64,000 nucleotides of DNA, from contig JAXSPP010000007.1 in NCBI GenBank assembly GCA_037927135.1, positions 1 to 64,000 of the forward strand. The letters are read 5' to 3'. Origin of the DNA: Candidatus Pampinifervens sinense (GTDB taxonomy: Bacteria; Aquificota; Aquificia; Aquificales; Aquificaceae). The translations under genes and the position numbers were made by a program. The notes beneath the pieces were generated by a model. It searched no databases and had not been told where the DNA came from. It saw nothing but the letters and a program-made list of their open reading frames with translations. Below are positions 1 through 64,000 of the stretch, one piece after another. Position 1 is the stretch's first letter, and each line of letters begins with the position of its first letter.

Positions 1-23
1 AGGTAAGGTGGTATAATTTCCAT
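1..23 (-). CDS. Probable 5' end of a gene running off the window (MEIIPPY...)
   Basis: Minus-strand ATG at 23 with GGAGG at 36-32; only 7 codons visible. Confidence 0.45.
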
Positions 24-153
24 GGTAAAAACCTCCGATGGTTTTTAGGGCTACTATTATAGTAGCCCTGCTGTCTTTTTATTGATATGGAAGGTTTAGC
101 TTAAAGGGAATTTCTCACTCGGCGTATTATCTCCTTAAGATTATACTATTCTT

Positions 154-675
154 ATGGAAAGAGCGCTTTGGGAAGAGGCTTTGGTGGAGGAAATGATATA
201 TCTGATAGCCCATCTTGCCCATGCGGAACAGCACCTTATGGAGTTGGAAGGGGAGACAAAGCTTGAAGACCTTGTGGCATACATAGATGAATTGAGAAAC
301 AGGAGAAAAACTGTAGGGAACCTTCTTTTCTCCATTCTTGATCTATCGGGGGAAGGCGGTGGAGAGTTCAGGAGCAAGATAGAGAGCCTTTGGTGTGTTC
401 TAAAACATCTTTCTATGGCTTTGGTGCATTGCGATGAGTCTGCGGAGAAGGTTATAAGAAGGATGGACTGTGCCTTGGCGCAAGGGAAAGAAGAAACGGC
501 AAAGGAGCTTTCTAAAAAGCTAAAAGAGCTGTATGAGCTTCGCCAATCTTTGAGAAATTCTATAAGAGAACTGCTTTTTGATGTCTCAAAGAAAATCAGC
601 AAGGCACCAGCGGTAAGGTGTAGGGAAGACCTATGCCTTATGGAAGGAGGAGAAGATGCCCTACAGGGACCTTAG
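154..675 (+). CDS. Hypothetical helical protein with duplicated H-x6-H-x2-E motif
   Basis: 173-aa ORF overlapping the ubiD start; TATACT 6 nt before the ATG. Confidence 0.75.
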   Translation: MERALWEEALVEEMIYLIAHLAHAEQHLMELEGETKLEDLVAYIDELRNRRKTVGNLLFSILDLSGEGGGEFRSKIESLWCVLKHLSMALVHCDESAEKVIRRMDCALAQGKEETAKELSKKLKELYELRQSLRNSIRELLFDVSKKISKAPAVRCREDLCLMEGGEDALQGP

Positions 676-2110
676 AGACTTTATCAAAAGGCTTGAAAAG
701 GAAGGAGAAATCATAAGGATAAAGGAAGAGCTTTCTCCCATACTTGAGATAACGGAGGTGACAGACAGGGTTTGTAAACTTCCCGGTGGTGGGAAGGCCT
801 TACTCTTTGAGAGGCCAAAGGGCTACTCTATTCCTGTGCTTACCAACCTTTTGGGTTCTGAAAAAAGGATAAAGCTTGCCCTTGGCTATGAAAAGCTTGA
901 GGATATAGGCTGGAAGCTATACAAACTCCTAAGGCCAGAGATTCCTCACACCTTCCTTGACAAGTTAAAAAAACTGCCAGAGTTAAAAAAGTTAAACGAT
1001 TCTCTACCAAAGGTTGTAAAGGATGGTCCCATAAGGGAGAATGTAAAAAGGGAGAGGATTGACCTTTTTGAGTTTCCCATACTTCAATGTTGGCCAGAAG
1101 ACGGTGGAAGATATATAACCTTTGGCCAAGTTATCACAAAGGACCCAGAAAGCGGCATAAGGAACGTGGGCCTATACCGCCTTCAGGTGCTATCTTCTAC
1201 AGAGTTGGCCATGCATTGGCAGATACACAAGGATGGAAACCATCACTACTGGAAGGCAAAAAGGCTAAAGAAAAGGCTTGAGGTGGCTGTAGCCATAGGT
1301 GGGGATCCTGTGCTTTCTTATGTGGCCTCCGCACCTTTGCCACCGGAGGTGGATGAATACCTCTTTGCAGGCTTCATAAGGGAGGAGGGTGTGGAACTCA
1401 TAAAGGGTATAACCGTTGACCTTGAATATCCAGCCCATGCGGAGATAGTGGTAGAAGGCTATGTGGACCCAGAAGAACCCCTGGTGGATGAAGGTCCCTT
1501 TGGGGACCACACGGGCTTTTACACGCCTGTGGACAAGTATCCTAAGATGCACGTAACGGCCATCCTTTACAGAAACAATCCCATATACCTTACCACCATA
1601 GTGGGAAGGCCACCCCAAGAGGACAAATACATAGGCTGGGCAACGGAGAGGATATTTTTGCCCCTTATAAAGTTCAACCTGCCTGAGGTGGTAGATTACC
1701 ACCTGCCCGCCGAAGGCTGTTTCCACAACTTCTGCTTTGTATCCATAAAGAAACGCTATCCAGGGCATGCCTTTAAGGTAGCCTATGGCCTTTTGGGCCT
1801 TGGTCTTATGTCCCTCACAAAGCATATAGTGGTCTTTGACGAGGACATAGACGTTCATGACTTTGGACAGGTGCTTTGGGCCTGGGGCAATAATGTGGAC
1901 CCATCAAGGGATGTGCTTATACTGAAAGGCCCTATAGACGTTTTGGACCACAGCACAAACCATGTGGGCTTTGGTGGAAAGATGATAATAGATGCTACAA
2001 CCAAGTGGAAGGAGGAAGGCTACACAAGGGAGTGGCCAAAGGTGATAGAGATGTCAAAGGAAGTAAAGGAGAGGATAGATAGGATATGGGAGAGGCTGGG
2101 GATAAAGTAA
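656..2110 (+). CDS. ubiD: UbiD-family (menaquinone pathway) decarboxylase
   Basis: N-terminal DLRDFI..LE, RNVGLYRLQ, EGPFGDHTGFY, GRPPQED motifs. Confidence 0.93.
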   Translation: MPYRDLRDFIKRLEKEGEIIRIKEELSPILEITEVTDRVCKLPGGGKALLFERPKGYSIPVLTNLLGSEKRIKLALGYEKLEDIGWKLYKLLRPEIPHTFLDKLKKLPELKKLNDSLPKVVKDGPIRENVKRERIDLFEFPILQCWPEDGGRYITFGQVITKDPESGIRNVGLYRLQVLSSTELAMHWQIHKDGNHHYWKAKRLKKRLEVAVAIGGDPVLSYVASAPLPPEVDEYLFAGFIREEGVELIKGITVDLEYPAHAEIVVEGYVDPEEPLVDEGPFGDHTGFYTPVDKYPKMHVTAILYRNNPIYLTTIVGRPPQEDKYIGWATERIFLPLIKFNLPEVVDYHLPAEGCFHNFCFVSIKKRYPGHAFKVAYGLLGLGLMSLTKHIVVFDEDIDVHDFGQVLWAWGNNVDPSRDVLILKGPIDVLDHSTNHVGFGGKMIIDATTKWKEEGYTREWPKVIEMSKEVKERIDRIWERLGIK

Positions 2111-2811
2111 GACTTTTTTCAAAGGTGGAACTCCTTGATCATGAGAAGCACAAAAACTTAAAGTGGCACTGTCTAAAGGAAAGTTGTCCGCATAGCTGTT
2201 GTCTTATACCCGATAGGACCTTCGTAGTTTTGGAGGAGGTCATTCCACTCTCAAGGCACTTCCCTGTGGTGATAAACGTTGAGATAGATGAGGAAAATAG
2301 GGAACAGAGGCTTCTTTGTGCCTACTTTAGGCTCAAAGAGGACAGAAAGGGCTGTATATATCTCAAGGATGGGGTGGGTTGTCTTATAGAAGGTGAAAAG
2401 CCTTACACTTGCAGACAGTATCCTTTCTTTATAGAGGGTGAGTATCTTGCCCTTGACCTTACCTGCCCTGGCTTTTCTGAGGTGGAAGGAAACTCCTTAT
2501 GGGAGGGTGAGTTTGTAGCCCCATACTTTGAAAGGAACTTTTATGCCTATTCTCTTAGACTGAAGGAAAGCAAGGAGGAGACGGAGGAGTTTTTAAACCT
2601 TCTGTTTGAACTAAAGCTTGTGGTGGGTGGAAGGCTAAGCTATGAAGGGGTAGAAGTTTCCTTTAATATGGTAGATGAAGAAAGGCTACTTGATCTGCCA
2701 AAGGAAATACAAAAAGAGTTTCAAAAGAAGGGCTATCTGAAGGTCATATACGCTCATATAAACTCTTTGCAAAATTGGGAGAGGCTAATAAGGAGATACC
2801 TTAGCGGTTAG
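2086..2811 (+). CDS. YkgJ-family cysteine-cluster (Zn/Fe chelating) protein
   Basis: C-x4-C-x3-CC ... GCIYL..GC ... KPYTCRQYPF ... CPG. Confidence 0.8.
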   Translation: MGEAGDKVRLFSKVELLDHEKHKNLKWHCLKESCPHSCCLIPDRTFVVLEEVIPLSRHFPVVINVEIDEENREQRLLCAYFRLKEDRKGCIYLKDGVGCLIEGEKPYTCRQYPFFIEGEYLALDLTCPGFSEVEGNSLWEGEFVAPYFERNFYAYSLRLKESKEETEEFLNLLFELKLVVGGRLSYEGVEVSFNMVDEERLLDLPKEIQKEFQKKGYLKVIYAHINSLQNWERLIRRYLSG

Positions 2812-3301
2812 AAAGGATAAAGATGAGGTCCGCTATCTCGTCCCTCTCCCCTTGGTTGTTTCCCTTTTGAACCACGGTAATACTATCCTTTACCACCCTC
2901 CTCGCAAAGAGAAACCTTTTTTGCCAATAGGGGTCGTCTATCCTATCTATGGTTATTCCTCTTTTTTCGCTGGCATGGACCATCTTACCGTTGCCAATGT
3001 ATATGCCCACATGGGAGGGCCCTGGCCTGTATGTGCTAAAAAACAGTAGGTCTCCCGGCCTTATCTCATCAAGGCTTACTGGAATTCCCACTTGGGCCTG
3101 TTCTGCCGTGCTTCTTGGAAGGCTTATGCCGTTTACCTCAAAGACCCTTTTTACAAAGGCGGAACAGTCCATTCGGTAAAGTTCATTGGCGCCAAACTGG
3201 TAAGGCCTCTCCATATAGGTGAGGGCTGTAAGAACTATGCTATCCGTTCCTGCCAAGGCCAAACTTCCGACTAAAAATACCCCTACTATTCCTCCCCTCA
3301 T
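2801..3301 (-). CDS. NlpC/P60 (C40) cell-wall peptidase, secreted
   Basis: Signal peptide, PYQFG, DCSAFV, LPRST..Q, PGDLLFF, HVGIYIG, HAS. Confidence 0.93.
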   Translation of the reverse strand: MRGGIVGVFLVGSLALAGTDSIVLTALTYMERPYQFGANELYRMDCSAFVKRVFEVNGISLPRSTAEQAQVGIPVSLDEIRPGDLLFFSTYRPGPSHVGIYIGNGKMVHASEKRGITIDRIDDPYWQKRFLFARRVVKDSITVVQKGNNQGERDEIADLIFILSNR

Positions 3302-4400
3302 GTGGGTTAAGTATACTCTTAAAGCTCTCTATGGTCAAGTGTTTTAAAAATTCAAACAATCCTTTAAGGTAAAGCTCTCCATAGCTTTTTTCTCCTAAAA
3401 GCACCCTGTAAAAGTTTTTCAAGGCATAATCCCTTCCCATTTTATACGCCACATATTGGAACCTGTAGGCAAGCTTGGCTATCTTTCCAGCACTCAGAAG
3501 CTCTTCTTTTAGAGGCCTTAAAAGCTCTCTGTAGGCCTTTAGAGGCTCCTGCGGGCTTTTGACTATTGCCTCCGAGGCAAGCCTTCCCGCCCAAAGGGCG
3601 TAGTATATGCCTTCTCCCAAAAGTGGGTCTGTCATGCTTGCCGAGTCTCCCACAAGAAGCACCCTATCCCTTCCAAGCCTTAGGTCCCCTTCTGGAAAGG
3701 GTATGTGCCAGCCCTTCGGATGGATAAACTTTATGCCCTTTTTATTTGAATACTCCCTTAGTATCTTCAAAAGGTCCTCCTTGCCCGTGGTGGCAATGCC
3801 CACGCTTATGCCATCACCGTGAGGGAAGACCCAAAGGTAGCCCCTGCTCACCCAGCCTATCTCTATTAGCACCTCCTCCTTTAGGTCTCCTTCTGTGAAA
3901 AACTCAAGGCTTTTGAAGGCCCTTCTTTTCCCAAAGCCCAAAATATCCGCCGTTTTTGAATGGGCTCCATCCGCACCCACTATAAAGTCCGAAAAAAAAC
4001 TTCCAGAAGAGGTATAAACCTTGTAGCTTTGTCCTTCCTTCTCAAAGCCTAAAAAGCTTGCCTGCAAGAGGTCTGCACCAGCCTCAAGGGCCTTCTCCAC
4101 AAGGAAGTGGTCAAAATCCCTTCTGTCCACTATGTAGGCTATTTCTTTGTCCACCTCCAGTCTATACTCTTCAAGCCCTCTATAGCCAAGCCTTCCAGCC
4201 CTTATCCTGTTTATCAAAAGCCTCTCATAGCCTTCTGGAAGAAGTTTTAAGGCTCTGGCAGAAAGACAGCCGGCGCAAAGCTTAAACCTTGGAAGCCTCT
4301 CCTTTTCCACAAGAAGGACTTTAAGGCCCCTTTTTGAGAGGTGGTAGGCCGTAGAGGCCCCAGCCGGACCTCCTCCTATGACTATAGCATCATACCTCAA
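3240..4400 (-). CDS. Geranylgeranyl reductase-family FAD oxidoreductase
   Basis: GGGPAG, RFKLCAG, GADG, GYLWVFP, GDSA..DPLLGEGI; TTG start. Confidence 0.88.
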   Translation of the reverse strand: MRYDAIVIGGGPAGASTAYHLSKRGLKVLLVEKERLPRFKLCAGCLSARALKLLPEGYERLLINRIRAGRLGYRGLEEYRLEVDKEIAYIVDRRDFDHFLVEKALEAGADLLQASFLGFEKEGQSYKVYTSSGSFFSDFIVGADGAHSKTADILGFGKRRAFKSLEFFTEGDLKEEVLIEIGWVSRGYLWVFPHGDGISVGIATTGKEDLLKILREYSNKKGIKFIHPKGWHIPFPEGDLRLGRDRVLLVGDSASMTDPLLGEGIYYALWAGRLASEAIVKSPQEPLKAYRELLRPLKEELLSAGKIAKLAYRFQYVAYKMGRDYALKNFYRVLLGEKSYGELYLKGLFEFLKHLTIESFKSILNPHEGRNSRGIFSRKFGLGRNG

Positions 4401-4401
4401 G

Positions 4402-5328
4402 CTAGAACCTCAAGAGGCTTGCCCCCCATGTGAGGCCACCACCCATGGCAGTAAGCAGGACTATATTGCCCCTTTTTAGCCTTCCCTCCTCCTTGGCCTC
4501 GCAGAGGGCTATGGGTATGGATGCGGCGCTTGTGTTTCCATACTTGTGTATGTTTGAATAGACCTTTTCCATAGAAATACCAAGCCTTTCGGCCAAGGCC
4601 TGCATGATCCTTATGTTTGCCTGATGTGGAACTACCAAATCTATGTCTTCTTTGGAAACTCCAGCCCTTTGCATAACTTCTTCACACACATCTGCCATGG
4701 CCCTCACGGCCAGCTTAAAAAGCTCCTTTCCTTTCATGTTTATATAGCCACACCTTTCTGCGTACAGTATCTCCCAATAGTTGCCATCGGACCTCATAAC
4801 CGATGCCAAAAGCTCCCCTTCCCCTTCGGAGGAGAGGACCACTGCACCCGCACCATCTCCAAAGAGGACGCATGTGGACCTGTCCGTCCAGTTTACTATC
4901 TGGGATAGCTTTTCCGCACCTACCAGAAGGATGTTTTTTGCCTTTCCCGAACTTAGCAAGGCGCTGGCTATCTCAAGGCCATACAAAAAGCCGCTACAGG
5001 CGGCGGATATATCAAAGGCGTAGGCCTTGTGGCATCCAAGCCTTGCCTGCAAAAGGCATGCGCTGGCTGGAAAGCCTAGGTCTGGTGTGAGGGTGGCAAG
5101 GATTATAACATCAATATCCTCTGGTGAGAGGCTTGCATCCTCTAAGGCTCTAAGGCTTGCCCTGTATGCCATATCAAGGAGGCTTTCCTCCTTTGCTATC
5201 CTTCTTTCCTTTATGCCGGTTCTTGTGGTTATCCACTCATCGGATGTATCCACCATCTTCTCAAGGTCAAAGTTGGTCAAAACGTTTTCTGGAGTGTAAT
5301 AGCCCATACCCCTTATGCTTATACCCAT
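4402..5328 (-). CDS. fabH: Beta-ketoacyl-ACP synthase III
   Basis: DTSDEWI..RTGI, AACSGF, PHQAN, GNTSAAS. Confidence 0.97.
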   Translation of the reverse strand: MGISIRGMGYYTPENVLTNFDLEKMVDTSDEWITTRTGIKERRIAKEESLLDMAYRASLRALEDASLSPEDIDVIILATLTPDLGFPASACLLQARLGCHKAYAFDISAACSGFLYGLEIASALLSSGKAKNILLVGAEKLSQIVNWTDRSTCVLFGDGAGAVVLSSEGEGELLASVMRSDGNYWEILYAERCGYINMKGKELFKLAVRAMADVCEEVMQRAGVSKEDIDLVVPHQANIRIMQALAERLGISMEKVYSNIHKYGNTSAASIPIALCEAKEEGRLKRGNIVLLTAMGGGLTWGASLLRF

Positions 5329-6335
5329 CAGACCTTTACCTCTTGAGGCAATAATCTTTTTAGGTTTTCAGAAAGCCTTTCGTTGAAGTGATGGGTTAAA
5401 AACTCGTTGGCAACTCTTATGGCGTTCTTTATGGCCTTGGCGTTTGCCCTTCCATGGGTTATGATGACTGGCTTTTTTGCACCAAGGAGGGGTATGCCAC
5501 CATACTCGGTAAAGTCTGCCTTCTTTTTGAAGTTGTTCAAGGCAGGCCTCATAAGCAAGGCCCCTATCTTTGCCAAAAGGCTCTTTTGCACCTCCTCCTT
5601 TATCATCTGAAGCACAGCAAAGCCAAGGCTCTCACTTGCCTTTAGTATAACATTGCCCACAAAGCCATCGCACACTATAACGTCAAAGGTGCCCGCGTAT
5701 ATGTCCCTTCCCTCCGCATTTCCCTTAAAGTTTAGCTTGCTCGCCTTCAAAAGGGGATAGGTTTCCTTTACAAGCTCGTTGCCTTTGCCTTCCTCCTCTC
5801 CTATGCTAAGGATCCCCACCCTTGGGTTCTTTATTCCCAGTATCTCCTCGGCGTAAGTGTGCCCTATTACGGCAAAATGTAAAAGATGCTTAGGCTTACA
5901 GTCCACGTTGGCACCCACATCAATAAGCACAGTCTTCCCCTTTGGGTTAGGAAGGGCCACACCAATAGCTGGACGCTCAAGGTCCTCAATAGACCCTATG
6001 ACAAACTTACCCACTGTAAGCACTGCGCCCGTATTTCCGGCGGAGACCAAGCCATCGGCAAGCCCATCCCTTACAAGCTTCCCAGCCACAAAAAGGGAAG
6101 ATTGTTTTTTCTTTAAAACGTTGGAAGGTGGCTCGTTCATCTGGATGACCTCTGGTGCATGAACCACCTCCAGCTCTCCCTTAAAGCCCTCCCTCTTTAG
6201 TATGCTTTTTATCCTTTCTTCGTCTCCAACCAATATGCTTTCAAGACCCAGTTCCTTATAGGCCAAAATACAACCTTTAACTATCTCCTCGGGGGCATAA
6301 TCACCCCCCATGCAATCAACCGCTATCCTTGTCAT
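5328..6335 (-). CDS. plsX: Phosphate acyltransferase
   Basis: [27 protein letters not shown]; rpmF-plsX-fabH order. Confidence 0.97.
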
Positions 6336-6517
6336 GAAGTCTTTATAACTTCCCTGCCCTTATAATATCCACAGTAAGGGCATGCCCTATGGGGCATAAT
6401 AGGCTCACCACAGTTTGGACAACTGGCCAAGGATAGGGCTTTTAGCTTAGCAAAAAAGTTTTGAGCTCTTCTTTGATCCCTTCTCCATCTTGACGTTTTT
6501 CTCTTTGGAACAGCCAT
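6332..6517 (-). CDS. rpmF: 50S ribosomal protein L32 (Zn-ribbon form)
   Basis: [13 protein letters not shown]...[10 protein letters not shown]. Confidence 0.97.
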
Positions 6518-6554
6518 TTTAACGCCTCCATAGGAAATTTAAAGGAGATTTTTA

Positions 6555-7046
6555 TTATAGCATATTACTCCTTTTTAGAAGGTCCCCTAGCGTGATCTTC
6601 TCCTCTTCAATCTGTTTGGCCTCAAAGCCCGACATACAATCTGGACTACAAAGGGGCTTTATAGGAATGCTTAGGATGATCTGCTCTCTTACCAAGTTGG
6701 TAAGGTCAAATTCTTCCTCATTCTCATAGAAGGATACATCAAGGTCTGCAGGCTTTAGATACACCACATCCTCCATAGGATAAGGCTCTATCCTCACCAC
6801 TTCCTTCATGCTTATGTCCTTATGATACAGAGTAAGGCATCTACTACACTCTAATACCACATACCCTTCTATCTCCATATGCACCTTGTAGGCACCATCC
6901 TCCTTTGTTATCTCCACATAAACCGATATGGGCTCCTTTATTTCTCCTAAGTCTGGTGGTAGTTTAATATCCTCCGGTTTAAAAAGGAAGTTGTAAAAAA
7001 CCCTTTTCTTAGTTTTGAATATCTCCTTTAGATTTAATTTAACCAT
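6555..7046 (-). CDS. yceD: YceD/DUF177 family protein
   Basis: CSRCL and PIKPLCSPDC motifs, upstream of rpmF; start 7046 or 7064 uncertain. Confidence 0.85.
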   Translation of the reverse strand: MVKLNLKEIFKTKKRVFYNFLFKPEDIKLPPDLGEIKEPISVYVEITKEDGAYKVHMEIEGYVVLECSRCLTLYHKDISMKEVVRIEPYPMEDVVYLKPADLDVSFYENEEEFDLTNLVREQIILSIPIKPLCSPDCMSGFEAKQIEEEKITLGDLLKRSNML

Positions 7047-7091
7047 ATGTTTTAAAATATTCACATTTGAAAAGATTTCAAGGAGGTAAAG

Positions 7092-8069
7092 ATGAGGCTA
7101 GTGGCTGTAGGAGGAGGAACAGGGCTTTCAACCCTGCTGAGGGGGTTAAAGGAAAAGGTAGGAAAAGAAATTCAAGACCTTTCTGCCATAGTTACCGTTG
7201 CGGACAGCGGTGGAAGCACGGGAAGGCTAAGAAAGGTGTATAACCTTCCAGCACCTGGAGATATAAGGAACTGTATAGTGGCCCTCTCAGAAAGCGAAGA
7301 CATAATGAGGGAACTTTTCCAGTTTAGGTTCAAGGGGGAAGAGCTTGAAGGACACGCCTTTGGAAACCTTTTCCTTGTAGCCCTCACAGAGATAACGGGT
7401 AGCTTTATGCAAGCCATAAACATAGCTTCTCAAATCCTTAGAACAAAGGGGGAGATAATACCTGCAACCCTTGAAAGCATTCAACTTTGCGCAGAGTTCA
7501 GCGATGGAGAAAAGATATGTGGGGAGGAAGAGATAACCGAGTATGGTAAGGCAAAAAAGGCAAAGATTGAAAGTATATGGATAGAGCCGGAGGATGCAAA
7601 GGCCCCCATTGATGCCATAGCCAAGATAGAGTCCGCCGATGTTATAGTCTTTGGTCCTGGAAGTCTTTATACAAGCATCATACCAAACCTGCTTATAAAG
7701 GATATAAGGGAGGCTGTTCTTAGGTCTCCAGCCTTTAGGGTTTTTGTGGTAAACGCCATGACGCAACCAGGAGAAACGGATGACTTTACCGCCTACGATC
7801 ATATCAGAGTTTTTAAAGAGATTACTGGTATAGATAGGATAGATGCGGCTATTGTGAATACAAAGATGCCTTCAGACCAGGTTTTAAGAAGGTATTTAAA
7901 AGAGGGTCAGGAGCCTGTTATACCCGATGTGGCCAAGATAGCAAAAGAGGGCATTGAGGTGTATGCGGAGGACTTAATAGGTGAAAAGGAAGACTTTGTG
8001 AGGCATGACTCCAAAAGGCTTGCAGACCTTATAGTGGATATCTACAAAAAGCATGCTGTATTTTCTTGA
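7092..8069 (+). CDS. yvcK: YvcK/CofD-like UDP-GlcNAc-binding gluconeogenesis factor
   Basis: [35 protein letters not shown]. Confidence 0.92.
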
Positions 8070-9561
8070 CTTTGATACTTCAAAGCTTCCCACAGAAAAA
8101 GCCCATATAGTTGTATGCGGTAGCGGTATAGCTGGCTTAACTGTGGCCATAGTCTTAAAGGAGCTTGGCCTTGACCCAGTTATCCTAACAAGAGGCATTG
8201 GAAACACGTATTATTCCCAGGGTGGTATAGCCTGCGCCCTCCATCCGAAGGACAGTCCCTATCTTCACATGCTGGATACCCTTAGGGCTGGAAGAGGATT
8301 GTGTAAGGAGGAAAACCTTAGGATATTGGTGGATGAAGGCATCCAAAGGCTTATGGACCTAAAAAGGTGGGGTGTGGAGTTTGATGAAGATACTACCATA
8401 GAAGGGGGCCATTCCTTTCCAAGGGTTTATAAGGTAAAGGACTACACGGGAAGGGCTATATACGAAGCCCTTTGGAGGAGGGTGAAGGAGCTGAATATAA
8501 GGGTTTTGATGGGAGAGCTGCAAGAGATCTTGGGAGAAGAGAGTGTTGAAGGGCTAATATACTACGATGGGGAGCTAAAGCTTATAAGGACTCCAGTCCT
8601 TGTGCTTGCCACCGGTGGTGCAGCAAGCATGTTTTTACACACTTCCAACCCTGTGAAGGTAAGGGGGGATGCCCTCGGAATAGCCTTAAGAAAGGGATTG
8701 AGCTTGATGAATACAGAGTTTGTCCAGTTTCATCCAACGGTGGTAAAGAACACCAGCATACTCATATCGGAGGCGGTAAGGGGTGAGGGTGCCATAATTG
8801 TGGACCAAAGGGGTGAGAGGTTTGTAGATGAGCTAAAGCCAAGGGATGAAGTGGCAAGGGCTATCTATAAAAGGATAAAGGAAGGTCAGGAGGTATTTAT
8901 AGATCTGAGGAGCCTTGTCCATAAAGGTGTTAAACTTTCAGAAAGGTTTCCTACCATTTACAGCCTGCTGAAAGAGAGGGGTTATGACCCTGAGAGGGAG
9001 CCCATACCTATCACACCCGCTTCCCACTACTTTATAGGTGGTATAGAGGTGGACAGCTATGGGAGGACAGCCTTTCCTGGGCTTTACGCTGTTGGAGAGT
9101 GTGCCTGTACAGGAGTGCATGGTGCCAACAGGCTAGCCTCCAACTCCCTTTTGGAAGGGGTAGTCTTTGGATACAGGACGGCCTATAGGATATGTGGGGA
9201 TATGGCCTTTTTAAAGCTAAAAGAGGGGCCTGTTGAAAATAAAAGGGAAGGAAGGATGGACCCGCCTTTTAGCTTTGAGGATCTAAGAAGGCTCATGTGG
9301 GAGAGCTGCGGACTAGAGAGAGAAGAAGGCCAGTTGAAAGAGGCTGTAAAAAGGCTTAAAGGTTGGCTTGAAGGTTGGGAAAGCTGGAGGCCTACTGTGG
9401 AAAACAGACAGCTTTTGGATATAAGCCTTGTAGCTTTAGCAACCCTCAGCTGTGCTCTATGGAGGAGGGAAAGCAGAGGTGTCCACTATAGGACAGATTA
9501 TCCCTATGAGAGGGAGGAGTTCAGAAGGGATAGTTTTTATCGTTTAAAGGATTTGGTTTAA
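8053..9561 (+). CDS. nadB: L-aspartate oxidase
   Basis: [38 protein letters not shown]. Confidence 0.93.
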
Positions 9562-9573
9562 AATAAAGGGCTT

Positions 9574-10503
9574 ATGGGGAAGATAGCTTATGTTTTTCCA
9601 GGACAAGGTTCTCAGTATGTGGGCATGGGCTACGACTTTTATAAGGAGTTTTCAGAAGCTGCCCATGTCTTTCATAGTGCAGAGGGGGCCCTAAGGTACA
9701 ACCTTAGCGACATAATCTTTAAAGGGCCTGATGAGGAGCTAAACCGAACTATAAACACACAGCCAGCCATACTTACCACGAGCCTTGCCATATATGAGGT
9801 GCTAAGGTCTTATGGTTTTCCAGAGCCGGACTTTGTAGCGGGGCATTCCTTAGGAGAGTACACAGCCCTCGCTGTGGCTGGAGGTGTTGAGCTATTTGAA
9901 GCTGTAAGGCTTGCACATCTACGCGGTAAATACATGCAAGAGGCTGTGCCAGAAGGGAAAGGTGCTATGGCAGCCATTCTTAAACTACCACCGGAAAAGG
10001 TGGAAGAGGTATGTAGGCTTGCACAGGATGTTGGTGTGGTAGAGCCAGCAAACTACAACTCTCCAGAGCAAACGGTCATCTCTGGAGAAAAGGAAGCTGT
10101 AGAGAAGGCTAGTCAGATAGCAAGGGAGATGGGCGCTAAGGTCATCCCATTGAAGGTTTCTGTGCCATCCCATTGCTCACTTATGAAGCCTGCGGCGGAC
10201 ACTTTTAGAATAAAGCTTGCGCAAACTCCCATAAAGAACTTACGCATACCTTTAGTGCAAAATTACACCGCAAGGGCTCACACAATGGCACACGAGATAA
10301 GGGAGAATTTGTATAGGCAGATCTTTTCACCTGTAAGATGGTATCAGAGTGTGCTTTATATGGTAGAGCAAGGAGTGGATACCTTTATAGAAGTTGGACC
10401 CAAAAACGTGCTTTCAAAGCTCATACAGCAAACTGTGTCCCATGTGAGGGTCTTTAACGTAGAAAAAGTGGAGGATATAGAGAAGGTCAAAAGAGCACTC
10501 TAG
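9574..10503 (+). CDS. fabD: Malonyl CoA-ACP transacylase
   Basis: FPGQGSQ, TQPA, GHSLGEY. Confidence 0.96.
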   Translation: MGKIAYVFPGQGSQYVGMGYDFYKEFSEAAHVFHSAEGALRYNLSDIIFKGPDEELNRTINTQPAILTTSLAIYEVLRSYGFPEPDFVAGHSLGEYTALAVAGGVELFEAVRLAHLRGKYMQEAVPEGKGAMAAILKLPPEKVEEVCRLAQDVGVVEPANYNSPEQTVISGEKEAVEKASQIAREMGAKVIPLKVSVPSHCSLMKPAADTFRIKLAQTPIKNLRIPLVQNYTARAHTMAHEIRENLYRQIFSPVRWYQSVLYMVEQGVDTFIEVGPKNVLSKLIQQTVSHVRVFNVEKVEDIEKVKRAL

Positions 10504-10505
10504 CC

Positions 10506-11402
10506 ATGATAGAGGATCTTATACTGAAGGCAAAAGTGCTTCAATCGGCCCTCCCTTACATAAGGGAGTTTTATGGGAAGACCTTTGTAATAAAGTATGG
10601 TGGTTCTGCGATGGTTGAAGAAGAACTCAGAGAAAACTTTGCCAAGGATGTAGTGCTTCTCAGATATGTGGGGATAAAGGTGGTAGTAGTTCATGGTGGT
10701 GGGCCACAGATAAGTCAAACCTTGGAGAAGTTTGGCATAAAGCCACATTTTGTTGGTGGTATGAGAAAGACGGATGAGGAGACTATGCATGTGGTGGAGA
10801 TGGTCCTGTCGGGAGACATAAATAAGGATATAGTTGCTCTGATAAACAGGTACAGCGGTAAGAATGTGTATGCGGTTGGCCTCTCTGGAAGGGATGGACA
10901 GCTAATAAGAGCAAGGAAGTTGGATAAAGAAGCCTACTTTAGAGCTCTAGGTTTGCAGGTGCCAGAGGAGGATATAGGCTATGTGGGGCAGGTGGAAGGT
11001 ATAAATGTGGAGCTTCTTCAAACCCTTATGGATAAGGGCTATATTCCCGTCATAGCTCCCGTGGGTGTGGGAGAAAGGGGTGAAGCTTACAACATAAATG
11101 CGGACATAGCGGCCTCCGAGATAGCAAAGGCCCTAAAGGCAGAAAAGCTCATCTTCCTTACGGACACGGAAGGGGTGAAGGATGAAGAAGGCAAGCTAAT
11201 ATCTACGCTTAAAAGAGAGAGAGCGTTAAAGCTTATATCTGAAGGCGTTATAAAAGGTGGTATGCTTCCAAAGGTGAAGAGTGCACTGGATGCCATTCAG
11301 GGTGGTGTAAAGAAGGTTCATATAATAGATGGAAGGATAACTCATTCCATACTCTTGGAAGTATTTACAGAAGAAGGTGTGGGCACGGAAATAGTGGAAT
11401 AA
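10506..11402 (+). CDS. argB: Acetylglutamate kinase
   Basis: VIKYGG, VHGGGPQI, NINAD, GGMLPK. Confidence 0.96.
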   Translation: MIEDLILKAKVLQSALPYIREFYGKTFVIKYGGSAMVEEELRENFAKDVVLLRYVGIKVVVVHGGGPQISQTLEKFGIKPHFVGGMRKTDEETMHVVEMVLSGDINKDIVALINRYSGKNVYAVGLSGRDGQLIRARKLDKEAYFRALGLQVPEEDIGYVGQVEGINVELLQTLMDKGYIPVIAPVGVGERGEAYNINADIAASEIAKALKAEKLIFLTDTEGVKDEEGKLISTLKRERALKLISEGVIKGGMLPKVKSALDAIQGGVKKVHIIDGRITHSILLEVFTEEGVGTEIVE

Positions 11403-11507
11403 GCATATAAGGACATTTTAATAGCTTATGAAAAGATAAGAAAAAATGATTGAAAAAAGAAGATAAAGCTTTATATCCTATCTAAAACTACACTCGGGAG
11501 GTTCAAT

Positions 11508-11993
11508 ATGAAAAGGATCTTTCTATTTACTCTAGGTATAGGTACTCTGGCTTTTTCTTCACCAGTCTTTATGGGAGGTGAATACGCCAAAGCACTATGT
11601 GAAGCTTGGAACAAAACTCCACAGCTTGTAGATCAGCTTGGAAAGAGTGAAAGCTGGACGGCCGTTCAAGAGAGGAAGATATTCATCTACAGGGAGGATT
11701 GTGGTGAGGCAAAACAGATACAGCTAACCATAAGGAATGAGGGTGGTAAGGCCTTGTGTGTGTACGGTGGCCCCGCTAAGGATAAAAGGGGAAAGGATGA
11801 CTTTTTGATGTATGCTGAGACAAAAAGATGGTTGGAGATGGGAAGGAAGGAGTATGGGCCTATGAAGGCTATGATGTTAGGAAGACTGAAGTTTGAAGGG
11901 CCGAAGGGTGTGGCCATGAAGAACATGGGTCCCTTTGAAGCCTTCCTTGATATAGTGGATAGCCCACCCCATGATGCCAGTAAGTGCCCTTAA
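11508..11993 (+). CDS. Secreted SCP2 (sterol-carrier)-like protein
   Basis: Signal peptide; GPMKAMMLGRLKFEG resembles the SCP2 C-terminal signature. Confidence 0.65.
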   Translation: MKRIFLFTLGIGTLAFSSPVFMGGEYAKALCEAWNKTPQLVDQLGKSESWTAVQERKIFIYREDCGEAKQIQLTIRNEGGKALCVYGGPAKDKRGKDDFLMYAETKRWLEMGRKEYGPMKAMMLGRLKFEGPKGVAMKNMGPFEAFLDIVDSPPHDASKCP

Positions 11994-12712
11994 AGTATGA
12001 CCCTCTCAAGGGTGAGGCCTTTTGCCTTTGCGGTGTAGGGGCATATGCCCCTACCCGATAAATATTCCCTTATGTCTTCTATCTTCAACTTTCCAAGGCC
12101 AAGGTATACAAGGCTACCCATTATCCTTCTCACCATATACCTTAAAAAACTCCTTGCCCTTATCCTAAACTCTATGAGGTCTCCCTCCTTTGTCAAACTT
12201 ACCTCCTCTACAGTTATAATGGTGTTCTTCTCTTCATCAAGCTTGGCAAAGGCGGTAAAGTCATGGGTGCCTAAAAAAAGCTTGGAAGCTATAGCCATCT
12301 TTTCATAATCCAGTTTGTAGGGTATCCTCCAGCAAAAGGGTTCAAGGAAGGGGTCTCTGGCATGTGTGTTTAAAATTCTGTAAAGATAAACCTTGCCTTT
12401 TGTGTCAAAGCGGGCATTAAAGCCCTCCTGAATCCAGACCCTTTTTATACCCACATCCTCTGGAAGTAAGGAGTTAAGAGCCTTGAGAAGGGTGTCTGTG
12501 TCAAAGCTACGCTCTGCATGGAAGTTGGCCACATACTCTTTTGCATGAACTCCCGCATCTGTCCTACAACAGCCTATAAGCTTTACAGGTTCTCTAAAGA
12601 TCTTCTCTATTGACTCTTTTAACACACCTTGTACAGTCCTTAGGTTGGGCTGTATCTGCCAACCGTGGAAATTGGTTCCAATGAAGGACAAAAGGAGCAC
12701 ATAGTTGGGCAT
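11990..12712 (-). CDS. truA: tRNA pseudouridine(38-40) synthase
   Basis: GWQIQP, RTDAGVHA, FLRYMVR. Confidence 0.95.
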   Translation of the reverse strand: MPNYVLLLSFIGTNFHGWQIQPNLRTVQGVLKESIEKIFREPVKLIGCCRTDAGVHAKEYVANFHAERSFDTDTLLKALNSLLPEDVGIKRVWIQEGFNARFDTKGKVYLYRILNTHARDPFLEPFCWRIPYKLDYEKMAIASKLFLGTHDFTAFAKLDEEKNTIITVEEVSLTKEGDLIEFRIRARSFLRYMVRRIMGSLVYLGLGKLKIEDIREYLSGRGICPYTAKAKGLTLERVIL

Positions 12713-12720
12713 AGAGAAGA

Positions 12721-13164
12721 TTATAGGGAGTTTAAAAGCTTTTCTTCAAGCTCCTTAAACTTTCTTTCTTCCTCTCCACCAAGCTCATGGTCGTAGCCCA
12801 AAAGATGCACAAAACCATGGACTATAAGCCTTTTTATCTCGTCTCTAAAACTGTGGCCCAACTCCTTTGCTTGCCTTTTGGCCGTATCTACCGAGATTAT
12901 GATCTCTCCAAGCAGCCTGTAGTCTTCTACAGGCTCATCAAGGATAAAGGAAAGCACATCTGTAGGTTTATCCTTACCCCTGTAAGTTCTGTTTAAATCC
13001 CTTATCTCAGCATCATCGGTAAAATAGAGACTTATTCCCATTCCTTCTAAGCCCTGAATATCCAAAAGCCTATTCGCTAAACTTTTAACCCACCTGACTG
13101 GAAGTCCTTTCCTCTTTGTCCTCACCCATATCCTGTTCTTTCTTTGACCTTTCAAACTCCTCAT
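12721..13164 (-). CDS. ybeY: rRNA maturation endoribonuclease
   Basis: PTDVLSF, HGFVHLLGYDH. Confidence 0.95.
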   Translation of the reverse strand: MRSLKGQRKNRIWVRTKRKGLPVRWVKSLANRLLDIQGLEGMGISLYFTDDAEIRDLNRTYRGKDKPTDVLSFILDEPVEDYRLLGEIIISVDTAKRQAKELGHSFRDEIKRLIVHGFVHLLGYDHELGGEEERKFKELEEKLLNSL

Positions 13165-14104
13165 AGGCCTTTATTATCCTTGCAACTATAGGATGTCTCA
13201 CCACGTCTTCCTCTTTGAACCAAACAAAGCTTATACCCTCTATGCCCTTTAAAACCTTTATGGCCTCTATAAGGCCAGACTGTTCTCTCCTTGGAAGGTC
13301 TATCTGTGTAATGTCGCCCGTAATCACCGCTTTAGATCCAAAGCCTATCCTTGTTAAAAACATCTTCATCTGGTCCCTTGTGGAGTTTTGAGCCTCATCC
13401 AATATGATGAAGGCATCGTTGAGGGTCCTTCCTCTCATAAAGGCAAGTGGTGCTATCTCTATTATGTTCCTTTCAAGCATATAAACTGCCTTATCATAAT
13501 CCACCATATCATAAAGGGCATCGTACAAGGGCCTCAGATAAGGGTCTACCTTTTCCGCTATACCACCGGGAAGAAAGCCCAGCTTTTCTCCAGCTTCCAC
13601 AGCAGGTCTTGTGAGTATGATCTTATTCACCTTGTTAGCCTTAAGGTGTGCCAAGGCCATGGCCATGGCCAGATAGGTTTTACCCGTACCCGCCGGCCCT
13701 ATACCAAAGACTATATCGTTGTTCTTTATAGCTTCCACATAAAGCCTTTGAGTTTGTGTTTTTGGAACTATGGCCTTCTTCCTATGTGTTATCAATATTA
13801 TCTCTTCCTGAGACTCTTCTTCAAAGGTCTTCTTAGCCTGGAGAAAGTTTTTGGCCCTTTCCCTTACTTCCTGAGCGGTCAGGGTAGAACTTTTTAGCTC
13901 CTTTATTATCTCCTTTAAAAATTCATACACCCTTTTTACCTTATCCTCCTCACCCCTTATGATTATCTCAGTTCCCCTTGCACTTATCTTTACATCAAAA
14001 AGCTGGGAGAAGTACTTTAGGTTTTCATCACCCCTTCCTACTATGGCGTAAAACTTTTCATCAAAGCTTCCAAGATCTAGCTTCTCCTCTACTCTATCTT
14101 TCAT
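13085..14104 (-). CDS. phoH: PhoH-family ATPase
   Basis: GPAGTGKT, RPAVEAGEKLGFLPG, DEAQN. Confidence 0.95.
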   Translation of the reverse strand: MKDRVEEKLDLGSFDEKFYAIVGRGDENLKYFSQLFDVKISARGTEIIIRGEEDKVKRVYEFLKEIIKELKSSTLTAQEVRERAKNFLQAKKTFEEESQEEIILITHRKKAIVPKTQTQRLYVEAIKNNDIVFGIGPAGTGKTYLAMAMALAHLKANKVNKIILTRPAVEAGEKLGFLPGGIAEKVDPYLRPLYDALYDMVDYDKAVYMLERNIIEIAPLAFMRGRTLNDAFIILDEAQNSTRDQMKMFLTRIGFGSKAVITGDITQIDLPRREQSGLIEAIKVLKGIEGISFVWFKEEDVVRHPIVARIIKAYEEFERSKKEQDMGEDKEERTSSQVG

Positions 14105-14178
14105 CGCATAACTTGTAAGGTATAATTATACCCATAGTACTATAAAAATCAAGCCTTATGTGTTAAACTCTTTTCCCC

Positions 14179-15477
14179 ATGGTAGATGTGCTAATTGTAG
14201 GAAGGCCCAATGTAGGTAAGTCCACACTGTTTAACAGGCTTGTTAAAAGGCGTAAGGCCATAGTCCATGACACACCTGGAGTTACCAGGGATATAGTGGA
14301 AGGTGTAGCACACTGGAAGGATAGGAGCTTTGTGGTGGCGGATACGGGTGGTGTACTGGAAAAAGGAGACGAGATGACGGAAGCTATAAAGAGGCAGGTT
14401 CAGAAGTTCCTTGATAAGGTAAAGGTGATAGTGTTTATGGTGGATGGTAGGGAAGGTCTCACTGCTGGGGACGAATATATAGCCAAACTGCTCTATCCTT
14501 ATAAGGATAAGGTGCTTGTTGCTGTCAATAAGATAGATTCTCAAAAGCTAATGGATAGGGTTTATGAGTTTTATTCCCTTGGCTTTGAAAAGGTTTTCCC
14601 CATATCTGCCCATCATGGAAAAGGTGTGGATGCGATCCTTGATGAGCTTTTAGAAAGACTTCCAAAGGAGGAAGAGAGGTCTTTAGAGGGTATAAAAATA
14701 GCCTTTCTGGGAAGGCCCAATGTGGGCAAGTCTTCTCTTATAAATGCTCTGCTGCATGAGGAAAGGGTCATTGTCTCACCTACTCCTGGTACCACGAGGG
14801 ATGCGGTAGAGATCCCCTTTTCCTTTGAAGGCAAGGATTTTATCCTCATAGATACTGCCGGTATGAGAAGGAGAAGTAAGGTAAAGTACGGTATAGAGTT
14901 TTTCTCTGTGGGAAGGTCCATAAAGGCTGTTGAGCTTGCAGATATATGCTGTCTTGTTATAGACCTTTCGGAGGGTGTAACAGACCAGGATAAAAAGATA
15001 GGTGGGCTTATAGAAAGAAGGTATAAGGGATGTGTAATAGTTGGAAACAAGGTGGATTTGGTTAAGGCCAGCAGAAAGGAGATAGAAAGCTATTTAAGGG
15101 AGGAGCTCTACTTTCTTGATTTTGCTCCTATAGTGCTTACCTCTGCCATAAAGGGCCAAGGAGTGGAAGACATACTAAAAGCCTGTGAACTTGTATGGGA
15201 AGATTACAACATACAGCATAAGACCTCCTTTGTAAACAGAGCCATAGAAAAGGTTATAAAGGAAAAGCATCCACCCTCCAGAAAGGGTAAGGAAGTAAAG
15301 GTGTATTATGCTTTTCAAGAGAGCACAAGGCCACCTACGGTGGTGGTCTTTACCAACGACCCAGAGCTTTGGAGACAAGACTATCTTAGGTTCTTCCAAA
15401 GAAGATTAAGGGAGCATCTCAAGATTAAGCATGCACCCTTGAGGCTTATACTAAAGGGTAGGGAAGAAAAGGTATAA
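14179..15477 (+). CDS. der: Ribosome biogenesis GTPase Der
   Basis: Two tandem GRPNVGKS G-domains plus KH-like C-terminus. Confidence 0.97.
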   Translation: MVDVLIVGRPNVGKSTLFNRLVKRRKAIVHDTPGVTRDIVEGVAHWKDRSFVVADTGGVLEKGDEMTEAIKRQVQKFLDKVKVIVFMVDGREGLTAGDEYIAKLLYPYKDKVLVAVNKIDSQKLMDRVYEFYSLGFEKVFPISAHHGKGVDAILDELLERLPKEEERSLEGIKIAFLGRPNVGKSSLINALLHEERVIVSPTPGTTRDAVEIPFSFEGKDFILIDTAGMRRRSKVKYGIEFFSVGRSIKAVELADICCLVIDLSEGVTDQDKKIGGLIERRYKGCVIVGNKVDLVKASRKEIESYLREELYFLDFAPIVLTSAIKGQGVEDILKACELVWEDYNIQHKTSFVNRAIEKVIKEKHPPSRKGKEVKVYYAFQESTRPPTVVVFTNDPELWRQDYLRFFQRRLREHLKIKHAPLRLILKGREEKV

Positions 15478-15488
15478 AATTAAGAACT

Positions 15489-18400
15489 ATGATAGCAAGT
15501 TTGTTCAAAGGCCTTTGTCCCAACTGTGGAGGAGATATTAGCGCAGAAAGGCTCAGTCTAGGCCTTCCTTGCGAGAGGTGCATGCCAAAGGTGGAAAAGG
15601 ATTACTGTAGGCATATGTTAAGGGAGGGAGAGCTCAGCAAAGTGTGCCACATGGAAGAGGAGCTAAAAAGGTGGGAAAAGCACTTTGAAAAGCATCTTAG
15701 GTCCAAGCCTTGGAGCCTTCAGGAGAGCTGGGCAAAGAGGGTGTTCCTTGGAAACTCCTTTGGCCTTTTGGCACCCACCGGCGTGGGTAAAACCTCCTTT
15801 GGTGTATCTATGGCAAGCTATTTGGCAAAGAAGGGCAAAAAGTCTTACATAATACTTCCTACCAAGGTATTGGTAGATTTGACAGTCCAAAAACTAAAAG
15901 GCTTTGGACTAAAGGAAGAGGACATACTTTACTTTTCCGATGATAGTGCAAAGCAAAAAGAGATAAAGAAGGCAAGACTGCAAGAGGGGGACTTTAAAGT
16001 TCTTGTTAGCACCTCCATGTTCTTATACAAAAATCAGGAGATCATACCCAAAAACTTTGACTTTATCTTTGTGGATGATGTGGACTCCTTCTTAAAGACG
16101 GCAAAGAACATAGACAAGCTTTTACTTCTTCTTGGCTTTGATATGGAAGATATTGATCTTGCCATGAGGCTCATAAGGCTAAAGGAAAAGAGGAACAAGG
16201 ATGAAGAAGATTGGGAGGGGCTAAAAGAGCTTGCAGAGAAAGTAAAGGAGGTTTCCAAAAAGAGAAGGGGTGTGCTTGTGGTATCTTCGGCCACTTCCAA
16301 CCCAAGGTCAAGCAGGATAAAGCTCTTTAGAGAACTCCTTGGCTTTGAGGTGGGCACACCCACCTTCTACCTTAGGAATGTGGTGGACCTGTACGAGGAT
16401 ATAAACAAAAGGCCTTTGGAGGAGTGGATTAGACTCCTTGGCAAGGGTGGGTTGCTCTTTATACCTTCAGATAGAAAGAAGGAGTTTGTGGATGAGGTGG
16501 TCTCTTACCTTCAGGAGAAGGGCATAAGGGCTGTCTCCTATGAGAAGCTTGACGATGAGGTGCTAAAAAGCTACGAAGAAGGTGAGATAGACATACTTGT
16601 GGGCATATCCTCTTACAGGAATCCTCTTGCCAGAGGCATAGACCTGCCCCATGTGATAAGGTATGCCATCTTTTACGGAGTTCCGAAGATAGTCATCTCT
16701 TTGAGGTTTGAAAACAACCTTTCTCACCTCTTGTGGGCCCTTATGTCTTTGAGGAGCCTTGTGGCCAAAAGGCTACCGCAAAGGCTAAGAGATATAGATA
16801 GATGGCTTGAAAGCTTGCAAAGGTACCAGTATTTGACGGAGGAGTTTTTAAAGGACAGGCCAGAGCTTGCACAAAGGATAGAAAGGCTAAAGGAAGAGGT
16901 GGGAAGCTTTTTAACCTCCCAAGAGGTGATTGACCTTCTTATGAGCTCTGAGGAGATAACCCTAAGGAAGACGGAAGAAGGCTACCAGATGGTAGTATCG
17001 GACGCCACTGGCTATCTGCAGGCAAGCGGCAGAACTTCGCGCATGTTCGCCGGAGGCATCAGTAAAGGCCTTAGCCTTCTTCTCGTTGATGACAAAAGGG
17101 CCTTCAAACACCTCATAAGGAAGGTAAAGTGGTTCAATGAAGATATAAACTTTAAAGGCTTGGAAGAGGTAAACCTTGAAGAGCTATTAAAAGAGGTGGA
17201 CAAAGATAGGCAGAAGATAAGGGCCTTTTTACAAGGGGAAGAAAGGCCACAAAACAAAGAGGTTCTAAAGCCTGTGCTTATAGTGGTGGAGTCTCCAAAC
17301 AAGGCAAGGACCATAGCCAACTTCTTTGGCAAGGCTGTAAGGAGAAGGGTGGGGGACCATGAGCTTATGGAGACCTCAGCAGGAGATAGATACATAATGA
17401 TCACCTCAAGCTTTGGCCATGTTTTGGACCTAAACAAGGAAGAGGGCTTTCACGGTGTTTATGTGAACGGCAAGCCTGTGCCTGTGTATGAAGTCATTGA
17501 AGGCAAAGACAGGATTGTGGAAAGCCTAAGGCGTATGGCCCTTGAGGCACAAGAGGTGCTCATAGCCACAGACCCAGACACGGAAGGGGAAAAGATAGCA
17601 TGGGATCTATCAGAACTACTAAAGCCCTACAATCCAAACATAAAGAGGATGGAGTTTCATGAGGTCACCAGAAAGGCTATAGCCAAGGCTATAAAGGAAA
17701 CGAGGGACTTTGACTATAACTTGGTAAAAGCCCAAGTTTTAAGAAGGGTTGCGGACAGATGGGTAGGCTTTGAATTTTCAAGGCTTTTGCAACATGCCTT
17801 TGGCAAGCATTGGCTCTCTGCGGGTAGAGTTCAAACACCTGTTTTGGGATGGATCATACAAAGGGAAAGAGAATACAGACAGAAGATATACAAGGTGGTC
17901 TTTCCTATAGATGAAGAGGGAAGGTTGAGGGTAGAGTGGGTCTTTGAAGACAAAGAGTCTGCCCAAAGCTTTTATGAAAGACTTTCCAAGGTGCAAGTGG
18001 AGCTTTTAGAAGAGAGGGAAGAGGATAGGAACCCTCCACCACCCTTTAGCACAGATACTATGCTAAAGGCTGCAAGCGATGCCTATAGGTGGTCTTTGCC
18101 AAAGACCATGAGCCTTGCCCAAACCCTCTTTGAGCTTGGTTATATAACCTACCACAGGACAGACTCCACAAGGGTATCGGACTACGGTATAGGAGTGGCC
18201 AAGGAATACATAAAGGAGGAGTTCGGAGAGGAGTATTTCCATGCGAGGGTGTGGGGAGAGGGAGGAGCCCATGAGTGTATTAGGCCTACAAAGGCCATAG
18301 AGCCGGAGGAGCTAAGGGCCTTGGTCTTGAGCGGTCAGGTGGAAGGGCTAACGAGGGATCACCTTTTGCTCTATGGTCTTATCTTCAACCGTTTTATGGC

Positions 18401-18926
18401 AAGCCAAATGAGGCCTGTAAGATTAAAGGTTTTGAAGCTAAGGGTTGAGGCTTTGGATAGAAGTCAAGAGGTAGAGGTGCCAGTGCAGATATTGCAAGAC
18501 GGCTTCAACAGGCTTTTGCCGGTGGAAGTTTATAGGCCCTTGCTTGGCACTCTGGATGTGTCTCAAAGGAAGAATATGCTCTCAAGGCCAAAGGCCTACC
18601 TTTATACCCATGGAGAGCTTGTTCAGGAAATGAAAAGAAGAGGCATAGGAAGACCATCAACCTACGCCAGCATAGTGGAAAAGCTCATAGAAAGGGGCTA
18701 TGTGATAGAGAGGAAAAGCTTTCTTATCCCTACCAATCTTGGCAAAGAGGTTTATAACTACCTTAACAGTAGAGAGGAGATAAAACACTTTCTTGAAGAA
18801 GAGTTCACAAGGAGGCTTGAGGAGCTTATGGACAAGGTAGAGGCAGGTGTAGAAGACTATGTAGATATACTTATGAAGCTCTATAGAGATATAATAGAAG
18901 TTGATAAAAAATTGGAGGTGTTGTGA
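15489..18926 (+). CDS. rgy: Reverse gyrase
   Basis: N-terminal CPNCGG Zn finger, helicase-like APTGVGKT/DDVD, type IA topoisomerase VESPNKA, DPDTEGE, ITYHRTD. Confidence 0.97.
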   Translation: MIASLFKGLCPNCGGDISAERLSLGLPCERCMPKVEKDYCRHMLREGELSKVCHMEEELKRWEKHFEKHLRSKPWSLQESWAKRVFLGNSFGLLAPTGVGKTSFGVSMASYLAKKGKKSYIILPTKVLVDLTVQKLKGFGLKEEDILYFSDDSAKQKEIKKARLQEGDFKVLVSTSMFLYKNQEIIPKNFDFIFVDDVDSFLKTAKNIDKLLLLLGFDMEDIDLAMRLIRLKEKRNKDEEDWEGLKELAEKVKEVSKKRRGVLVVSSATSNPRSSRIKLFRELLGFEVGTPTFYLRNVVDLYEDINKRPLEEWIRLLGKGGLLFIPSDRKKEFVDEVVSYLQEKGIRAVSYEKLDDEVLKSYEEGEIDILVGISSYRNPLARGIDLPHVIRYAIFYGVPKIVISLRFENNLSHLLWALMSLRSLVAKRLPQRLRDIDRWLESLQRYQYLTEEFLKDRPELAQRIERLKEEVGSFLTSQEVIDLLMSSEEITLRKTEEGYQMVVSDATGYLQASGRTSRMFAGGISKGLSLLLVDDKRAFKHLIRKVKWFNEDINFKGLEEVNLEELLKEVDKDRQKIRAFLQGEERPQNKEVLKPVLIVVESPNKARTIANFFGKAVRRRVGDHELMETSAGDRYIMITSSFGHVLDLNKEEGFHGVYVNGKPVPVYEVIEGKDRIVESLRRMALEAQEVLIATDPDTEGEKIAWDLSELLKPYNPNIKRMEFHEVTRKAIAKAIKETRDFDYNLVKAQVLRRVADRWVGFEFSRLLQHAFGKHWLSAGRVQTPVLGWIIQREREYRQKIYKVVFPIDEEGRLRVEWVFEDKESAQSFYERLSKVQVELLEEREEDRNPPPPFSTDTMLKAASDAYRWSLPKTMSLAQTLFELGYITYHRTDSTRVSDYGIGVAKEYIKEEFGEEYFHARVWGEGGAHECIRPTKAIEPEELRALVLSGQVEGLTRDHLLLYGLIFNRFMASQMRPVRLKVLKLRVEALDRSQEVEVPVQILQDGFNRLLPVEVYRPLLGTLDVSQRKNMLSRPKAYLYTHGELVQEMKRRGIGRPSTYASIVEKLIERGYVIERKSFLIPTNLGKEVYNYLNSREEIKHFLEEEFTRRLEELMDKVEAGVEDYVDILMKLYRDIIEVDKKLEVL

Positions 18927-19324
18927 TGCTTCTACTTCATCCATTCTTTGCCTACCCTACCCTCATCCTAGCCCTTTTTGTTTTTGGTCTACAGATGGCC
19001 TTAATCGTGAAATCAAGGAGTGTGCCAAGGTATGGTGTATATCTTAATGGCCTTCTTGTCATCTTTGCCCTCCTTTCTGTGGTTTTTGGCTTTGATGTTT
19101 CAAACATACCTCTTGTGCAATCAAAAGCACCCTTCATATGGACCTTTCCTCACAAGTGGGTAGGTATCCTTCTCTTCCTCCTTTCATTGCTCAGCTTTAT
19201 AGTCTTTTGGTTTAAGGGAGAAGGGGTAAGCAGGAAGATGGTATTGCTTCCATCCATAGGCTTATTACTTACCCTTTTCCAGCTCTTTACAGGCTGGATG
19301 CTAAGACTTGTCTTTTTCTCCTAA
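18923..19324 (+). CDS. Hypothetical 4-TM membrane protein (His in two TM segments)
   Basis: Four hydrophobic segments; overlaps the rgy stop. Confidence 0.7.
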   Translation: MMLLLHPFFAYPTLILALFVFGLQMALIVKSRSVPRYGVYLNGLLVIFALLSVVFGFDVSNIPLVQSKAPFIWTFPHKWVGILLFLLSLLSFIVFWFKGEGVSRKMVLLPSIGLLLTLFQLFTGWMLRLVFFS

Positions 19325-19344
19325 TTGGCATAGCTTTATAGACT

Positions 19345-21240
19345 ATGCTGGAAAGGTATGAGCTTTTAAGAGAGTATGAGGGGCCTGCCTACCTTAAAGA
19401 GTATGACTATGAAAAACTTCAAAGGCTTGCGGAAGAGGTAAGGGATTACATAATAGAGGTTACCGCTAAAAACGGTGGCCATGTGGCACCAAGCCTAGGT
19501 GTTGTAGAGCTCACCATAGCCCTTTTGAGGGTCTTTGACCCTCCAAAGGACATAATAGTCTGGGATATAGGCCATCAGGCATACCCTTGGAAGATCTTAA
19601 CAGATAGGAAAGATCTGTTTCCAACCCTCAGACAGTACGGTGGTATATCGGGCTTTTTGAGAAGGGAAGAGAGCCCCTTTGACGCCTTTGGTGCAGGTCA
19701 TAGCTCCACCTCCATATCGGCAGCCCTTGGCTTCAGAAAGGCCCTTGACCTTATGGGAGACCAAGAGAGGTATGTGGTAGCAGTCATAGGCGATGGTGCC
19801 ATGACGGCAGGCATGGCCTTTGAGGCTCTCAATAATGCAGGACACTTGAGGCCAGACAGGTTTATTGTGATACTCAACGACAATGAGATGTCCATATCTC
19901 CTAATGTGGGAGCCATTTCCACCTATCTTAGCAAGATAATAAGCGGTCACTTTGTTCAAGAGACAAGGCAAAAGATAAAAAGGCTTCTTGAACACTTTGG
20001 AAGCCCAACCCTGAGGGTTATGAAGCTCACAGAGGAGTTTTTAAAGGGGCTTATCTCTCCCGGCGTTCTCTTTGAAGAGCTAGGCTTTAACTACATAGGT
20101 CCAGTGGATGGCCACGACCTTCCAGCCTTAGAAAGGACCCTTGAAAACATAAAGCATATAAAAGGGCCTGTGCTTTTGCATATATACACGAAGAAAGGTA
20201 AAGGCTACAAGCCTGCAGAGAACGATCCCGTCACTTGGCACGGTGTTGCTCCCTATAAGAGAGATTCGGGAGAGTTCATTAAAAAACCTTCTCCACCCAC
20301 ATGGTCCTCTGTCTTTGGAAAGGCCATAGTAGAGCTAGCAGAGAAAGATCCAAGTATAGTGGTTATAACTCCCGCCATGAAGGAAGGCTCAGGCCTTGTG
20401 GAGTTCAGTCAAAGGTTTCCTGATAGGTTCTTTGATGTGGGCATTGCAGAACAGCATGCTTGCACCTTTGCAGGTGGCCTTGCGGCAGGAGGTCTAAAGC
20501 CTGTGGCATGCTACTACTCTACTTTCCTTCAGAGGGCCTATGACCAAGTTATACATGACATAGCCCTTCAGAACCTTCCTGTGGTCTTTGCCATAGATAG
20601 GGGTGGCCTGGTGGGCGATGATGGACCAACCCATCATGGAGTCTTTGACCTCTCTTACCTCAGGTGCATTCCCAACATGGTAGTGAGCGCTCCGAAGGAT
20701 GAGCAGGAGCTAAGGGACCTACTTTACACAGCCCTACAGCACAATGGGCCCTTTGCCATAAGGTATCCAAGGGGTCCAGCCTACGGCGTGCCCACAGAGG
20801 GCTTTAGGCTTCTGAAGGTAGGAAGCTGGGAGGTGCTAAAGGATGGAAAAGACGGTGTTATACTGGCTGTGGGCTATCCTGTCTATCAGGCCCTGGAGGC
20901 CTCTCAGGAGCTCCTAAAAGAGGGCTTGGACTTTGCCGTTGTAAACGCAAGGTTTGTAAAGCCAATGGATGAAGATCTTCTTGAGAGGCTTGCCCAAAGT
21001 TATGAGCTTTTTATCACAGTGGAAGACAATGTGATAATGGGGGGCTTTGGCTCCGGCGTTCTTGAATGGCTTGCTCAAAAGGGCTACATCAAAAGGGTTT
21101 TGAACATTGGTATTCCAGACAGGTTTATAGAGCATGGAAACCAAAATCTTTTAAGGAGCCTTGTGGGAATAGACGCAAAGGGCATAAAGGAGAGGATCTT
21201 GGAGTTTGTAAGAGGAGAAAGGCTATCTTTGAGATACTAA
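19345..21240 (+). CDS. dxs: 1-deoxy-D-xylulose-5-phosphate synthase
   Basis: GHSSTSIS, GDGAMTAG, DRGGLVGDDGPTHHG. Confidence 0.97.
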   Translation: MLERYELLREYEGPAYLKEYDYEKLQRLAEEVRDYIIEVTAKNGGHVAPSLGVVELTIALLRVFDPPKDIIVWDIGHQAYPWKILTDRKDLFPTLRQYGGISGFLRREESPFDAFGAGHSSTSISAALGFRKALDLMGDQERYVVAVIGDGAMTAGMAFEALNNAGHLRPDRFIVILNDNEMSISPNVGAISTYLSKIISGHFVQETRQKIKRLLEHFGSPTLRVMKLTEEFLKGLISPGVLFEELGFNYIGPVDGHDLPALERTLENIKHIKGPVLLHIYTKKGKGYKPAENDPVTWHGVAPYKRDSGEFIKKPSPPTWSSVFGKAIVELAEKDPSIVVITPAMKEGSGLVEFSQRFPDRFFDVGIAEQHACTFAGGLAAGGLKPVACYYSTFLQRAYDQVIHDIALQNLPVVFAIDRGGLVGDDGPTHHGVFDLSYLRCIPNMVVSAPKDEQELRDLLYTALQHNGPFAIRYPRGPAYGVPTEGFRLLKVGSWEVLKDGKDGVILAVGYPVYQALEASQELLKEGLDFAVVNARFVKPMDEDLLERLAQSYELFITVEDNVIMGGFGSGVLEWLAQKGYIKRVLNIGIPDRFIEHGNQNLLRSLVGIDAKGIKERILEFVRGERLSLRY

Positions 21241-21828
21241 AGGGTTAAAACACTCCCCCGTAGCCACCACTATCTTCCCATCTTTTCCAGAAAGGATTAA
21301 TGCCCTATTCATAAGGTAGCAAAGGCCCGCAAGCCAACAGGCTATAGCATCCAGCTCATCCTGAGAATAAGGTCTTTCTTCCAGCTCAAAGGGCAAGCTT
21401 TTATAAAAGCTAAGGATGGCATCCTTGTTCTTCCTGGCTATTCCCCAAAGGTCATACATGGCACCCGGAAAGGTCTCTAAAACTTCCAAACCTTCTGATC
21501 TTAAGATACTCGCAAGCCTCATACCCCTTTCTGTAAGCATCCTCATAGGTCCAAGGCTTATTGGAAAGAACCTGTGTCCACTTTTCTTCAAAAGGAGGTC
21601 GCATTCTCTAAAATGAGGTCCTCTGTCCTCTATGCTTTTTCTTCCCTCTGGCAATGAGAGAGGAGCGTCTATCATTACAAGCTTAAAGCCCTTTGAAATC
21701 TCCAGTATTTCCTCATCTGTATACAGTGTGCCCACTACAAGCTTTTTATCCTTTAAGAAGGCATAGCCCGTTTTCCTCTTTGGACTTCCTGCAAGGTCAA
21801 GACCTAATACTCTCTCCCAGTCTTTCAA
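21223..21828 (-). CDS. DUF429-like RNase H-fold putative nuclease
   Basis: GLDLAG, IDAPLS, RECD, ETFP, DELDA pattern. Confidence 0.75.
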   Translation of the reverse strand: MKDWERVLGLDLAGSPKRKTGYAFLKDKKLVVGTLYTDEEILEISKGFKLVMIDAPLSLPEGRKSIEDRGPHFRECDLLLKKSGHRFFPISLGPMRMLTERGMRLASILRSEGLEVLETFPGAMYDLWGIARKNKDAILSFYKSLPFELEERPYSQDELDAIACWLAGLCYLMNRALILSGKDGKIVVATGECFNPLVSQR

Positions 21829-22729
21829 GATAATCCCTTATCCCATCCTCTAACCTATACTTTGGCCTGTAGTCCAAAAGCCTTTCCGCCTTTGATATAT
21901 CTGCTTGAGTGTGCTTTTGATAAAAGTCATAAGGACAGTCAAAGTATTCCACCTCATAGTTTGTGCCAAGGTATCTGTTTAAGATATCCACAATTTCATT
22001 AAAGCTTCTTGCCTCTCCTGTAGCTATGTTAAAAATGCCTGAAATATCTTTTTCTAAGGCTAAAAGGTTTGCCTCAATAACGTCCTCTATGTAGACAAAG
22101 TCCCTCTTTTGCTCTCCCCATTTGAAAAGCCTTGGCCTTTTGCCTTCCTTCATCTGCCTGTATAGCTGGTATATCATGCTGGCAGTCTTCCCTTTGTATT
22201 GCTCACCCGGTCCATAGACGTTAAAGTATCTAAAGCCCACCACTTGAATGTGTTTGTTCTCTTCCATAAAAGATAAGGCTATGCGATCCATCATAAGTTT
22301 GGAAAAGCCATAGATGTTCTCTGGCACCAAGCCTTCTTCTTCCCTCATGGGAGGAGGGCTGTTCCCATAAACGCCCGCAGAGGAGGCATATATTAGCTTA
22401 GCATTCCAATAAAGGCATGCACTCAATATATACCTTAAGCTGTCCGCATTTACTCTTAGCATCTTAAACTGGTCCTGCACCGTTGTGTCCGTTATGGCAC
22501 CTTTGTGAAAGACCACATCAAAGGTAAAGTTATTTTTTAGCCATTCCCAAAGCTCTGGGTCTGAGAGGTCTCCCGTTATCACCTCTCCTCTAAAGCCCAG
22601 AAGGTTTTTAAAGTGTCCTGAAGAGAAGTTGTCTAAGACATAGACCTTTGCCTTGGGGTAGCGCCTTTCAACGGCCTTTGCCAAATTGGAGCCTATAAAG
22701 CCCGCACCGCCAGTTATCAAAACCCTCAT
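21797..22729 (-). CDS. rfaD: ADP-L-glycero-D-manno-heptose 6-epimerase
   Basis: TGGAGFIGSN, YASSA, YGFSK, RYFNVYGP..KG..AS, TQAD. Confidence 0.9.
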   Translation of the reverse strand: MRVLITGGAGFIGSNLAKAVERRYPKAKVYVLDNFSSGHFKNLLGFRGEVITGDLSDPELWEWLKNNFTFDVVFHKGAITDTTVQDQFKMLRVNADSLRYILSACLYWNAKLIYASSAGVYGNSPPPMREEEGLVPENIYGFSKLMMDRIALSFMEENKHIQVVGFRYFNVYGPGEQYKGKTASMIYQLYRQMKEGKRPRLFKWGEQKRDFVYIEDVIEANLLALEKDISGIFNIATGEARSFNEIVDILNRYLGTNYEVEYFDCPYDFYQKHTQADISKAERLLDYRPKYRLEDGIRDYLERLGESIRS

Positions 22730-24225
22730 CTTCTCTTACCTTTTTTCTTGGCAGGTTTTTCTTCCTTAAAGGTTAGCCTCTTTATCACATAAGTTTGACC
22801 AAGGTTAAAGATGTTGTTGAGTGTCCAATAGAGCACAAGGCCAGCGGGGAAGTTGGCAAAGAGGAAGGTAAAGAAGACAGAGCTTATGATCATTATGTAG
22901 TTTTGGGATTTTTCTGGGCTTGGGCTTATGAACTGCTGAGCTATCATAGTAATGCCCATGATCACAGGAAGTATGTAATATGGATCCTTTTGGGCAAGGC
23001 TTTGTATCCAGAGGAACTTGGCAAGCTGTAGGTCTGCCGTTATGGTAAGCACCTTATACAGGGCAAAGAAGATGGGTATCTGCAAAAGGATGGGAAGACA
23101 TCCAGACATGGGGTTAAAGCCCACCTCTTGGTAGAGCTTCATCATCTCCTCTTGGAACTTAACAGGGTCGTTCTTGTACTTTTCCTTTAGCTCTTGCATC
23201 TTTGGTGCAAGCTCGGCCATCTTGCTCATGGCCACAGTGCTCTTGTATGTGAGGGGGAACATGAGAAGTCTAACTATTAAAGTGAGGGCAATAATGGAGA
23301 AGACCCAAGAGTGAAGATGTTCGTATATCCAATACATAAAGATAAATAGGGGCTTTACTATAAGCCTTAGAGTGCCAAAGTCTATGGTGTCGGAGAGACC
23401 TATGGCCCTTAGCCTTGAGTACTCTTTGGCACCGGCGTAGAAGAGAAGCTTGCCATCTGGCTTTACCAAGGTAATTGTGTTTTTATTTTCTATCTTATAA
23501 ATTGCTACCGCCGAAATGGGGCCAGAAAAACCCTTAAAGTAATACCTGCTTTCTTCTCCAGCAAACTTAATATCTCCAGTTATAAGCTGTTTTCCTTCCA
23601 CCTTTTCCACATCTATCCTCTCCACACTGTCGCCTATCTTCACTATAGGACCCGCATGGGTGAAAAACTCATCCTCTTGAACCCTCATACCAGCGGAAAC
23701 AAATACAGAAGGAAGGCCTGAAGATTCTATGCTTAGAGAAAAGTAATCACCTTTATACTCCAATATCTTTTTAATCTCAAAGTTTTCGGCCTTTAGCCTT
23801 GCCACTATCTGGTTATTTTGGGTATAGACCTCGTAGCGCGAAAAGTTAAGAAGGTAGTCTATCTGTGGGTCTCCTGTGAAGACTTCAAGTGGGTATAAGT
23901 TTAGCCTTTTTTCCTCTTCCGTTATAAGCTCCCTTTTATACTTTTTATCCGTCAAGCTTACTACCTTTGCACCCTCCTCTGAGAGCACCAGACTAAACCT
24001 TTCAAAATCAAAGGTTCTCAAGTTTCTAGGTTTTTCTTTTTCTCTTGAAGTTCCAAGGAGCAAAGAGGGCACATCCTTTATAGTTTCTTTGACTTGTCTT
24101 TGAACCTGCTGTGAAGTTTCTTGTGGTGCAAACAGGATAAGGTAGGCTTGATAAGCAAAAAGAAAGAGGGTTATGACTACAAAGATGATAAAGAGCTTTT
24201 TAAGGTCCAGATCGTGTCTTTCCAT
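22726..24225 (-). CDS. yidC: Membrane protein insertase
   Basis: NPMSGCLPILLQIPIF, PAGLVLYW. Confidence 0.96.
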   Translation of the reverse strand: MERHDLDLKKLFIIFVVITLFLFAYQAYLILFAPQETSQQVQRQVKETIKDVPSLLLGTSREKEKPRNLRTFDFERFSLVLSEEGAKVVSLTDKKYKRELITEEEKRLNLYPLEVFTGDPQIDYLLNFSRYEVYTQNNQIVARLKAENFEIKKILEYKGDYFSLSIESSGLPSVFVSAGMRVQEDEFFTHAGPIVKIGDSVERIDVEKVEGKQLITGDIKFAGEESRYYFKGFSGPISAVAIYKIENKNTITLVKPDGKLLFYAGAKEYSRLRAIGLSDTIDFGTLRLIVKPLFIFMYWIYEHLHSWVFSIIALTLIVRLLMFPLTYKSTVAMSKMAELAPKMQELKEKYKNDPVKFQEEMMKLYQEVGFNPMSGCLPILLQIPIFFALYKVLTITADLQLAKFLWIQSLAQKDPYYILPVIMGITMIAQQFISPSPEKSQNYIMIISSVFFTFLFANFPAGLVLYWTLNNIFNLGQTYVIKRLTFKEEKPAKKKGKRR

Positions 24226-24431
24226 CAGGGATAATCCACACCACCCTTAGAAAAGGGGTTGCATCTTAGCACTCTCCACACAGCCTTGATCATACCCTTA
24301 AGAACTCCATGCTTTTCCACAGCCAATATGGCATACTCAGAACAGGAGGGGTAATACCTACAGCTAGGAGGGTAAAGGGGAGATACGAACATCTGCCAAA
24401 ACCTAAGTAAGCCTATAACCACCCTCTTCAA
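24225..24431 (-). CDS. yidD: Membrane protein insertion efficiency factor
   Basis: [19 protein letters not shown]. Confidence 0.95.
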
Positions 24432-24571
24432 GGTGCCAATCTCTTCCTTCCCTTTTTCCTTCTTCTCTTTATTATAGCCCTTCCACTCTTGGTAGCCATA
24501 CGGGCAAGGAAACCACTTTTTCGCTTACGCTTCAGATTGGAGATACGCGTTACATTCCTTTTGGTAGCCAT
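24428..24571 (-). CDS. rpmH: 50S ribosomal protein L34 (not in ORF track)
   Basis: Manual translation [55 protein letters not shown]. Confidence 0.95.
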
Positions 24572-24585
24572 ACTATACCTCCATT

Positions 24586-24605
24586 AAAAAGGGGCAAAGA
24601 GCCCC
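24586..24605 (-). terminator. Probable intrinsic terminator after atpE
   Basis: GGGGC-TCTTT-GCCCC hairpin followed by TTTTT immediately after the stop. Confidence 0.7.
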
Positions 24606-24606
24606 A

Positions 24607-24915
24607 TTATTTTACGAATAGAAGTATTATAGCTATAAGCAAGGCATAAAGAGCCAAAGTCTCTATAAAGGCAAGGCCTATAAACATTATGGTTTGCAAT
24701 CTTCCACCAACGGTGGGGTTCCTGGCCACACCTTCCTGTGTGCCCCTTACCGCATGACCCATGCCAATACCTGTTCCCAAGGCTGCAAGCCCTATGGCAA
24801 GGCCTGCACCAAGGAACATAAGTCCCTGTTTAAGAGAATCCCCCTGACCAGGTTCTGCAGCAACAGCCATAAAAGGCACCAACAGCGCCAAGGCGGTCAT
24901 AAGCTTCCTTTTCAT
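24607..24915 (-). CDS. atpE: ATP synthase F0 subunit c with N-terminal signal-like extension
   Basis: GxGxG motif, ARNP loop, FIETLALY; AGGAGG supports start 24915. Confidence 0.95.
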   Translation of the reverse strand: MKRKLMTALALLVPFMAVAAEPGQGDSLKQGLMFLGAGLAIGLAALGTGIGMGHAVRGTQEGVARNPTVGGRLQTIMFIGLAFIETLALYALLIAIILLFVK

Positions 24916-24944
24916 TTTATCAACCTCCTTCAATGGATTTATTA

Positions 24945-25604
24945 TTAGTGTTCCTCATGGGCTACAGCACCAGCAAGATAAACCACAGAAAGTATCATAA
25001 ATATGTAGGATTGTATAAATACGGCGAGGAACTTGATGGCTATTATAAACAGTAGGAAGACAGGCGAAACGGCCATAGTGAATGGGTTTTGGACCACAAG
25101 GCCCACCAAAACTACCAGAAGCAAGGCGCCACCCTTCATGTTGGCAAAAAGCCTGAGGGTGAGGGTTATGGGCCTTGCAAGATGGGAAACTATTTCTATT
25201 ACAAAGAAAACGGGGGCAAGGTAGGGATTGGGACCCATAAAGTGCTTGAGGTAGCCAATGCCATGTAGCCTAAAGCCTTCTATGTTATAGAGTAAGAATA
25301 CCACTAGAGCCATGGCAAGGTTTGTGTTCACGTTGGCTGTGGGGGCTTCAAGGCCTGGCACCATACCAAGGAGGTTGGAGAAGAAAACAAATAGCCCTAT
25401 ACTTGCTATAAGGGGCACATATCTTAGGCCTTCATGGCCTATGTTTTCAAGGACCATACTCCTTACAAACCTAACATAGCCTTCCCAAAGGGCCTGGAAC
25501 TTTGTAGGCTTTAGAGAGGGCCTTCCTGCCAAGGCTATCAGCCCAAGGGAAATGCCCATGGCTACCAAGCCTAAATACACATGACTCAGGCTTATCTCTT
25601 GCAT
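24945..25604 (-). CDS. atpB: ATP synthase F0 subunit a
   Basis: PTANVN, RPITLTLRLFANM, IQSYIF; start 25604 avoids overlap with the divergent gene. Confidence 0.93.
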   Translation of the reverse strand: MQEISLSHVYLGLVAMGISLGLIALAGRPSLKPTKFQALWEGYVRFVRSMVLENIGHEGLRYVPLIASIGLFVFFSNLLGMVPGLEAPTANVNTNLAMALVVFLLYNIEGFRLHGIGYLKHFMGPNPYLAPVFFVIEIVSHLARPITLTLRLFANMKGGALLLVVLVGLVVQNPFTMAVSPVFLLFIIAIKFLAVFIQSYIFMILSVVYLAGAVAHEEH

Positions 25605-25634
25605 GGCAAAAAGATTATACCATAAAATTTCCAC

Positions 25635-28124
25635 ATGCACCATAAAAGCGTTGAAGAGAGCCTAAGGGACCTAAATACAAGTCTGAGAGGTCTTACCGAG
25701 GAAGAGGCCAGAAAAAGGCTTTCCTTCTATGGCAAAAACACCCTTGAGGAGGAAAGGGAAAGCAGGATAATGGTCTTTATAAGACAGTTTACAAGTCCCT
25801 TTATTCTTATCCTTCTTGTGGCGGGCCTTATAGCCTTCCTTTTGGGAGATGTGAAGGATGGCCTGTTGGTCTATGGCATTGTGCTTATAAACGGCCTTTT
25901 GGGCTTCTATCAAGAGCTAAGGGCTATAGCCTCCATAGAGGCTTTGAGGTCCTTGACCGCTTTGAAGACAAAGGTGATAAGGGATGGTAAAGAGGTTGAG
26001 GTTGACAGCAGAGAGCTTGTGCCGGGAGACATAGTGCTTTTGGGTGAGGGTGATGTGGTGCCTGCGGACATAAGGCTTTTGGAAAACGTTGGCCTTTTGG
26101 TGGATGAGGCCTTGCTAACGGGTGAGTCCTTGCCGGTAGAAAAGGATGCGGACCTTTTGCTTTCTGAAGACACACCCCTTCATGCGAGGGCAAACTGTCT
26201 TTATAAGGGCACGGTGGTTTTGCGTGGCAAGGCCTTGGGTGTGGTCTTTGCCACTGGAAAGAATACGGAGCTTGGGAAGATAGCCCAAAGGGTTCAAGAA
26301 AGTTCTCCAGAGAGCCCACTTACCAAAGCCTTGGGAGTCTTTGGAAAAAGATGGATATTTATACTCCTTGTGCTTCTTAGCCTTCTTGTCCTTGTAGGCA
26401 TAATGCAAGGAAGAGAGCCAAAAACCATTATCTTCTTTGCCATAGCCCAGCTCATCTCCGCAGTGCCAGAGGGCCTTCCCATAGTGGTCACCCTTGCCCT
26501 TGTGGTGGGAGCCATAAGGCTCTCAAAGGAGAAGGTGCTTGTAAAATACCTGCCCGCTGTGGAAACCTTGGGAAGTGCCACCTACATATGCACAGACAAG
26601 ACTGGCACCATAACCCTTGGAAGGTTAACAGTTCAAGATTATGTGGCCTATGACAAAAGGAAGCTACTTTTGGCCTCTGCCCTCTGCAACGATGCGGACG
26701 GCATGAGGGGAGACCCTTTGGAGATGGCTTTGCTTGAATGGCTAGAAAAAGAAAGGGTAAACTGGCAGTTTTTGAGAAAAGCCTACGAAAGAGTGTGGGA
26801 GCATCCCTTTGATACAAAGAAAAGACTTATGGCCGTTATTGTATCCGATAGGTCTGGCAAGCTGGACTTCTATGTAAAGGGTGCCTTGGAGAGCCTCTCT
26901 AATATGTGTGAAAGGGAATGTCCCAAAGAGGTTTGGGAGGACCACAACAGGATGGCACAGGAAGGGCTAAGAGTTTTGGCCTTTGGCCATGCGAGACTTG
27001 ACAAGATTCCAAAGGATGTGGAGGAGGTAAAGATTGAAGTTGTGGGACTTGTGGGCTTTTTGGACCCACCAAAAGAGGGAGTAAAAGAGGCCGTAGAGAC
27101 GGCAAGGTCTGCGGGCATAAGGGTAATAATGATAACCGGCGATAACCTTCTTACGGCCAAGGCCGTGGCAAGCATGGTAAATATATATGAGGAGGGGGAT
27201 ATAGCTCTTGAGGGGAAGGACCTTGAAAGGTATAGCGATGATGAGCTTTATAACTTGCTTAAAAAGACTACCGTGGTTGCGAGGGCTACGCCAGAGGACA
27301 AATACAGGATAGTAAAGGTTTTGCAGTCAAGGGGTGAGGTGGTGGCTGTAACAGGTGATGGTGCCAACGATGCACCCGCCCTGAGGGTGGCAGACCTTGG
27401 CATTGCCATGGGTTCTGGCTCTCAAGCGGCAAAGGATGCAAGTAAGATGATCATTCTGGATGACAACCTTGCCATCATAGTAAACGCCATAAGGCGTGGA
27501 AGGCTCATAGCAAAAAACATAGGCAAGGTTATAAGATACCTTCTTTCTGCCAACTCCTTCCAGATCTTTTACAACTCCCTTGCCATCATCACAGACCTTC
27601 CCTTGCCCCTATACCCTACACAGATACTCTGGATAAACTTGGTAACGGACGGCGTTCAGGACAAGGCTTACCCCTTTACCAAGTATGAAGGAAACCCCAT
27701 GAAGGAAAAGCCCAAAAGCCCCATAGAGACCTTTATAGGAAGGCATCAGATCATCACCGTAATCTACAACGGCCTTCTTATGGCCATAGCCCACTACTTC
27801 CTTTTCTTATATATGCTTAAAAACTATCCTTATGAGATAGCCTTAACAGTTAGCTTTACTTCGGCAGTCATAAGCCAGTGGGCCGTTGGCATACAGGAAA
27901 TTTCCGACAGACCCTTTTTAAGGAATCCAATAGAACATATAAGGCTAAACCCTTATGTATTCTTGGGCATCTCCATAGGTGCAATCCTCCAAGCTGTTGC
28001 CGTATACCTTCTCTCCGATTACTTCCATGCGGTAAAACTCCCCTTAGATATGCTTCCCTACGTGTTTTTCATACCAATTTTGACCTTTTTGGGGATAGAG
28101 GTGAGGAAGTGGGTGTGGAGATAA
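25635..28124 (+). CDS. Cation-transporting P-type ATPase (type II, Ca2+-like)
   Basis: LTGES, PEGLP, DKTGT, TGD, GDGAND, WINLVTDG. Confidence 0.92.
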   Translation: MHHKSVEESLRDLNTSLRGLTEEEARKRLSFYGKNTLEEERESRIMVFIRQFTSPFILILLVAGLIAFLLGDVKDGLLVYGIVLINGLLGFYQELRAIASIEALRSLTALKTKVIRDGKEVEVDSRELVPGDIVLLGEGDVVPADIRLLENVGLLVDEALLTGESLPVEKDADLLLSEDTPLHARANCLYKGTVVLRGKALGVVFATGKNTELGKIAQRVQESSPESPLTKALGVFGKRWIFILLVLLSLLVLVGIMQGREPKTIIFFAIAQLISAVPEGLPIVVTLALVVGAIRLSKEKVLVKYLPAVETLGSATYICTDKTGTITLGRLTVQDYVAYDKRKLLLASALCNDADGMRGDPLEMALLEWLEKERVNWQFLRKAYERVWEHPFDTKKRLMAVIVSDRSGKLDFYVKGALESLSNMCERECPKEVWEDHNRMAQEGLRVLAFGHARLDKIPKDVEEVKIEVVGLVGFLDPPKEGVKEAVETARSAGIRVIMITGDNLLTAKAVASMVNIYEEGDIALEGKDLERYSDDELYNLLKKTTVVARATPEDKYRIVKVLQSRGEVVAVTGDGANDAPALRVADLGIAMGSGSQAAKDASKMIILDDNLAIIVNAIRRGRLIAKNIGKVIRYLLSANSFQIFYNSLAIITDLPLPLYPTQILWINLVTDGVQDKAYPFTKYEGNPMKEKPKSPIETFIGRHQIITVIYNGLLMAIAHYFLFLYMLKNYPYEIALTVSFTSAVISQWAVGIQEISDRPFLRNPIEHIRLNPYVFLGISIGAILQAVAVYLLSDYFHAVKLPLDMLPYVFFIPILTFLGIEVRKWVWR

Positions 28125-28129
28125 GTTAG

Positions 28130-28942
28130 CTACTCAGACTTTATTATCCCCACTATCCCCTCCACATTTAAACCCTCCAAGGCCTTAATCCCATAGGGCC
28201 TTTCTGCCTCTTGAACCTTTATAAAGTCTCCCTCCATGGACCTCCAACGGTTTAAAACTATATACACCCTCATATCTCTTAAGGACCTTTTTATCTCTTG
28301 GGCTTCTTCCAAGGACAGAGGATCTTCGTTGGCCACGGCAAAGACCAAGCTTTTTTCTTTTAAAATATCCAAAAGTCTTTCTACTCTGCTTTTTCTCTCT
28401 TCTATCAAACTCAAAAGACTATCTTTCTTGCCCATAAAGGCTTGCACCTTTTCCCTTTCTCTTGCCAAGCGTGTCAAAAAGTCAAACCAGCCCTTTACCA
28501 TGTGGGCCGTCTCAAAAAGCCTTAACATCTGGCCTGTGGGCGCAGAGTCCACTATCACATAAGCATAGTCTTGGCATAGGTCCAAAAGGTGGTCCAAGAT
28601 GGCCGTCTCAAGGGCTGTGGGTGAGTGCTTCAAATACTTGGCATACTCCTTTAGTCCAGACCTCACATGGGGCAAAAGGTCCCCAAGGCTCCTTAATACC
28701 CTTTCCGTGTATTCTTCCACAAGCCTTTCGGCGGAAAGTTCCAAGGCATAGAGATTTTCTCTTATCTTTTTTACCTCATGGCCTATGGGCATTCCAAGTA
28801 TGCCAGAAAGAGAATGGGCCGGGTCTATGGAAACCAGAAGGCTTTTATCTTCTTTTGAGAGCCTTAAGGCCACGGCGCAAGAGAGAGTGCTTTTGCCCAC
28901 TCCCCCCTTTCCACCAAAGAAGATAAGCCTTTTTAACAACAC
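28130..28942 (-). CDS. Single-domain ArsA/Get3-family ATPase
   Basis: GKGGVGKST, DPAHSL, DSAPTG. Confidence 0.9.
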   Translation of the reverse strand: MLLKRLIFFGGKGGVGKSTLSCAVALRLSKEDKSLLVSIDPAHSLSGILGMPIGHEVKKIRENLYALELSAERLVEEYTERVLRSLGDLLPHVRSGLKEYAKYLKHSPTALETAILDHLLDLCQDYAYVIVDSAPTGQMLRLFETAHMVKGWFDFLTRLAREREKVQAFMGKKDSLLSLIEERKSRVERLLDILKEKSLVFAVANEDPLSLEEAQEIKRSLRDMRVYIVLNRWRSMEGDFIKVQEAERPYGIKALEGLNVEGIVGIIKSE

Positions 28943-29169
28943 GGCAGGAAGTCTAAACCGCTTTTTTCTAGGCCAAGGGTCTTGTGCCAGAGGTGAAACT
29001 CTTCAAGCAAGTAGGGATATAGGTCCAAAGCGTATATGCCCAGGGGGTTGTCAAGGCCAAAGTAGTCTAAAAAAAGAGATAGGATGAGGAGGTCCCTCCC
29101 ATAGGACTGGGAGACCTCCACAGGCTTTTTAAAGTGAACCTCTAAAAAGGCTTTGAAAAACTCCCTCAC
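28933..29169 (-). CDS. Small CstX-like protein ending in Cys-Cys
   Basis: GLDNP..YALDLYPYLLEEFHLWH..LG.....CC pattern, directly upstream of the ArsA-like gene. Confidence 0.75.
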   Translation of the reverse strand: MREFFKAFLEVHFKKPVEVSQSYGRDLLILSLFLDYFGLDNPLGIYALDLYPYLLEEFHLWHKTLGLEKSGLDFLPCC

Positions 29170-29636
29170 TTTAGGCTAAGCACCCACTTGGCAAGTTCCC
29201 TTGCCTCTTGTTCTGTCACATTCTGAGGAGGCATTGGCACATTGCCCCAAGTGCCCACACCACCGTTCTTTATCCTCTTGGCTATCTCCTCCTCTGCACC
29301 AGGCTGTCCTGCAAACCTCTTTGCCACATCTTTAAAGGCTGGGCCTACCTTCTTTGTGTTTATATCATGGCAAGCAAAACAGCCCTTCTGTTGGGCAAAG
29401 GCTTGCATATCCTTTGCCGGTGCCTGAGAGCCTTTCTGTTCAGCAGGCTTTTGTTCTTGTGGCTTTTGAGGCTGTTCTGCTGGCTTTTGTTCTGTCTGCG
29501 GTTGAGCGGGCTGTTCTGCGGGTTTTTGTTCAGCCTGTGGCTGTTGTTGTTGAGGTTGTTGTTCTGCCGGCTTTTGCTGGCAGGAGAAGGCAAAAAGGGC
29601 TCCTATGGCTATTGTTAAAAATAGATACTTCTTCAT
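29166..29636 (-). CDS. Lipoprotein-anchored class I cytochrome c (c551/c552 type) with Q/P-rich linker
   Basis: Lipobox-like FAFSC, CFACH heme motif, KKVGP, PMPPQ axial Met. Confidence 0.92.
   Translation of the reverse strand: MKKYLFLTIAIGALFAFSCQQKPAEQQPQQQQPQAEQKPAEQPAQPQTEQKPAEQPQKPQEQKPAEQKGSQAPAKDMQAFAQQKGCFACHDINTKKVGPAFKDVAKRFAGQPGAEEEIAKRIKNGGVGTWGNVPMPPQNVTEQEARELAKWVLSLK
29439..29580 (-). repeat. Coding tandem repeat QKPAEQ x4 in the cytochrome linker
   Basis: Four QKPAEQ copies within a Gln/Pro-rich tract. Confidence 0.85.
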
Positions 29637-29725
29637 GCCACACCTCCTTGAGAAGAATTATAAGATGAATAAAGTTAAGCCTTTATGAAGTTTTGATGAA
29701 AACTTTGTAGACTTATAATTTTACT

Positions 29726-31099
29726 ATGCAAAAGCCTTGGGAAGGCCGTTTTAAGGAAAGGACGGAGGAATTCGTAGAAAGGTTTACTCAGTCAGTAAGC
29801 TTTGACAAAGAGCTGGCACCTTGGGACATAAGGCAGAGCATAGCCCATGTGAAAACCTTGCTAAAGGCTGGGCTGTTAAAAGAAGAAGAAGCGCAGAAGC
29901 TAATTGAGGGTCTTGAGGCCATAAAAAAAGAGGTCCTTGAGGGAAGCTTTGAGTTCAAAGAGGAGCTTGAAGATGTGCATATGAATATAGAGGCCGATCT
30001 TATAAACAGGCTTGGGGACCTTGGGGGAAAGCTTCATACTGCAAGGAGCAGAAACGACCAGGTGGCAACGGATGAAAAGCTCTACATAAAGGATAAGCTT
30101 TTGGAGGTCATAAGGGCCTTAAAAGAATTAAGGAAAAGCCTTGTGAGGCTTGCAGAAAACAGCCTGGAATTTGTTATGCCCTCTTACACACACCTTCAGA
30201 GGGCCCAGCCAATAAGGCTCTCTCACTACTTTTTGGCATACAGAGAGATCTTTCTAAGCGATGAGCAGAGGTTTTTGTTGGCCTACAGGTCTTCCGACTG
30301 CCTTCCCCTTGGCTCCGGTGCGGTAGCTGGTCTAGACTTCCCCTTAGACAGATTCTACACGGCAGAGCTTTTAGGCTTTGGTAGAGTATGTAGAAACTCC
30401 ATGCAGGCTACTGCTGATAGGGACTTTATCTTGGATGTGCTATATGCTTGCGCCATGTGCGGTATGCACCTCTCGCGCCTGGCAGAAGACCTTATCCTCT
30501 GGTCCACAGAGGAGTTTGGCTTTGTGGACCTTCCAGACAGGCTATGCACGGGAAGCTCCATAATGCCTCAGAAGAAAAACCCAGACGTGCTTGAGCTCAT
30601 AAGGGGAAAGACAGGAAGGCTCTATGGAAACTTGATGAGCCTTCTTACCACCTTAAAGGGCCTTCCCATGGCCTACAACAGGGACCTACAAGAGGACAAG
30701 GAACCTCTTTTTGATAGTCTTAAAACTATAAGGGATTGCCTTGAGGGCATGAGGCTTGTGCTTGAGGGCATGAGCATAAGACCAGAGAGGCTAAAAGAGG
30801 CAAGCGGTGACTTTACTCTCATGACGGACCTTGCCAACTACCTTGTTATGAAGGGCATTCCCTTCCGTCAAGCCCACAAGATAGCTGGGTCCATAACGGC
30901 CTACCTTTTGGAAAAGGGCAAAAGACCAGAGGAGCTCACCCTTGAGGAACTAAAGCAGTTCTCGAACCTTTATGAGGAGGATGTGCTTGATCTTTTGAGC
31001 GCAGAAAAGGTGGCAGACAGGAGAAAGACCTTTGGAGGAACGGCCAAAGAGGAGCTTTTAAAGAGGATTGAAGTGGCAAAAAGGGAGGAAGGATTATGA
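29726..31099 (+). CDS. argH: Argininosuccinate lyase
   Basis: WEGRF, SRNDQV, GSSIMPQKKNPD, YNRDLQEDKE. Confidence 0.97.
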   Translation: MQKPWEGRFKERTEEFVERFTQSVSFDKELAPWDIRQSIAHVKTLLKAGLLKEEEAQKLIEGLEAIKKEVLEGSFEFKEELEDVHMNIEADLINRLGDLGGKLHTARSRNDQVATDEKLYIKDKLLEVIRALKELRKSLVRLAENSLEFVMPSYTHLQRAQPIRLSHYFLAYREIFLSDEQRFLLAYRSSDCLPLGSGAVAGLDFPLDRFYTAELLGFGRVCRNSMQATADRDFILDVLYACAMCGMHLSRLAEDLILWSTEEFGFVDLPDRLCTGSSIMPQKKNPDVLELIRGKTGRLYGNLMSLLTTLKGLPMAYNRDLQEDKEPLFDSLKTIRDCLEGMRLVLEGMSIRPERLKEASGDFTLMTDLANYLVMKGIPFRQAHKIAGSITAYLLEKGKRPEELTLEELKQFSNLYEEDVLDLLSAEKVADRRKTFGGTAKEELLKRIEVAKREEGL

Positions 31100-31320
31100 A
31101 GATGTTTTTCGGCTTTTTGATTTTGATTGGGGTGGCTGGCCTCTCTGGCATGCTCTTGTTTTTAAACCAAGAAAAGGTAGCCTTTGTTCTTACACCAGCC
31201 TTCAGAGGTGTATACTATATGCTTCCAGAGATGCCTTTGGGCCTTTTGGTGGTTTTGAGCTTCCTCCTTGGTGTATTGGTGGGCTACATAGGCGCTTTGA
31301 TCTCAAGGTTTTTCAGATGA
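31096..31320 (+). CDS. Small 2-TM membrane protein (LapA/DUF1049-like)
   Basis: ATGA overlaps with both neighbours; N-x3-V and 'PLGLLVV.SFLLG' pattern. Confidence 0.65.
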   Translation: MKMFFGFLILIGVAGLSGMLLFLNQEKVAFVLTPAFRGVYYMLPEMPLGLLVVLSFLLGVLVGYIGALISRFFR

Positions 31321-32297
31321 GAGGGCTTATCTTCCCCCTTACTATAATAGGGCTTTTTGTCTTCTTTGCCCTCTTTGCAGAGCTTGTGGCACCCTATCCT
31401 TACGCCTTGCAAAATAGGCAGGCACCCTTTCATCCACCTACAAAAATACACCTCTTTAAAGAAGGGAAGCCCACCTTTCCCTACGTACATCCCTACAAGA
31501 TGGTAGACCCCCTTTTTAAGGTCTATGAAGAAGATAAAAGCGTATCATGCAGGCTTAGGTTTATGCATAAGGGTGAGTATGGATACAAGCTTTTGTCTGT
31601 AGAAGAGCCTTGTAAGCTATACCTTTTGGGAACAGACAAGCTTGGCAGGGACATCCTTAGCAGGATAGTTTATGGCGCAAGGGTCTCTTTGACGGTGGGG
31701 CTTGTGGGAGTTGTCATAACCTTCTTCCTTGGAAGCTTGATAGGTGGCATAGCGGGCTATTTTGGCGGAAGGGTAGATGCTTTAATAATGAGGATAGTGG
31801 AAGTCCTTCTTGCCATACCCACCTTTTACCTTATGCTTTCCTTGAGGTCTGTCTTTCCTCTGACTATGGAGAGCTTTTATGTGTTTATTATGGTTATATT
31901 CATCCTTTCCTTCCTTGGTTGGGCTGGGCTTGCCAGGGTGGTAAGGGGCATGGTGCTTTCCATCAGAGAAAAGGAGTTTGTCCAGTCTGCAAAGACCTAC
32001 GGTGCTGGAACCCTTAGAATTTTGAGGGTTCATATACTACCCAATGCCTACTACTACCTTATAGTGTCTGCCACCCTTTCTTTCCCGGGCTACATACTGG
32101 CCGAGGCCTCTTTGAGCTTTTTGGGCCTTGGCATACAAGAACCTTACCCAAGCTGGGGCAACATGCTTTCTGATGCAAGAAATGTAAACCTAATCTCCGC
32201 CCATCCTTGGATACTTTCTCCCGGTGTAGCTTTATTTTTGGTAGTTCTATCTTTTAATCTTTTGGGAGATAACCTTTTAAAGGGTGAGAAAAGATGA
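31317..32297 (+). CDS. Oligopeptide/dipeptide ABC permease (OppC/DppC type)
   Basis: LGTDKLGRD, EFVQSAK..GA (EAA loop), LSFLGLG..P.PSWG. Confidence 0.9.
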   Translation: MRGLIFPLTIIGLFVFFALFAELVAPYPYALQNRQAPFHPPTKIHLFKEGKPTFPYVHPYKMVDPLFKVYEEDKSVSCRLRFMHKGEYGYKLLSVEEPCKLYLLGTDKLGRDILSRIVYGARVSLTVGLVGVVITFFLGSLIGGIAGYFGGRVDALIMRIVEVLLAIPTFYLMLSLRSVFPLTMESFYVFIMVIFILSFLGWAGLARVVRGMVLSIREKEFVQSAKTYGAGTLRILRVHILPNAYYYLIVSATLSFPGYILAEASLSFLGLGIQEPYPSWGNMLSDARNVNLISAHPWILSPGVALFLVVLSFNLLGDNLLKGEKR

Positions 32298-33040
32298 AGG
32301 ATATATTGGCCCTTGTGGAAGAGAACACGTATATATCTGGAAGGCTCTACCTTTTGAAGGTTTTGGCTCCAGAGATAGCAAAAGATATAAAGGCTGGGCA
32401 TTTTGTAATGGTAAAGGTCTCCAACAGTCTTGACCCTATGGGCAGAAGAGCCTTTGCTGTGGCCGATGTAAGAGGTGATAGTCTTCTCATCTTTTACGAC
32501 CTTGTGGGAAGAGGAACAAAAATACTTTCGGAGTTAAAGAAAGGAGAAAGGCTCTGGATTCTTGGACCTCTTGGAAAAGGGCTTTTCTCATACGAGGGTG
32601 ATAGACATCTTCTCTTAGGTGGTGGCGTGGGCCTTGCGGGCCTCACTTTGCTTGGAAAAGAGCTAAGGAATATGGGCAAAAAGGTCCTCTTTGTTTATGC
32701 GGGAAGGTCAAAGGAACATCTTGGTATGGAAGATTGGCTAAAGGAAGAGGGCTTTGATTATATCCTTTACACAGATGACGGAAGCAAGGGTAAAAAGGGG
32801 CTAATAACGGATGTGCTAAAGGAGTTTGATACATCTTGGATAGTCCATGCCTGTGGTCCAAAGGCTATGCTAAGGGCCCTAAAGAACATGAAGACGGGCC
32901 ACAGGATGTATTTTTCTCTTGAAAGCAGGATGGCCTGCGGTTGGGGTGTTTGTCTGGGCTGTGTGGTCCAAACTAGGGAGGGCTACAAGAGGGTATGCTA
33001 TGAAGGTCCAGTCTTTTCTTCCGAGGAGGTGATCTTCTGA
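32294..33040 (+). CDS. pyrK: Dihydroorotate dehydrogenase electron transfer subunit
   Basis: GPLG, GGGVG, ACGP, MACGWGVCLGC..C.EGPVF. Confidence 0.88.
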   Translation: MKDILALVEENTYISGRLYLLKVLAPEIAKDIKAGHFVMVKVSNSLDPMGRRAFAVADVRGDSLLIFYDLVGRGTKILSELKKGERLWILGPLGKGLFSYEGDRHLLLGGGVGLAGLTLLGKELRNMGKKVLFVYAGRSKEHLGMEDWLKEEGFDYILYTDDGSKGKKGLITDVLKEFDTSWIVHACGPKAMLRALKNMKTGHRMYFSLESRMACGWGVCLGCVVQTREGYKRVCYEGPVFSSEEVIF

Positions 33041-33663
33041 TGTTTACTGGCCTTGTGGAAAAGGTAGGTGTTGTAGAGAGTTTAAGGAGTGGAAGGCTAA
33101 CAGTTAGGGCTGGCTTTGATGAGGTGAAGGTAGGTGATAGCATAGCGGTAAACGGTGTGTGCTTAACAGTTGTAAAGATAGAAAAAGATAGGCTTTCCTT
33201 TGACCTCTCTGAAGAGACGCTAAGCAGGAGCAATTTAAGGCTCTTAAAGCCTGGAGACTTTGTGAATTTGGAAAGAGCTTTAAGAGCTTCCGATAGGTTA
33301 GGTGGCCACATACTTCAGGGCCACGTGGACTTTACAGCACCTATAGTGGAGCTTATAAGGAGGGGAGAGCATTGGTCCCTAAAGGTGAGGATAAAGGAGG
33401 GCTACGAGGTTTATTTTGTAGAAAAGGGTTCTGTTGGTATAGATGGTATTAGTCTAACGATAAACAGAATAGAAAGTGGCATTATCCACATAAATATAAT
33501 CCCTCACACCTATGAAAATACCAATTTAAAAGTGAGAAAGCCTGGAGATATGGTGAACGTAGAAGTGGATATTATAGGGAAGTATGTTGTAAATTATCTG
33601 AGAAGTATTGGCAAGGGTAATTTGCAAAGTTTATTGGAAGGTCTTTATAATATAGACCCATGA
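33040..33663 (+). CDS. ribE: Riboflavin synthase (alpha chain)
   Basis: MFTGLVE, GDSIAVNGVCLT, GGHILQGHVD. Confidence 0.96.
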   Translation: MFTGLVEKVGVVESLRSGRLTVRAGFDEVKVGDSIAVNGVCLTVVKIEKDRLSFDLSEETLSRSNLRLLKPGDFVNLERALRASDRLGGHILQGHVDFTAPIVELIRRGEHWSLKVRIKEGYEVYFVEKGSVGIDGISLTINRIESGIIHINIIPHTYENTNLKVRKPGDMVNVEVDIIGKYVVNYLRSIGKGNLQSLLEGLYNIDP

Positions 33664-34874
33664 ACGTAATTTGTAAGCAAGCTATTTACAATAGAGAGGG
33701 GAAGGTGGCCTTCTATGAGATATTTCTGCAAGATAGAAGAACTGGAAGATATCCTGAAAACTTTGACCCTCTTAAGGCTACAAGCATAGCCATAGATGTA
33801 TTGGTGGAGATAGGCCCGCAGAATGTGGGTGGAGGTAAGCTGGTTTTTGTTAATGTTCCAGCCATATTCCTTGAAGCTTCCATGTTTGACCTTCTTTCTC
33901 CAAAGTATGTAGGCATTGAACTTGTAGAAAACAAAAGGCTGACCAATACGCTGTTAGAGGCCATAGAGGTGCTTGTAAAACGCGGTTTTAAGTTTTGCAT
34001 AGACGATTTTGGCTTTGAAAAGATTGACTATCTGCCGCTTTTAAATAAATGTCATTTTGTAAAGATAAACATAAAGGACAATCCTTATAATCAAGAGGAA
34101 TTAAAAGAGGTTATAAGCATATTAAAAAGCCTTAAAAAAGGTATAATAGCTAAAAACATTGAATCAAAGGAGGATTATGAGAACGCCTATCAGTTAGGCT
34201 TTGAATATTTCCAAGGGAATTATCTTTCAAGGCCTGTTATGGTCAAGGATACACGCACCATATCTTTCTTAAAATCAACCATAATAAAAATATACGATGC
34301 TATAAAAGCAAGAAACATTAAAAAGGTGATTGATATAATAGAAAAGGATGTAGGAGTAACATATAAACTGCTTAAGTTTGTAAATTCTGCATATTTTCCC
34401 AAGATAAGGGAGTTTAGTAATGTGGAGGAGGCTGTAGTTTATTTAGGCCTTGAGAATGTGGCAAAGTTTGTTATAGTTTTGGCTTTGTCCGATATGTTTG
34501 CCGATGAGGAAGAAAAGAAGCTGTGGAAAAGGGCACTATTTAGGGCAAGCCTTGGAGAAAAGATTGCGGAAATATATTCAAAGGAGGTAAAGGATAAGGC
34601 TTATCTTATGGGGCTATTTTCCCTCTCATGGGAGATCTTTGGTCAAAAGCCAGCAGACCTTGCAAGGGCTTTAGCCCTAGATGGAGAGATAGTGGAAGCT
34701 TATGAAAACAGGCTTAGCTTGCTGGGTTTTATACTTTCCCTTATAGAACTTTTGGAGGAGAGTGGAAACGAGGATACGATAGGGAAGGTAGCTAAAGTTT
34801 TGGAAACACAGCAGGATAAGGTAAAAAGAATGATTGAAGAGGCTAGGATGGAAGCGGAAAGGTTTATAGATTAA
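33660..34874 (+). CDS. EAL-HDOD domain protein (YuxH/PdeH-like)
   Basis: QAIY, FVN, IELVE, DDF, FQGNY then KLLKFVNS, A...LG. Confidence 0.85.
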   Translation: MNVICKQAIYNREGKVAFYEIFLQDRRTGRYPENFDPLKATSIAIDVLVEIGPQNVGGGKLVFVNVPAIFLEASMFDLLSPKYVGIELVENKRLTNTLLEAIEVLVKRGFKFCIDDFGFEKIDYLPLLNKCHFVKINIKDNPYNQEELKEVISILKSLKKGIIAKNIESKEDYENAYQLGFEYFQGNYLSRPVMVKDTRTISFLKSTIIKIYDAIKARNIKKVIDIIEKDVGVTYKLLKFVNSAYFPKIREFSNVEEAVVYLGLENVAKFVIVLALSDMFADEEEKKLWKRALFRASLGEKIAEIYSKEVKDKAYLMGLFSLSWEIFGQKPADLARALALDGEIVEAYENRLSLLGFILSLIELLEESGNEDTIGKVAKVLETQQDKVKRMIEEARMEAERFID

Positions 34875-35788
34875 TCTGTTGCATAACTATGAAGTCCTGG
34901 GAAGAAGAGGTTTACCGCAAAGAAGCATATGAGCACGGTTATAAATCCGAAGACCACCATCCAAGCCGTTCTTTTACCTCTCCAGCCAAGCATCTGCCTT
35001 GCATGTAGATAGGCCCCGAAAAACAGCCATACTATAAGGGACCAAACCTCTTTAGGATCCCAGCTCCAATATCCTCCCCACGCTTCATTGGCCCATGCAG
35101 CACCAAAGATTATGGAAGCAGTCCATATGGGAAAGACTATGACTATGGATTTATAGGTTATCTCATCAAGTATCTCCTTAGAAGGCAAAGGAAGTTTAGG
35201 AAACTTATCCTTTAGAAGATAAAGAAGGGCTCCACCAAAACCTACAGTAAAACCAGCATAGCCTGTAAAGGCGGTAACCACATGAAGATAGAGCCAATAG
35301 CTCCTTAGGGCGGGCACTAAAGGTGTTATCTCCTTTGAGGCGTAAAAGATGGCAAAGGCTGAAAGGAACAAGATTATTGGAACAACAAAAGCTCCAAGAA
35401 GTCTTATTCCATACTTTCTTTCAACGATTAGATATATAAAGCCTACTACAAAGCTCCAAAAGGTCAAAGCCTCAAAAAGGTTGCTCCAAGGTGGATGGGG
35501 GACACCGAGCTCATAAGTCTGTATGGTCCTTCTTACCATACCAGCAAGGTTAAGGATAAGGCCAGCATAAAGACTAAAAGAAGCCAAGCTTTGGATGAGT
35601 CTGTCGCGCAAAAGCACTGTGCTAAGGTATATTATTGCAGATAAGGCATAGGCTAACGTGGCAGACTTATACCAGAAGGTATTCTCTACCTTTAGAAGCC
35701 CTAGGCCTGCGCCTGCAAAGAATAAAAAAAGCCAGTAGAAAAGACCGTTTATCTTATAGGAAGCCTTTTCAACAAATACCTCGCGCAT
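34871..35788 (-). CDS. ccsA: System II cytochrome c biogenesis protein (CcsA/ResC)
   Basis: WAneAWGGYWSWDPKE (WWD motif), LRSYWL.LHV, GLHSY. Confidence 0.93.
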   Translation of the reverse strand: MREVFVEKASYKINGLFYWLFLFFAGAGLGLLKVENTFWYKSATLAYALSAIIYLSTVLLRDRLIQSLASFSLYAGLILNLAGMVRRTIQTYELGVPHPPWSNLFEALTFWSFVVGFIYLIVERKYGIRLLGAFVVPIILFLSAFAIFYASKEITPLVPALRSYWLYLHVVTAFTGYAGFTVGFGGALLYLLKDKFPKLPLPSKEILDEITYKSIVIVFPIWTASIIFGAAWANEAWGGYWSWDPKEVWSLIVWLFFGAYLHARQMLGWRGKRTAWMVVFGFITVLICFFAVNLFFPGLHSYATD

Positions 35789-35806
35789 AGTATCTATAAA
35801 TATAGT

Positions 35807-36253
35807 CTACTTTTGTGGTTTTACATCCACTTTTATAAACACGCTCACCTCGGGATGAAGCTTCAACTCTACAGTGTATATGCCTATCTCCTTTATAGGG
35901 TTCCTTAGCATAACCTTCTTCCTATCCACATCAAAGCCCTTTTCTTGCAAAGCCTGCGCTATGTCTTGAGTTGTAACAGATCCAAAGAGCTTTCCCTTTT
36001 CTCCCACCTGCTTGAAGATCTCCAACACCATACCCTCCAATCTTTTTGCAAGCTCCAGCGCCTTTTCCTTTTCTCTTTGTAGTTTTCTAGCCTTTTGAGC
36101 CATTATAGTTCTTACATGTTTTAGGTTGCTTTCAGTAGCGGGCAAGGCATAACCTCTTGGTATAAGATAGTTTCTTGCAAATCCATCCTTTACAGTTATG
36201 ACATCTCCAAAGACACCATAACCCTCTAGATCCTTTATGAGCACCACCTTCAT
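35807..36253 (-). CDS. rplI: 50S ribosomal protein L9
   Basis: VKDGFARNYLIP, GKLFGSVT. Confidence 0.96.
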   Translation of the reverse strand: MKVVLIKDLEGYGVFGDVITVKDGFARNYLIPRGYALPATESNLKHVRTIMAQKARKLQREKEKALELAKRLEGMVLEIFKQVGEKGKLFGSVTTQDIAQALQEKGFDVDRKKVMLRNPIKEIGIYTVELKLHPEVSVFIKVDVKPQK

Positions 36254-36265
36254 GGCCAAACCTCC

Positions 36266-36487
36266 TTAGATTATTAGGTAAGGCAACAAAGCTAGCTGTC
36301 TTGCCCTCTTTATCTCTCTTGAAAGTAATCTCTGGTGCTTTGCACACACGCCAGTCTGCCTTCTCCCTATTATCTTACCCCTTTCTGAAAGGAACTTTCT
36401 TAGCTCTTCGTATTCCTTATAGCTTGGATTCTTTTTAGCCTCACAAAAGGGACACACCTTTTTAGCAGGCTTCTTAATTATCTCCAT
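36266..36487 (-). CDS. rpsR: 30S ribosomal protein S18
   Basis: CPFC, ERGKI..RR.TG.CAKHQR, IKRAR.LALLPY. Confidence 0.96.
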
Positions 36488-36498
36488 GATACACCTCC

Positions 36499-36927
36499 TT
36501 AAAAGGGTATTTCATCATCCTCCGAAGTAAAAGGCTTTTCTGGAAGCTCCTCTGGAAAGGGCTCCTCTTCCTTTAAAACTACCTCCTCCGTAGGCCCTTC
36601 CATTTTGGGCTTATTGATTATCCTAACACCCTCCGCCACTATGCGCACCTTGCTTTGCAGCTTTCCTTCCTTATCAGTCCACCGGTCCTGCACAAGCCTT
36701 CCTTCTACCACCACCGTATAACCCTTTGATATACGCGTTCCTACGCTTTCTGCAAGCTTTCCATAAGCCTTAACTTCAAAAAAGTGGCTTTCCTCCTTCC
36801 ATACCTCTCCTACCATATACCTTCTGTTGTAGGCAAGAACAAACTCCGCTATCTGCGTTCCGGACGGTAGGTACCTTATGACAGGATCCTTTATAAGCCT
36901 TCCTATTATTATTACCCTATTGAGCAA
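36499..36927 (-). CDS. ssb: Single-stranded DNA-binding protein
   Basis: [12 protein letters not shown]-terminal DDEIPF. Confidence 0.96.
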
Positions 36928-37255
36928 CTTGGCTTACCTCAGATTTCTTAAGCTTCATATTTAGCCAGCGTATGACATCGTCGTTGATCTTATAGTAGAA
37001 ATCAAGATCGTTGGGAAGGTCGGTATTTTCCGATCTTATCAAAAGGATAAAGTACCTTCCATAGTGAAAGCGCTGTATCGGATAGGCAAGCTGTTTTGTT
37101 CCCCAATCGGTAATGTTGAGCACCTCTCCACCCTTCTTCTGTATAAAATCTTTAAGCTCCTGAAGCCTTCTTTGGACCTCTTCTTCCGTAAGGGTAGGCT
37201 TAAAGACCACAACGCTCTCATAATAGCGTTCCGTTTCATAATACCTTCTTCCCAT
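36917..37255 (-). CDS. rpsF: 30S ribosomal protein S6
   Basis: YES...KP, WG.KQLAYPI; rpsF-ssb-rpsR-rplI order. Confidence 0.95.
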   Translation of the reverse strand: MGRRYYETERYYESVVVFKPTLTEEEVQRRLQELKDFIQKKGGEVLNITDWGTKQLAYPIQRFHYGRYFILLIRSENTDLPNDLDFYYKINDDVIRWLNMKLKKSEVSQVAQ

Positions 37256-37259
37256 ACTT

Positions 37260-37307
37260 CACCTCCTGGGCTTTAATGGTCCCCGCCCTAAGGGCGGGAA
37301 CGAGGTG
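37260..37307 (-). promoter_or_regulatory. Putative S6:S18 ribosomal leader RNA
   Basis: CACCUC pairs with the SD GAGGUG, enclosing a GC hairpin and an unpaired CCC; TGnTATAAT at 37323-37315. Confidence 0.6.
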
Positions 37308-37326
37308 ATATATCATTATAACATAA

Positions 37327-38994
37327 CTAAGCTTCCAAAACGGCACCCTTAGAAGCAGAGGTTACAAGCTTCATATACCTTCTTAGCCATGGACTTTTTA
37401 CTTCCTTCTGTATGGGCTTGAAGTTCTCCATTCTCCTTTTGAACTCCTCCTCTGGTATGAGAAGCTCTATCCTTCTGTTTGGTATGTCTATGAGTATCTC
37501 ATCTCCATCTTGGACTATACCAATGGGACCTCCGCTGGCCGCTTCTGGAGATACGTGCCCCACACAAGCTCCCCTTGTGCCACCTGAAAACCTTCCATCG
37601 GTTATAAGGGCCACCTTGTCCCCAAGACCCATTCCCATTATGGCAGAGGTGGGAGAGAGCATCTCCCTCATGCCGGGGCCACCCTTTGGCCCCTCATACC
37701 TTATGACCACCACATGGCCTGGCTTTACCTTCCCACCCAGTATACCCTCTATAGCCTCCTCTTCAGAGTTAAAGCATATGGCCTTTCCTTTGAAGACAAG
37801 CATTTTAGGATCTACTCCGGCCGTCTTTACCACTGCACCCTCTGGAGCCAAATTGCCAAAGAGTATGGCTATACCACCTTCCCTTGAGTATGGGTCTTCT
37901 ATCCTTCTTATCACCTCTCCGTCCGCATCCGGTGCCTCTTGAGCTATTTCCCTCAAGGTCTTTAGGCTGACCGTTAGTTTATCCGGATAGGGCAAGTACC
38001 CACCCCTTATGAGCTCTTTAAGAAGGGTGGGAATACCGCCTACTCTGTCTAGGTCTTCTATATGATAGGATGAGGCTGGTGAAATCTTACACAAGGTTGG
38101 TGTCCTTTTTGATATCTCGTTTATCCTTGAAAGGTCATACTCAATGCCCGCTTCCCTTGCTATGGCCAAAAGGTGGAGTATGGTGTTGGAAGAACCTCCC
38201 ATGGCAATATCTACAGCAAAGGCATTATCAAAGGCCTCCACCGTGAGAATGTCCCTTGGTCTTATGTTCCTCCTTAAAAGTTCCATTATCTGCCTTGCTG
38301 CCTTCCTTGCCAAAATCTCCCTTCTTGGGTCCACCGCAGGTATGGTGCCGTTGCCGGGAAGGCCAAGGCCAAGCACTTCCGTAATACAGTTCATAGAGTT
38401 AGCAGTAAACATACCAGAACAGCTACCACAGGTAGGGCAAGCTTGCTCTTCTATAAGCTTTAATTCCCTTTCTGTGATCTTTCCAGCCTTGAGCTGGCCA
38501 ATGCCTTCAAAGACGCTGATTAGGTCCACTTTTTTGCCGTTGATCTCTCCTGCCAGCATGGGCCCACCGCTTATAAAGATGGTGGGTATGTTTAGCCTTG
38601 CGGCGGCCATGAGCATGCCGGGCACTATCTTGTCGCAGTTAGGAATGCATATCAAAGCATCAAGCTGGTGGGCCTCCACAACCGTTTCTATGGAGTCAGC
38701 TATTAATTCCCTTGAGGGTAAAGAGTAGTGCATACCATAGTGGCCCATGGCAATGCCATCGTCCACGCCTATCACATTGAACTCTATAGGCACACCACCA
38801 GCCTTACGAATTTCTTCTTTTATGGGCTGGACAAACTCCCTAAGGTGCACATGTCCAGGAATAATGTCTATGTAGGAGTTGGCTATACCGATAAGAGGCT
38901 TGTCAAAGTCCTCGTCGGAGAGGCCGCAGGCCCTAAGCAGAGCCCTATGGGGAGACCTTTCTATGCCCTTTTTGACCTTATCGCTTCTATACAT
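37327..38994 (-). CDS. ilvD: Dihydroxy-acid dehydratase
   Basis: [40 protein letters not shown] supports start 38994. Confidence 0.97.
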
Positions 38995-38995
38995 T

Positions 38996-39646
38996 TTAAT
39001 CACCTCCTCTGGACTCAAAAACCTTCATCTCAAGCCTTTGTATCCTTATAAGCATATCATCAATTATCTCTTTTTGAGATAAAGCCCTGTTTAGGTCTCC
39101 TCTTATCTTGGAAACCTCTATATAAAGGTAGTCAATCCTTTGGGTGTTCTGGGCAATCTCAGCTTTTAGCTCCGCTCTTGTCTCATCAATCCTTTTATTC
39201 ACATCGTCAATTCTTTTGTTTGTTTCATCAAGCCTTCTGTTAAGCTGGTCAATCCTTTGGGTGTTTTGGGCTATCTCAGATTTTAGTTCTATCCTAGTTT
39301 GATCAATCTCAGCTTTTAGTTCCGCTCTTGTTTTATCAATCTTTTCGTTTGTCTCGTCAATCCTTTTATTTACATCGTCAATCCTTTTGTTTGTATCATC
39401 AATCCTCTTGTTTGTCTCATCTATCCTTTGGTTGATGTATTCAAGCATCCTTTTTATCTCTCTCATCTCCGCCTCAAGGCTTTTCTGCCTTGACTCAAGG
39501 GAAGCCATCCTTTGATTTAAAGATTCCACAACGAGCCTAAAGCCCGCAAGCTCTCCGCTAACGGTGGCTTTGAAATCTCTAAATTCCTCCTTTAGCTCAC
39601 CTACTATAAGGTCCTTTAGTTTTTCTGCAAGCTTGTCTAAGTCCAT
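38996..39646 (-). CDS. Repetitive coiled-coil protein
   Basis: NKRIDET-type 7-aa and [14 protein letters not shown] 11-aa repeats. Confidence 0.8.
39130..39435 (-). repeat. Coding 21-nt and 33-nt imperfect tandem repeats
   Basis: Repeated (a)tcaatcctttt units; approximate bounds. Confidence 0.8.
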
Positions 39647-39648
39647 AA

Positions 39649-40656
39649 TCACATAATATAGGCCACTATAGCCGTTACTACCACATTAACAATGGATATA
39701 GGCAACATGATCTTCCAGCCTATCTCTGTTATGTCCCTTGCTTGAAACCTTGGCAGGGTCCAATGTAGCCAAAGGACAAAGAAGACAAGGGCAAACATCT
39801 TTATAAGGAACCAAAGGTAGGGGGAAAGGGGTCCAAAGATGGGTGGTCCAGACCAGCCACCAAAGAAGAGAACCACCGCAATGGCAGAAAGGGCCATCAC
39901 ATTCAGATACCACTCGGCCAAGGGAAAGACTCCAAACCTCATGCCTCCGTATTCCACGTTATAACCGGTTACCAGCTCCGCTTCCGCCTCCTGTATGTCA
40001 AAGGGTACTCTTCCCGATTCGGCCAGCATACAGAAAAGGTAAAGGACAAAGGCCACAGGCTGGTGGACTATAAACCAAACTCCTCTTTCTATCTGAGCCT
40101 GAACAATGCCAGTGGTGCTCATGGTGCCAGCCAATAGGATAACTCCAAGGACAGAAAAGCCAAGGACCACCTCATAGGAGATTATGACGGCAGACTTTCT
40201 TAAAGAGCCTATGAAGGCATACTTGGAGTTGGAAGCCCAACCTGAGAAGATGGTGCCATACACAGCCAAAGATCCAAAGGCAAAGACCAAAAGCAAGGCA
40301 ATGTTTACATCGGATATGATGGGCTTTATCTCATAGCCAAAGAGTTTAAAGCTTGGGCCAAAGGGGATTACAGAGAACAAAAGTAAAGATGGAGCCAAGG
40401 CCATGACAACGGCCAAATAATACACGGGCTTATCTGCATTCTGGGGCACTATGGACTCTTTGGTAAGGAGCTTGATACCGTCAGCCAAAGGTTGCAACAG
40501 TCCAAAAGGACCTACAAGCTTTGGCCCCATACGGGCCTGAATATGTCCCGCCAGTTTTCTTTCAAACCATGTAAGGTAGGCACCTAAACCTAAGAAGACA
40601 CCAAGGACAACAAGTATTTTTATGAGGGTTATAAGTATGGAAAGCCAGAGCTCCAT
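39649..40656 (-). CDS. nuoH: NADH-quinone oxidoreductase subunit H
   Basis: ERK..G.IQ.R.GP, GLLQPLADGIKL, PFD..EAEAELV. Confidence 0.96.
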   Translation of the reverse strand: MELWLSILITLIKILVVLGVFLGLGAYLTWFERKLAGHIQARMGPKLVGPFGLLQPLADGIKLLTKESIVPQNADKPVYYLAVVMALAPSLLLFSVIPFGPSFKLFGYEIKPIISDVNIALLLVFAFGSLAVYGTIFSGWASNSKYAFIGSLRKSAVIISYEVVLGFSVLGVILLAGTMSTTGIVQAQIERGVWFIVHQPVAFVLYLFCMLAESGRVPFDIQEAEAELVTGYNVEYGGMRFGVFPLAEWYLNVMALSAIAVVLFFGGWSGPPIFGPLSPYLWFLIKMFALVFFVLWLHWTLPRFQARDITEIGWKIMLPISIVNVVVTAIVAYIM

Positions 40657-40667
40657 CTATAACCTCC

Positions 40668-42425
40668 TTACCTGTCCGTTTCTCCCACCACTGGGTCCAA
40701 ACTACCAAGAAGGGCTATAGCATCCGCTATAGTTCCGTCCTTTATAAGCTTTGGAAAGATGGAAAGGTTGTAAAAGGCTCCAGACCTGATCCTTAGTCTG
40801 TAGGGCTTGGAGCCACCTTTAGAGTATATGTAGAAGCCTAGCTCTCCCCTTGGGTTCTCTCCGCTGGCGTAGACTTCTCCCGGTGGTGCAGACTCTCCAT
40901 GAACCACTATACGGAAGTTCTTTACCATATCCTCAAGGGCCATAAAGACATCTTCCTTTGGTGCCATTACGGCAGGATGTTCCTTGTTTATGTATGGTGC
41001 AGACTTTGGAAGCTTTTCAAGCTTTGCCACACACTGCTCTATGATTCTCAAGCTTTGCACCATTTCTTCCATACGCACCAAGTATCTATCGTACACATCC
41101 CCCACCTCTCCCACTGGAATGTCAAACTCCACCTCATCGTAGGCAGCGTAAGGTTCAAGCTTTCTTATATCGTAAGGCACACCAGAGCCTCTTGCCACAG
41201 GACCTGTAAGGCCGTAATTGAAAACATCCTCCCTGCTTATAACTCCTATATCTTTGGTCCTTCTGAGCCATATACGGTTCCTCGTAAGAAGGTTGTGGTA
41301 TTCTTTTAGCCTGTTTGGAAAGTCTTTTATGAAGGCCTTTACCACATCAAGGGTTCCTTCCGCAAGGTCATAATGCACTCCTCCGATCCTCAGAAAGGCA
41401 GAGGTGAGCCTAAAGCCTGCGTTTCCTTCTATTATGTCCATTATCTTCTCCCTTTCTCTGAAGGCATAAAGAAAGACGGTCAATGCTCCAAGGTCCAAAG
41501 CTCCTGTGCCAAGCCAAAGAAGATGGGAGTTTATCCTCTGTAGCTCTGCAAACATGGTTCTGATGTATCTGGCCTTCTCTGGAACTTCTACACCTAGAAG
41601 CTTTTCCACAGCCGTCACGTAAGAAAGCTCATTGCATATAGCGGAGATGTAATCCATCCTGTCTGTGTAGGGTAAAAACTGGAAATAATAAAGGTTTTCC
41701 GCTATCTTTTCCATTCCCCTGTGGAGCTGTCCGAGGATGATGTCCGATTGGACTACCCTTTCTCCATCCAAGTCAAACAGAAACCATATGGTTCCATGTG
41801 TTCCCGGATGTAAAGGCCCCCAGTTTAAAACCAGCTGTGCCTTCTTTTGTAGCCTTGATTTTTCTGTTCTTTCTAGGTCCTCAAGGGTAGCTATGCGCGT
41901 GTGCATCACCTCATAGTCATGGCTTGGTGGCTCCGTCCTTCCTGCATATAGTTCTGTCAAGGATGGAAGCTCCACTTCTGGAAAGCCTTCAAGGGGAAAG
42001 TCCTTTCTCAAAGGATGGTAAGGATAGCCCTCCCACATAAACATCCTTCTTAGGTTCTCATGGCCTTCATACTCCACTCCAAACATATCGTAGGCTTCCC
42101 TTTCGGCCCACTTTGCACAGGGCCAGAGCTTTTCAATAGATGGGAGCTTGCCATCCTTTGCCCAAGTTTTAACGATAACCCTCTCGTTTGTATCCGGGTT
42201 ATAGAGTATGTATATGCCCTGGAATCTTTCCCTCTTCTCCGGAAAGTCTATGCATGTGTGGTCTATAAAATGTCTGTAGCCTTCCCTCTCCTTTAGATGT
42301 TTGAGGAGGTCTATCAACCTTTCCTGTTTTACATGCAAGTTAGTGGTGTGCTTTGTAAATTCAATCTCCACATCCTTGAACTCAAACTTTATCCTGTCGG
42401 CGGTAGCTCTGTTCATCCAAGGCAT
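40668..42425 (-). CDS. nuoCD: Fused NADH-quinone oxidoreductase subunit C/D
   Basis: ERE.YDMFG, HPLRKDFPL then NWGPLHPGTHG, HRGMEK, PRGELG, GETDR; start 42425 or 42437. Confidence 0.94.
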   Translation of the reverse strand: MPWMNRATADRIKFEFKDVEIEFTKHTTNLHVKQERLIDLLKHLKEREGYRHFIDHTCIDFPEKRERFQGIYILYNPDTNERVIVKTWAKDGKLPSIEKLWPCAKWAEREAYDMFGVEYEGHENLRRMFMWEGYPYHPLRKDFPLEGFPEVELPSLTELYAGRTEPPSHDYEVMHTRIATLEDLERTEKSRLQKKAQLVLNWGPLHPGTHGTIWFLFDLDGERVVQSDIILGQLHRGMEKIAENLYYFQFLPYTDRMDYISAICNELSYVTAVEKLLGVEVPEKARYIRTMFAELQRINSHLLWLGTGALDLGALTVFLYAFREREKIMDIIEGNAGFRLTSAFLRIGGVHYDLAEGTLDVVKAFIKDFPNRLKEYHNLLTRNRIWLRRTKDIGVISREDVFNYGLTGPVARGSGVPYDIRKLEPYAAYDEVEFDIPVGEVGDVYDRYLVRMEEMVQSLRIIEQCVAKLEKLPKSAPYINKEHPAVMAPKEDVFMALEDMVKNFRIVVHGESAPPGEVYASGENPRGELGFYIYSKGGSKPYRLRIRSGAFYNLSIFPKLIKDGTIADAIALLGSLDPVVGETDR

Positions 42426-42433
42426 AGCATACC

Positions 42434-42970
42434 TCACACGGCTATTTCTCTAGGAATAAGTCCTTGGCGTTCTAAATCCCTCCTAAACTCCTCAAAGGCT
42501 TTATCGTACTTTTTGACACCCTTTTCCTTTATCTTCTTCTGTAGCTGTAGTATGCCGTAGAGTAGGCCCTGTGGATGAGGTGGACAACCAGGTATGTAGA
42601 CATCCACGGGTATTATTCTGTCCACACCTTGAAGGGTTGCATAGGTAGGGAAGGGTCCACCTGCCGATGCACAGCCACCCATTGATATACACCACTTTGG
42701 ATCGGGCATCTGCTCCCACAAAAGCTTTAGCATTGGGGCTACCTTGTTTACCACCGTGCCAGCCACTATTAAAAGGTCTGCTTGCCTTGGAGAGGCTCTA
42801 AAGATAACGCCTAGCCTGTCAAGGTCAAACCTTGAGGCCGCTGTATGCATCATCTCTATAGCACAGCAGGCAAGACCTATTGTTAAAGGCCAAAGGGCAT
42901 TACGCCTTCCCCAGCTCAAAAGCTCATCTACTGTAGTCAAAACAAAGCCATTAGAATTTAACATAGCCAT
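42434..42970 (-). CDS. nuoB: NADH-quinone oxidoreductase subunit B
   Basis: [22 protein letters not shown]. Confidence 0.97.
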
Positions 42971-42993
42971 GTTATTACCTCCTCAATATAAAT

Positions 42994-43350
42994 CTAGAAC
43001 TGCCATTTTAGAGCTCCCTTTTTCCATTCATAGGCAAGGCCTAGAGTAAGTATAAAGATAAAGATAAGCGCACCTATCAAACCATAAAGACCTACCTCAT
43101 TGAAGACAACGACCCATGGAAACAGAAAGGCTACCTCTATGTCAAAGAGTATGAGGGATATGCCGAGAAGATAGTAGCCTTGTTTGAAAACACCCCTTGC
43201 CTCTGGGTCATATACTGGCACACCGCACTCATAAGGATAGCCTTCCATCTTTTCCTTCGTTCTTGGGCCAAGAAGATCGTTCAGGAAGCTAAAGGCCAGA
43301 CCCACAAAGAGGGCTATCAAAAAGAAGAACAATATGCCCAAATACTCCAT
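42994..43350 (-). CDS. nuoA: NADH-quinone oxidoreductase subunit A
   Basis: PYECG, FDIEVAFLFPW, YEWKKGALKW. Confidence 0.96.
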   Translation of the reverse strand: MEYLGILFFFLIALFVGLAFSFLNDLLGPRTKEKMEGYPYECGVPVYDPEARGVFKQGYYLLGISLILFDIEVAFLFPWVVVFNEVGLYGLIGALIFIFILTLGLAYEWKKGALKWQF

Positions 43351-43410
43351 GTCTTAATTTTATCACTTTGAAAAGATAAAGTAAAAGTTTATGACTGAAA
43401 TCAATAAAAA

Positions 43411-44613
43411 TTAGGCCACAGGATAAAGCCCTTCCACAAAGCCCTTCCAGATTTCGGGCATGCGATCAAGCTCCTCCTTAGCTATCTTCCTTACCAATTC
43501 TTCAATGGCTTTTATATCCTTTTTAGTCCTCACACTCACATCAAGCACCTGGGGCTCATTTATTGGCTTTCCTATCTGAGAGACTATATAGCAGTAAGCT
43601 TCCTCCACTTCCTCCACCTCTTCTACAACCCTTTGGGCAATAAGGTTTGCCACCCTGTTGTATATCTTCCCTATGTGAGAAACTGGGTTTTTACCCGCTG
43701 CCGCCTCAAGGCTCATAGGCCTGTAGGGAGTTATAAGGCCGTTGACCCTGTTGCCCCTTCCTACTTGTCCATCATCGCCCTGCTCTGCAGAGGTTCCAGT
43801 CACAGTTATATAAACGGAGTTATCTTCCTTGCTGTCTGCAGTGTTTATAAAGACTTCTACCTCTTTGCCCACCACACCTTCTACCCTCTCCTTTACCTTC
43901 TTTAAGATGGCCTCCTTCCTTTGGAAGTAGTCCTCTATGTCTTTTATGTATTTGCCTACAAAGGCCAAGGCTATGGTAAGTCTGTATCTGTCCTTTATGC
44001 GCACACCCATAACCTTTATGTCCTCTCCTATCTCAGGGTGTTCTTTTTTCATCTCTGGAGAGTTCAAAAACCTTTCCGCCTCAAAGACGGCCCTTTCTAA
44101 GCTATCAAGGGGAGCATAGCCCACACCAAAGGAGGTGTCATTGGCCAAAGGCACTTCACCCTTCTTTTGAAACCTTTCAAAGAGCTCCACAAGGTCCTTG
44201 CTACCTGGCTTTATCCTTGTATGTATCCTTACATGCCTTTCCACATCAAGGTTTCTTATGTTCTCCTTTAGCCACCTTTTGGCACTCTCTACCGCAAGCT
44301 CGTGGGCATCAAGCCTTTTGCTGTCCTTTTCCAGTATGGCCCTACCCACCAGATATATCTCTATAGGCTCTATTACCTCACCACCACCAAACTCCGCCCT
44401 TGCCACACCACCCACAAGCAGGGCTTTATCTACGTTGTGGTGCATGATGGCACCATATTCGGATATATACCACTTGCATAGCTCTCTTGATAAATTTTCT
44501 GCAAGGTAATCACATATGGTATCTGGATGGCCTATGCCTTTGCGTTCCACAATCTCCGCATCCAATTCATAGACAGGCTTAAAGGTCATGGGAGTGATAA
44601 CAATGTTAGCCAC
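43411..44613 (-). CDS. metK: Archaeal-type methionine adenosyltransferase
   Basis: VERKGIGHPD, ANDTSFGVG, GEDIKVMG, GRGNR.NGLITP, GKNPVSH. Confidence 0.93.
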   Translation of the reverse strand: MANIVITPMTFKPVYELDAEIVERKGIGHPDTICDYLAENLSRELCKWYISEYGAIMHHNVDKALLVGGVARAEFGGGEVIEPIEIYLVGRAILEKDSKRLDAHELAVESAKRWLKENIRNLDVERHVRIHTRIKPGSKDLVELFERFQKKGEVPLANDTSFGVGYAPLDSLERAVFEAERFLNSPEMKKEHPEIGEDIKVMGVRIKDRYRLTIALAFVGKYIKDIEDYFQRKEAILKKVKERVEGVVGKEVEVFINTADSKEDNSVYITVTGTSAEQGDDGQVGRGNRVNGLITPYRPMSLEAAAGKNPVSHIGKIYNRVANLIAQRVVEEVEEVEEAYCYIVSQIGKPINEPQVLDVSVRTKKDIKAIEELVRKIAKEELDRMPEIWKGFVEGLYPVA

Positions 44614-44695
44614 CGGCCACCTCCTTAAAAAGTTTAGCTATTAAAGTATAGCACAAGGCATATAATTAAAAGGATTATACAAAAAGGAGGAAAAA

Positions 44696-45796
44696 ATGGA
44701 CTTTAACTTTTCACAGCTGAGCGACCTAGTTCAAAGGGCTCTCAAGGACATGGACTTTGAAAGGCCCACACCAATACAAAGGGAAACCATACCCTTGGCC
44801 TTGAAAGGCTACGATATTATGGGGCAGGCTGCCACAGGAACAGGCAAAACGGCAGCCTTTGGCATACCCATAGTGGAAGGAAGCAAAAAGGAGGAAGGAA
44901 CCACAGCCCTTATAATGACACCCACAAGGGAGCTGGCCCTTCAGGTAAAGGAACAGTTGCAACAGCTATCCAAGTACAAAGGCCTTAAGGTCTTTAGCTT
45001 TTATGGTGGCACGCCAGTGCAAAAGGACTTAGAACTACTTTGGAAGGTCACACCAAACATAGTGGTTGGAACGCCAGGAAGGCTAAAGGACCTTATAATG
45101 AGAGGCCTTTTTAACTTTGATAACCTCAAATACTTTGTGCTGGACGAAGTAGACAGGATGCTTGATATGGGCTTTATAGAGGATATTGAGTGGATAATAG
45201 CCCAGCTACCAAAGGAGAGACAAACCTTTCTCTTTTCCGCTACCATACCAAGGGAGGTGGAAAGCCTCGCCAAAAGGCACCTGAGGAAGGACTACAAGTT
45301 TGTAAAGGTTATAACGGAAGAGCTAAAGCCAAAGATAGAAGAGAGGTTTATAAAGCTTAACTCTTCAAGACAAAAGCTTTCCGAGCTTGAAAAGATACTA
45401 AGAGAGCATCTCCTTGAAAAGGTCATAGTCTTTGTAAAGACAAAGAAGGATGCAAGAGAGATAACAGAGGAGCTAAAAAGAAGGGGCTTTAATGTGGTCT
45501 CCTTGCACGGCGATATGACGCAAAGACAGAGGGAAAACTCTTTGAGGCTTTTTAAGGAAGGAAAGGTAAAAATAGTGGTGGCCACCGATGTGGCCTCAAG
45601 GGGTCTTGATATAAAGGGCGTGAGCCTTGTGATAAACTACCACATACCGGAGGACCCAGAGGTGTATATACACCGGATAGGAAGGACTGGAAGGATAGGC
45701 TCCTACGGCAAGGCCTATAGCTTAGTGACGCCAGAGGACAGCAGGGCCCTTATAAGAATAAGGAAGCTAAAGGAAAGCTATAAAGATGGACCTTAA
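44696..45796 (+). CDS. DEAD-box RNA helicase (minimal core)
   Basis: Q motif, TGTGKT, PTRELA, DEVD, SAT, HRIGRTGR. Confidence 0.94.
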   Translation: MDFNFSQLSDLVQRALKDMDFERPTPIQRETIPLALKGYDIMGQAATGTGKTAAFGIPIVEGSKKEEGTTALIMTPTRELALQVKEQLQQLSKYKGLKVFSFYGGTPVQKDLELLWKVTPNIVVGTPGRLKDLIMRGLFNFDNLKYFVLDEVDRMLDMGFIEDIEWIIAQLPKERQTFLFSATIPREVESLAKRHLRKDYKFVKVITEELKPKIEERFIKLNSSRQKLSELEKILREHLLEKVIVFVKTKKDAREITEELKRRGFNVVSLHGDMTQRQRENSLRLFKEGKVKIVVATDVASRGLDIKGVSLVINYHIPEDPEVYIHRIGRTGRIGSYGKAYSLVTPEDSRALIRIRKLKESYKDGP

Positions 45797-46307
45797 AGAG
45801 AGGGCTTTAAAAATCAGGCTTTTGGTCCTTGATGTGGATGGTGTGCTAACCGATGGGAGGCTATATTACACTTCAAGGGGGGAGGAGATAAAGGTCTTTA
45901 ATGTGAAGGATGGCTTTGGTATAAAGATGGCGCAGATGGCTGGCATAAGGGTTGGAGTCATCTCTGGAAGGAAGAGCAAGGCTTTAAGGAAGAGGCTTGA
46001 GGAGCTTGGCATAGAAGAGGCCCACCTTGGCTTTAACGAAAAGCTTCCTGTTTTGGAAGATATGTTAAGGAGGCTTTCCCTTGGCTTTGAAGAGGTAGCC
46101 TTTATTGGGGATGACTATGTGGACCTGCCCATCTTAAAAAGGGTGGGCTTTCCCATGGTAGTTTGCGATGCACCAGAGGAGATAAAGGCCCATGCCCTTT
46201 ATACCACAAAGGCAAAGGGCGGAGAAGGGGCAGTAAGGGAGGCCATAGAGTTCCTTCTGAAGCTAAGGGGACAGTGGGAAGAGATAATAAGTAAATACCA
46301 TGCTTAG
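45786..46307 (+). CDS. kdsC: KDO 8-phosphate phosphatase
   Basis: DVDGVLTDG, GDD..D, GAVRE; next to lptC/lptA. Confidence 0.92.
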   Translation: MDLKERALKIRLLVLDVDGVLTDGRLYYTSRGEEIKVFNVKDGFGIKMAQMAGIRVGVISGRKSKALRKRLEELGIEEAHLGFNEKLPVLEDMLRRLSLGFEEVAFIGDDYVDLPILKRVGFPMVVCDAPEEIKAHALYTTKAKGGEGAVREAIEFLLKLRGQWEEIISKYHA

Positions 46308-46791
46308 GAGCCTTCTTATAAGCCTTATGATAATACTCACCTCTTACATGCTAAGGGCCTATGTGGATAGCTTTGGACCCACTGGAGGAGAGGAGAAGAT
46401 AGTAAATAGACTGGAAGGTGTGACCATAAGGTCCTACAGCAAAGGTGGTATTGAATGGACCATAAGGGGCAGATCCTTGGAGGTGGTAGGCAAAGACGTG
46501 CTTTTGAAGGGGGCAGAGCTTATATCTGAAGAGGCCACCATTAGGGCTGGAGAGGTTTATATAGATAGGAATACTGGAAAGGGTGAGCTTTTGGGAGGCA
46601 TTGAACTCATATCAAAGGACCTTGTGGCAAAGAGCCAAAGGGCCTATATGGACCTAAGGGAAGGAAGGTTTTATGGTGATGGCAGGATAGAGCTAAAGGA
46701 AGGAGACAAAAGGGTGGAAGGCTATGGCTTTGAGATAAGGCTAAAGCCTGTGAGGGTTATAATTAGTAAGGCGAGGGTAAACATAGAATGA
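46300..46791 (+). CDS. lptC: LPS export protein LptC-like
   Basis: N-terminal TM then beta-rich domain; between kdsC and lptA. Confidence 0.65.
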   Translation: MLRSLLISLMIILTSYMLRAYVDSFGPTGGEEKIVNRLEGVTIRSYSKGGIEWTIRGRSLEVVGKDVLLKGAELISEEATIRAGEVYIDRNTGKGELLGGIELISKDLVAKSQRAYMDLREGRFYGDGRIELKEGDKRVEGYGFEIRLKPVRVIISKARVNIE

Positions 46792-47246
46792 GAAGGGTTC
46801 TATTTTTCCTTTTATTGATTGCTTCCTTTGCCTTTTCACAGCCCATAGTGGGTGAAGGAGACCAGCTTACTTACGAAAAGGACAGGATAATCTATACGGG
46901 CAATGTAAGACTCACAAGGGGCAACGCCCTTTTGACAGCCAACAAGGTGATCATATACCTTGATGAAAACAGAAAGGCAAGGCTTATGGAAGCGGAAGGG
47001 AATGTAAAGTATGTGGAGGGAAACAGAAGGGCCTTTGCGGACAGGATGACCTATGACCTGAGGGAAGAGGTTATAACCCTTAGGGGTAGGGCAAGGGTGG
47101 AGGAGGGTCCAAACTTTGTGGAGGCAGAGGAGATAGTTTACTATAAGAAGGAAGATAGGGCTGTGGCCACAAGCAAAGGTTCAAGGGTGAGGACCTTTTA
47201 TGTGGAGGAAAAGGATGAAAAGGGCAGACCTAATAGAAAGCCTTAG
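46788..47246 (+). CDS. lptA: LPS transport periplasmic protein (OstA fold)
   Basis: Signal peptide, YTGNV, AEGNV, L.G.A.V. Confidence 0.82.
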   Translation: MRRVLFFLLLIASFAFSQPIVGEGDQLTYEKDRIIYTGNVRLTRGNALLTANKVIIYLDENRKARLMEAEGNVKYVEGNRRAFADRMTYDLREEVITLRGRARVEEGPNFVEAEEIVYYKKEDRAVATSKGSRVRTFYVEEKDEKGRPNRKP

Positions 47247-47490
47247 AAGGGAGTTTAGGCTTAGCAGGGAAGAAGCAAAAAGGTTTGTAGATTGCTTTTT
47301 TGAAGAGTTGGTAAATATGGTGGTAGAAAAGGGAAGGGTGGAACTGAGAGGCTTTGGTGTTTTTAAGCTAAAGAGCCTTAGCGGTAGGTTTATAAAGAAT
47401 CCAAAGACGGGCATTGAGATGTATGTGGAAGAAAGACACAGCATAAGCTTTAAGCCTTCAAGCCTGTTTAAGAAGAATGAGAAAGGTTGA
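47215..47490 (+). CDS. HU/IHF-family DNA-binding protein
   Basis: MKRADLI, VELRGFGVF, NPKTG, FKPS. Confidence 0.92.
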   Translation: MKRADLIESLRREFRLSREEAKRFVDCFFEELVNMVVEKGRVELRGFGVFKLKSLSGRFIKNPKTGIEMYVEERHSISFKPSSLFKKNEKG

Positions 47491-48517
47491 TGTGCTTATT
47501 GTAGGTGGTGGTCCTGCAGGTTCTACATGTGCTTATGAGCTTTCAAAGAGGGGCCTGAGTGTGATCTTTGTGGATATAAAGAGGAAAATAGGCACGCCGG
47601 TGCAGTGTGCCGAGTTTGTTCCCATACAGCTATACCACCAGTTTAAAGACTTCTTTCCAGAGGAAGCCATAGCCCAAAGGGTGGAGAATATGGTACATTT
47701 TACACCTTGGGGGGAGGTGGTCAGTATGTGGTCTGAGGGCTTTGTTTTAAACAGGGAGGTCTTTGATTACCATATAGCCAAGCTTGCCACAGAAATGGGT
47801 GCTGAATGCTTACTTAGGACACAGTTTATAGGCTTTGAGGATGGAAAGGTCTGGCTTGAAAATATAGACAAAAGGGAAAGGTTTTGCATAAAGGCCGATG
47901 TGGTGGTGGGTGCGGACGGACCAAGGTCCAAGGTGGCAAGGCTTACAGGAAAGGGAATAGAAAACTTCCTTACTACAGCGCAAGCCACCATGCCCTTAAA
48001 AGAGCCAATAAAGGACCTTTTGATATACTTCAGAGATTACATACCCGGTGGCTACGGATGGGTCTTTCCGAAGGGAGAGGTGGCCAATGTGGGCGTGGGC
48101 ATTGACCCTTCCTATCCTATCAATGTGATGGAGAGCTTAAGAAGGTTCATAAGGGAGGTATGTAAAGAGGGCATTGTGGAAGAGAGGATACTTAAAAGGA
48201 CTGGTGGGTGGATACCGGCTGATGGTCTTTTGCCTTTGGTAAGGGGAAGGGTGGTCCTTGTGGGGGATGCGGGGGGCTTTTGCCATCCTATAACCGGTGC
48301 GGGCATAGCCAACGCAGTCCTATCTGGTAGTATGGCTGGTAAATACATAGCGGAAGGAAACCTTGAAGAATACCAAGAGGAGGCAGAAGACACCTTTGGA
48401 AGCGTGCTATGGAGAGCATCGGAAAAGAGGAAAAAACACATGAAAAGCTGGGACAATCTAAAAGAGATAATACCAAAGACATGGATAGCCTTTGAAGACT
48501 ATTGGTGTATAATTTAA
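47477..48517 (+). CDS. Second geranylgeranyl reductase-family FAD oxidoreductase
   Basis: GGGPAG, PVQCAE, PGGYGWVFPKG, GDAGG..HPITGAGI. Confidence 0.88.
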   Translation: MRKVDVLIVGGGPAGSTCAYELSKRGLSVIFVDIKRKIGTPVQCAEFVPIQLYHQFKDFFPEEAIAQRVENMVHFTPWGEVVSMWSEGFVLNREVFDYHIAKLATEMGAECLLRTQFIGFEDGKVWLENIDKRERFCIKADVVVGADGPRSKVARLTGKGIENFLTTAQATMPLKEPIKDLLIYFRDYIPGGYGWVFPKGEVANVGVGIDPSYPINVMESLRRFIREVCKEGIVEERILKRTGGWIPADGLLPLVRGRVVLVGDAGGFCHPITGAGIANAVLSGSMAGKYIAEGNLEEYQEEAEDTFGSVLWRASEKRKKHMKSWDNLKEIIPKTWIAFEDYWCII

Positions 48518-48533
48518 AGCTAGGAGGTGGAAG

Positions 48534-49382
48534 ATGGACTTTTTAGGAAAAGAACAATCACCCTTAACCTTTGAAGAGTGGAACCAGCTGGAGAAGGCTA
48601 TAATTGAAGTTGCGAAAAAAACGCTTGTATGTAGAAGGTTTATGCCCGTTGTTGGCCCAATAGGTGTGGGCCATCAGGTAATATCTTATGATGTTTACCT
48701 TGGTGTGGAGCCAGGTGTATGTGAAGTAAGACCTGGGGAGGAAAGCGAACAGTGTGAGCCTGTAAGGACTGGAAGAAGAAGGCATATAGTCCTTCCAACC
48801 ATATACAAGCCCTTTAGTATAAGCTGGAGGGATTTAGAATACTACAGGCAGTTCAACCTTCCCATAGATACATCTCAAGCTGCTGCGGCAGCCTTTGCCA
48901 CAGCGGTGGCGGAGGACACTCTCATAATACATGGAAATCAAAAGCTGGAGATAGAGGGCCTTTTGACGGTGGAGGGAAGGCAAAGTATGTCCATGAGCGA
49001 TTGGGATGTGGTGGGCAATGCCTTCAACGATATATCCCTCGGTATAGCCAAGCTTTCGGAAAAGGGCTTTTACGGAGACTACTACCTTATACTAAACCCA
49101 AAGGACTACTTTAAGCTAAACAGGGTATATCACAACACGGGCCTTTTGGAGATTGAACAGATAAGAAAGCTTGTAAAGGATATATACTACACGCCCATAA
49201 TGCCAGAATCAAAGGCATTGCTTGTATCGGCAGGACCACAGAATATGGACATAGTCATAGGCCTGGACTTTAGCCTTGCCTATGTGGAATCTACCAACAT
49301 GGTGCATCACTTTAGGGTTATGGAGATAGTGGCACCGAGGATAAAGAGGCCTGGGGCCATACTGGTGATAGGGGAGAAGTGA
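48534..49382 (+). CDS. Family 1 encapsulin nanocompartment shell (linocin M18 family)
   Basis: MDFL....PL..EEW..L...A...L..RRF....GP.G N-terminus; IYK.F...WRDLE, A..ED..I..G, GLL; 282 aa; AGGAGGTG RBS. Confidence 0.9.
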   Translation: MDFLGKEQSPLTFEEWNQLEKAIIEVAKKTLVCRRFMPVVGPIGVGHQVISYDVYLGVEPGVCEVRPGEESEQCEPVRTGRRRHIVLPTIYKPFSISWRDLEYYRQFNLPIDTSQAAAAAFATAVAEDTLIIHGNQKLEIEGLLTVEGRQSMSMSDWDVVGNAFNDISLGIAKLSEKGFYGDYYLILNPKDYFKLNRVYHNTGLLEIEQIRKLVKDIYYTPIMPESKALLVSAGPQNMDIVIGLDFSLAYVESTNMVHHFRVMEIVAPRIKRPGAILVIGEK

Positions 49383-51226
49383 AGGAAAAGTGGAAGGTAA
49401 TAGAAAGGCTACTTTCTGAAGAGTATGATATTGAGGTACAGGGAAGTTATGAGGGGTGGGGTGCGGGCTACGACCCTAAGTTTTTACCCCTTACGGAGAT
49501 GTGGGCAAAGGGGGAGGTGGAGGATGTGCCGGAGGTGGTAAAGAGGCCAGCGGGGGTGGTCTTTCATATACAAGAGCTTTCAAAAAAATCGGAAGAGGAG
49601 GCCATAAACACCATAAGGCATGAGATTGAATATCTCTTTTCCACAGACCTTTATCTTTGGAGGCTTGGCCAGAGAGAGTTTTACAAGTTTGGCTTTACCC
49701 CCACCTCCTTCCTTGTGCTTTACTCTGTGCTTGAGTCCATAAAGACAGACTCAAGGATAATAAACAGCCATCCTCAAAACCAGTCAACAATCATAAAAAA
49801 CTACGAAGAGATTCTAAAAGAGATAGACACCTACTATCCACATCACAATTTTTCCCTTAGCCTTTTGAAGTCATGGCTTGGAAGGGAAGCCCTTCCCAAA
49901 GATACGGAAAGGATACTCTATGAATACTTGAACTCAAAAAACAGAGAAGCCTACGACATACTTATGGAAGACCTGCTTGGAAAGTATATAGCCCATATAG
50001 AAAAGGCACAAGAGATAAACTATATAGACCTCCTTTTGGATGAGGCGAGGGGAAAGGTAAGAAAGGATGCCCACAAGGGCAGGATAATGACGGACCTTCT
50101 CAAAAAGCTTCCAAAGGCTTTGCAAGAGGTCATAATAGAACACAAGGAAAAGAGGGCTATAGATATACCGGAGGAGAAGAGGAAGGAAATAATAAAGAGC
50201 CTGAGGAACATGCCCGACTGGATGAGGGACTACTTAAAACAGATGTCCTACTTGGATATGATAGAAAGGGATGTGGAGTTTATAAGGCACTTTTTGCCAA
50301 AGACCTTGGAGGTGGATATAGAGCATAGGGGTTTCCTTAGCTTTTTGATAAAGGGGTGGGAGGAACAAAAGAGCACAGCTTCCAGCGGTTTGAGCCTTGG
50401 GGGAAGGTCCGAAGAGAAGTCTCAAGAGGACAGGCTGTATGAAAAGGCCTACGGGATGAACAAGGAGGAGTTTAAGGCCTACAGGAGGATGATATCAAAC
50501 ATATTGCCCTATGTGGAGGCACTAAAGAGAAGGCTTAGAAAGCTAATGCCTGAGGAGGAGGAAGGCTGGTCTGGAAAATACTTTTATGGAAGAAGGCTTA
50601 ACCACAAAGTCCTAAGCTTGGAGGCTTCCATAGGAAGGGGGAGGATGTACATGAGGAGGGAAGAAGGCATAAGAAAGGAGCTTGCCTTTAAGCTTCTCAT
50701 AGATATATCCACATCCATGAAGAGGGAGGAGAAGATAAGGAAGGCTATAGAGGCCCTTCTTTTGTTCTCTGAAGTCATAAGCACTCTGAGGATGCCCTTT
50801 TCCATTGATGTGTTTAGCGACAGGGTGTTTAGATTGAAGGAATTCCATGAAGATTACAAGCTTGTAAGGTGGAGGATTTTGGAGCTTTTTAACATGCTTG
50901 GTGGCGGAACAAACCTTGAAAAGGCCCTCCTTTACGCATATGAAGATATACAAACCTTTTGTAAGAAGAACAACATAAGAGGCTGTATCCTTGTCTTCTC
51001 CGATGGTGAGCCCACAAGGGGCCTAAAAGGAAAAGAGCTAAAGGACCTTATAAACCAGATAAAGGCCATCACACCCATAATAGGCATAGGTGTAGGACTA
51101 GAAAAGAACTATGTGGATTACTACTTTGAAGGCACTGGGATAAAGATAAAGGATGTGTCTGAGCTTACCTTAGCCTTTACAAGGATAATAGAAAATCAGG
51201 CAAGGAGGCTTCTGGCCTTTCAATAA
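49379..51226 (+). CDS. VWA-domain protein (NorD/CbbO/CobT-like architecture)
   Basis: C-terminal MIDAS: DISTS, GGTN, SDGEP; GTGA overlap with the encapsulin stop. Confidence 0.85.
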   Translation: MKEKWKVIERLLSEEYDIEVQGSYEGWGAGYDPKFLPLTEMWAKGEVEDVPEVVKRPAGVVFHIQELSKKSEEEAINTIRHEIEYLFSTDLYLWRLGQREFYKFGFTPTSFLVLYSVLESIKTDSRIINSHPQNQSTIIKNYEEILKEIDTYYPHHNFSLSLLKSWLGREALPKDTERILYEYLNSKNREAYDILMEDLLGKYIAHIEKAQEINYIDLLLDEARGKVRKDAHKGRIMTDLLKKLPKALQEVIIEHKEKRAIDIPEEKRKEIIKSLRNMPDWMRDYLKQMSYLDMIERDVEFIRHFLPKTLEVDIEHRGFLSFLIKGWEEQKSTASSGLSLGGRSEEKSQEDRLYEKAYGMNKEEFKAYRRMISNILPYVEALKRRLRKLMPEEEEGWSGKYFYGRRLNHKVLSLEASIGRGRMYMRREEGIRKELAFKLLIDISTSMKREEKIRKAIEALLLFSEVISTLRMPFSIDVFSDRVFRLKEFHEDYKLVRWRILELFNMLGGGTNLEKALLYAYEDIQTFCKKNNIRGCILVFSDGEPTRGLKGKELKDLINQIKAITPIIGIGVGLEKNYVDYYFEGTGIKIKDVSELTLAFTRIIENQARRLLAFQ

Positions 51227-51539
51227 GGAGGCTTATACCTTCTTCAGGCTTTTCTATCAAAAAAGCGTATTGAGTTATCTTTGGATAGCTTTTTGCTTCG
51301 TTGAAGAACTCTTCACCTTGGGACCTTTGACCGAGGGCATAGTTTATAAGGGCCAAAAGCATATACTTCTCTTGGCAGTCCTCTGCCAGCATGAGCCACT
51401 TGGTGGCCTCCAAATACTTAAACTCTACCACATACCTCATGCCCACATAAAGGGGATCCCTATTCTTTAAAAAATGTTCCTTCCCAAGCCTATTTCCTTC
51501 CTTATCCACTATCCTTATCCTGAACCTGACCCTCATCAC
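51177..51539 (-). CDS. Hypothetical protein (TPR-like helices)
   Basis: 120-aa ORF filling the gap; helical Y..A..W/LALINYALG pattern. Confidence 0.6.
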   Translation of the reverse strand: MMRVRFRIRIVDKEGNRLGKEHFLKNRDPLYVGMRYVVEFKYLEATKWLMLAEDCQEKYMLLALINYALGQRSQGEEFFNEAKSYPKITQYAFLIEKPEEGISLLIERPEASLPDFLLSL

Positions 51540-51587
51540 AAAGAACTATCATGGAGTAAGTTTTAGTATGTTTTTAAATTAAAGCAC

Positions 51588-51800
51588 ATGAGAGTATACT
51601 TCAAGGATGAGCTAAAGGAGAAAAACATACTTTTGGCAAAGTCTGGTGAAGTTCCGGAAAAGATAGAGGTAGGGGAAGACACGATAAAGGTCTACGCAAA
51701 AGATGAGGTATATCATATACCTACCTCCTCTTTAAGAGGAAAGGTCATAATGGACAGGTTAAACTACAAGGGAGAACTTACACAGGAGATATATATTTAA
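51588..51800 (+). CDS. Small hypothetical protein
   Basis: 70-aa ORF with host-like codon usage, upstream of bioB. Confidence 0.65.
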   Translation: MRVYFKDELKEKNILLAKSGEVPEKIEVGEDTIKVYAKDEVYHIPTSSLRGKVIMDRLNYKGELTQEIYI

Positions 51801-51825
51801 AACAAATTAAGCCAAGGAGGTTTTT

Positions 51826-52830
51826 ATGGATAGGTGGGAATCTTTTCTTTTTGAAGTGGCGGAAAAGGCCATAAACTACCAAAAGCTTACAAAGGAAGAA
51901 GCGCTAAACATACTGAGAACACCCGATGAATATGTGGCCCTTATGGTCTATCTTGCACAAAAGGTTAAGAACCACTTTCATCCACCCGATAGGATAGAGT
52001 TCTGTTCTATCATAAACGCCAAGAGTGGTGCATGTTCGGAAGATTGCAAATTCTGCGCCCAGTCTAAGTTCTATAAAACACCTATAAACGTCTATGGCCT
52101 TGTGCCAAAGGAAGAGATAGTGGAAGGTGCCTACAGGGGTGTGGAGTTTGGAGCAAACAGATACTGTGTGGTTCTGAGTGGAAAGTGTGCCACAAGGGAA
52201 GAAGTGGAAAGAATATGCGAAGGTGTAAGGGAGATAAAAAAGGAAGGACTTCCCATAAATGTGTGCGTTTCTGCCGGAACCCTTGATGAGGAGTCTTTAA
52301 GAAAGTTAAAAGAGGCCGGTGTGAGACGTGTAAACCATAACCTTGAGGCATCGGAAAATTTCTTTCCAAAGATAGTGTCCACCCACTCTTGGAGAGAAAG
52401 GTATGAGACCATAAAGAGGATAAAGGCTGTGGGCCTCTCCACCTGTTGTGGTGGCATATTCGGTATGGGAGAAAGCGATGAGGACAGGGTGGACCTTGCC
52501 CTAACTTACAGAGACCTTGAGGTAGACTCCATACCCCTTAACTTCCTTATGCCCATTGAAGGAACACCTTTGCAGAATGCACCGGGCATATCACCCATAG
52601 AGGCCCTAAAGGTCATAGCCATGTTTAGGTTTACAAACCCAAAGGCAGAGCTAAGGCTGTGTGGTGGAAGGGAGCAAAACCTCAGAGACTTTCACGGTAT
52701 GGCTGTGCTTATGGCAAATGCCATGATGGTAGGTGGATATCTCACAAGGGCAGGAAGGGATATAAAGAAGGACTACCAGCTTTTAAAGGATCTAAAGTTT
52801 GAAAGGCTTGTAAAAATAGAACCTGTCTAA
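51826..52830 (+). CDS. bioB: Biotin synthase
   Basis: CSEDCKFCAQS radical SAM motif, NHNLE, GGIFGMGES. Confidence 0.95.
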   Translation: MDRWESFLFEVAEKAINYQKLTKEEALNILRTPDEYVALMVYLAQKVKNHFHPPDRIEFCSIINAKSGACSEDCKFCAQSKFYKTPINVYGLVPKEEIVEGAYRGVEFGANRYCVVLSGKCATREEVERICEGVREIKKEGLPINVCVSAGTLDEESLRKLKEAGVRRVNHNLEASENFFPKIVSTHSWRERYETIKRIKAVGLSTCCGGIFGMGESDEDRVDLALTYRDLEVDSIPLNFLMPIEGTPLQNAPGISPIEALKVIAMFRFTNPKAELRLCGGREQNLRDFHGMAVLMANAMMVGGYLTRAGRDIKKDYQLLKDLKFERLVKIEPV

Positions 52831-53373
52831 TTCTCCCTGTGAATTTCCTCTTTTTCTTTTTCTTTTTTTTATTTTTGTCTTCTATTTAATTAAATTAAAA
52901 ATAATAATAGGACCCCCCGAATTTCACACCCCCTTCGCAAGTGCTTGATTTTCAAGGATTTGCCGAAAAGAAATTTCACACCCCCTATGAAAGCCTTGAT
53001 TTTTCTTGATTTTATGAAATCAGAAAGTCCTTGAGTATCAAGGATTTTAGAAGAATTTCACAATTTCACACCCTCTAATTCTAAGTATGGGTCTTTCTGA
53101 AATTTTTTGATTTTATACCCTGTAAAATTTTTACGGAAAATACAACACTTAGGATGGGGGGTGTGAAATTCCTTCACAGGGTGTGAAATTCTGTCCAAAA
53201 GGTGCATATACCCTGTGAAATTCTTTGTAAAAATTTTACGGAAAAAGCCATACTTAGAAACAGGGTGTGAAATTCTGCCGGGGGTGTGAAATTCCCCTGT
53301 GAAATTCTTTGAATAAAAATTATGGAAAAGGCCATACTTAGGAATAGGGTGTGAAATTCTTTTATGATTTATG
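52831..53373. repeat. Non-coding repeat island (TGTGAAATT boxes, AT-rich tract); candidate replication origin or other protein-binding locus
   Basis: 7 plus-strand and 4 minus-strand exact TGTGAAATT copies; no ORF; between convergent genes. Confidence refers to the repeats, not the function. Confidence 0.9.
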
Positions 53374-54900
53374 TCATAATGTGGGTGCCTTTTCGTTTAT
53401 CCTGAACTGAAGGGCCTCTGCAATATGGTGGCTTGCTATCTTTTCTTCACCTTCAAGGTCTGCTATGGTCCTTGAGACCTTCAAAACCTTCATATAGCCT
53501 CTGCCTGTAAGGTTTAGCTTCTCAAGGGCACTCCTCAAGAGGTTTTTTGCCTCCTGCGTCATCACACAATACTTTTTCACCTCTTCATTGGTCATACGTG
53601 AGTTATACTTTGTTTTGCTGTTTTTGAACCTCTCCCTTTGGATTTCCACAGCTCTAATGACCCTCTCCCTTATCTGAGCGGATGTTTCTCCCGAACTCAT
53701 ACTAAGAAGCTCCTCCTTTTCCACTGGGTTTACCCAGACCCTTAGGTCTATCCTATCCATTATGGGCCCAGATATCTTGGATTGATAGGCTTTTAGTTGC
53801 ATTGGGGTGCATGTGCAGGCCTTGTATGGGTTTCCATAGTTTCCACAAGGGCATGGGTTCATGGCCACCACAAGCAAAAACTCTGAAGGAAAGCTCACCC
53901 TTCCTCCAACCCTTGAAACGGTAACCTTTCCATCCTCTAAGGGCTGTCTTAGAGATTCTATGGCCTTTCTGCTAAACTCTGGAAACTCATCAAGGAAGAG
54001 AACACCCCTATGGGCTAAGGAAATCTCCCCCGGCTGTGGTATGGTGCCACCTCCCACAAGGGCGGACTCTGAGGCGTTGGTAAGAGGATTTCTAAAGGGC
54101 CTTTTGGTTATTATGGGAGTCTTCTCATCCAAAAGGCCTGCCACGCTGTATATGCGTGTTATTTCTATAGCCTCTTCAAAGGTCAAGGGTGGCATTATGG
54201 TTATGAGCCTTTTGGCGAGCATGCTTTTGCCAGCTCCTGGAGGGCCAATAAGCATTACAGGATGAAAACCCGCTGCCGCTATCTCCATAGCCCTCTTTGC
54301 TTGATGCTGTCCATAGACCTCGCTAAAATCCACATCAAAGCTTTCAAAGTTTGAAAAGACCTCTTGAAGGTCCACCCTTACTGGCTCTTTTTTTATATTA
54401 CCCGCTAAAAAATCCACTACCTCTTTTAAAGATTCAAAGCCATAAACCTCCACACCTTCCACAATGCCAGCTTCCTTTGCGTTCCTCATAGGCACTATAA
54501 AACGCCTATAGCCCAGCTCTTTCAAGGATAAAACCACCGGCAAAACGCCCTTCACAGGGTTTATCTTCCCATCAAGGGAGAGCTCGCCCATGACCACATA
54601 ATCCTCTGGGAAGTCCAAGCCTGTGGAAAGCCTTATGATGCCAAGGGCTATGGGAAGGTCGTAGAAGGTGCCTTGCTTTTTAAGATGTGAGGGAGAGAGG
54701 TTTACCGTTATCCTTTTTACTGGAAGCTGAAAGCCTGTGTTCTTTAGGGCTGACCTTACCCTGTCCTTTGCTTCGTTTATGGCCTTGTCTGGAAGGCCCA
54801 CGATGGAAAACTGAGGAAGCCCGTTGGATATGTCCACCTCCACATCCACCTCAAACCCCTCTATCCCCAAAACCCCACCGCTTTTTATCCTACAGAACAT
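53374..54900 (-). CDS. comM: ComM/YifB Mg-chelatase-like AAA+ ATPase
   Basis: VGLPD..E..DRV, GPPGAGKS, GEISLAHRGVLFLDE, NPCPCG. Confidence 0.94.
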   Translation of the reverse strand: MFCRIKSGGVLGIEGFEVDVEVDISNGLPQFSIVGLPDKAINEAKDRVRSALKNTGFQLPVKRITVNLSPSHLKKQGTFYDLPIALGIIRLSTGLDFPEDYVVMGELSLDGKINPVKGVLPVVLSLKELGYRRFIVPMRNAKEAGIVEGVEVYGFESLKEVVDFLAGNIKKEPVRVDLQEVFSNFESFDVDFSEVYGQHQAKRAMEIAAAGFHPVMLIGPPGAGKSMLAKRLITIMPPLTFEEAIEITRIYSVAGLLDEKTPIITKRPFRNPLTNASESALVGGGTIPQPGEISLAHRGVLFLDEFPEFSRKAIESLRQPLEDGKVTVSRVGGRVSFPSEFLLVVAMNPCPCGNYGNPYKACTCTPMQLKAYQSKISGPIMDRIDLRVWVNPVEKEELLSMSSGETSAQIRERVIRAVEIQRERFKNSKTKYNSRMTNEEVKKYCVMTQEAKNLLRSALEKLNLTGRGYMKVLKVSRTIADLEGEEKIASHHIAEALQFRINEKAPTL

Positions 54901-54912
54901 AGGAAAATTATA

Positions 54913-55986
54913 TCAATCAAAAACCCTTACAATCCTATAATAGGTATCCCTCTGGGCTGGCACAAAGCCCGCAGACCTTATGGCCTCCACCATATCCTCC
55001 ACCTTTGGAATGCTTACCTTGTAAGAAGTGGAAGATATCACATTCTCCTCAATCATCACGCTTCCAAGATCGTTGGCCCCAAAGTGAAGGCCTATGATGC
55101 CTATCTGCATGGTTTGGGTCACATGGGAGCTTTGAATGTTTTTGAAGTTATCAAGATATATCCTTGATATGGCAAGAACTTTTAAGTAGTAGTTGGAAGA
55201 GGCCTCTTCCAAGTTGTCAAGCTGGGTGTTGCCCTTTTTGAAGGTCCAAGGTATGAAGGCTGTAAAGCCTCCCGTCTGGTCCTGTATCCTCCTTACCCTT
55301 TCTAAGTGTTCTACTATATGCCAAGGCTTTTCCACATGACCAAACATCATGGTGGCTGTAGAGGTCATGCCAAGCTCATGGGCCGTCCTGTGGACCATCT
55401 CCCACTCTTCAACGGTGCATTTACCGGGGCTCAAAAAGCTTCGGACCTCTTGAGAAAGTATCTCTGCACCACCGCCGGGAAGGGAATCAAGACCAGCCTC
55501 TTTTAACCTTTTTAACACTTCCCTTATACTCAGCCTCTCTATCTTTGCAAGATAGACTATCTCCGGTGCAGAAAAGGAGTGTATTTGAACCTGTGGAAAT
55601 CTTTCCTTTATGGAGCTTATAAGGTCCTCATAGTAGCTAAGTGGTAGGTCTGGGTTTAGGCCACCTTGCATAAGAAGGGTTGTCCCACCCCATTCTATAA
55701 GTTCTTCAACCTTTTTGAGCACCTCCTCTTTTGAGAGCACGTAGCCCTCTGGAGAGCCTACCTTCCTTTGGAAGGCGCAGAACTTGCACCCTGCCACGCA
55801 TACATTGGTGTAGTTTACATTCCTATCTATGACAAAGGTGGCTATGTTTTCTGGGTGGTGCCTTTTTCTTACCTCGTTGGCAAGGTAGCCCAAAACTGTT
55901 ATATCTTCCTCAAAAAGGCTTAAAGCCTCTTCTGGGCTTAGCCTCTCTCCTTCCAAAACCTTTTCATAGACCTCTGTCTGCACCAT
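54913..55986 (-). CDS. mqnC: Cyclic dehypoxanthine futalosine synthase (radical SAM, CofH/MqnC family)
   Basis: DRNVNYTNVC...CKFCAF, LMQGG, PGGGAEIL, EENV; start approximate. Confidence 0.85.
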   Translation of the reverse strand: MVQTEVYEKVLEGERLSPEEALSLFEEDITVLGYLANEVRKRHHPENIATFVIDRNVNYTNVCVAGCKFCAFQRKVGSPEGYVLSKEEVLKKVEELIEWGGTTLLMQGGLNPDLPLSYYEDLISSIKERFPQVQIHSFSAPEIVYLAKIERLSIREVLKRLKEAGLDSLPGGGAEILSQEVRSFLSPGKCTVEEWEMVHRTAHELGMTSTATMMFGHVEKPWHIVEHLERVRRIQDQTGGFTAFIPWTFKKGNTQLDNLEEASSNYYLKVLAISRIYLDNFKNIQSSHVTQTMQIGIIGLHFGANDLGSVMIEENVISSTSYKVSIPKVEDMVEAIRSAGFVPAQRDTYYRIVRVFD

Positions 55987-56002
55987 GCTTAGAAAATTTA
56001 TC

Positions 56003-57220
56003 TCAGGCTCCAAACTTAGCAAGCCTAAGAGAATGGGCAAGCATGAGGTTTATCAGCTTTTTGGCTGGAAAGATGCCAAGCTCACCCTTCAAACACTCCC
56101 TTTCTGTAAACCTTTCAGATGTTCCACCAAGCACATAGGGAGAGTGCAAAAGCACGGGCACAGGATGCCAAGAGTGTCCCTTTAAAACAGAGGGTGTAGA
56201 GTGGTCCCCCGTTATCACAAGCACATCAGGCCTCAGGTCCAATATCTGTGGAAGGTTCTTATCAAACTCCTCTATAACCTTTATCTTACCTTCGTAGTTT
56301 CCATCCTCTCCGTAAGAATCTGTCTTCTTTATGTGAAGGAAGAAAAAGTCATAGTCCTTCCACACCTCTTTTAGAGCCTTTATCTCATCCTCTATGCTTT
56401 GTCCTTCAAAGCTGATTAGGTCCATGCCTACAAGGCTTGCAAGGCCTTTATACATAGGGTATACCGCTATGGCGCAGGCTTTTAGACCAAATCTCTCCTC
56501 AAAGCTTTCCATCTTTGGCTTTTGAGAAAAGCCCCTAAGGAGCATGTAGTTGGCTTTATCTTCATCCTTCAGCACCTCTTCAACCCTCTCTAAAAGCCTT
56601 CTTACCACCTTTGCCACCCTTTCGGAAGCCTCCGTCTCACCCCTTGGCTCTATAGGTTCCAGCCCTTCCTTCTGCGGGTCCGTATCCCTTATCCTGTCGC
56701 TACCTTCTGGAAGTTCCTCTGGAAATCTAAGGAGTATGGCAACCCTGTGCTCCATACCCGGCGCAAAAAAGACCTTAACCCCGTCTATCTCCTTTATCTT
56801 TTCGGATAGCCTTGATGTTATCCTTCTGTTTTCTTCTGTGGGTATCCTTCCGGCCCTTCTGTCCTTTACTACAAGCCTTCCGTTTAGTCTTTCTACTGTG
56901 GCATAGTTGGCCCTTATGGCTATATCGGTGGACTTCACTTCTAGCCCAAGGCCCAGAGCCTCAAGTATGCCCCTTCCTATTTGGTACTTCAAAGGGTCAT
57001 AGCCAAAGAGGGCAAGATGCCCCGGCCCACTGCCGGGAGTTATGCCATAATCTACAGGGATATGGAGGCCAAGGGCAGACCTTTTTGCCAAGCTATCAAG
57101 GTTTGGCGTGCTTGCAAGCTCAAGCTCCGTTTTTCCATCCTTTACAGGAAGACCACCTATGCCATCAAGCACAATAAGTAAAAGCTTTGTATTGTTCTTT
57201 TGAACCAGGGCCTCAAGCAT
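56003..57220 (-). CDS. apgM: 2,3-BPG-independent phosphoglycerate mutase, archaeal type
   Basis: [45 protein letters not shown]. Confidence 0.92.
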
Positions 57221-57238
57221 AAAAGTTATTTTAGCACC

Positions 57239-58648
57239 TTATGGCCCTATCTGCCTTAAGAAAGGTGGTATTTCCTCCGTCTTTAGCCATCCACACTCTT
57301 CCAAAGCCCTCTCTACGGACTCTCTTGACAGCCTTGTCCTCTCCATCAAAAGCTTTACAAACTCTTCCCTCCTACCTTTAAAGCCCTCTATCTCTTCATA
57401 GCTCACCTCTGGGAATCTGGATACTATCCTATCCTTTACTATGTTCCAAGCTGCAAGGTTGGAGTATAGGTTAAACTCCTTATTTCTGACTGTTTCTTTC
57501 ACCGTTAAAGATTTGAGGAATTCAATCCTCTCTGGCCTTATGGTTAAAATGGCCTCTGCCATAAGCGGGTCCACCGTATAGAAAATGCCAAAGAGCTTTC
57601 CAAGTATCCTCCTTTGAGTTCTTATCATCTGGTCCAGTATGTCCTGCACCTCTGGTTCCACCTTATCGTATATGAGCTCAAAGTAGTTTAGCTCTTCTAG
57701 TTCTAGGCCTCCTAGGTACCTTATAAAGTTGGCAAGCTCATGATAGCTTACAGATTCTCCTTTTATCTCTTCCTTTACCACTTCCTTTTTAGCTTCTCCG
57801 TAGTCAAGGACCACATCTGTGTGTATGGGTGGTATTATGTGGTAGGTTTCCGACTCCCATCCAGCCTTTCTAAGGATCTGCTCTGCCGCATCCATAGTGA
57901 TGTTATACTTCTGCATAAGAAGCCTCTTTAGACCTTCCCTGTCCTTTTTGTATTTGTCCAATTCTTCGTCCGGTATATCCACTTCCACATATACAAGCTT
58001 TTCTTTTCCATCCTCCACAAGGATGACATTCTTTCTACCCTTTATATGCCTCTTTATAAAGCTCCAATCCTCATCGGTCATTATAGGCTCTGGATGCCAC
58101 TCTTTGGACATTTCCTCTTCAAGCTCAAGGTATGGCACGCTCTCATACCACGTGGCTTTGTTTAGCTTAGACTCTATCACCTCTTCACTTTCTCCAAGCC
58201 TGTCTTTTACATACTCTATAAACTCTCTTCTTTTGAACTTAAACTTCTCTATCTCATCTAAGCTAAGCTCTGGAAAGAGGACCTTCAGCTTATACTTTAT
58301 AAAATCCCAGTTTCCAAAGAGGTTTTGTGGCTCAAGGGCTTCATAGCCATAGGGGTTTGTCCTCAAAAACTCAAAGTAATAGCCTATGAACTTCCTCACC
58401 CTTGGGTCTGTCAGCGCCAAGGTTTTTATAAAATCTGGGTCATAGAACTCTATTATGCTAAGTAGCCTTGCTATGTTTACCTTTTTAATGTTGTGAAGAT
58501 GGCAGAGCTCTACAGCATACTTTTTGGGTATATTATCTACACCGCAGTATTCGTTGAGCACGTCCATCTCCGACTTTAAAAGGCTTCTAAAGAAGGAAAG
58601 CTTTTCCCTTTTGGATAGGTTTTCTTTCATAAGGAGCACGCCCAACAT
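57239..58648 (-). CDS. Hypothetical multidomain protein: two ferritin-like (EncFtn/Flp-like) and three CsbD-like repeats
   Basis: Long ORF with GGGAGGTG RBS; internal repeats; domain resemblance judged by eye. Confidence 0.65.
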   Translation of the reverse strand: MLGVLLMKENLSKREKLSFFRSLLKSEMDVLNEYCGVDNIPKKYAVELCHLHNIKKVNIARLLSIIEFYDPDFIKTLALTDPRVRKFIGYYFEFLRTNPYGYEALEPQNLFGNWDFIKYKLKVLFPELSLDEIEKFKFKRREFIEYVKDRLGESEEVIESKLNKATWYESVPYLELEEEMSKEWHPEPIMTDEDWSFIKRHIKGRKNVILVEDGKEKLVYVEVDIPDEELDKYKKDREGLKRLLMQKYNITMDAAEQILRKAGWESETYHIIPPIHTDVVLDYGEAKKEVVKEEIKGESVSYHELANFIRYLGGLELEELNYFELIYDKVEPEVQDILDQMIRTQRRILGKLFGIFYTVDPLMAEAILTIRPERIEFLKSLTVKETVRNKEFNLYSNLAAWNIVKDRIVSRFPEVSYEEIEGFKGRREEFVKLLMERTRLSRESVERALEECGWLKTEEIPPFLRQIGP

Positions 58649-58735
58649 CCTTCTCACCTCCCTTACCTTTTAAGTTATGATCTTAAGTTTTCAAGACAAT
58701 AAAAGTTTCTTATGAGGCTATAATAACTTAGTGTT

Positions 58736-59428
58736 ATGGAATGTGTAGCTTCCTTTGATATTGAAACCTTCTGCCCCATTGAAAGACTCTCCCAAGAGGA
58801 CCTTCTTTACCTTATAGGTAGGAAAGAACATGCATCAAAAGAAAAGCTATACAGAGAGCTCTCTACAAACCCCTATGTCTCTTACCTTATCTCCTTCTCC
58901 TTATTCTTTATAGACTCAAACAGGGCGGAGGTTTACTACATCTCTGATAAAGAGGAAAGGAAAAAGGAAGAATACAGTATAAAGGACAGGATCATAAAGG
59001 TGGAATATTGCTCAGTGGTTTACCATCCGGAGATTTCCTTTGCAGAAAGGAAGATCCTTGAGATGTTTTGGGATAGACTTGGTGAAGTGCAAAGACTTAT
59101 AACCTTTTACGGCGAAGATTTTGATATGGAGTTTATAAAGGTAAGAACCATAATACATAACCTAAAACCTCAAACCTTTCTCCTCTATCTACAATCTAAA
59201 CATCCACAAGTTTTGGATATATCAAAGTTTTTCAAAGTTGGGAAAAACCATTATTCTCTCAGTTTTATATCTACAAAGCTTAACATTCCCATAGATAAAG
59301 GTGAGATGGAAGGTTCAAAGGTGAGGGAAGCCTTTCTCAAGGGTAGATACAGGGATATAGCTGAATACAATCTTAGGGATGCTCTAATAACCGGCATGCT
59401 GTACGAAAGGATAAAGGAATACATTTAA
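58736..59428 (+). CDS. PolB-related DnaQ-like 3'-5' exonuclease
   Basis: ExoI FDIET, ExoII TFYG..FD, ExoIII YNLRD. Confidence 0.8.
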   Translation: MECVASFDIETFCPIERLSQEDLLYLIGRKEHASKEKLYRELSTNPYVSYLISFSLFFIDSNRAEVYYISDKEERKKEEYSIKDRIIKVEYCSVVYHPEISFAERKILEMFWDRLGEVQRLITFYGEDFDMEFIKVRTIIHNLKPQTFLLYLQSKHPQVLDISKFFKVGKNHYSLSFISTKLNIPIDKGEMEGSKVREAFLKGRYRDIAEYNLRDALITGMLYERIKEYI

Positions 59429-59480
59429 AGCTTGTTTGGAAGGTTTAAAAGGCTTATATTTAAAGTTAAGGAGGTTTTGT

Positions 59481-60617
59481 ATGTCTTTGAAGCCTTTAAA
59501 GCTTAGAAACAAGGTTGTGCCCATACCTATAATACAAGGTGGGATGGGGGTAGGCATATCTTGGGAAAGGTTGGCGGGAGCTGTAGCAAAGGAAGGTGCA
59601 GTAGGCGTGGTTTCCGCCGTTGGAACTGGCTATAGATACCCTGAGCTTGTCAAAAGGGATAAGTTTGGAAGACCTATAGGTTCCATATACACCCATAATA
59701 AGGAGGCCTTAACGAGGATAATAAAGGAGGCAAAAAGGATATCAGAAGGCAATGGTGCCATAGCTGTAAATATACTCTGCGCCATAACAGATTATGGCAG
59801 GGTGGCTGTGGATGCGGTAGAAGCTGGAGCGGATGCCATAATATCCGGTGCAGGCCTTCCGTTAAAACTTCCAGAATACGTAGGAGATGCGGATGTGGCT
59901 TTAATTCCCATAGTGTCTTCAGCAAGGGCCTTAAACCTTATATGCAGAACATGGGAAAAAAGATATAAAAGGCTTCCAGATGCAGTGGTATTAGAAGGTC
60001 CAAAGTCTGGAGGCCATCAAGGCTTTAAATATGAGGAGTGTTTTATGCCCGAATACCAGCTTGAAAACCTTTTTCCTTCCGTTCTTGAGGAGGCAAAAAA
60101 GTGGGGTGATATACCTGTTATAGTGGCTGGCGGCATTTGGAGCTATAGGGATATAGTCTATTACATGGAAAGGGGGGCAAGCGGTGTTCAGATAGCCACC
60201 CGTTTTATAGCCACCTTTGAGTGTGATGCGCCACCCATATATAAAGAAGTGCTTCTTAGCGCAGAAGAGGAGGACATCATACTTTTCAAGTCTCCAGTGG
60301 GCTATCCATTGAGGGTTGTAAAAACTCCCTTTATTGAAAGATTGCTTGCAGGCTACAACGGATGGAACGGGTGCGTTTCTCACTGCATAACTCCATGCAA
60401 CAAAGGAGAGGAAGCAAAAAAGGTAGGCTTTTGTATAGCCGATAGGCTGGGTGCGGCCTGGTTGGGCAACTACGAAGAAGGTATATTTATAAGCGGAGCA
60501 AACGGACATCTTTTGAAGAAACAGGGTATAATAAGCGTAAAGGAGTTGATTGAGATATTAACAGGCAAAAGACCTGATCCTACATTAGAGGAGAGCAAGG
60601 AGGGGTGCCATGTTTAG
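59481..60617 (+). CDS. Nitronate monooxygenase/FabK-family flavoprotein, FabX-like
   Basis: [16 protein letters not shown]-x3-C-x3-C-x11-C cluster motif. Confidence 0.85.
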
Positions 60618-61398
60618 AGCCTTATGGACATCGGCCTCAGGTATGATAGCTCAGCAAACAAACCTTGATGTGATATCCCACAACATGGCCAATGTAAACA
60701 CGGTAGGCTACAAAAAGATGAGACCAACATTCCAAGACCTTATCTATCAAACGATCAGAGACCCAGGGGCTCCAACCTCTCCCGCTACCCGTAATCCTTC
60801 CGGATTCCAAATAGGCTTAGGAACCTATGTATCGGACACCTACGGTATATTTACCCAAGGTAACATAATTCAAACGGGGAACACCCTTGACATAGCTATT
60901 CAAGGTGATGGCTTCTTCAAGGTGGTTATGCCCGACGGTACCATAGCCTACACTAGGAATGGTCAATTTAGGCTTGACGCGGATGGAAGGATAGTTAACC
61001 CCGATGGCTATCCTTTAGACCCGGAGATAACCATACCACCGGATGCCATAAGTATAGGCATAGGGCCGGACGGCACCGTAACCGTTCTCAGACAGGGTGC
61101 CACAACGGTGGAAGAGGTTGGAAGGATAGAGCTTGCAAAGTTTGTAAACCCGGCTGGCCTTCGCAGGATTGGCAACAACCTATTTATACAAACGGATGCC
61201 TCTGGAGAACCCATCGTGGACAATCCAGGAAACCAAGGCCTAGGAACACTGCTACAAGGCTATTTGGAATCATCCAACGTGAACATAGTGGAAGAAATGG
61301 TAAACCTTATAATAGCACAAAGGGCCTTTGAGTTTAACACTAAGGGTATAGTTGCGGCTGATGAAATGCTTGGCCAAACGGCCAATCTAAGAAGATAG
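60610..61398 (+). CDS. flgG: Flagellar basal-body distal rod protein
   Basis: NMANVNT.GYK, FQDL.YQ, YTRNG, LESSNV..VEEM. Confidence 0.95.
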
Positions 61399-61413
61399 TG
61401 TATAATTAAAGGC

Positions 61414-61887
61414 ATGGCTGAAGAAGCAAAGGAGGCCAGGGAGGAGAAAAAGGGGAAGTCAAAGCTAATCTTAATAGTAGGGCTTCTTCTGATAATCTTG
61501 GCTGGTGCCTCTGGTACATACTTTTTCTTCTTTGTCAAAAAGGGTAAAAAGGAAGATAAAGTGCCATTGCCTTCCCAAGTAGGTGTTATGATGGAAGTGG
61601 GCACCTTTACGGTGAACTTGGCTGATAAGGATGTGGATGCTTATGCAAGGGTATCCATAACCTTGGAACTATCCGACGAAAAGGTGCGCCAAGAGGTAGA
61701 AAAAAGGCTCCCCATAATAAAGGATGCCATAATTGATGTTATAAGCAGCAAGACCTCTTCTTTTGTAAAGACACCGGAAGGAAGGGAAAGCCTAAGGTTG
61801 GAGCTTATAAAGAGGATAAACACTATACTCTTTGAAGGCGGTGTAAGAAACATATACTTTACAGAGTTTGTGGTACAGACCACATGA
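61414..61887 (+). CDS. fliL: Flagellar basal body-associated protein
   Basis: Single TM, FTVNL, YFTEFVVQ. Confidence 0.92.
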   Translation: MAEEAKEAREEKKGKSKLILIVGLLLIILAGASGTYFFFFVKKGKKEDKVPLPSQVGVMMEVGTFTVNLADKDVDAYARVSITLELSDEKVRQEVEKRLPIIKDAIIDVISSKTSSFVKTPEGRESLRLELIKRINTILFEGGVRNIYFTEFVVQTT

Positions 61888-62159
61888 CAGACCTCTTCTT
61901 TAACCTTTTGCGCGTTCTTATCTCCTTAGCCATAGTGATAGTCCTTATACTAATCCTCTTGCCCTATCTTGTCCCTTTGCTACAAAAGTGGAGATGGGCA
62001 AAGGAAGATAAAGATTCTAGCGTAAAGCTAAAGAGGATTATCCCAATAGGTAGAAACATGTTCTTAATTGAGCTTGAGATAAAAGGGAGGCTTTTTGTAG
62101 TAGCTATCAACGAAAAAGCTGTAGAGGTAATCTACAAAGATGAAGTGGTTTCTGATTAA
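61884..62159 (+). CDS. fliO: Flagellar biosynthesis protein FliO
   Basis: N-terminal TM and position between fliL and fliP. Confidence 0.7.
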   Translation: MTDLFFNLLRVLISLAIVIVLILILLPYLVPLLQKWRWAKEDKDSSVKLKRIIPIGRNMFLIELEIKGRLFVVAINEKAVEVIYKDEVVSD

Positions 62160-62871
62160 CCTTCTGATGATCAGCTTGGCCTTCTCCCAGCAGATACTGC
62201 CAAATGTAGAACTGAGGATAGGAACAGGACAGCTTGATACTTCAATAAGGCTCCTTATACTCCTTACCATACTTTCTCTTGCACCATCCATACTCATAAT
62301 GACCACCTCTTTTATAAGGATAGTTATCGTCCTTTCATTGCTTAGGCAGGCCCTTGGCACACCCACAGTTCCTCCTAACCAAGTAATAATCTCCCTTGCC
62401 CTATTTTTAACCTTCTTCATCATGAAACCTGTGTTTGATCAGATAAACCAAGAAGCCCTTCAACCCCTTTTGAAAAACCAGATAACTGATAGAGAGTTCT
62501 TTGAAAGAAGCACAAGCATAATGAAGGATTTTATGATAAAGAATACACGTAAGGAGAGCCTAAAGGTTTTTCTTGATATGGCAAACCTCCCAAAGGAAGA
62601 AAAGGAGAAGATAAAAAGCCCTAAGGATATCCCCCTTAGCGTGGTAATACCAGCCTTTATGGTCAGCGAGATAACGGTAGCCTTTCAAATAGTATTCCTT
62701 CTGTATCTTCCCTTCCTCATAATAGACCTTGTGGTAGCCTCCATACTCATATCCATAGGTATCCTCATGATACCTCCACAGATCATATCCCTACCCTTTA
62801 AGATCATGCTCTTTGTTCTTGCAAACGGGTGGGAGCTGGTGGTATTATCTCTTGTAAGGAGCTACCAATGA
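62140..62871 (+). CDS. fliP: Flagellar export protein FliP
   Basis: MTTSFIRI.IVLS.LRQALG, PPNQV, SLPFK..LF. Confidence 0.96.
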   Translation: MKWFLINLLMISLAFSQQILPNVELRIGTGQLDTSIRLLILLTILSLAPSILIMTTSFIRIVIVLSLLRQALGTPTVPPNQVIISLALFLTFFIMKPVFDQINQEALQPLLKNQITDREFFERSTSIMKDFMIKNTRKESLKVFLDMANLPKEEKEKIKSPKDIPLSVVIPAFMVSEITVAFQIVFLLYLPFLIIDLVVASILISIGILMIPPQIISLPFKIMLFVLANGWELVVLSLVRSYQ

Positions 62872-63137
62872 GCCCGGATATGGTTGTGTCCCTTGGACAA
62901 AAAGCCCTGGAGATGGCCCTAATCCTATCAGCACCAGTCCTTATCATAACTTTCCTTGTAGGTCTTGTAATCAGCATACTTCAGTCAGCCACCCAGATAC
63001 AGGAGATGACCCTAAGCTATATACCAAAGATAATAGCAGCCTATATAACTGTGCTCTTGCTTGGAGCGTGGATGCTGAACAAGCTCCTTGATTATACAAA
63101 GGAGATCATCATCAATATACCCACTTGGCTCCGATGA
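62868..63137 (+). CDS. fliQ: Flagellar export protein FliQ
   Basis: QSATQIQEMTLSYIPK. Confidence 0.95.
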   Translation: MSPDMVVSLGQKALEMALILSAPVLIITFLVGLVISILQSATQIQEMTLSYIPKIIAAYITVLLLGAWMLNKLLDYTKEIIINIPTWLR

Positions 63138-63892
63138 GCCTTGATATAAACACCCTTCTTACCCTCTTTATCATATATGTGAGGGTCCTCAGCTTCCTTA
63201 TAATGGTTCCCATCTTTGGCAAGGAAACTCTACCACCTACCTTTAAGCTCTTTTTAGCAACGGCCATAAGCTTTTCCCTTTTTCTCTACTATGAGATAGA
63301 ACCTTCCCATTTTCCAACGACTGCGCACCTTATGCTTGCCTTTTTGAAGGAGTTTATCTTTGGTTTTACAGCTGGCCTTTTACTTAGGCTCATCTTTGAT
63401 GCTATGCATATAGCCGGTGAGTTCATAAGCGTAAACATGGGGTTAGGTCTAGCAACAGTCTTTAACCCTCAACAGCCTCAAACTACTATAATCTCTTCCT
63501 TTTTTTCCCTCCTTGCCACATTGCTTTTTCTAGCCATAGGTGGTGCGGAGATAATCCTCCTTTCCCTTGGCAAGAGCCTTGAGAAAATTCCTCCTGGCTC
63601 TTTCAATCTTTACGATATAAACCCACAGCTACTACTGGACTTCTTTTATGAAAGCTTCCTTTTAGCCTTTAAAGTTTCCTTACCCATAATAGCCGTAATG
63701 CTACTTTTGAATATAGTGCTTGCTCTGATAAACAGGTTCATACCACAGATAAACGTTTTTATGGTAGGGTTGCCTATACAGATCTTCTTAGGGCTTTTGA
63801 TATTAACCCTTGCCACACCTTTTATACTATGGTCCTTTTCCACCCATCTAAAGGAGTATATAATTAGGTCTATAGCCCTTTTGGGTGGCTAG
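63134..63892 (+). CDS. fliR: Flagellar export protein FliR
   Basis: AG..I...MGL, RFIPQINVF.VG.P. Confidence 0.93.
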   Translation: MSLDINTLLTLFIIYVRVLSFLIMVPIFGKETLPPTFKLFLATAISFSLFLYYEIEPSHFPTTAHLMLAFLKEFIFGFTAGLLLRLIFDAMHIAGEFISVNMGLGLATVFNPQQPQTTIISSFFSLLATLLFLAIGGAEIILLSLGKSLEKIPPGSFNLYDINPQLLLDFFYESFLLAFKVSLPIIAVMLLLNIVLALINRFIPQINVFMVGLPIQIFLGLLILTLATPFILWSFSTHLKEYIIRSIALLGG

Positions 63893-63894
63893 GT

Positions 63895-64000
63895 ATGGCA
63901 CAGGAGAATAAGACGGAGAAGGCCACACCTTACAGGCGTAGAAAGCTTAGGGAGGAGGGAAATGTAGCAAAGAGCCCAGAGCTTGCTTCATCCCTTTTGG
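63895..64000 (+). CDS. flhB: Flagellar export protein FlhB, 5' part (truncated by window)
   Basis: Manual translation MAQENKTEKATPYRRRKLREEGNVAKSPEL. Confidence 0.88.
   Translation, partial: MAQENKTEKATPYRRRKLREEGNVAKSPELASSLL

Follow-up and report, generated by a model that had tools for sequence, protein, structure and literature searches.

A probable iron-storage encapsulin with its cargo encoded in trans, and the overlapping gene of a VWA protein, in Candidatus Pampinifervens sinense

An encapsulin gene overlapped by a VWA gene

Which cargo does an encapsulin carry when no known cargo gene adjoins it, and does the VWA protein whose gene overlaps the shell gene act on the same particle? 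Both questions are raised by a locus of Candidatus Pampinifervens sinense (Aquificaceae), found in a stretch of 64,000 nucleotides that we analyzed as a whole (the window). The genome of the window is referred to as G000, and C1, C3, C5 and C6 are its other contigs. An initial annotation had described the locus as an encapsulin operon with a VWA partner and no cargo gene next to it. The features at the start of this operon are the following:

47477..48517, + strand: geranylgeranyl-reductase-family FAD flavoprotein, 346 aa (TIGR02032, 201 bits)
48508..48513, + strand: TATAAT hexamer within the last codons (I-I-stop) of the flavoprotein gene (sequence); possible internal -10 element
48522..48529, + strand: Shine-Dalgarno sequence AGGAGGTG, 4 nt 5' of the ATG at 48534 (sequence)
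48534..49382, + strand: encapsulin, family 1 shell protein, 282 aa, ATG start (ORF list and family models)
49379..49382, + strand: GTGA, the GTG start of the VWA gene over the TGA stop of the encapsulin gene, 4-bp overlap (ORFs and sequence)
49379..51226, + strand: gene of the 615-aa VWA protein, GTG start (ORF list)

The shell protein scored 270.4 bits against the family 1 model NF041155 encap_f1 (cut-off 100) and 241 bits against PF04454 (1.5e-71). Its nearest solved structure is EncA of Myxococcus xanthus (4pt2; E = 4.4e-66; full-length alignment), T. maritima 3dkt was matched at E = 1.7e-11 only, and 20 further solved encapsulin-type chains also aligned in the sequence search. These alignments suggest that the protomer adopts the HK97 fold of solved encapsulins.

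Most of what had been described around the gene start was confirmed. The upstream gene encodes a flavoprotein of the GGR family that lacks a targeting tail (C-terminus ...FEDYWCII). A gap of 16 nt separates its end from the start of the encapsulin gene, and the same gene precedes the encapsulin gene in two other genomes (G029 and G031). No gene for DyP, Flp, hemerythrin or IMEF adjoins the encapsulin gene, as judged from ORFs and protein families. The ribosome-binding site is in place and AGGAGG is retained at the encapsulin start in 10 same-genus loci. The TATAAT hexamer is also present, and it is retained in all 10 script-matched same-genus loci, though it overlaps the I-I-stop codons of the flavoprotein. 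A promoter role is possible; the promoter scan detected no two-hexamer site on the + strand 5' of the encapsulin gene, and the abundance of the hexamer in the window is not unusual (47 copies relative to 38.6 ± 5.65 in shuffled sequences; 8 of 100 shuffles reach 47).

The overlap between the encapsulin stop and the VWA start was likewise confirmed, and coordinates indicate an overlap of 4 bp in G029 as well. In G000, an overlap of 4 bp is the local norm: by crude longest-ORF calls, 548 of 1073 same-strand neighbour pairs overlap, 218 of them by exactly 4 bp. The two genes sit in a long and tightly packed same-strand string that includes unrelated genes too. RNA-library contigs from one run of a relative with ~95% identity cover positions 48576-49952, and one of these contigs (48576-49437) spans the encapsulin/VWA junction. 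This makes co-expression of the two genes plausible, although such contigs cannot prove a single transcript or a transcription start. Three raw-read metatranscriptomes yielded 0, 0 and 6 reads at the locus, which is too few for a test.

A probable tailed bacterioferritin-like cargo in trans

We scanned the 4605 ORFs of at least 60 aa of the genome for C-terminal targeting tails, a check that the initial annotation had proposed, and a single ORF matched all four tail patterns. This ORF encodes a 296-aa two-domain bacterioferritin-like protein located on another contig than the encapsulin (C5:136056-136946), whose C-terminus reads NRLTVGDLRKRDA and includes the tail LTVGDLRKRDA. Pfam Ferritin was detected in two stretches of the protein, along with Rubrerythrin and Ferritin-like, and PDB 9viw 'Bacterioferritin' (306 aa) aligned over residues 2-295 (E = 5.3e-128). 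All 18 complete orthologues that were read end in the tail [LF]T[VI]G[SDGNE]L. These matches suggest that the protein combines two ferritin-like bundles in one chain with a tail, as expected of a Bfr-type cargo. In G035, a 307-aa Ferritin/Rubrerythrin protein ending in ALTVGSLFKKH is encoded directly behind the encapsulin. The distribution of the cargo in family f3 was also informative: it is found at full length in all seven encapsulin-bearing genomes, and seven of the nine genomes without encapsulin show only weak matches to short ferritin-like ORFs.

Two of the patterns had other matches in the scan. The strict pattern also matched a 146-aa ORF (C3:152748-153188; LGLGNL, 12-17 residues from the end) in which no Pfam family was found, and the GSL pattern additionally matched three ORFs of 60-103 aa.

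The encapsulin therefore appears to possess a dedicated, C-terminally tailed cargo that is encoded in trans rather than next to the shell gene in G000. The absence of an adjacent cargo gene stands as first described, but the system as such probably does not lack a cargo. This removes an apparent oddity, since these Aquificaceae shells would not be cargo-less. The cargo type itself is not new: tailed two-bundle Bfr cargos of Aquificae are already in print in PMC8346489 (Andreas & Giessen 2021). In supplement 3 of that paper, most Aquificae encapsulins are classed by cargo as 'Minor' and have no accession for a cargo, and our results suggest that encapsulins so listed have a tailed bacterioferritin-like cargo in trans.

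The VWA protein resembles adaptors of AAA+ ATPases

The 615-aa protein is composed of three parts:

49379..50368, + strand: N-domain, residues 1-330, mostly helical, possibly zincin-like (predicted structure, pLDDT 93.6)
50363..50416, + strand: linker, residues 329-346, disordered, non-conserved, containing SSGLSLGGR (alignment and pLDDT)
50636..51226, + strand: VWA domain with complete MIDAS, NorD/Rea1-like (Pfam, alignment and structure search)

The assignment as a MIDAS-VWA protein was supported by a VWA_2/VWA match at residues 439-574 and by the MIDAS residues D442-x-S444-x-S446, T511 and D542, which are invariant in 36 aligned homologues. A helical extension precedes the domain from about residue 349. 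The kinship to NorD/CbbO-type proteins proposed initially also agrees with the structure search: the best Foldseek matches of the predicted domain are the NorD VWA domains of NorQD complexes (9qhd_G; E = 4.9e-9; 251 columns), and the MIDAS domains of Rea1/MDN1 are likewise among the top matches (E = 1e-7 to 4e-8). The modelled VWA fold thus appears nearest to that of adaptors binding AAA+ rings. The protein matches no NCBIfam model, and its N-domain is covered by no Pfam model; it would work in the manner of NorD, CbbO and CobT without belonging to any of these named families. Our search of the genome with PF13519 returned no match, although hmmscan gives VWA_2 in this very protein, which indicates that this search is too insensitive for counting VWA genes.

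The N-domain is more difficult to place. With VIA-align, residues 1-211 matched many zincins (3cmn, DPP III, ZMPSTE24, BepA and minigluzincins) with Z of 4-6, which is below the noise level that the tool states for helical proteins. Foldseek gave no match of the N-domain in the PDB at E of 0.001 or better, and weak rows only in BFVD. The zinc-binding HExxH motif of zincin metallopeptidases is missing from the protein: Aquificaceae present the degenerate motif H81-E82-x-x-Y/L (Y85 here), in which the second His is lost. Distant relatives retain HExxH: H137, E138 and H141 are present in all 19 sequences aligned. Residues 228-290 gave a weak match to a small unit of three helices like that of sigma region 4.

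The protein could itself be a secondary cargo, or an accessory bound to the shell, if it were recruited by SSGLSLGGR or another non-canonical peptide, either internal or at the N-terminus. Its gene adjoins the shell gene, and N-terminal targeting peptides are described for ferredoxins of Firmicute systems in PMC8346489. The likeness of SSGLSLGGR to a loading peptide had been suggested initially, and the segment does start at nt 50381; we rejected it because the linker is non-conserved (7 orthologues from 7 genera) and predicted to be disordered (pLDDT under 50). Moreover, the genome-wide scan found no tail-like motif in the protein, the C-terminus (...ARRLLAFQ) lies within a predicted helix running to residue 613, and a two-domain protein of 615 aa with a cytoplasmic ATPase partner would fit poorly inside the shell. 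We consider that the VWA protein is most improbable as a cargo or shell-bound accessory.

A candidate motor on another contig

The window contains no MoxR gene, as reported before, and no cognate AAA+ gene beside the VWA gene. Locating the MoxR/CbbQ genes of the genome, as had been advised, yielded two candidates. The first is a CbbQ/NorQ-like AAA_5 protein (C1:12342-15155) whose 937 aa include a long extension at the N-terminus. The solved structures nearest to its AAA module are CbbQ (5c3c, E = 5.3e-15; 6l1q, E = 1.7e-11) and NorQ (9qh4, E = 1e-7), and PF08406 CbbQ_C has no match in G000. The second is a stand-alone MoxR (AAA_3) of 303 aa (C6:20721-21632).

Distant relatives helped to discriminate between the two candidates. 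A profile built from the N-domain alone retrieved relatives of 740-995 aa with the same architecture. The search yielded 56 relatives in this distant VWA family, and the genomic context of two of them was covered here. At locus L051, the VWA gene (6001-8232) is followed by a giant AAA_5 gene (8229-11738), and the same order is found on the minus strand of locus L055 (VWA gene, 8345-10612; AAA_5 gene, 4966-8340). The VWA homologue thus directly abuts a giant AAA_5 ATPase in 2/2 distant loci, which belong to one class, are hence kin and come without a statement of genome completeness. Both of these ATPases show homology to the 937-aa protein (E = 1e-66 and 1e-73). The gene for the 937-aa protein is present in 36/36 genomes of family f1, 0/8 of f2 and 0/16 of f3, and the VWA protein is distributed alike (34/36, 0/8 and 0/16, respectively). 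In none of the Aquificaceae genomes compared does the VWA gene lie next to that of the 937-aa protein.

The VWA protein could instead work with the MoxR: pairing of MoxR with VWA proteins is the textbook case, and G000 possesses one clear copy of an AAA_3 MoxR with neither a DUF58 nor a VWA neighbour. However, MoxR is found across the order (f1, 32/36; f2, 7/8; f3, 16/16) whereas f1 alone has the VWA protein, and it is giant AAA_5 proteins that the distant VWA homologues abut. A partnership with MoxR is therefore very unlikely, and the 937-aa AAA_5 protein is the most likely candidate for the cognate motor. Judging from sequence, the MIDAS adaptor with its possibly zincin-like N-domain and an AAA_5 ATPase of 0.9-1.2 kaa form a conserved, unnamed two-gene module. 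This module, common to Aquificaceae and some small-genome bacteria, stands as a separate result.

Conservation of the linkage and its interpretation

The initial annotation had proposed to examine whether the pairing is conserved across Aquificae. Adjacency with the same 4-bp overlap was found in all 23 genomes of the genus of the window (g1) that contain both genes (22 same-genus relatives and G000), and the genes are adjacent in G029, a second genus, as well. The pairing is thus conserved locally, but it covers only 2 of the 12 genera of the family. In two further genera the genes lie within 12 kb (G035) and 22 kb (G031) of each other, which, together with the adjacent cases, suggests an old linkage. 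They are unlinked in 9 of the 12 f1 genomes outside g1, and the distance between them is 262, 353 and 427 kb in the three complete genomes among those nine. Both genes are present in the same 34 of the 36 f1 genomes. In the other two (G002 and G021), the flavoprotein gene was likewise not found (E ≤ 1e-40); the co-absence is accounted for by a block that is missing or by a gap in the assembly, and it says nothing on function. In family f3, 7 of 16 genomes have an encapsulin, with the same cargo, but no VWA protein.

In line with the module inferred initially, the VWA adaptor and its AAA+ motor might dock through the MIDAS on the shell or on the Bfr-like cargo, remodel it, and release or deliver iron. 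The coupled overlap is kept throughout g1 and in G029, with the 12-22 kb spacing in two more genera, and an RNA-library contig crosses the junction. The nearest solved VWA domain is that of NorD, part of an iron-inserting machine, so that NorD-like metal handling would fit an iron compartment. Moreover, iron exit from encapsulins is described as an open question in the review PMC11202242. Against such a role, the genes are unlinked in most f1 genomes outside g1, the f3 encapsulins do without the VWA protein, and no encapsulin was found in the distant genomes G061 and G227, which hold VWA-AAA_5 pairs. In addition, the gene string contains unrelated genes and the overlap is the norm in this genome. 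By title and abstract we found no literature linking encapsulins with VWA proteins, and the term 'VWA' is absent from the main text of PMC8346489. Overall, a functional link between shell and VWA protein seems unlikely, and we regard remodelling of the shell or cargo by the adaptor and motor as doubtful to the same degree. The more specific proposal that, in Aquificaceae, the adaptor and the AAA_5 motor constitute an ATP-driven machine opening the shell or extracting the Bfr-like cargo to mobilise iron is quite unlikely. If true, no encapsulin would have had a machinery dedicated to unloading known for it before; and if the client is an iron-storage shell, the question of iron exit becomes testable.

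The locus is probably best explained by two systems within one transcription unit: an iron-storage encapsulin with a cargo in trans, and an overlapping gene for the VWA adaptor of a separate AAA+ machine. The shell would be of the classical family 1, M. xanthus EncA type. By analogy with its family, the 296-aa two-domain bacterioferritin-like ferroxidase would be loaded via its C-terminal LTVGDL tail, and the particle would oxidise Fe(II) and store iron. The 615-aa protein would serve as adaptor, and the 937-aa AAA_5 protein most likely as motor, in an AAA+ machine of two components that is as yet uncharacterised. As in NorQD, CbbQO and Rea1, the MIDAS metal may grip an acidic residue of the client while the ATPase ring pulls. 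The adjacency of the two genes would then be a lineage-restricted synteny that is no evidence of shared function.

Comparison with known systems

The closest parallels to the shell and cargo are the family 1 encapsulins of Hydrogenobaculum and Hydrogenothermus with Flp+Flp two-bundle Bfr cargo, as given in PMC8346489. They share the shell family, the bacterial order and a two-domain ferritin-like cargo with a [LF]T[VI]G.L tail, and G035 presents their adjacent arrangement. In contrast, the cargo gene is unlinked in G000, as it is in most of the order's genomes. Among solved shells, the closest is M. xanthus EncA with EncB/C/D. Both systems have ferritin-like cargos, but instead of a two-helix EncFtn the system described here has a Bfr-like protein with two fused bundles. 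The cargo genes of M. xanthus EncA are also partly unlinked.

For the VWA protein, phage proteins of 570-800 aa, termed 'CobT-like' or VWFA, gave weak matches to the N-domain model (probability 0.85-0.98; E = 0.04-0.3). The atlas features lead to clusters from phages, including one that is 34% PF06213 CobT, and CobT_C matches 7 of the 36 homologues. Identity as CobT was rejected, with TIGR01651 reaching ~20 bits in distant relatives relative to a cut-off of 759. NorQ-NorD, the iron-insertion chaperone of nitric oxide reductase, provides the best structural match through the NorD VWA/MIDAS domain, and the AAA module of the motor matches NorQ. It differs in that a scan of six VWA neighbourhoods outside g1 showed no nor gene context, the N-domain here is possibly zincin-like and matches no curated family, and the motor is 937 aa long and unlinked. 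CbbQ-CbbO, the Rubisco activase, has the AAA module closest by sequence and an adaptor with a C-terminal MIDAS VWA domain; it differs by the absence of CbbQ_C from G000 and of any Rubisco context seen. Finally, a profile built from the 36 homologues aligned with Midasin (6qt8; E = 5.3e-11) at positions 360-530, a range that takes in the helical extension. Rea1/Midasin is a eukaryotic single chain with six AAA modules, whereas the adaptor and motor described here are separate proteins.

Organization of the Encapsulin Locus

The encapsulin is gene number 7 of a same-strand string of eight ORFs at 44696-51226 (366, 173, 163, 152, 96, 346, 282 and 615 aa, in order), with overlaps or gaps below 20 nt throughout. 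The 96-aa ORF encodes HU (PF00216), and ORFs of corresponding size in identical order were found in locus L023 of a relative's genome (G029). The sequence facts reported in the initial annotation (encapsulin, TATAAT, ribosome-binding site, GTGA overlap, MIDAS-VWA protein and upstream GGR-family gene) proved correct by ORF, sequence and family checks.

Features of the encapsulin locus
47477-48517, + strand: GGR-family flavoprotein, 346 aa, geranylgeranyl-reductase-family match, upstream of encapsulin
48508-48513, + strand: TATAAT
4 nt ahead of the encapsulin ATG, + strand: Shine-Dalgarno element, AGGAGGTG
48534-49382, + strand: encapsulin ORF, 282 aa
49379-49382, + strand: GTGA, in which the GTG start of the VWA gene shares bases with the encapsulin TGA stop
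49379-51226, + strand: VWA protein ORF, 615 aa, GTG start

The hexamer that had been assigned to the encapsulin as its own TATAAT is present but carries less weight than was given to it, since the window contains 47 copies of TATAAT where 38.6 ± 5.65 are expected and a promoter scan listed no + strand site ahead of the encapsulin gene. It is kept in all 10 same-genus loci matched by script (L023 was left out of this check, its start pattern being unmatched), yet it shares bases with the I-I-stop codons closing the upstream gene. Another TATAAT lies at 44661-44666, in the gap preceding the first gene of the string. The GTGA overlap likewise says less about coupling of the encapsulin and VWA genes, because a 4-bp overlap is the local norm: among 1073 same-strand neighbour pairs in this genome, 548 overlap (in 218 cases by exactly 4 bp) and 825 are within 20 nt of each other, overlaps being overestimated by the crude longest-ORF calls used.

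The flavoprotein gene is found directly 5′ of the encapsulin in three genera (g1, the genus of the window, 47477-48517; g6 and g8, L023:7593-8627 and L024:5761-6912). In Hydrogenobaculum sp. HO, it is listed eight genes from the encapsulin (PMC8346489, supplement 3), and flavins and flavoproteins have been discussed as iron-release routes from encapsulins (PMC11202242). Downstream, a 120-aa ORF (51177-51539, − strand) runs convergent to the VWA gene and shares 50 nt with its 3′ end; this ORF matched no Pfam family, with only a TPR match far below threshold. Two kb downstream of the VWA gene, 53374-54900 (− strand) encodes a ComM/YifB-type "Mg chelatase-like" AAA+ protein (PF01078, 1.1e-90; PF13541; PF13335), which is not a MoxR.

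A Tailed, Predicted Cargo Encoded in Trans

The initial annotation described a system without an adjacent cargo gene. The cargo is not missing: the predicted one, a tailed bacterioferritin-like protein, is encoded on contig C5. In the relative G035, a 307-aa Ferritin/Rubrerythrin protein directly follows the encapsulin and ends in ALTVGSLFKKH, by its sequence a canonical family 1 targeting tail. Its homologue here (C5:136056-136946, 296 aa), on another contig than the window, ends in NRLTVGDLRKRDA. When the last 30 residues of the 4605 ORFs of at least 60 aa in this genome were scanned with four tail patterns, this protein was the sole ORF matching all four. The strict pattern had one other match, LGLGNL lying 12-17 residues from the end of a 146-aa ORF without a Pfam family (C3:152748-153188), and no other C-terminal one; the GSL pattern also matched three ORFs of 60-103 aa. 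Cargo orthologues were read at 19 loci from all three families of the order, and every one of the 18 complete proteins has the C-terminal tail [LF]T[VI]G[SDGNE]L (G042, cut by a contig end, was excluded from this count).

Cargo presence tracks the encapsulin across families. In family f2, the encapsulin was found in 0/8 genomes and no full-length cargo was found either. In family f3, all seven encapsulin-positive genomes carry a full-length cargo. Of the nine encapsulin-negative genomes, one has a cargo gene, located on a 1.9-kb contig, another has a fragment containing a stop codon, and the remaining seven gave weak matches only. Where coordinates were compared in f3 (G050, G058 and G060), the cargo is unlinked to the encapsulin. 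In G056, an f3 genome without encapsulin, only a cargo gene fragment with an in-frame TAG is present (G056:C102:40405-40563), as if shell and cargo had decayed together.

Domains of the VWA Protein

The VWA domain covers residues 439-574, and 36 homologues show no variation at its MIDAS residues (D442, S444, S446, T511 and D542). A word-indexed search gave 101 clusters of relatives, and nearly all the named ones are Aquificaceae genera (Thermocrinis, Hydrogenobacter, Hydrogenivirga and Aquifex) or MAGs, one of them labelled Acidobacteria. AlphaFold2 gave confident models, with a pLDDT of 84.3 for the whole protein and 93.6 for the N-domain alone (pTM 0.90). From about residue 349, the best match was the NorD VWA domain in NorQD (9qhd_G, E = 4.9e-9), followed by the Rea1/MDN1 MIDAS domain; the sequence profile matched Midasin (6qt8) at 5.3e-11. 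The intervening SSGLSLGGR stretch, which had been likened to a loading peptide, is a linker instead: residues 329-346 present a pLDDT below 50 and are unconserved in seven orthologues from seven genera.

The N-terminal 330 residues matched no curated family, and Foldseek found no match to the N-domain in the PDB. With VIA-align, residues 1-211 gave weak matches (Z 4-6), almost all to zincin peptidases, and residues 228-290 gave sigma region-4-like matches; since these Z values do not reach the level that the tool gives as noise for helical proteins, the fold assignment leans more on the motif. The N-domain also matched phage CobT-like/VWFA proteins weakly, and an atlas lead pointed likewise. 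An N-domain-only profile run over 1.84 billion representatives recovered 56 proteins, among them proteins of 740-995 aa with a C-terminal VWA/CobT_C domain. HExxH is invariant in the distant relatives (H137, E138 and H141; 19 sequences), and the Aquificaceae proteins present H81-E82-x-x-Y/L at this place. These motifs suggest that the N-domain is probably zincin-like and that catalysis was probably lost in the Aquificaceae lineage.

A Candidate ATPase Partner

No MoxR gene had been seen in the window; the sole AAA_3 MoxR of the genome lies on another contig (C6:20721-21632), where it stands alone, with rimP/nusA on one side, an OmpA-family gene on the other and none of the usual DUF58/VWA genes beside it, and the genome contains no CbbQ_C match. 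The best AAA_5 match is a 937-aa protein (C1:12342-15155; L033:4343-7156, minus strand) whose C-terminal CbbQ/NorQ-like module (residues 658-791) has CbbQ (5c3c, 5.3e-15) and NorQ as its closest solved chains and whose ~650 N-terminal residues have no Pfam match. MoxR is spread order-wide (32/36 Aquificaceae, 7/8 f2 and 16/16 f3), and the 937-aa protein (36/36, 0/8 and 0/16; 61 genomes compared) and the VWA protein (34/36, 0/8 and 0/16) are both limited to Aquificaceae.

Distant homologues of the VWA protein abut an AAA_5 gene at both loci recovered, which come from one class and are not independent. In L051 (G061), a 743-aa homologue (6001-8232) overlaps a 1169-aa AAA_5 protein (8229-11738) by 4 bp; in L055 (G227), a gap of 4 nt separates a 755-aa homologue from the 1124-aa AAA_5 protein that comes after it. 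The C-terminal 530 residues of the 937-aa protein are homologous to both AAA_5 proteins (E = 1e-66 and 1e-73), and both domains of the VWA protein align with the L051 homologue (3e-18 and 3e-15). No encapsulin was detected in G061 or G227, genomes of unstated completeness. This arrangement at two of two kindred loci suggests that the VWA protein would be the adaptor of a two-gene module, adaptor plus motor, whose genes have separated in Aquificaceae.

Association of the VWA Gene with the Shell

The initial annotation proposed that a VWA/AAA+ machine works on the encapsulin shell. In favour of a link, the two genes are adjacent with the same offset in all 22 same-genus relatives having both; G029, of a second genus, keeps the adjacency together with the 4-bp overlap and all of the gene string upstream; and the distance between the genes is 22 kb in G031 and 12 kb in G035. 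Against a link, in nine of the 12 Aquificaceae genomes outside the genus they occupy separate contigs or, in complete genomes, sites 262, 353 and 427 kb from each other, and the neighbours of both vary; moreover, the same shell and cargo occur in f3, where the VWA protein is absent. Two g1 genomes lack both genes, but the flavoprotein gene is also unmatched there, so this co-absence is uninformative. In RNA-library contigs of a ~95% identical relative, depth is 19.8 over the encapsulin and 7.8 over the 5′ part of the VWA gene; one contig spans the junction, which is not proof of a single transcript. In supplement 3 of PMC8346489, one "Aquificae bacterium" row has a VWA protein at +1, as in the window, and the term VWA is absent from the main text. 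Overall, the comparative evidence points away from a machine acting on the shell, an activity that would be important if true but that we consider quite unlikely. The VWA gene most likely encodes the adaptor of an uncharacterised AAA+/VWA machine distinct from the shell.

Comparison with Known Encapsulins

The encapsulin is predicted to be a classical iron-storage shell whose cargo, of a known type, is encoded in trans. It is a family 1 encapsulin (NF041155, 270.4 bits, cut-off 100; PF04454, 1.5e-71), with M. xanthus EncA as its closest match among solved shells (4pt2, E = 4.4e-66) and the T. maritima shell as a distant one (1.7e-11); 278-aa "Encapsulin" entries in the PDB (among 9viw, 9i8e and 9i8f) match at about 1e-63. 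Across 10 encapsulins of Aquificaceae and f3, C63 is invariant and C74 is present in at least 90% (window 48720-48755). These cysteines could form a disulfide or bind a metal within a loop; EncA has no cysteines at the aligned places.

The cargo matches the 306-aa PDB entry 9viw ("Bacterioferritin", with a tail-like C-terminus) at E = 5.3e-128; our literature search on encapsulins found no paper on 9viw, 9i8e or 9i8f. This cargo type is already known in print. Supplement 3 of PMC8346489 gives "Bacterioferritin" as cargo for Hydrogenobaculum and Hydrogenothermus, and "Minor", without a cargo accession, in rows for Thermocrinis, Hydrogenobacter, Hydrogenivirga, Aquifex and Sulfurihydrogenibium. 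Tailed two-bundle bacterioferritin cargos have been described from a few Firmicutes, Aquificae, Chloroflexi and Cyanobacteria (Andreas & Giessen 2021, PMC8346489), and the "cage in a cage" idea is discussed in a 2024 review (PMC11202242).

Follow-up and report, generated by a model that had tools for sequence, protein, structure and literature searches.

A CsbD protein is typically a single free-standing protein of about 70 aa, and an encapsulated ferritin assembles as a metal-dependent decamer built from five dimers. In the encapsulated ferritin (EncFtn) of R. rubrum, the ferroxidase ligands are Glu32, Glu62 and His65, with a Glu-x-x-His motif in helix 2 (PMC5012862). He et al. (2016, PMC5012862) described the EncFtn dimer as the equal of a ferritin bundle, reported that removal of Glu charge favors metal-free assembly, proposed hairpin duplication as the origin of the ferritin fold and pointed out that, once the halves are linked, there is less need for the site to be symmetric. 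Cargo of family-1 encapsulins carries a C-terminal targeting peptide of consensus SDGSLGIGSLKRS (PMC8346489), and in Aquificae the encapsulin cargo is a Bfr-like protein with a double four-helix bundle (Andreas & Giessen 2021, PMC8346489), which is also given in the legend of Fig. 11 of a review (PMC11202242).

No printed description was found of a protein that joins EncFtn-like halves to CsbD-like domains, the architecture analyzed here. Literature searches returned no papers on aq_1545 or Thal_0605 and none combining CsbD with encapsulin, and the words “tandem”, “Aquif” and “CsbD” occur nowhere in the text of a 2024 EncFtn review. The gene was examined in a window of 64,000 nucleotides (the whole stretch of DNA that was analyzed) from Candidatus Pampinifervens sinense, with the following features:

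57239..58648, minus strand: gene under study, 469 codons plus a stop codon at 57239-57241
58349..58627, minus strand: module A1 (residues 8-100), helical hairpin resembling EncFtn, with two short helices in addition
58133..58336, minus strand: module B1 (residues 105-172), divergent CsbD-like domain (NLFGNW...IKYKLK..FPELS.DEI..FKFKR.EF)
57845..58093, minus strand: module B2 (residues 186-268), CsbD-like domain interrupted by a beta-hairpin insert (residues 204-223)
57494..57757, minus strand: module A2 (residues 298-385), second EncFtn-like hairpin, more degenerate than A1
57263..57475, minus strand: module B3 (residues 392-462), divergent CsbD-like domain
57242..57277, minus strand: near-invariant C-terminal tail EEIPPFLRQIGP (residues 458-469)
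48534..49382, plus strand: family-1 encapsulin shell gene (Pfam Linocin_M18, E 1.5e-71), 7.9 kb from the gene under study

Gene family, repeats and CsbD-like modules

The gene is real and under constraint, and its family is conserved and, among 178 Aquificota genomes, confined to Aquificaceae, being present in 63 of 90 genomes of this family and in 0 of 88 genomes of other families. Ninety homologues were recovered at E ≤ 0.001, all about 470 aa long, 50-93% identical and from Aquificaceae-type sources. One member of the family is Aquifex aeolicus aq_1545. Within an open reading frame spanning 57239..58657 on the minus strand, the start taken in the preliminary description (ATG at 58648) yields 469 aa, lies 7 nt downstream of a Shine-Dalgarno sequence (GGGAGGTGA) and agrees with the N-termini of the homologues. 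The product (55.9 kDa, pI 5.35) is predicted to be soluble and has no hydrophobic span, the maximum 19-residue Kyte-Doolittle mean being 1.5. It had been called unannotated; it does carry a hypothetical-protein annotation, and what stands of that statement is that no Pfam domain is assigned to it. Scans of the whole protein against Pfam and NCBIfam returned only sub-threshold noise (ANTAR, UBA_HYPK, Sublancin, TIGR00264). A weak NF007748 row (E 0.17) was seen over B1 in the whole-protein scan. Transcription of the gene is possible, as metatranscriptome contigs identical to positions 57275-57753 were found, for which DNA carry-over is also possible; no reads were placed on it from two raw-read RNA runs, and a promoter and terminator scan gave a site count no higher than in shuffled sequences.

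Self-BLASTP was blind to the internal repeats of the protein and profiles were therefore needed, so segments cut from a 40-sequence family alignment were compared profile against profile. This linked the three B modules with one another (B1 with B3, probability 99.0%, E 2.4e-18; B2 with B3, 97.1%, E 6.6e-11; B1 with B2, 90.1%, E 1.6e-6) and A1 with A2 (36.2%, E 3.7e-4 over 81 columns; 13.6%, E 0.002 over 78 columns when repeated on locus-derived alignments), and A was not linked with B (probability ≤5.1% in all six pairs). The A1 and A2 sets were also aligned end to end by MAFFT, with three short gap stretches of 1, 3 and 2 columns. The A-B-B-A-B order of the preliminary description is borne out by these comparisons, and the motifs quoted there are present in the protein where it placed them.

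The B modules resemble CsbD. Against a 40-sequence CsbD alignment, hhalign placed B1 at a probability of 90.2% (E 1.5e-6, 56 ungapped columns), B3 at 94.8% (E 5.5e-8, 52 columns) and the C-terminal half of B2 at 71.9% (E 3.4e-5, 37 columns), with the A1 control at 0.2%. The best of 5,447 decoys was outranked by 105 of 120 CsbD sequences using the B1 profile and by 119 of 120 using the B3 profile. In a phmmer search of 1.84 billion proteins, residues 85-162 matched a two-CsbD protein (E 7.8e-4) that is itself called CsbD by Pfam (E 1.2e-19), and the B1 profile retrieved YjbJ (1ryk) as the second match among PDB sequences (E 0.24, 52 ungapped columns). The CsbD Pfam model PF05532 (gathering score 40 bits) gave no row for the protein, an ESM Atlas feature search with B1 returned no usable match, and 1ryk is absent from the structure-match lists of the whole model, which are filled by the ferritin-like core. 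When all 178 Aquificota genomes were searched in six frames with the CsbD model, none held a canonical CsbD gene above the cut-off. Overall, the hhalign comparisons and the phmmer link support B1, B2 and B3 as distant CsbD-like domains at the sequence level, as had been suggested from their motifs. Each B unit has four short helices in the AlphaFold2 model, where the B2 insert forms two strands (204-212 and 215-223), in line with the beta-hairpin anticipated for it.

The C-terminal tail (P461, G468 and P469 invariant; F463, R465 and I467 at least 90% conserved) resembles the extensions found after B1 (ATWYESVPYL) and B2 (AGWESETYHIIPPI), so that it looks like a piece of the B repeat rather than an encapsulin targeting peptide. 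The protein is the sole ORF of the genome with an ending of this type. The terminal FLRQIGP was considered as a docking peptide and set aside, as B1 and B2 are also followed by G-W...(I/V)-P extensions of a similar kind.

The A modules and the ferroxidase position

The A modules are supported as degenerate EncFtn-like hairpins by a joint-profile search of the PDB, by decoy ranking and by Foldseek on A1, in agreement with the preliminary description. In a domain model (pLDDT 85.7; helices 13-35, 42-69, 73-80 and 82-97), A1 folds as two long antiparallel helices with a short C-terminal helix, as in EncFtn; A2 has helices 302-329 and 332-359 in the AlphaFold2 model. For the A1 model, EncFtn structures were the most probable Foldseek matches (5n5e 0.99, 3k6c 0.97, 7s5c 0.93, 6suw 0.89; TM 0.63-0.66 over 81 columns for 5n5e), and all matches at a probability of at least 0.75 were EncFtn except B. 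subtilis PadR (5x13 0.92, 5x12 0.91). The whole-protein model gave local EncFtn matches (5n5e, probability 0.97; 7s5k, 0.98, rmsd 1.2) in a list made up mostly of long-helix noise (exportins, receptors), and Foldseek E-values were above 0.3 throughout for both models. When 177,635 PDB sequences were searched with a joint A1+A2 profile by hmmsearch, P. furiosus EncFtn (5n5e) came first (E 0.0029), followed by the EncFtn-fused P. furiosus encapsulin 2e0z (E 0.01) and, further down, EncB (E 0.04, 0.093), EncC (0.078) and NE0167 (0.43), so that 6 of the 14 best matches were EncFtn-family sequences. With the same joint profile, 95 of 120 EncFtn sequences outranked the best of 5,447 decoys (25.6 bits vs 10.8), compared with 25 of 120 for the A1 profile alone.

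It would be rather improbable, in our estimate, that the A modules have no kinship with EncFtn and, as generic helical hairpins, have converged on it, in which case the protein would be a stress protein with three CsbD domains and a helical core of its own. Comparisons with the EncFtn alignment by hhalign speak for such convergence, as they were non-significant for A1, A2 and both together (E 0.12, 0.13 and 0.068; probability <1%), with the A2 path collinear over 47 columns at its non-significant E of 0.13. The same holds for the VIA comparison by geometry, where the A1 hairpin reached Z 7.1-7.6 over 73-76 residues against EncFtn and at best Z 8.0 against unrelated hairpins; for the A2 profile alone, with which none of the 120 EncFtn sequences outranked the best decoy; and for Pfam PF22277 (gathering score 27 bits), which gave no row for the whole protein even at a maximum E of 10. 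Searched singly against PDB sequences, the A1 and A2 profiles retrieved no EncFtn, and a six-frame search of the genome with PF22277 (E ≤ 1) found only a double-ferritin gene (16.7 bits) on another contig. However, EncFtn came first by three independent methods (hmmsearch on the PDB, decoy ranking and Foldseek 3Di+AA), and the A modules have hallmarks in common with it, namely R21/R310, E-x-D-x-x-N-x-Y, K56/R346 and a closing D-P. A1 and A2 are, moreover, predicted to pair as EncFtn dimers do: in the AlphaFold2 model, from one run with pTM 0.59, they pack as one ferritin-like four-helix bundle of the up-down-down-up type. In a search of 48,161 representative chains that did not rely on Foldseek, nearly the whole top 50 consisted of ferritin-like proteins, at Z 9.6-13.6; between 118 and 144 residues were aligned, spread over model residues 1-386, meaning that both A1 and A2 were needed; the highest match was 2fzf (Z 13.6, 137 residues aligned, rmsd 3.8), and Z 12-14 is a range flagged by the search tool as possibly generic for helical bundles. 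The four-helix bundle is predicted within one chain, and it could also form between two chains.

Both A halves have lost the ExxH motif. In A1, helix 1 keeps E27-M-D-V-L-N32-E-Y34 and EEKxH has become I54-K55-K56-V57-N58; in A2, helix 1 keeps E316-L-E-E-L-N321-Y-F and EEKxH has become T344-Q345-R346-R347-I348. The helix-2 Glu is replaced by K55 in A1 and by Q, K or H at position 345 in A2, and the His ligand by N58 and I348, respectively. The same ligand equivalences were obtained from the hhalign paths and from the A1+A2 profile search of the PDB. Across 40 sequences, there is no variation at K55, K56, N58 or E316, and at least 90% keep E27 and R346. From the ferritin-like set of E, ExxH, E and ExxH, only the two single Glu remain, one in helix 1 of each half, which makes iron oxidation by a canonical di-iron center unlikely as judged from the sequence. 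The alignment paths concur with the preliminary description, which had noted that the first-helix Glu is kept and EEKxH changed to IKKVN and TQRRI; its view of a non-catalytic ferritin fold is a reasonable inference from EncFtn-like A modules in which EEKxH has been replaced.

This view is not proven, as a conserved cluster of E47, C49, H50 and C35 near the A1 loop could bind metal. Were the protein to retain a mononuclear or redox-sensing site, formed by E27 with E316 or by E47-x-C49-H50 with C35, its role would be that of an iron or redox sensor and not of an inert scaffold. We regard this as unlikely, even though E27, E47, C35, C49 and H50 are each at least 90% conserved, E316 is invariant and ferritin-like folds allow many site variants. 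Neither cysteine nor E47 is present in the two homologues that diverge most (P0085 and P0088), another (P0011) has Asn at position 50, E47 and H50 align near the EncFtn hairpin loop, away from the ferroxidase position, and ExxH is absent from that position in either half. E47-x-x-H50 was also considered as a surviving ExxH and rejected, with every alignment path setting the ferroxidase position at K55-N58.

Relation to encapsulin

The genome encodes a true encapsulin cargo on another contig, a double ferritin ending in LTVGDLRKRDA that was located by tblastn from the neighbor at a related locus (L019). Genome-wide regular expressions for canonical targeting-peptide C-termini retrieved no ORF and missed the double ferritin too, because its Asp breaks the pattern. 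Local cargo endings (LTVGDLRKRDA, LSVGDLRKRD, FTVGDLRKR, LTVGSLFKKK) follow the pattern [LF][TS]VG[SD]L, and no targeting peptide is present at the C-terminus of the protein, which ends in EEIPPFLRQIGP. SLTVKE, in which the preliminary description had seen a weak likeness to a targeting peptide, marks a variable linker among the homologues (LTVKETVR, LVTKTGVR, LSVKTTIK) that is without the G-[SD]-L core seen in local cargo peptides and does not covary with them, and the likeness is not supported. The proposal in the same description that the protein is possibly encapsulin cargo is not supported either, given the missing C-terminal targeting peptide, the separate proper cargo and the occurrence of encapsulin in genomes that lack the gene. 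Encapsulin is found in 85 of the 90 Aquificaceae genomes, and one complete genome (G035) and three that are 99% complete (G084, G086, G087) have shell and cargo without the gene.

There is, from recurrent gene proximity only, a suggestion of a looser link. The gene lies within 10 kb of a shell or cargo gene in 11 of 50 loci, the close ones falling in three genera, with intervening housekeeping genes that differ among these close loci. It is adjacent and divergent to encapsulin plus cargo at three loci of one genus (L018, L019, L048) and at a distance of 3-9 kb in parts of two other genera: 3.3 kb from encapsulin at L024, 3.9-6.9 kb from the cargo gene at L022, L025, L026 and L045, and about 8 kb from encapsulin in its own genus (the window, L004, L013, L047). 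The proximity counts include fragmented assemblies, in which two genes must be close to end up on one contig, and this biases them; in 7 of 9 single-contig genomes with the gene, 84-572 kb separate it from the closest gene for shell or cargo. A complex prediction of encapsulin (27-row alignment) with residues 376-469, run without controls, gave no verdict, its three runs scoring 0.36, 0.00 and 0.00 where the mark was 0.32.

A non-canonical signal might still bring the protein into the encapsulin compartment or dock it there, where it would be either a further cargo or an adaptor of the double ferritin. Its A modules are EncFtn-like, EncFtn is a classic cargo family, and the close loci show varied arrangements. 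Set against the absent C-terminal peptide, an internal LTV motif that is variable and without Gly, the genomes with shell and cargo only, the large distances in most single-contig genomes and the bias of fragmented assemblies, we give such loading a small chance.

Proposed reading and comparison with known systems

We consider it fairly probable that the protein consists of a pseudo-ferritin core with three CsbD-like domains and acts as a non-enzymatic accessory in stress or iron homeostasis, not as a targeted cargo. A1 and A2, about 200 residues apart, would fold back into an antiparallel four-helix bundle, the same as that formed by two EncFtn monomers around a di-iron center. The newly gained Lys and Arg residues may hold this bundle without metal, helped by net charges that are opposite in A1 (basic, +4) and A2 (acidic, -6). 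The CsbD-like domains would hang off the core, a pair of them within the crossover that joins the halves and the third at the C-terminal end. An encapsulated ferritin of the Aquificaceae encapsulin locus is the most likely ancestor of the A modules, and the protein may now serve as a stress or iron-homeostasis accessory with a putative non-catalytic scaffold role. It appears distinctly doubtful that the protein is a metal-free single-chain pseudo-EncFtn, replaying independently in nature the hairpin duplication of He et al., that still serves the encapsulin iron store. The dead ferritin core would then dock onto either the shell or its double-ferritin cargo, while the three CsbD modules would couple iron storage or release to a stress signal; if true, this would provide the first mechanistic context for the CsbD domain.

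Each of the two module types can now be named in a “hypothetical protein” that is specific to this clade and that most Aquificaceae carry, A. aeolicus (aq_1545) among them. For ferritin evolution, the protein is a candidate natural case of two EncFtn halves fused in one bundle with a decayed active site; for encapsulin biology, it is a possible accessory factor of the little-studied systems of thermophiles with Bfr-like cargo; and binding partners of CsbD could be sought in a thermostable, structured setting that has three copies of the domain.

Compared with EncFtn (PF22277; R. rubrum Rru_A0973 5da5, P. furiosus 5n5e, M. xanthus EncB/EncC), the A modules likewise have two long antiparallel helices and a short third, the helix-1 motif E-[LM]-D-x-x-N-x-Y with an Arg six residues before that Glu, a conserved helix-2 Lys, a closing (L/Y)-D-P and, as predicted for this protein, two hairpins paired as a ferritin-like four-helix bundle. 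The closing D-P is also found in P. furiosus EncFtn. Unlike EncFtn, the protein carries both hairpins in one chain, separated by about 200 residues, lacks the ExxH ligands in both as well as a targeting peptide, falls below the Pfam threshold and is fused to CsbD-like domains. The Bfr-like cargo of Aquificae occurs in the same organisms, belongs to the ferritin superfamily and is encoded within 10 kb of the gene in several genomes, but its ferritin and rubrerythrin domains are intact by Pfam and it ends in a targeting peptide, and both of these features are missing here. Single-chain ferritin-like di-iron proteins (bacterioferritin, Dps, rubrerythrin-type) are built as an A-B hairpin, a crossover and a C-D hairpin, as is predicted for this protein, whose model matches 2fzf, 2qqy, 1vjx and 9qq4 at VIA Z 12-14 over about 120-137 residues; in contrast to them, its crossover is a 200-residue insert with two folded domains and it keeps 2 of 6 canonical ligands. 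CsbD/YjbJ (PF05532; E. coli YjbJ, 1ryk) and, as predicted, the B modules are helical units of about 55 residues that align without gaps over 52-56 columns and follow the same pattern of G-x-W, a K-rich helix, a hydrophobic-x-L-[ST]-x-[DE]-[DE]-[IL] turn and R/K-x-x-[LF], whereas the protein holds three copies within 469 aa, has FPE[LV]S.[DE]E in place of the WGKLTDDD core, carries a beta-hairpin insert in B2 and adds a G-W...(I/V)-P tail to every B copy.

Repeat architecture and domain kinship

The gene at 57239..58648 (-), hereafter the target, was confirmed to encode five modules, A1-B1-B2-A2-B3 (residues 8-100, 105-172, 186-268, 298-385 and 392-462), with A modules of very probable encapsulated ferritin (EncFtn) kinship and B modules of CsbD kinship. 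The A-B-B-A-B order proposed in the preliminary description was recovered by hhalign from segments of the family alignment, with all six A-versus-B pairs at a probability of 5.1% or below.

Pairwise hhalign comparisons of the modules
B1 with B3: probability 99.0%, E 2.4e-18
B2 with B3: probability 97.1%, E 6.6e-11
B1 with B2: probability 90.1%, E 1.6e-6
A1 with A2: probability 36.2%, E 3.7e-4, 81 columns

A second hhalign run gave 13.6% (E 0.002) for A1 with A2. The A1 and A2 sets aligned end to end in MAFFT, sharing invariant (R21/R310, D70/D360) and near-invariant (E27/E316, L31/L320, N32/N321, P71/P361) positions.

A phmmer search of 1.84 billion representatives gave 14 matches to the target, 13 of them family members or fragments and the fourteenth (E 7.8e-4) P0103, a genuine two-CsbD protein (Pfam E 1.2e-19) from which 40 short PF05532 proteins were found and aligned as a CsbD profile. 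Against this profile, hhalign gave 90.2% for B1 (E 1.5e-6, 56 ungapped columns), 94.8% for B3 (E 5.5e-8) and 71.9% for the B2 half that follows the hairpin insert (E 3.4e-5), compared with 0.2% for the A1 control. When ranked against 5,447 sequences from outside the family (ORFs of the genome, the other family, and shuffled and reversed decoys), 105/120 CsbD sequences scored above the best decoy with the B1 profile and 119/120 with the B3 profile, bearing out the CsbD-like reading of B. Among PDB sequences, E. coli YjbJ (1ryk) ranked second with the B1 profile (E 0.24). The Pfam CsbD model had no match in the target, and a search of 178 Aquificota genomes yielded no canonical CsbD gene.

Kinship of the A modules with EncFtn is very probably real but very distant, as it emerged from a joint-profile PDB search, decoy ranking and Foldseek, although hhalign against a 35-sequence EncFtn alignment was not significant (E 0.12, 0.13 and 0.068) and Pfam PF22277 did not detect the target. 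Searched against 177,635 PDB sequences, the joint A1+A2 profile matched P. furiosus EncFtn 5n5e best (E 0.0029), followed by the EncFtn-fused P. furiosus encapsulin 2e0z (0.01), EncB (0.04, 0.093), EncC (0.078) and NE0167 (0.43). With the same profile, 95/120 EncFtn sequences outscored every decoy (25.6 bits vs 10.8); A1 alone placed 25/120 above the best decoy and A2 alone 0/120. An AlphaFold2 model of the whole target (pLDDT 75.4, pTM 0.59) gave two high-probability local Foldseek matches among noise, 5n5e (0.97) and M. xanthus EncB 7s5k (0.98; rmsd 1.2 over 63 columns). For A1 modeled alone (pLDDT 85.7), the most probable matches included 5n5e (0.99), NE0167 3k6c (0.97) and EncB 7s5c (0.93), with R. 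rubrum EncFtn 6suw (0.89) and EncC (0.84) also present; the sole non-EncFtn match in that range was B. subtilis PadR (5x13 0.92, 5x12 0.91), and all E-values were at least 0.35. By geometry alone (VIA), A1 matched EncFtn at Z 7.1-7.6, tied with unrelated hairpins (best 8.0).

Gene, transcripts and distribution

57239..58657 (-): open reading frame of the target, ATG at 58648, 469 residues

The ATG at 58648 is preceded 7 nt upstream by a GGGAGGTGA ribosome-binding site and agrees with the N-termini of all target homologues. The product (55.9 kDa, pI 5.35) has no hydrophobic span. The iPGM gene begins 18 bp downstream; a search for terminator-like sites on the minus strand found none between the two genes. 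In one hot-spring metatranscriptome run, contigs were 100% identical to window positions 57275-57753, covering the 3' half of the target, and to iPGM segments (56206-56753), bearing in mind that such libraries may contain DNA; sampling 3% of two deeper raw-read runs from this study gave no reads over these stretches.

Searching 5.8 billion proteins with a word index returned 90 homologues at E<=0.001 (50-93% identity, mostly 458-486 aa), all named 'hypothetical' and none with a Pfam domain, from sources named as Aquificaceae, Hydrogenobacter, Thermocrinis, Hydrogenivirga and Aquifex (including aq_1545 and Thal_0605). Literature searches found nothing on aq_1545, Thal_0605 or HTH_0605, and nothing combining CsbD with encapsulin. 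The gene was present in 63/90 Aquificaceae genomes, 44/57 high-quality genomes and 9/12 genera. Wherever it was assembled whole, the A-module profile found two copies per gene in the same 63 genomes, and nothing in 88 genomes of the other four Aquificota families.

Orthologues in two genomes (G058:C18:12954-13928 with G058:C12:44030-44482, and G078:C9:59859-61059) are split or carry an in-frame stop (one TAA, one TAG), and may be pseudogenes or assembly errors. A record titled Acidobacteria MAG (L012) carries the target at 78% identity in the order FliL-FlgG-NMO-exonuclease-target-iPGM-MqnC-ComM, as in Aquificaceae loci, and is probably a mis-binned Aquificaceae contig.

Relation to the encapsulin shell and its cargo

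48534-49382: family-1 encapsulin shell gene (Linocin_M18, E 1.5e-71), overlapped by a vWA gene
G000:C5:136056-136946 (+), own genome, outside the window: likely true cargo gene, 296-aa double ferritin-like protein
L018:5028-5597; L019:3-896; L022:18305-19168; L025:8035-8898; L026:13878-14762; L045:4726-5601: cargo homologues at other loci

The encapsulin's true cargo is likely the 296-aa double ferritin-like protein, which ends in NRLTVGDLRKRDA and has the canonical C-terminal targeting peptide LTVGDLRKRDA. Its homologues in other genera end in LSVGDLRKRD, FTVGDLRKR or LTVGSLFKKK and have the Pfam domains Ferritin and Rubrerythrin. The cargo gene is unlinked to the shell gene in its own genome, but in one other genus it immediately follows the shell gene. 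Andreas & Giessen 2021 (PMC8346489) report a Bfr-type encapsulin cargo for Aquificae, and a 2024 review (PMC11202242) models it; the own-genome double ferritin is this Bfr-type cargo.

The vWA gene (49379-51226 (+)) encodes a 615-aa protein with its vWA domain at the C-terminus, and overlaps the encapsulin stop by 4 nt. A homologue of its product (38% identical) is encoded at L019:7360-9159 (-), where the target is ~4 kb and the encapsulin ~5.6 kb away in a gene order otherwise unlike that of the window. In another Aquificota family (L054:914-2109), a canonical 95-aa EncFtn-like gene with an intact EEKTH and without a targeting peptide is flanked by a ferritin-like ORF and by a small ORF that presumably resembles superoxide reductase. 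Canonical EncFtn is rare in the phylum (3/178 genomes).

The target had also been proposed as an unlinked encapsulin cargo, which was not supported, a targeting peptide like that of the local cargo being absent. The suggested targeting-like SLTVKE is part of an internal LTVKETVR, which is variable, lacks the Gly and lies in a low-confidence linker. The shell occurs in 85/90 Aquificaceae genomes, the cargo in 83/90 and the target in 63/90. Shell and cargo are present but the target is missing in G035, a complete genome, and in G084, G086 and G087, each 99% complete; G052 (94% complete) has the target with no shell match. The target lay near a shell or cargo gene in 11/50 loci.

Arrangements of the target relative to shell or cargo genes
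L018, L019, L048: adjacent and divergent
L024: 3.3 kb from the shell gene
L022, L025, L026, L045: 3.9-6.9 kb from the cargo gene
Window, L004, L013, L047 (own genus): ~8 kb from the shell gene

The intervening genes are housekeeping genes that differ in each arrangement. Among nine single-contig genomes with the target, only two have shell or cargo within 10 kb (G050, 8 kb; G038, 5.5 kb), and in the other seven the distance is 84-572 kb. We read the recurrent proximity as the remains of an ancestral cluster, which fits an EncFtn origin of the A modules; as evidence for a present-day functional link with encapsulin, it is weak. The target is most likely a non-catalytic scaffold relevant to stress or iron homeostasis.

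Iron site and predicted bundle

Residue equivalences to EncFtn were identical in every alignment path.

Equivalent residues in EncFtn, A1 and A2
A-E-L-D-A-I-N-L-Y-E: A1 S-E27-M-D-V-L-N-E-Y34-C; A2 L-E316-L-E-E-L-N-Y-F-E
E-E-K-T-H: A1 I54-K55-K56-V57-N58; A2 T344-Q345-R346-R347-I348
Closing L-D-(P): A1 Y-D70-P; A2 V-D360-P

Passages of He et al. 2016 (PMC5012862) place Glu32, Glu62, His65 and Tyr39, contributed by two chains, at the EncFtn center and describe metal-free assembly as favored once the Glu charges are removed. At the position of Glu62, the target family has an invariant Lys in A1 but Gln, Lys or His in A2; at that of His65, A1 has an invariant Asn and A2 has Ile. The ferroxidase ligands are confirmed as lost, as first read (IKKVN; TQRRI).

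58541-58546 (-): C35 and Y34
58499-58510 (-): E47-H50

Near the A1 hairpin loop, C35, E47, C49 and H50 are each at least 90% conserved and could form a disulfide or accessory metal site; both cysteines and E47 are lost together in the two most divergent homologues (P0085 and P0088). E47-x-x-H50 was rejected as a surviving ExxH, since alignment puts it close to the hairpin loop and these two homologues lack it.

Almost only ferritin-like proteins were returned, both when VIA-align compared the whole model with the best 1,000 Foldseek chains and in a search of 48,161 representative chains made independently of Foldseek. Matches included 2fzf (137-138 residues aligned at Z 13.6-14.0; the tool itself rates Z 12-14 as borderline for helical bundles), the mini-bacterioferritin 9qq4 (rmsd 2.2 over 118), 3hiu, Dps-like 8w1d, 2qqy, 1vjx, bacterioferritins, Dps, Mn catalases, nigerythrin and symerythrin. 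Since these matches span residues 1-386 and need the helices of both A1 and A2, the two modules are predicted to pair like an EncFtn dimer, forming a putative single-chain ferritin-like bundle in the one AlphaFold2 run used; the same pairing may instead occur between two chains. A1 is basic (net charge +4) and A2 acidic (-6). A passage of He et al. 2016 (PMC5012862) proposes that ferritin arose by duplication of an EncFtn-like hairpin; in the predicted single-chain bundle, B1 and B2 would stand where ferritin has its crossover loop.
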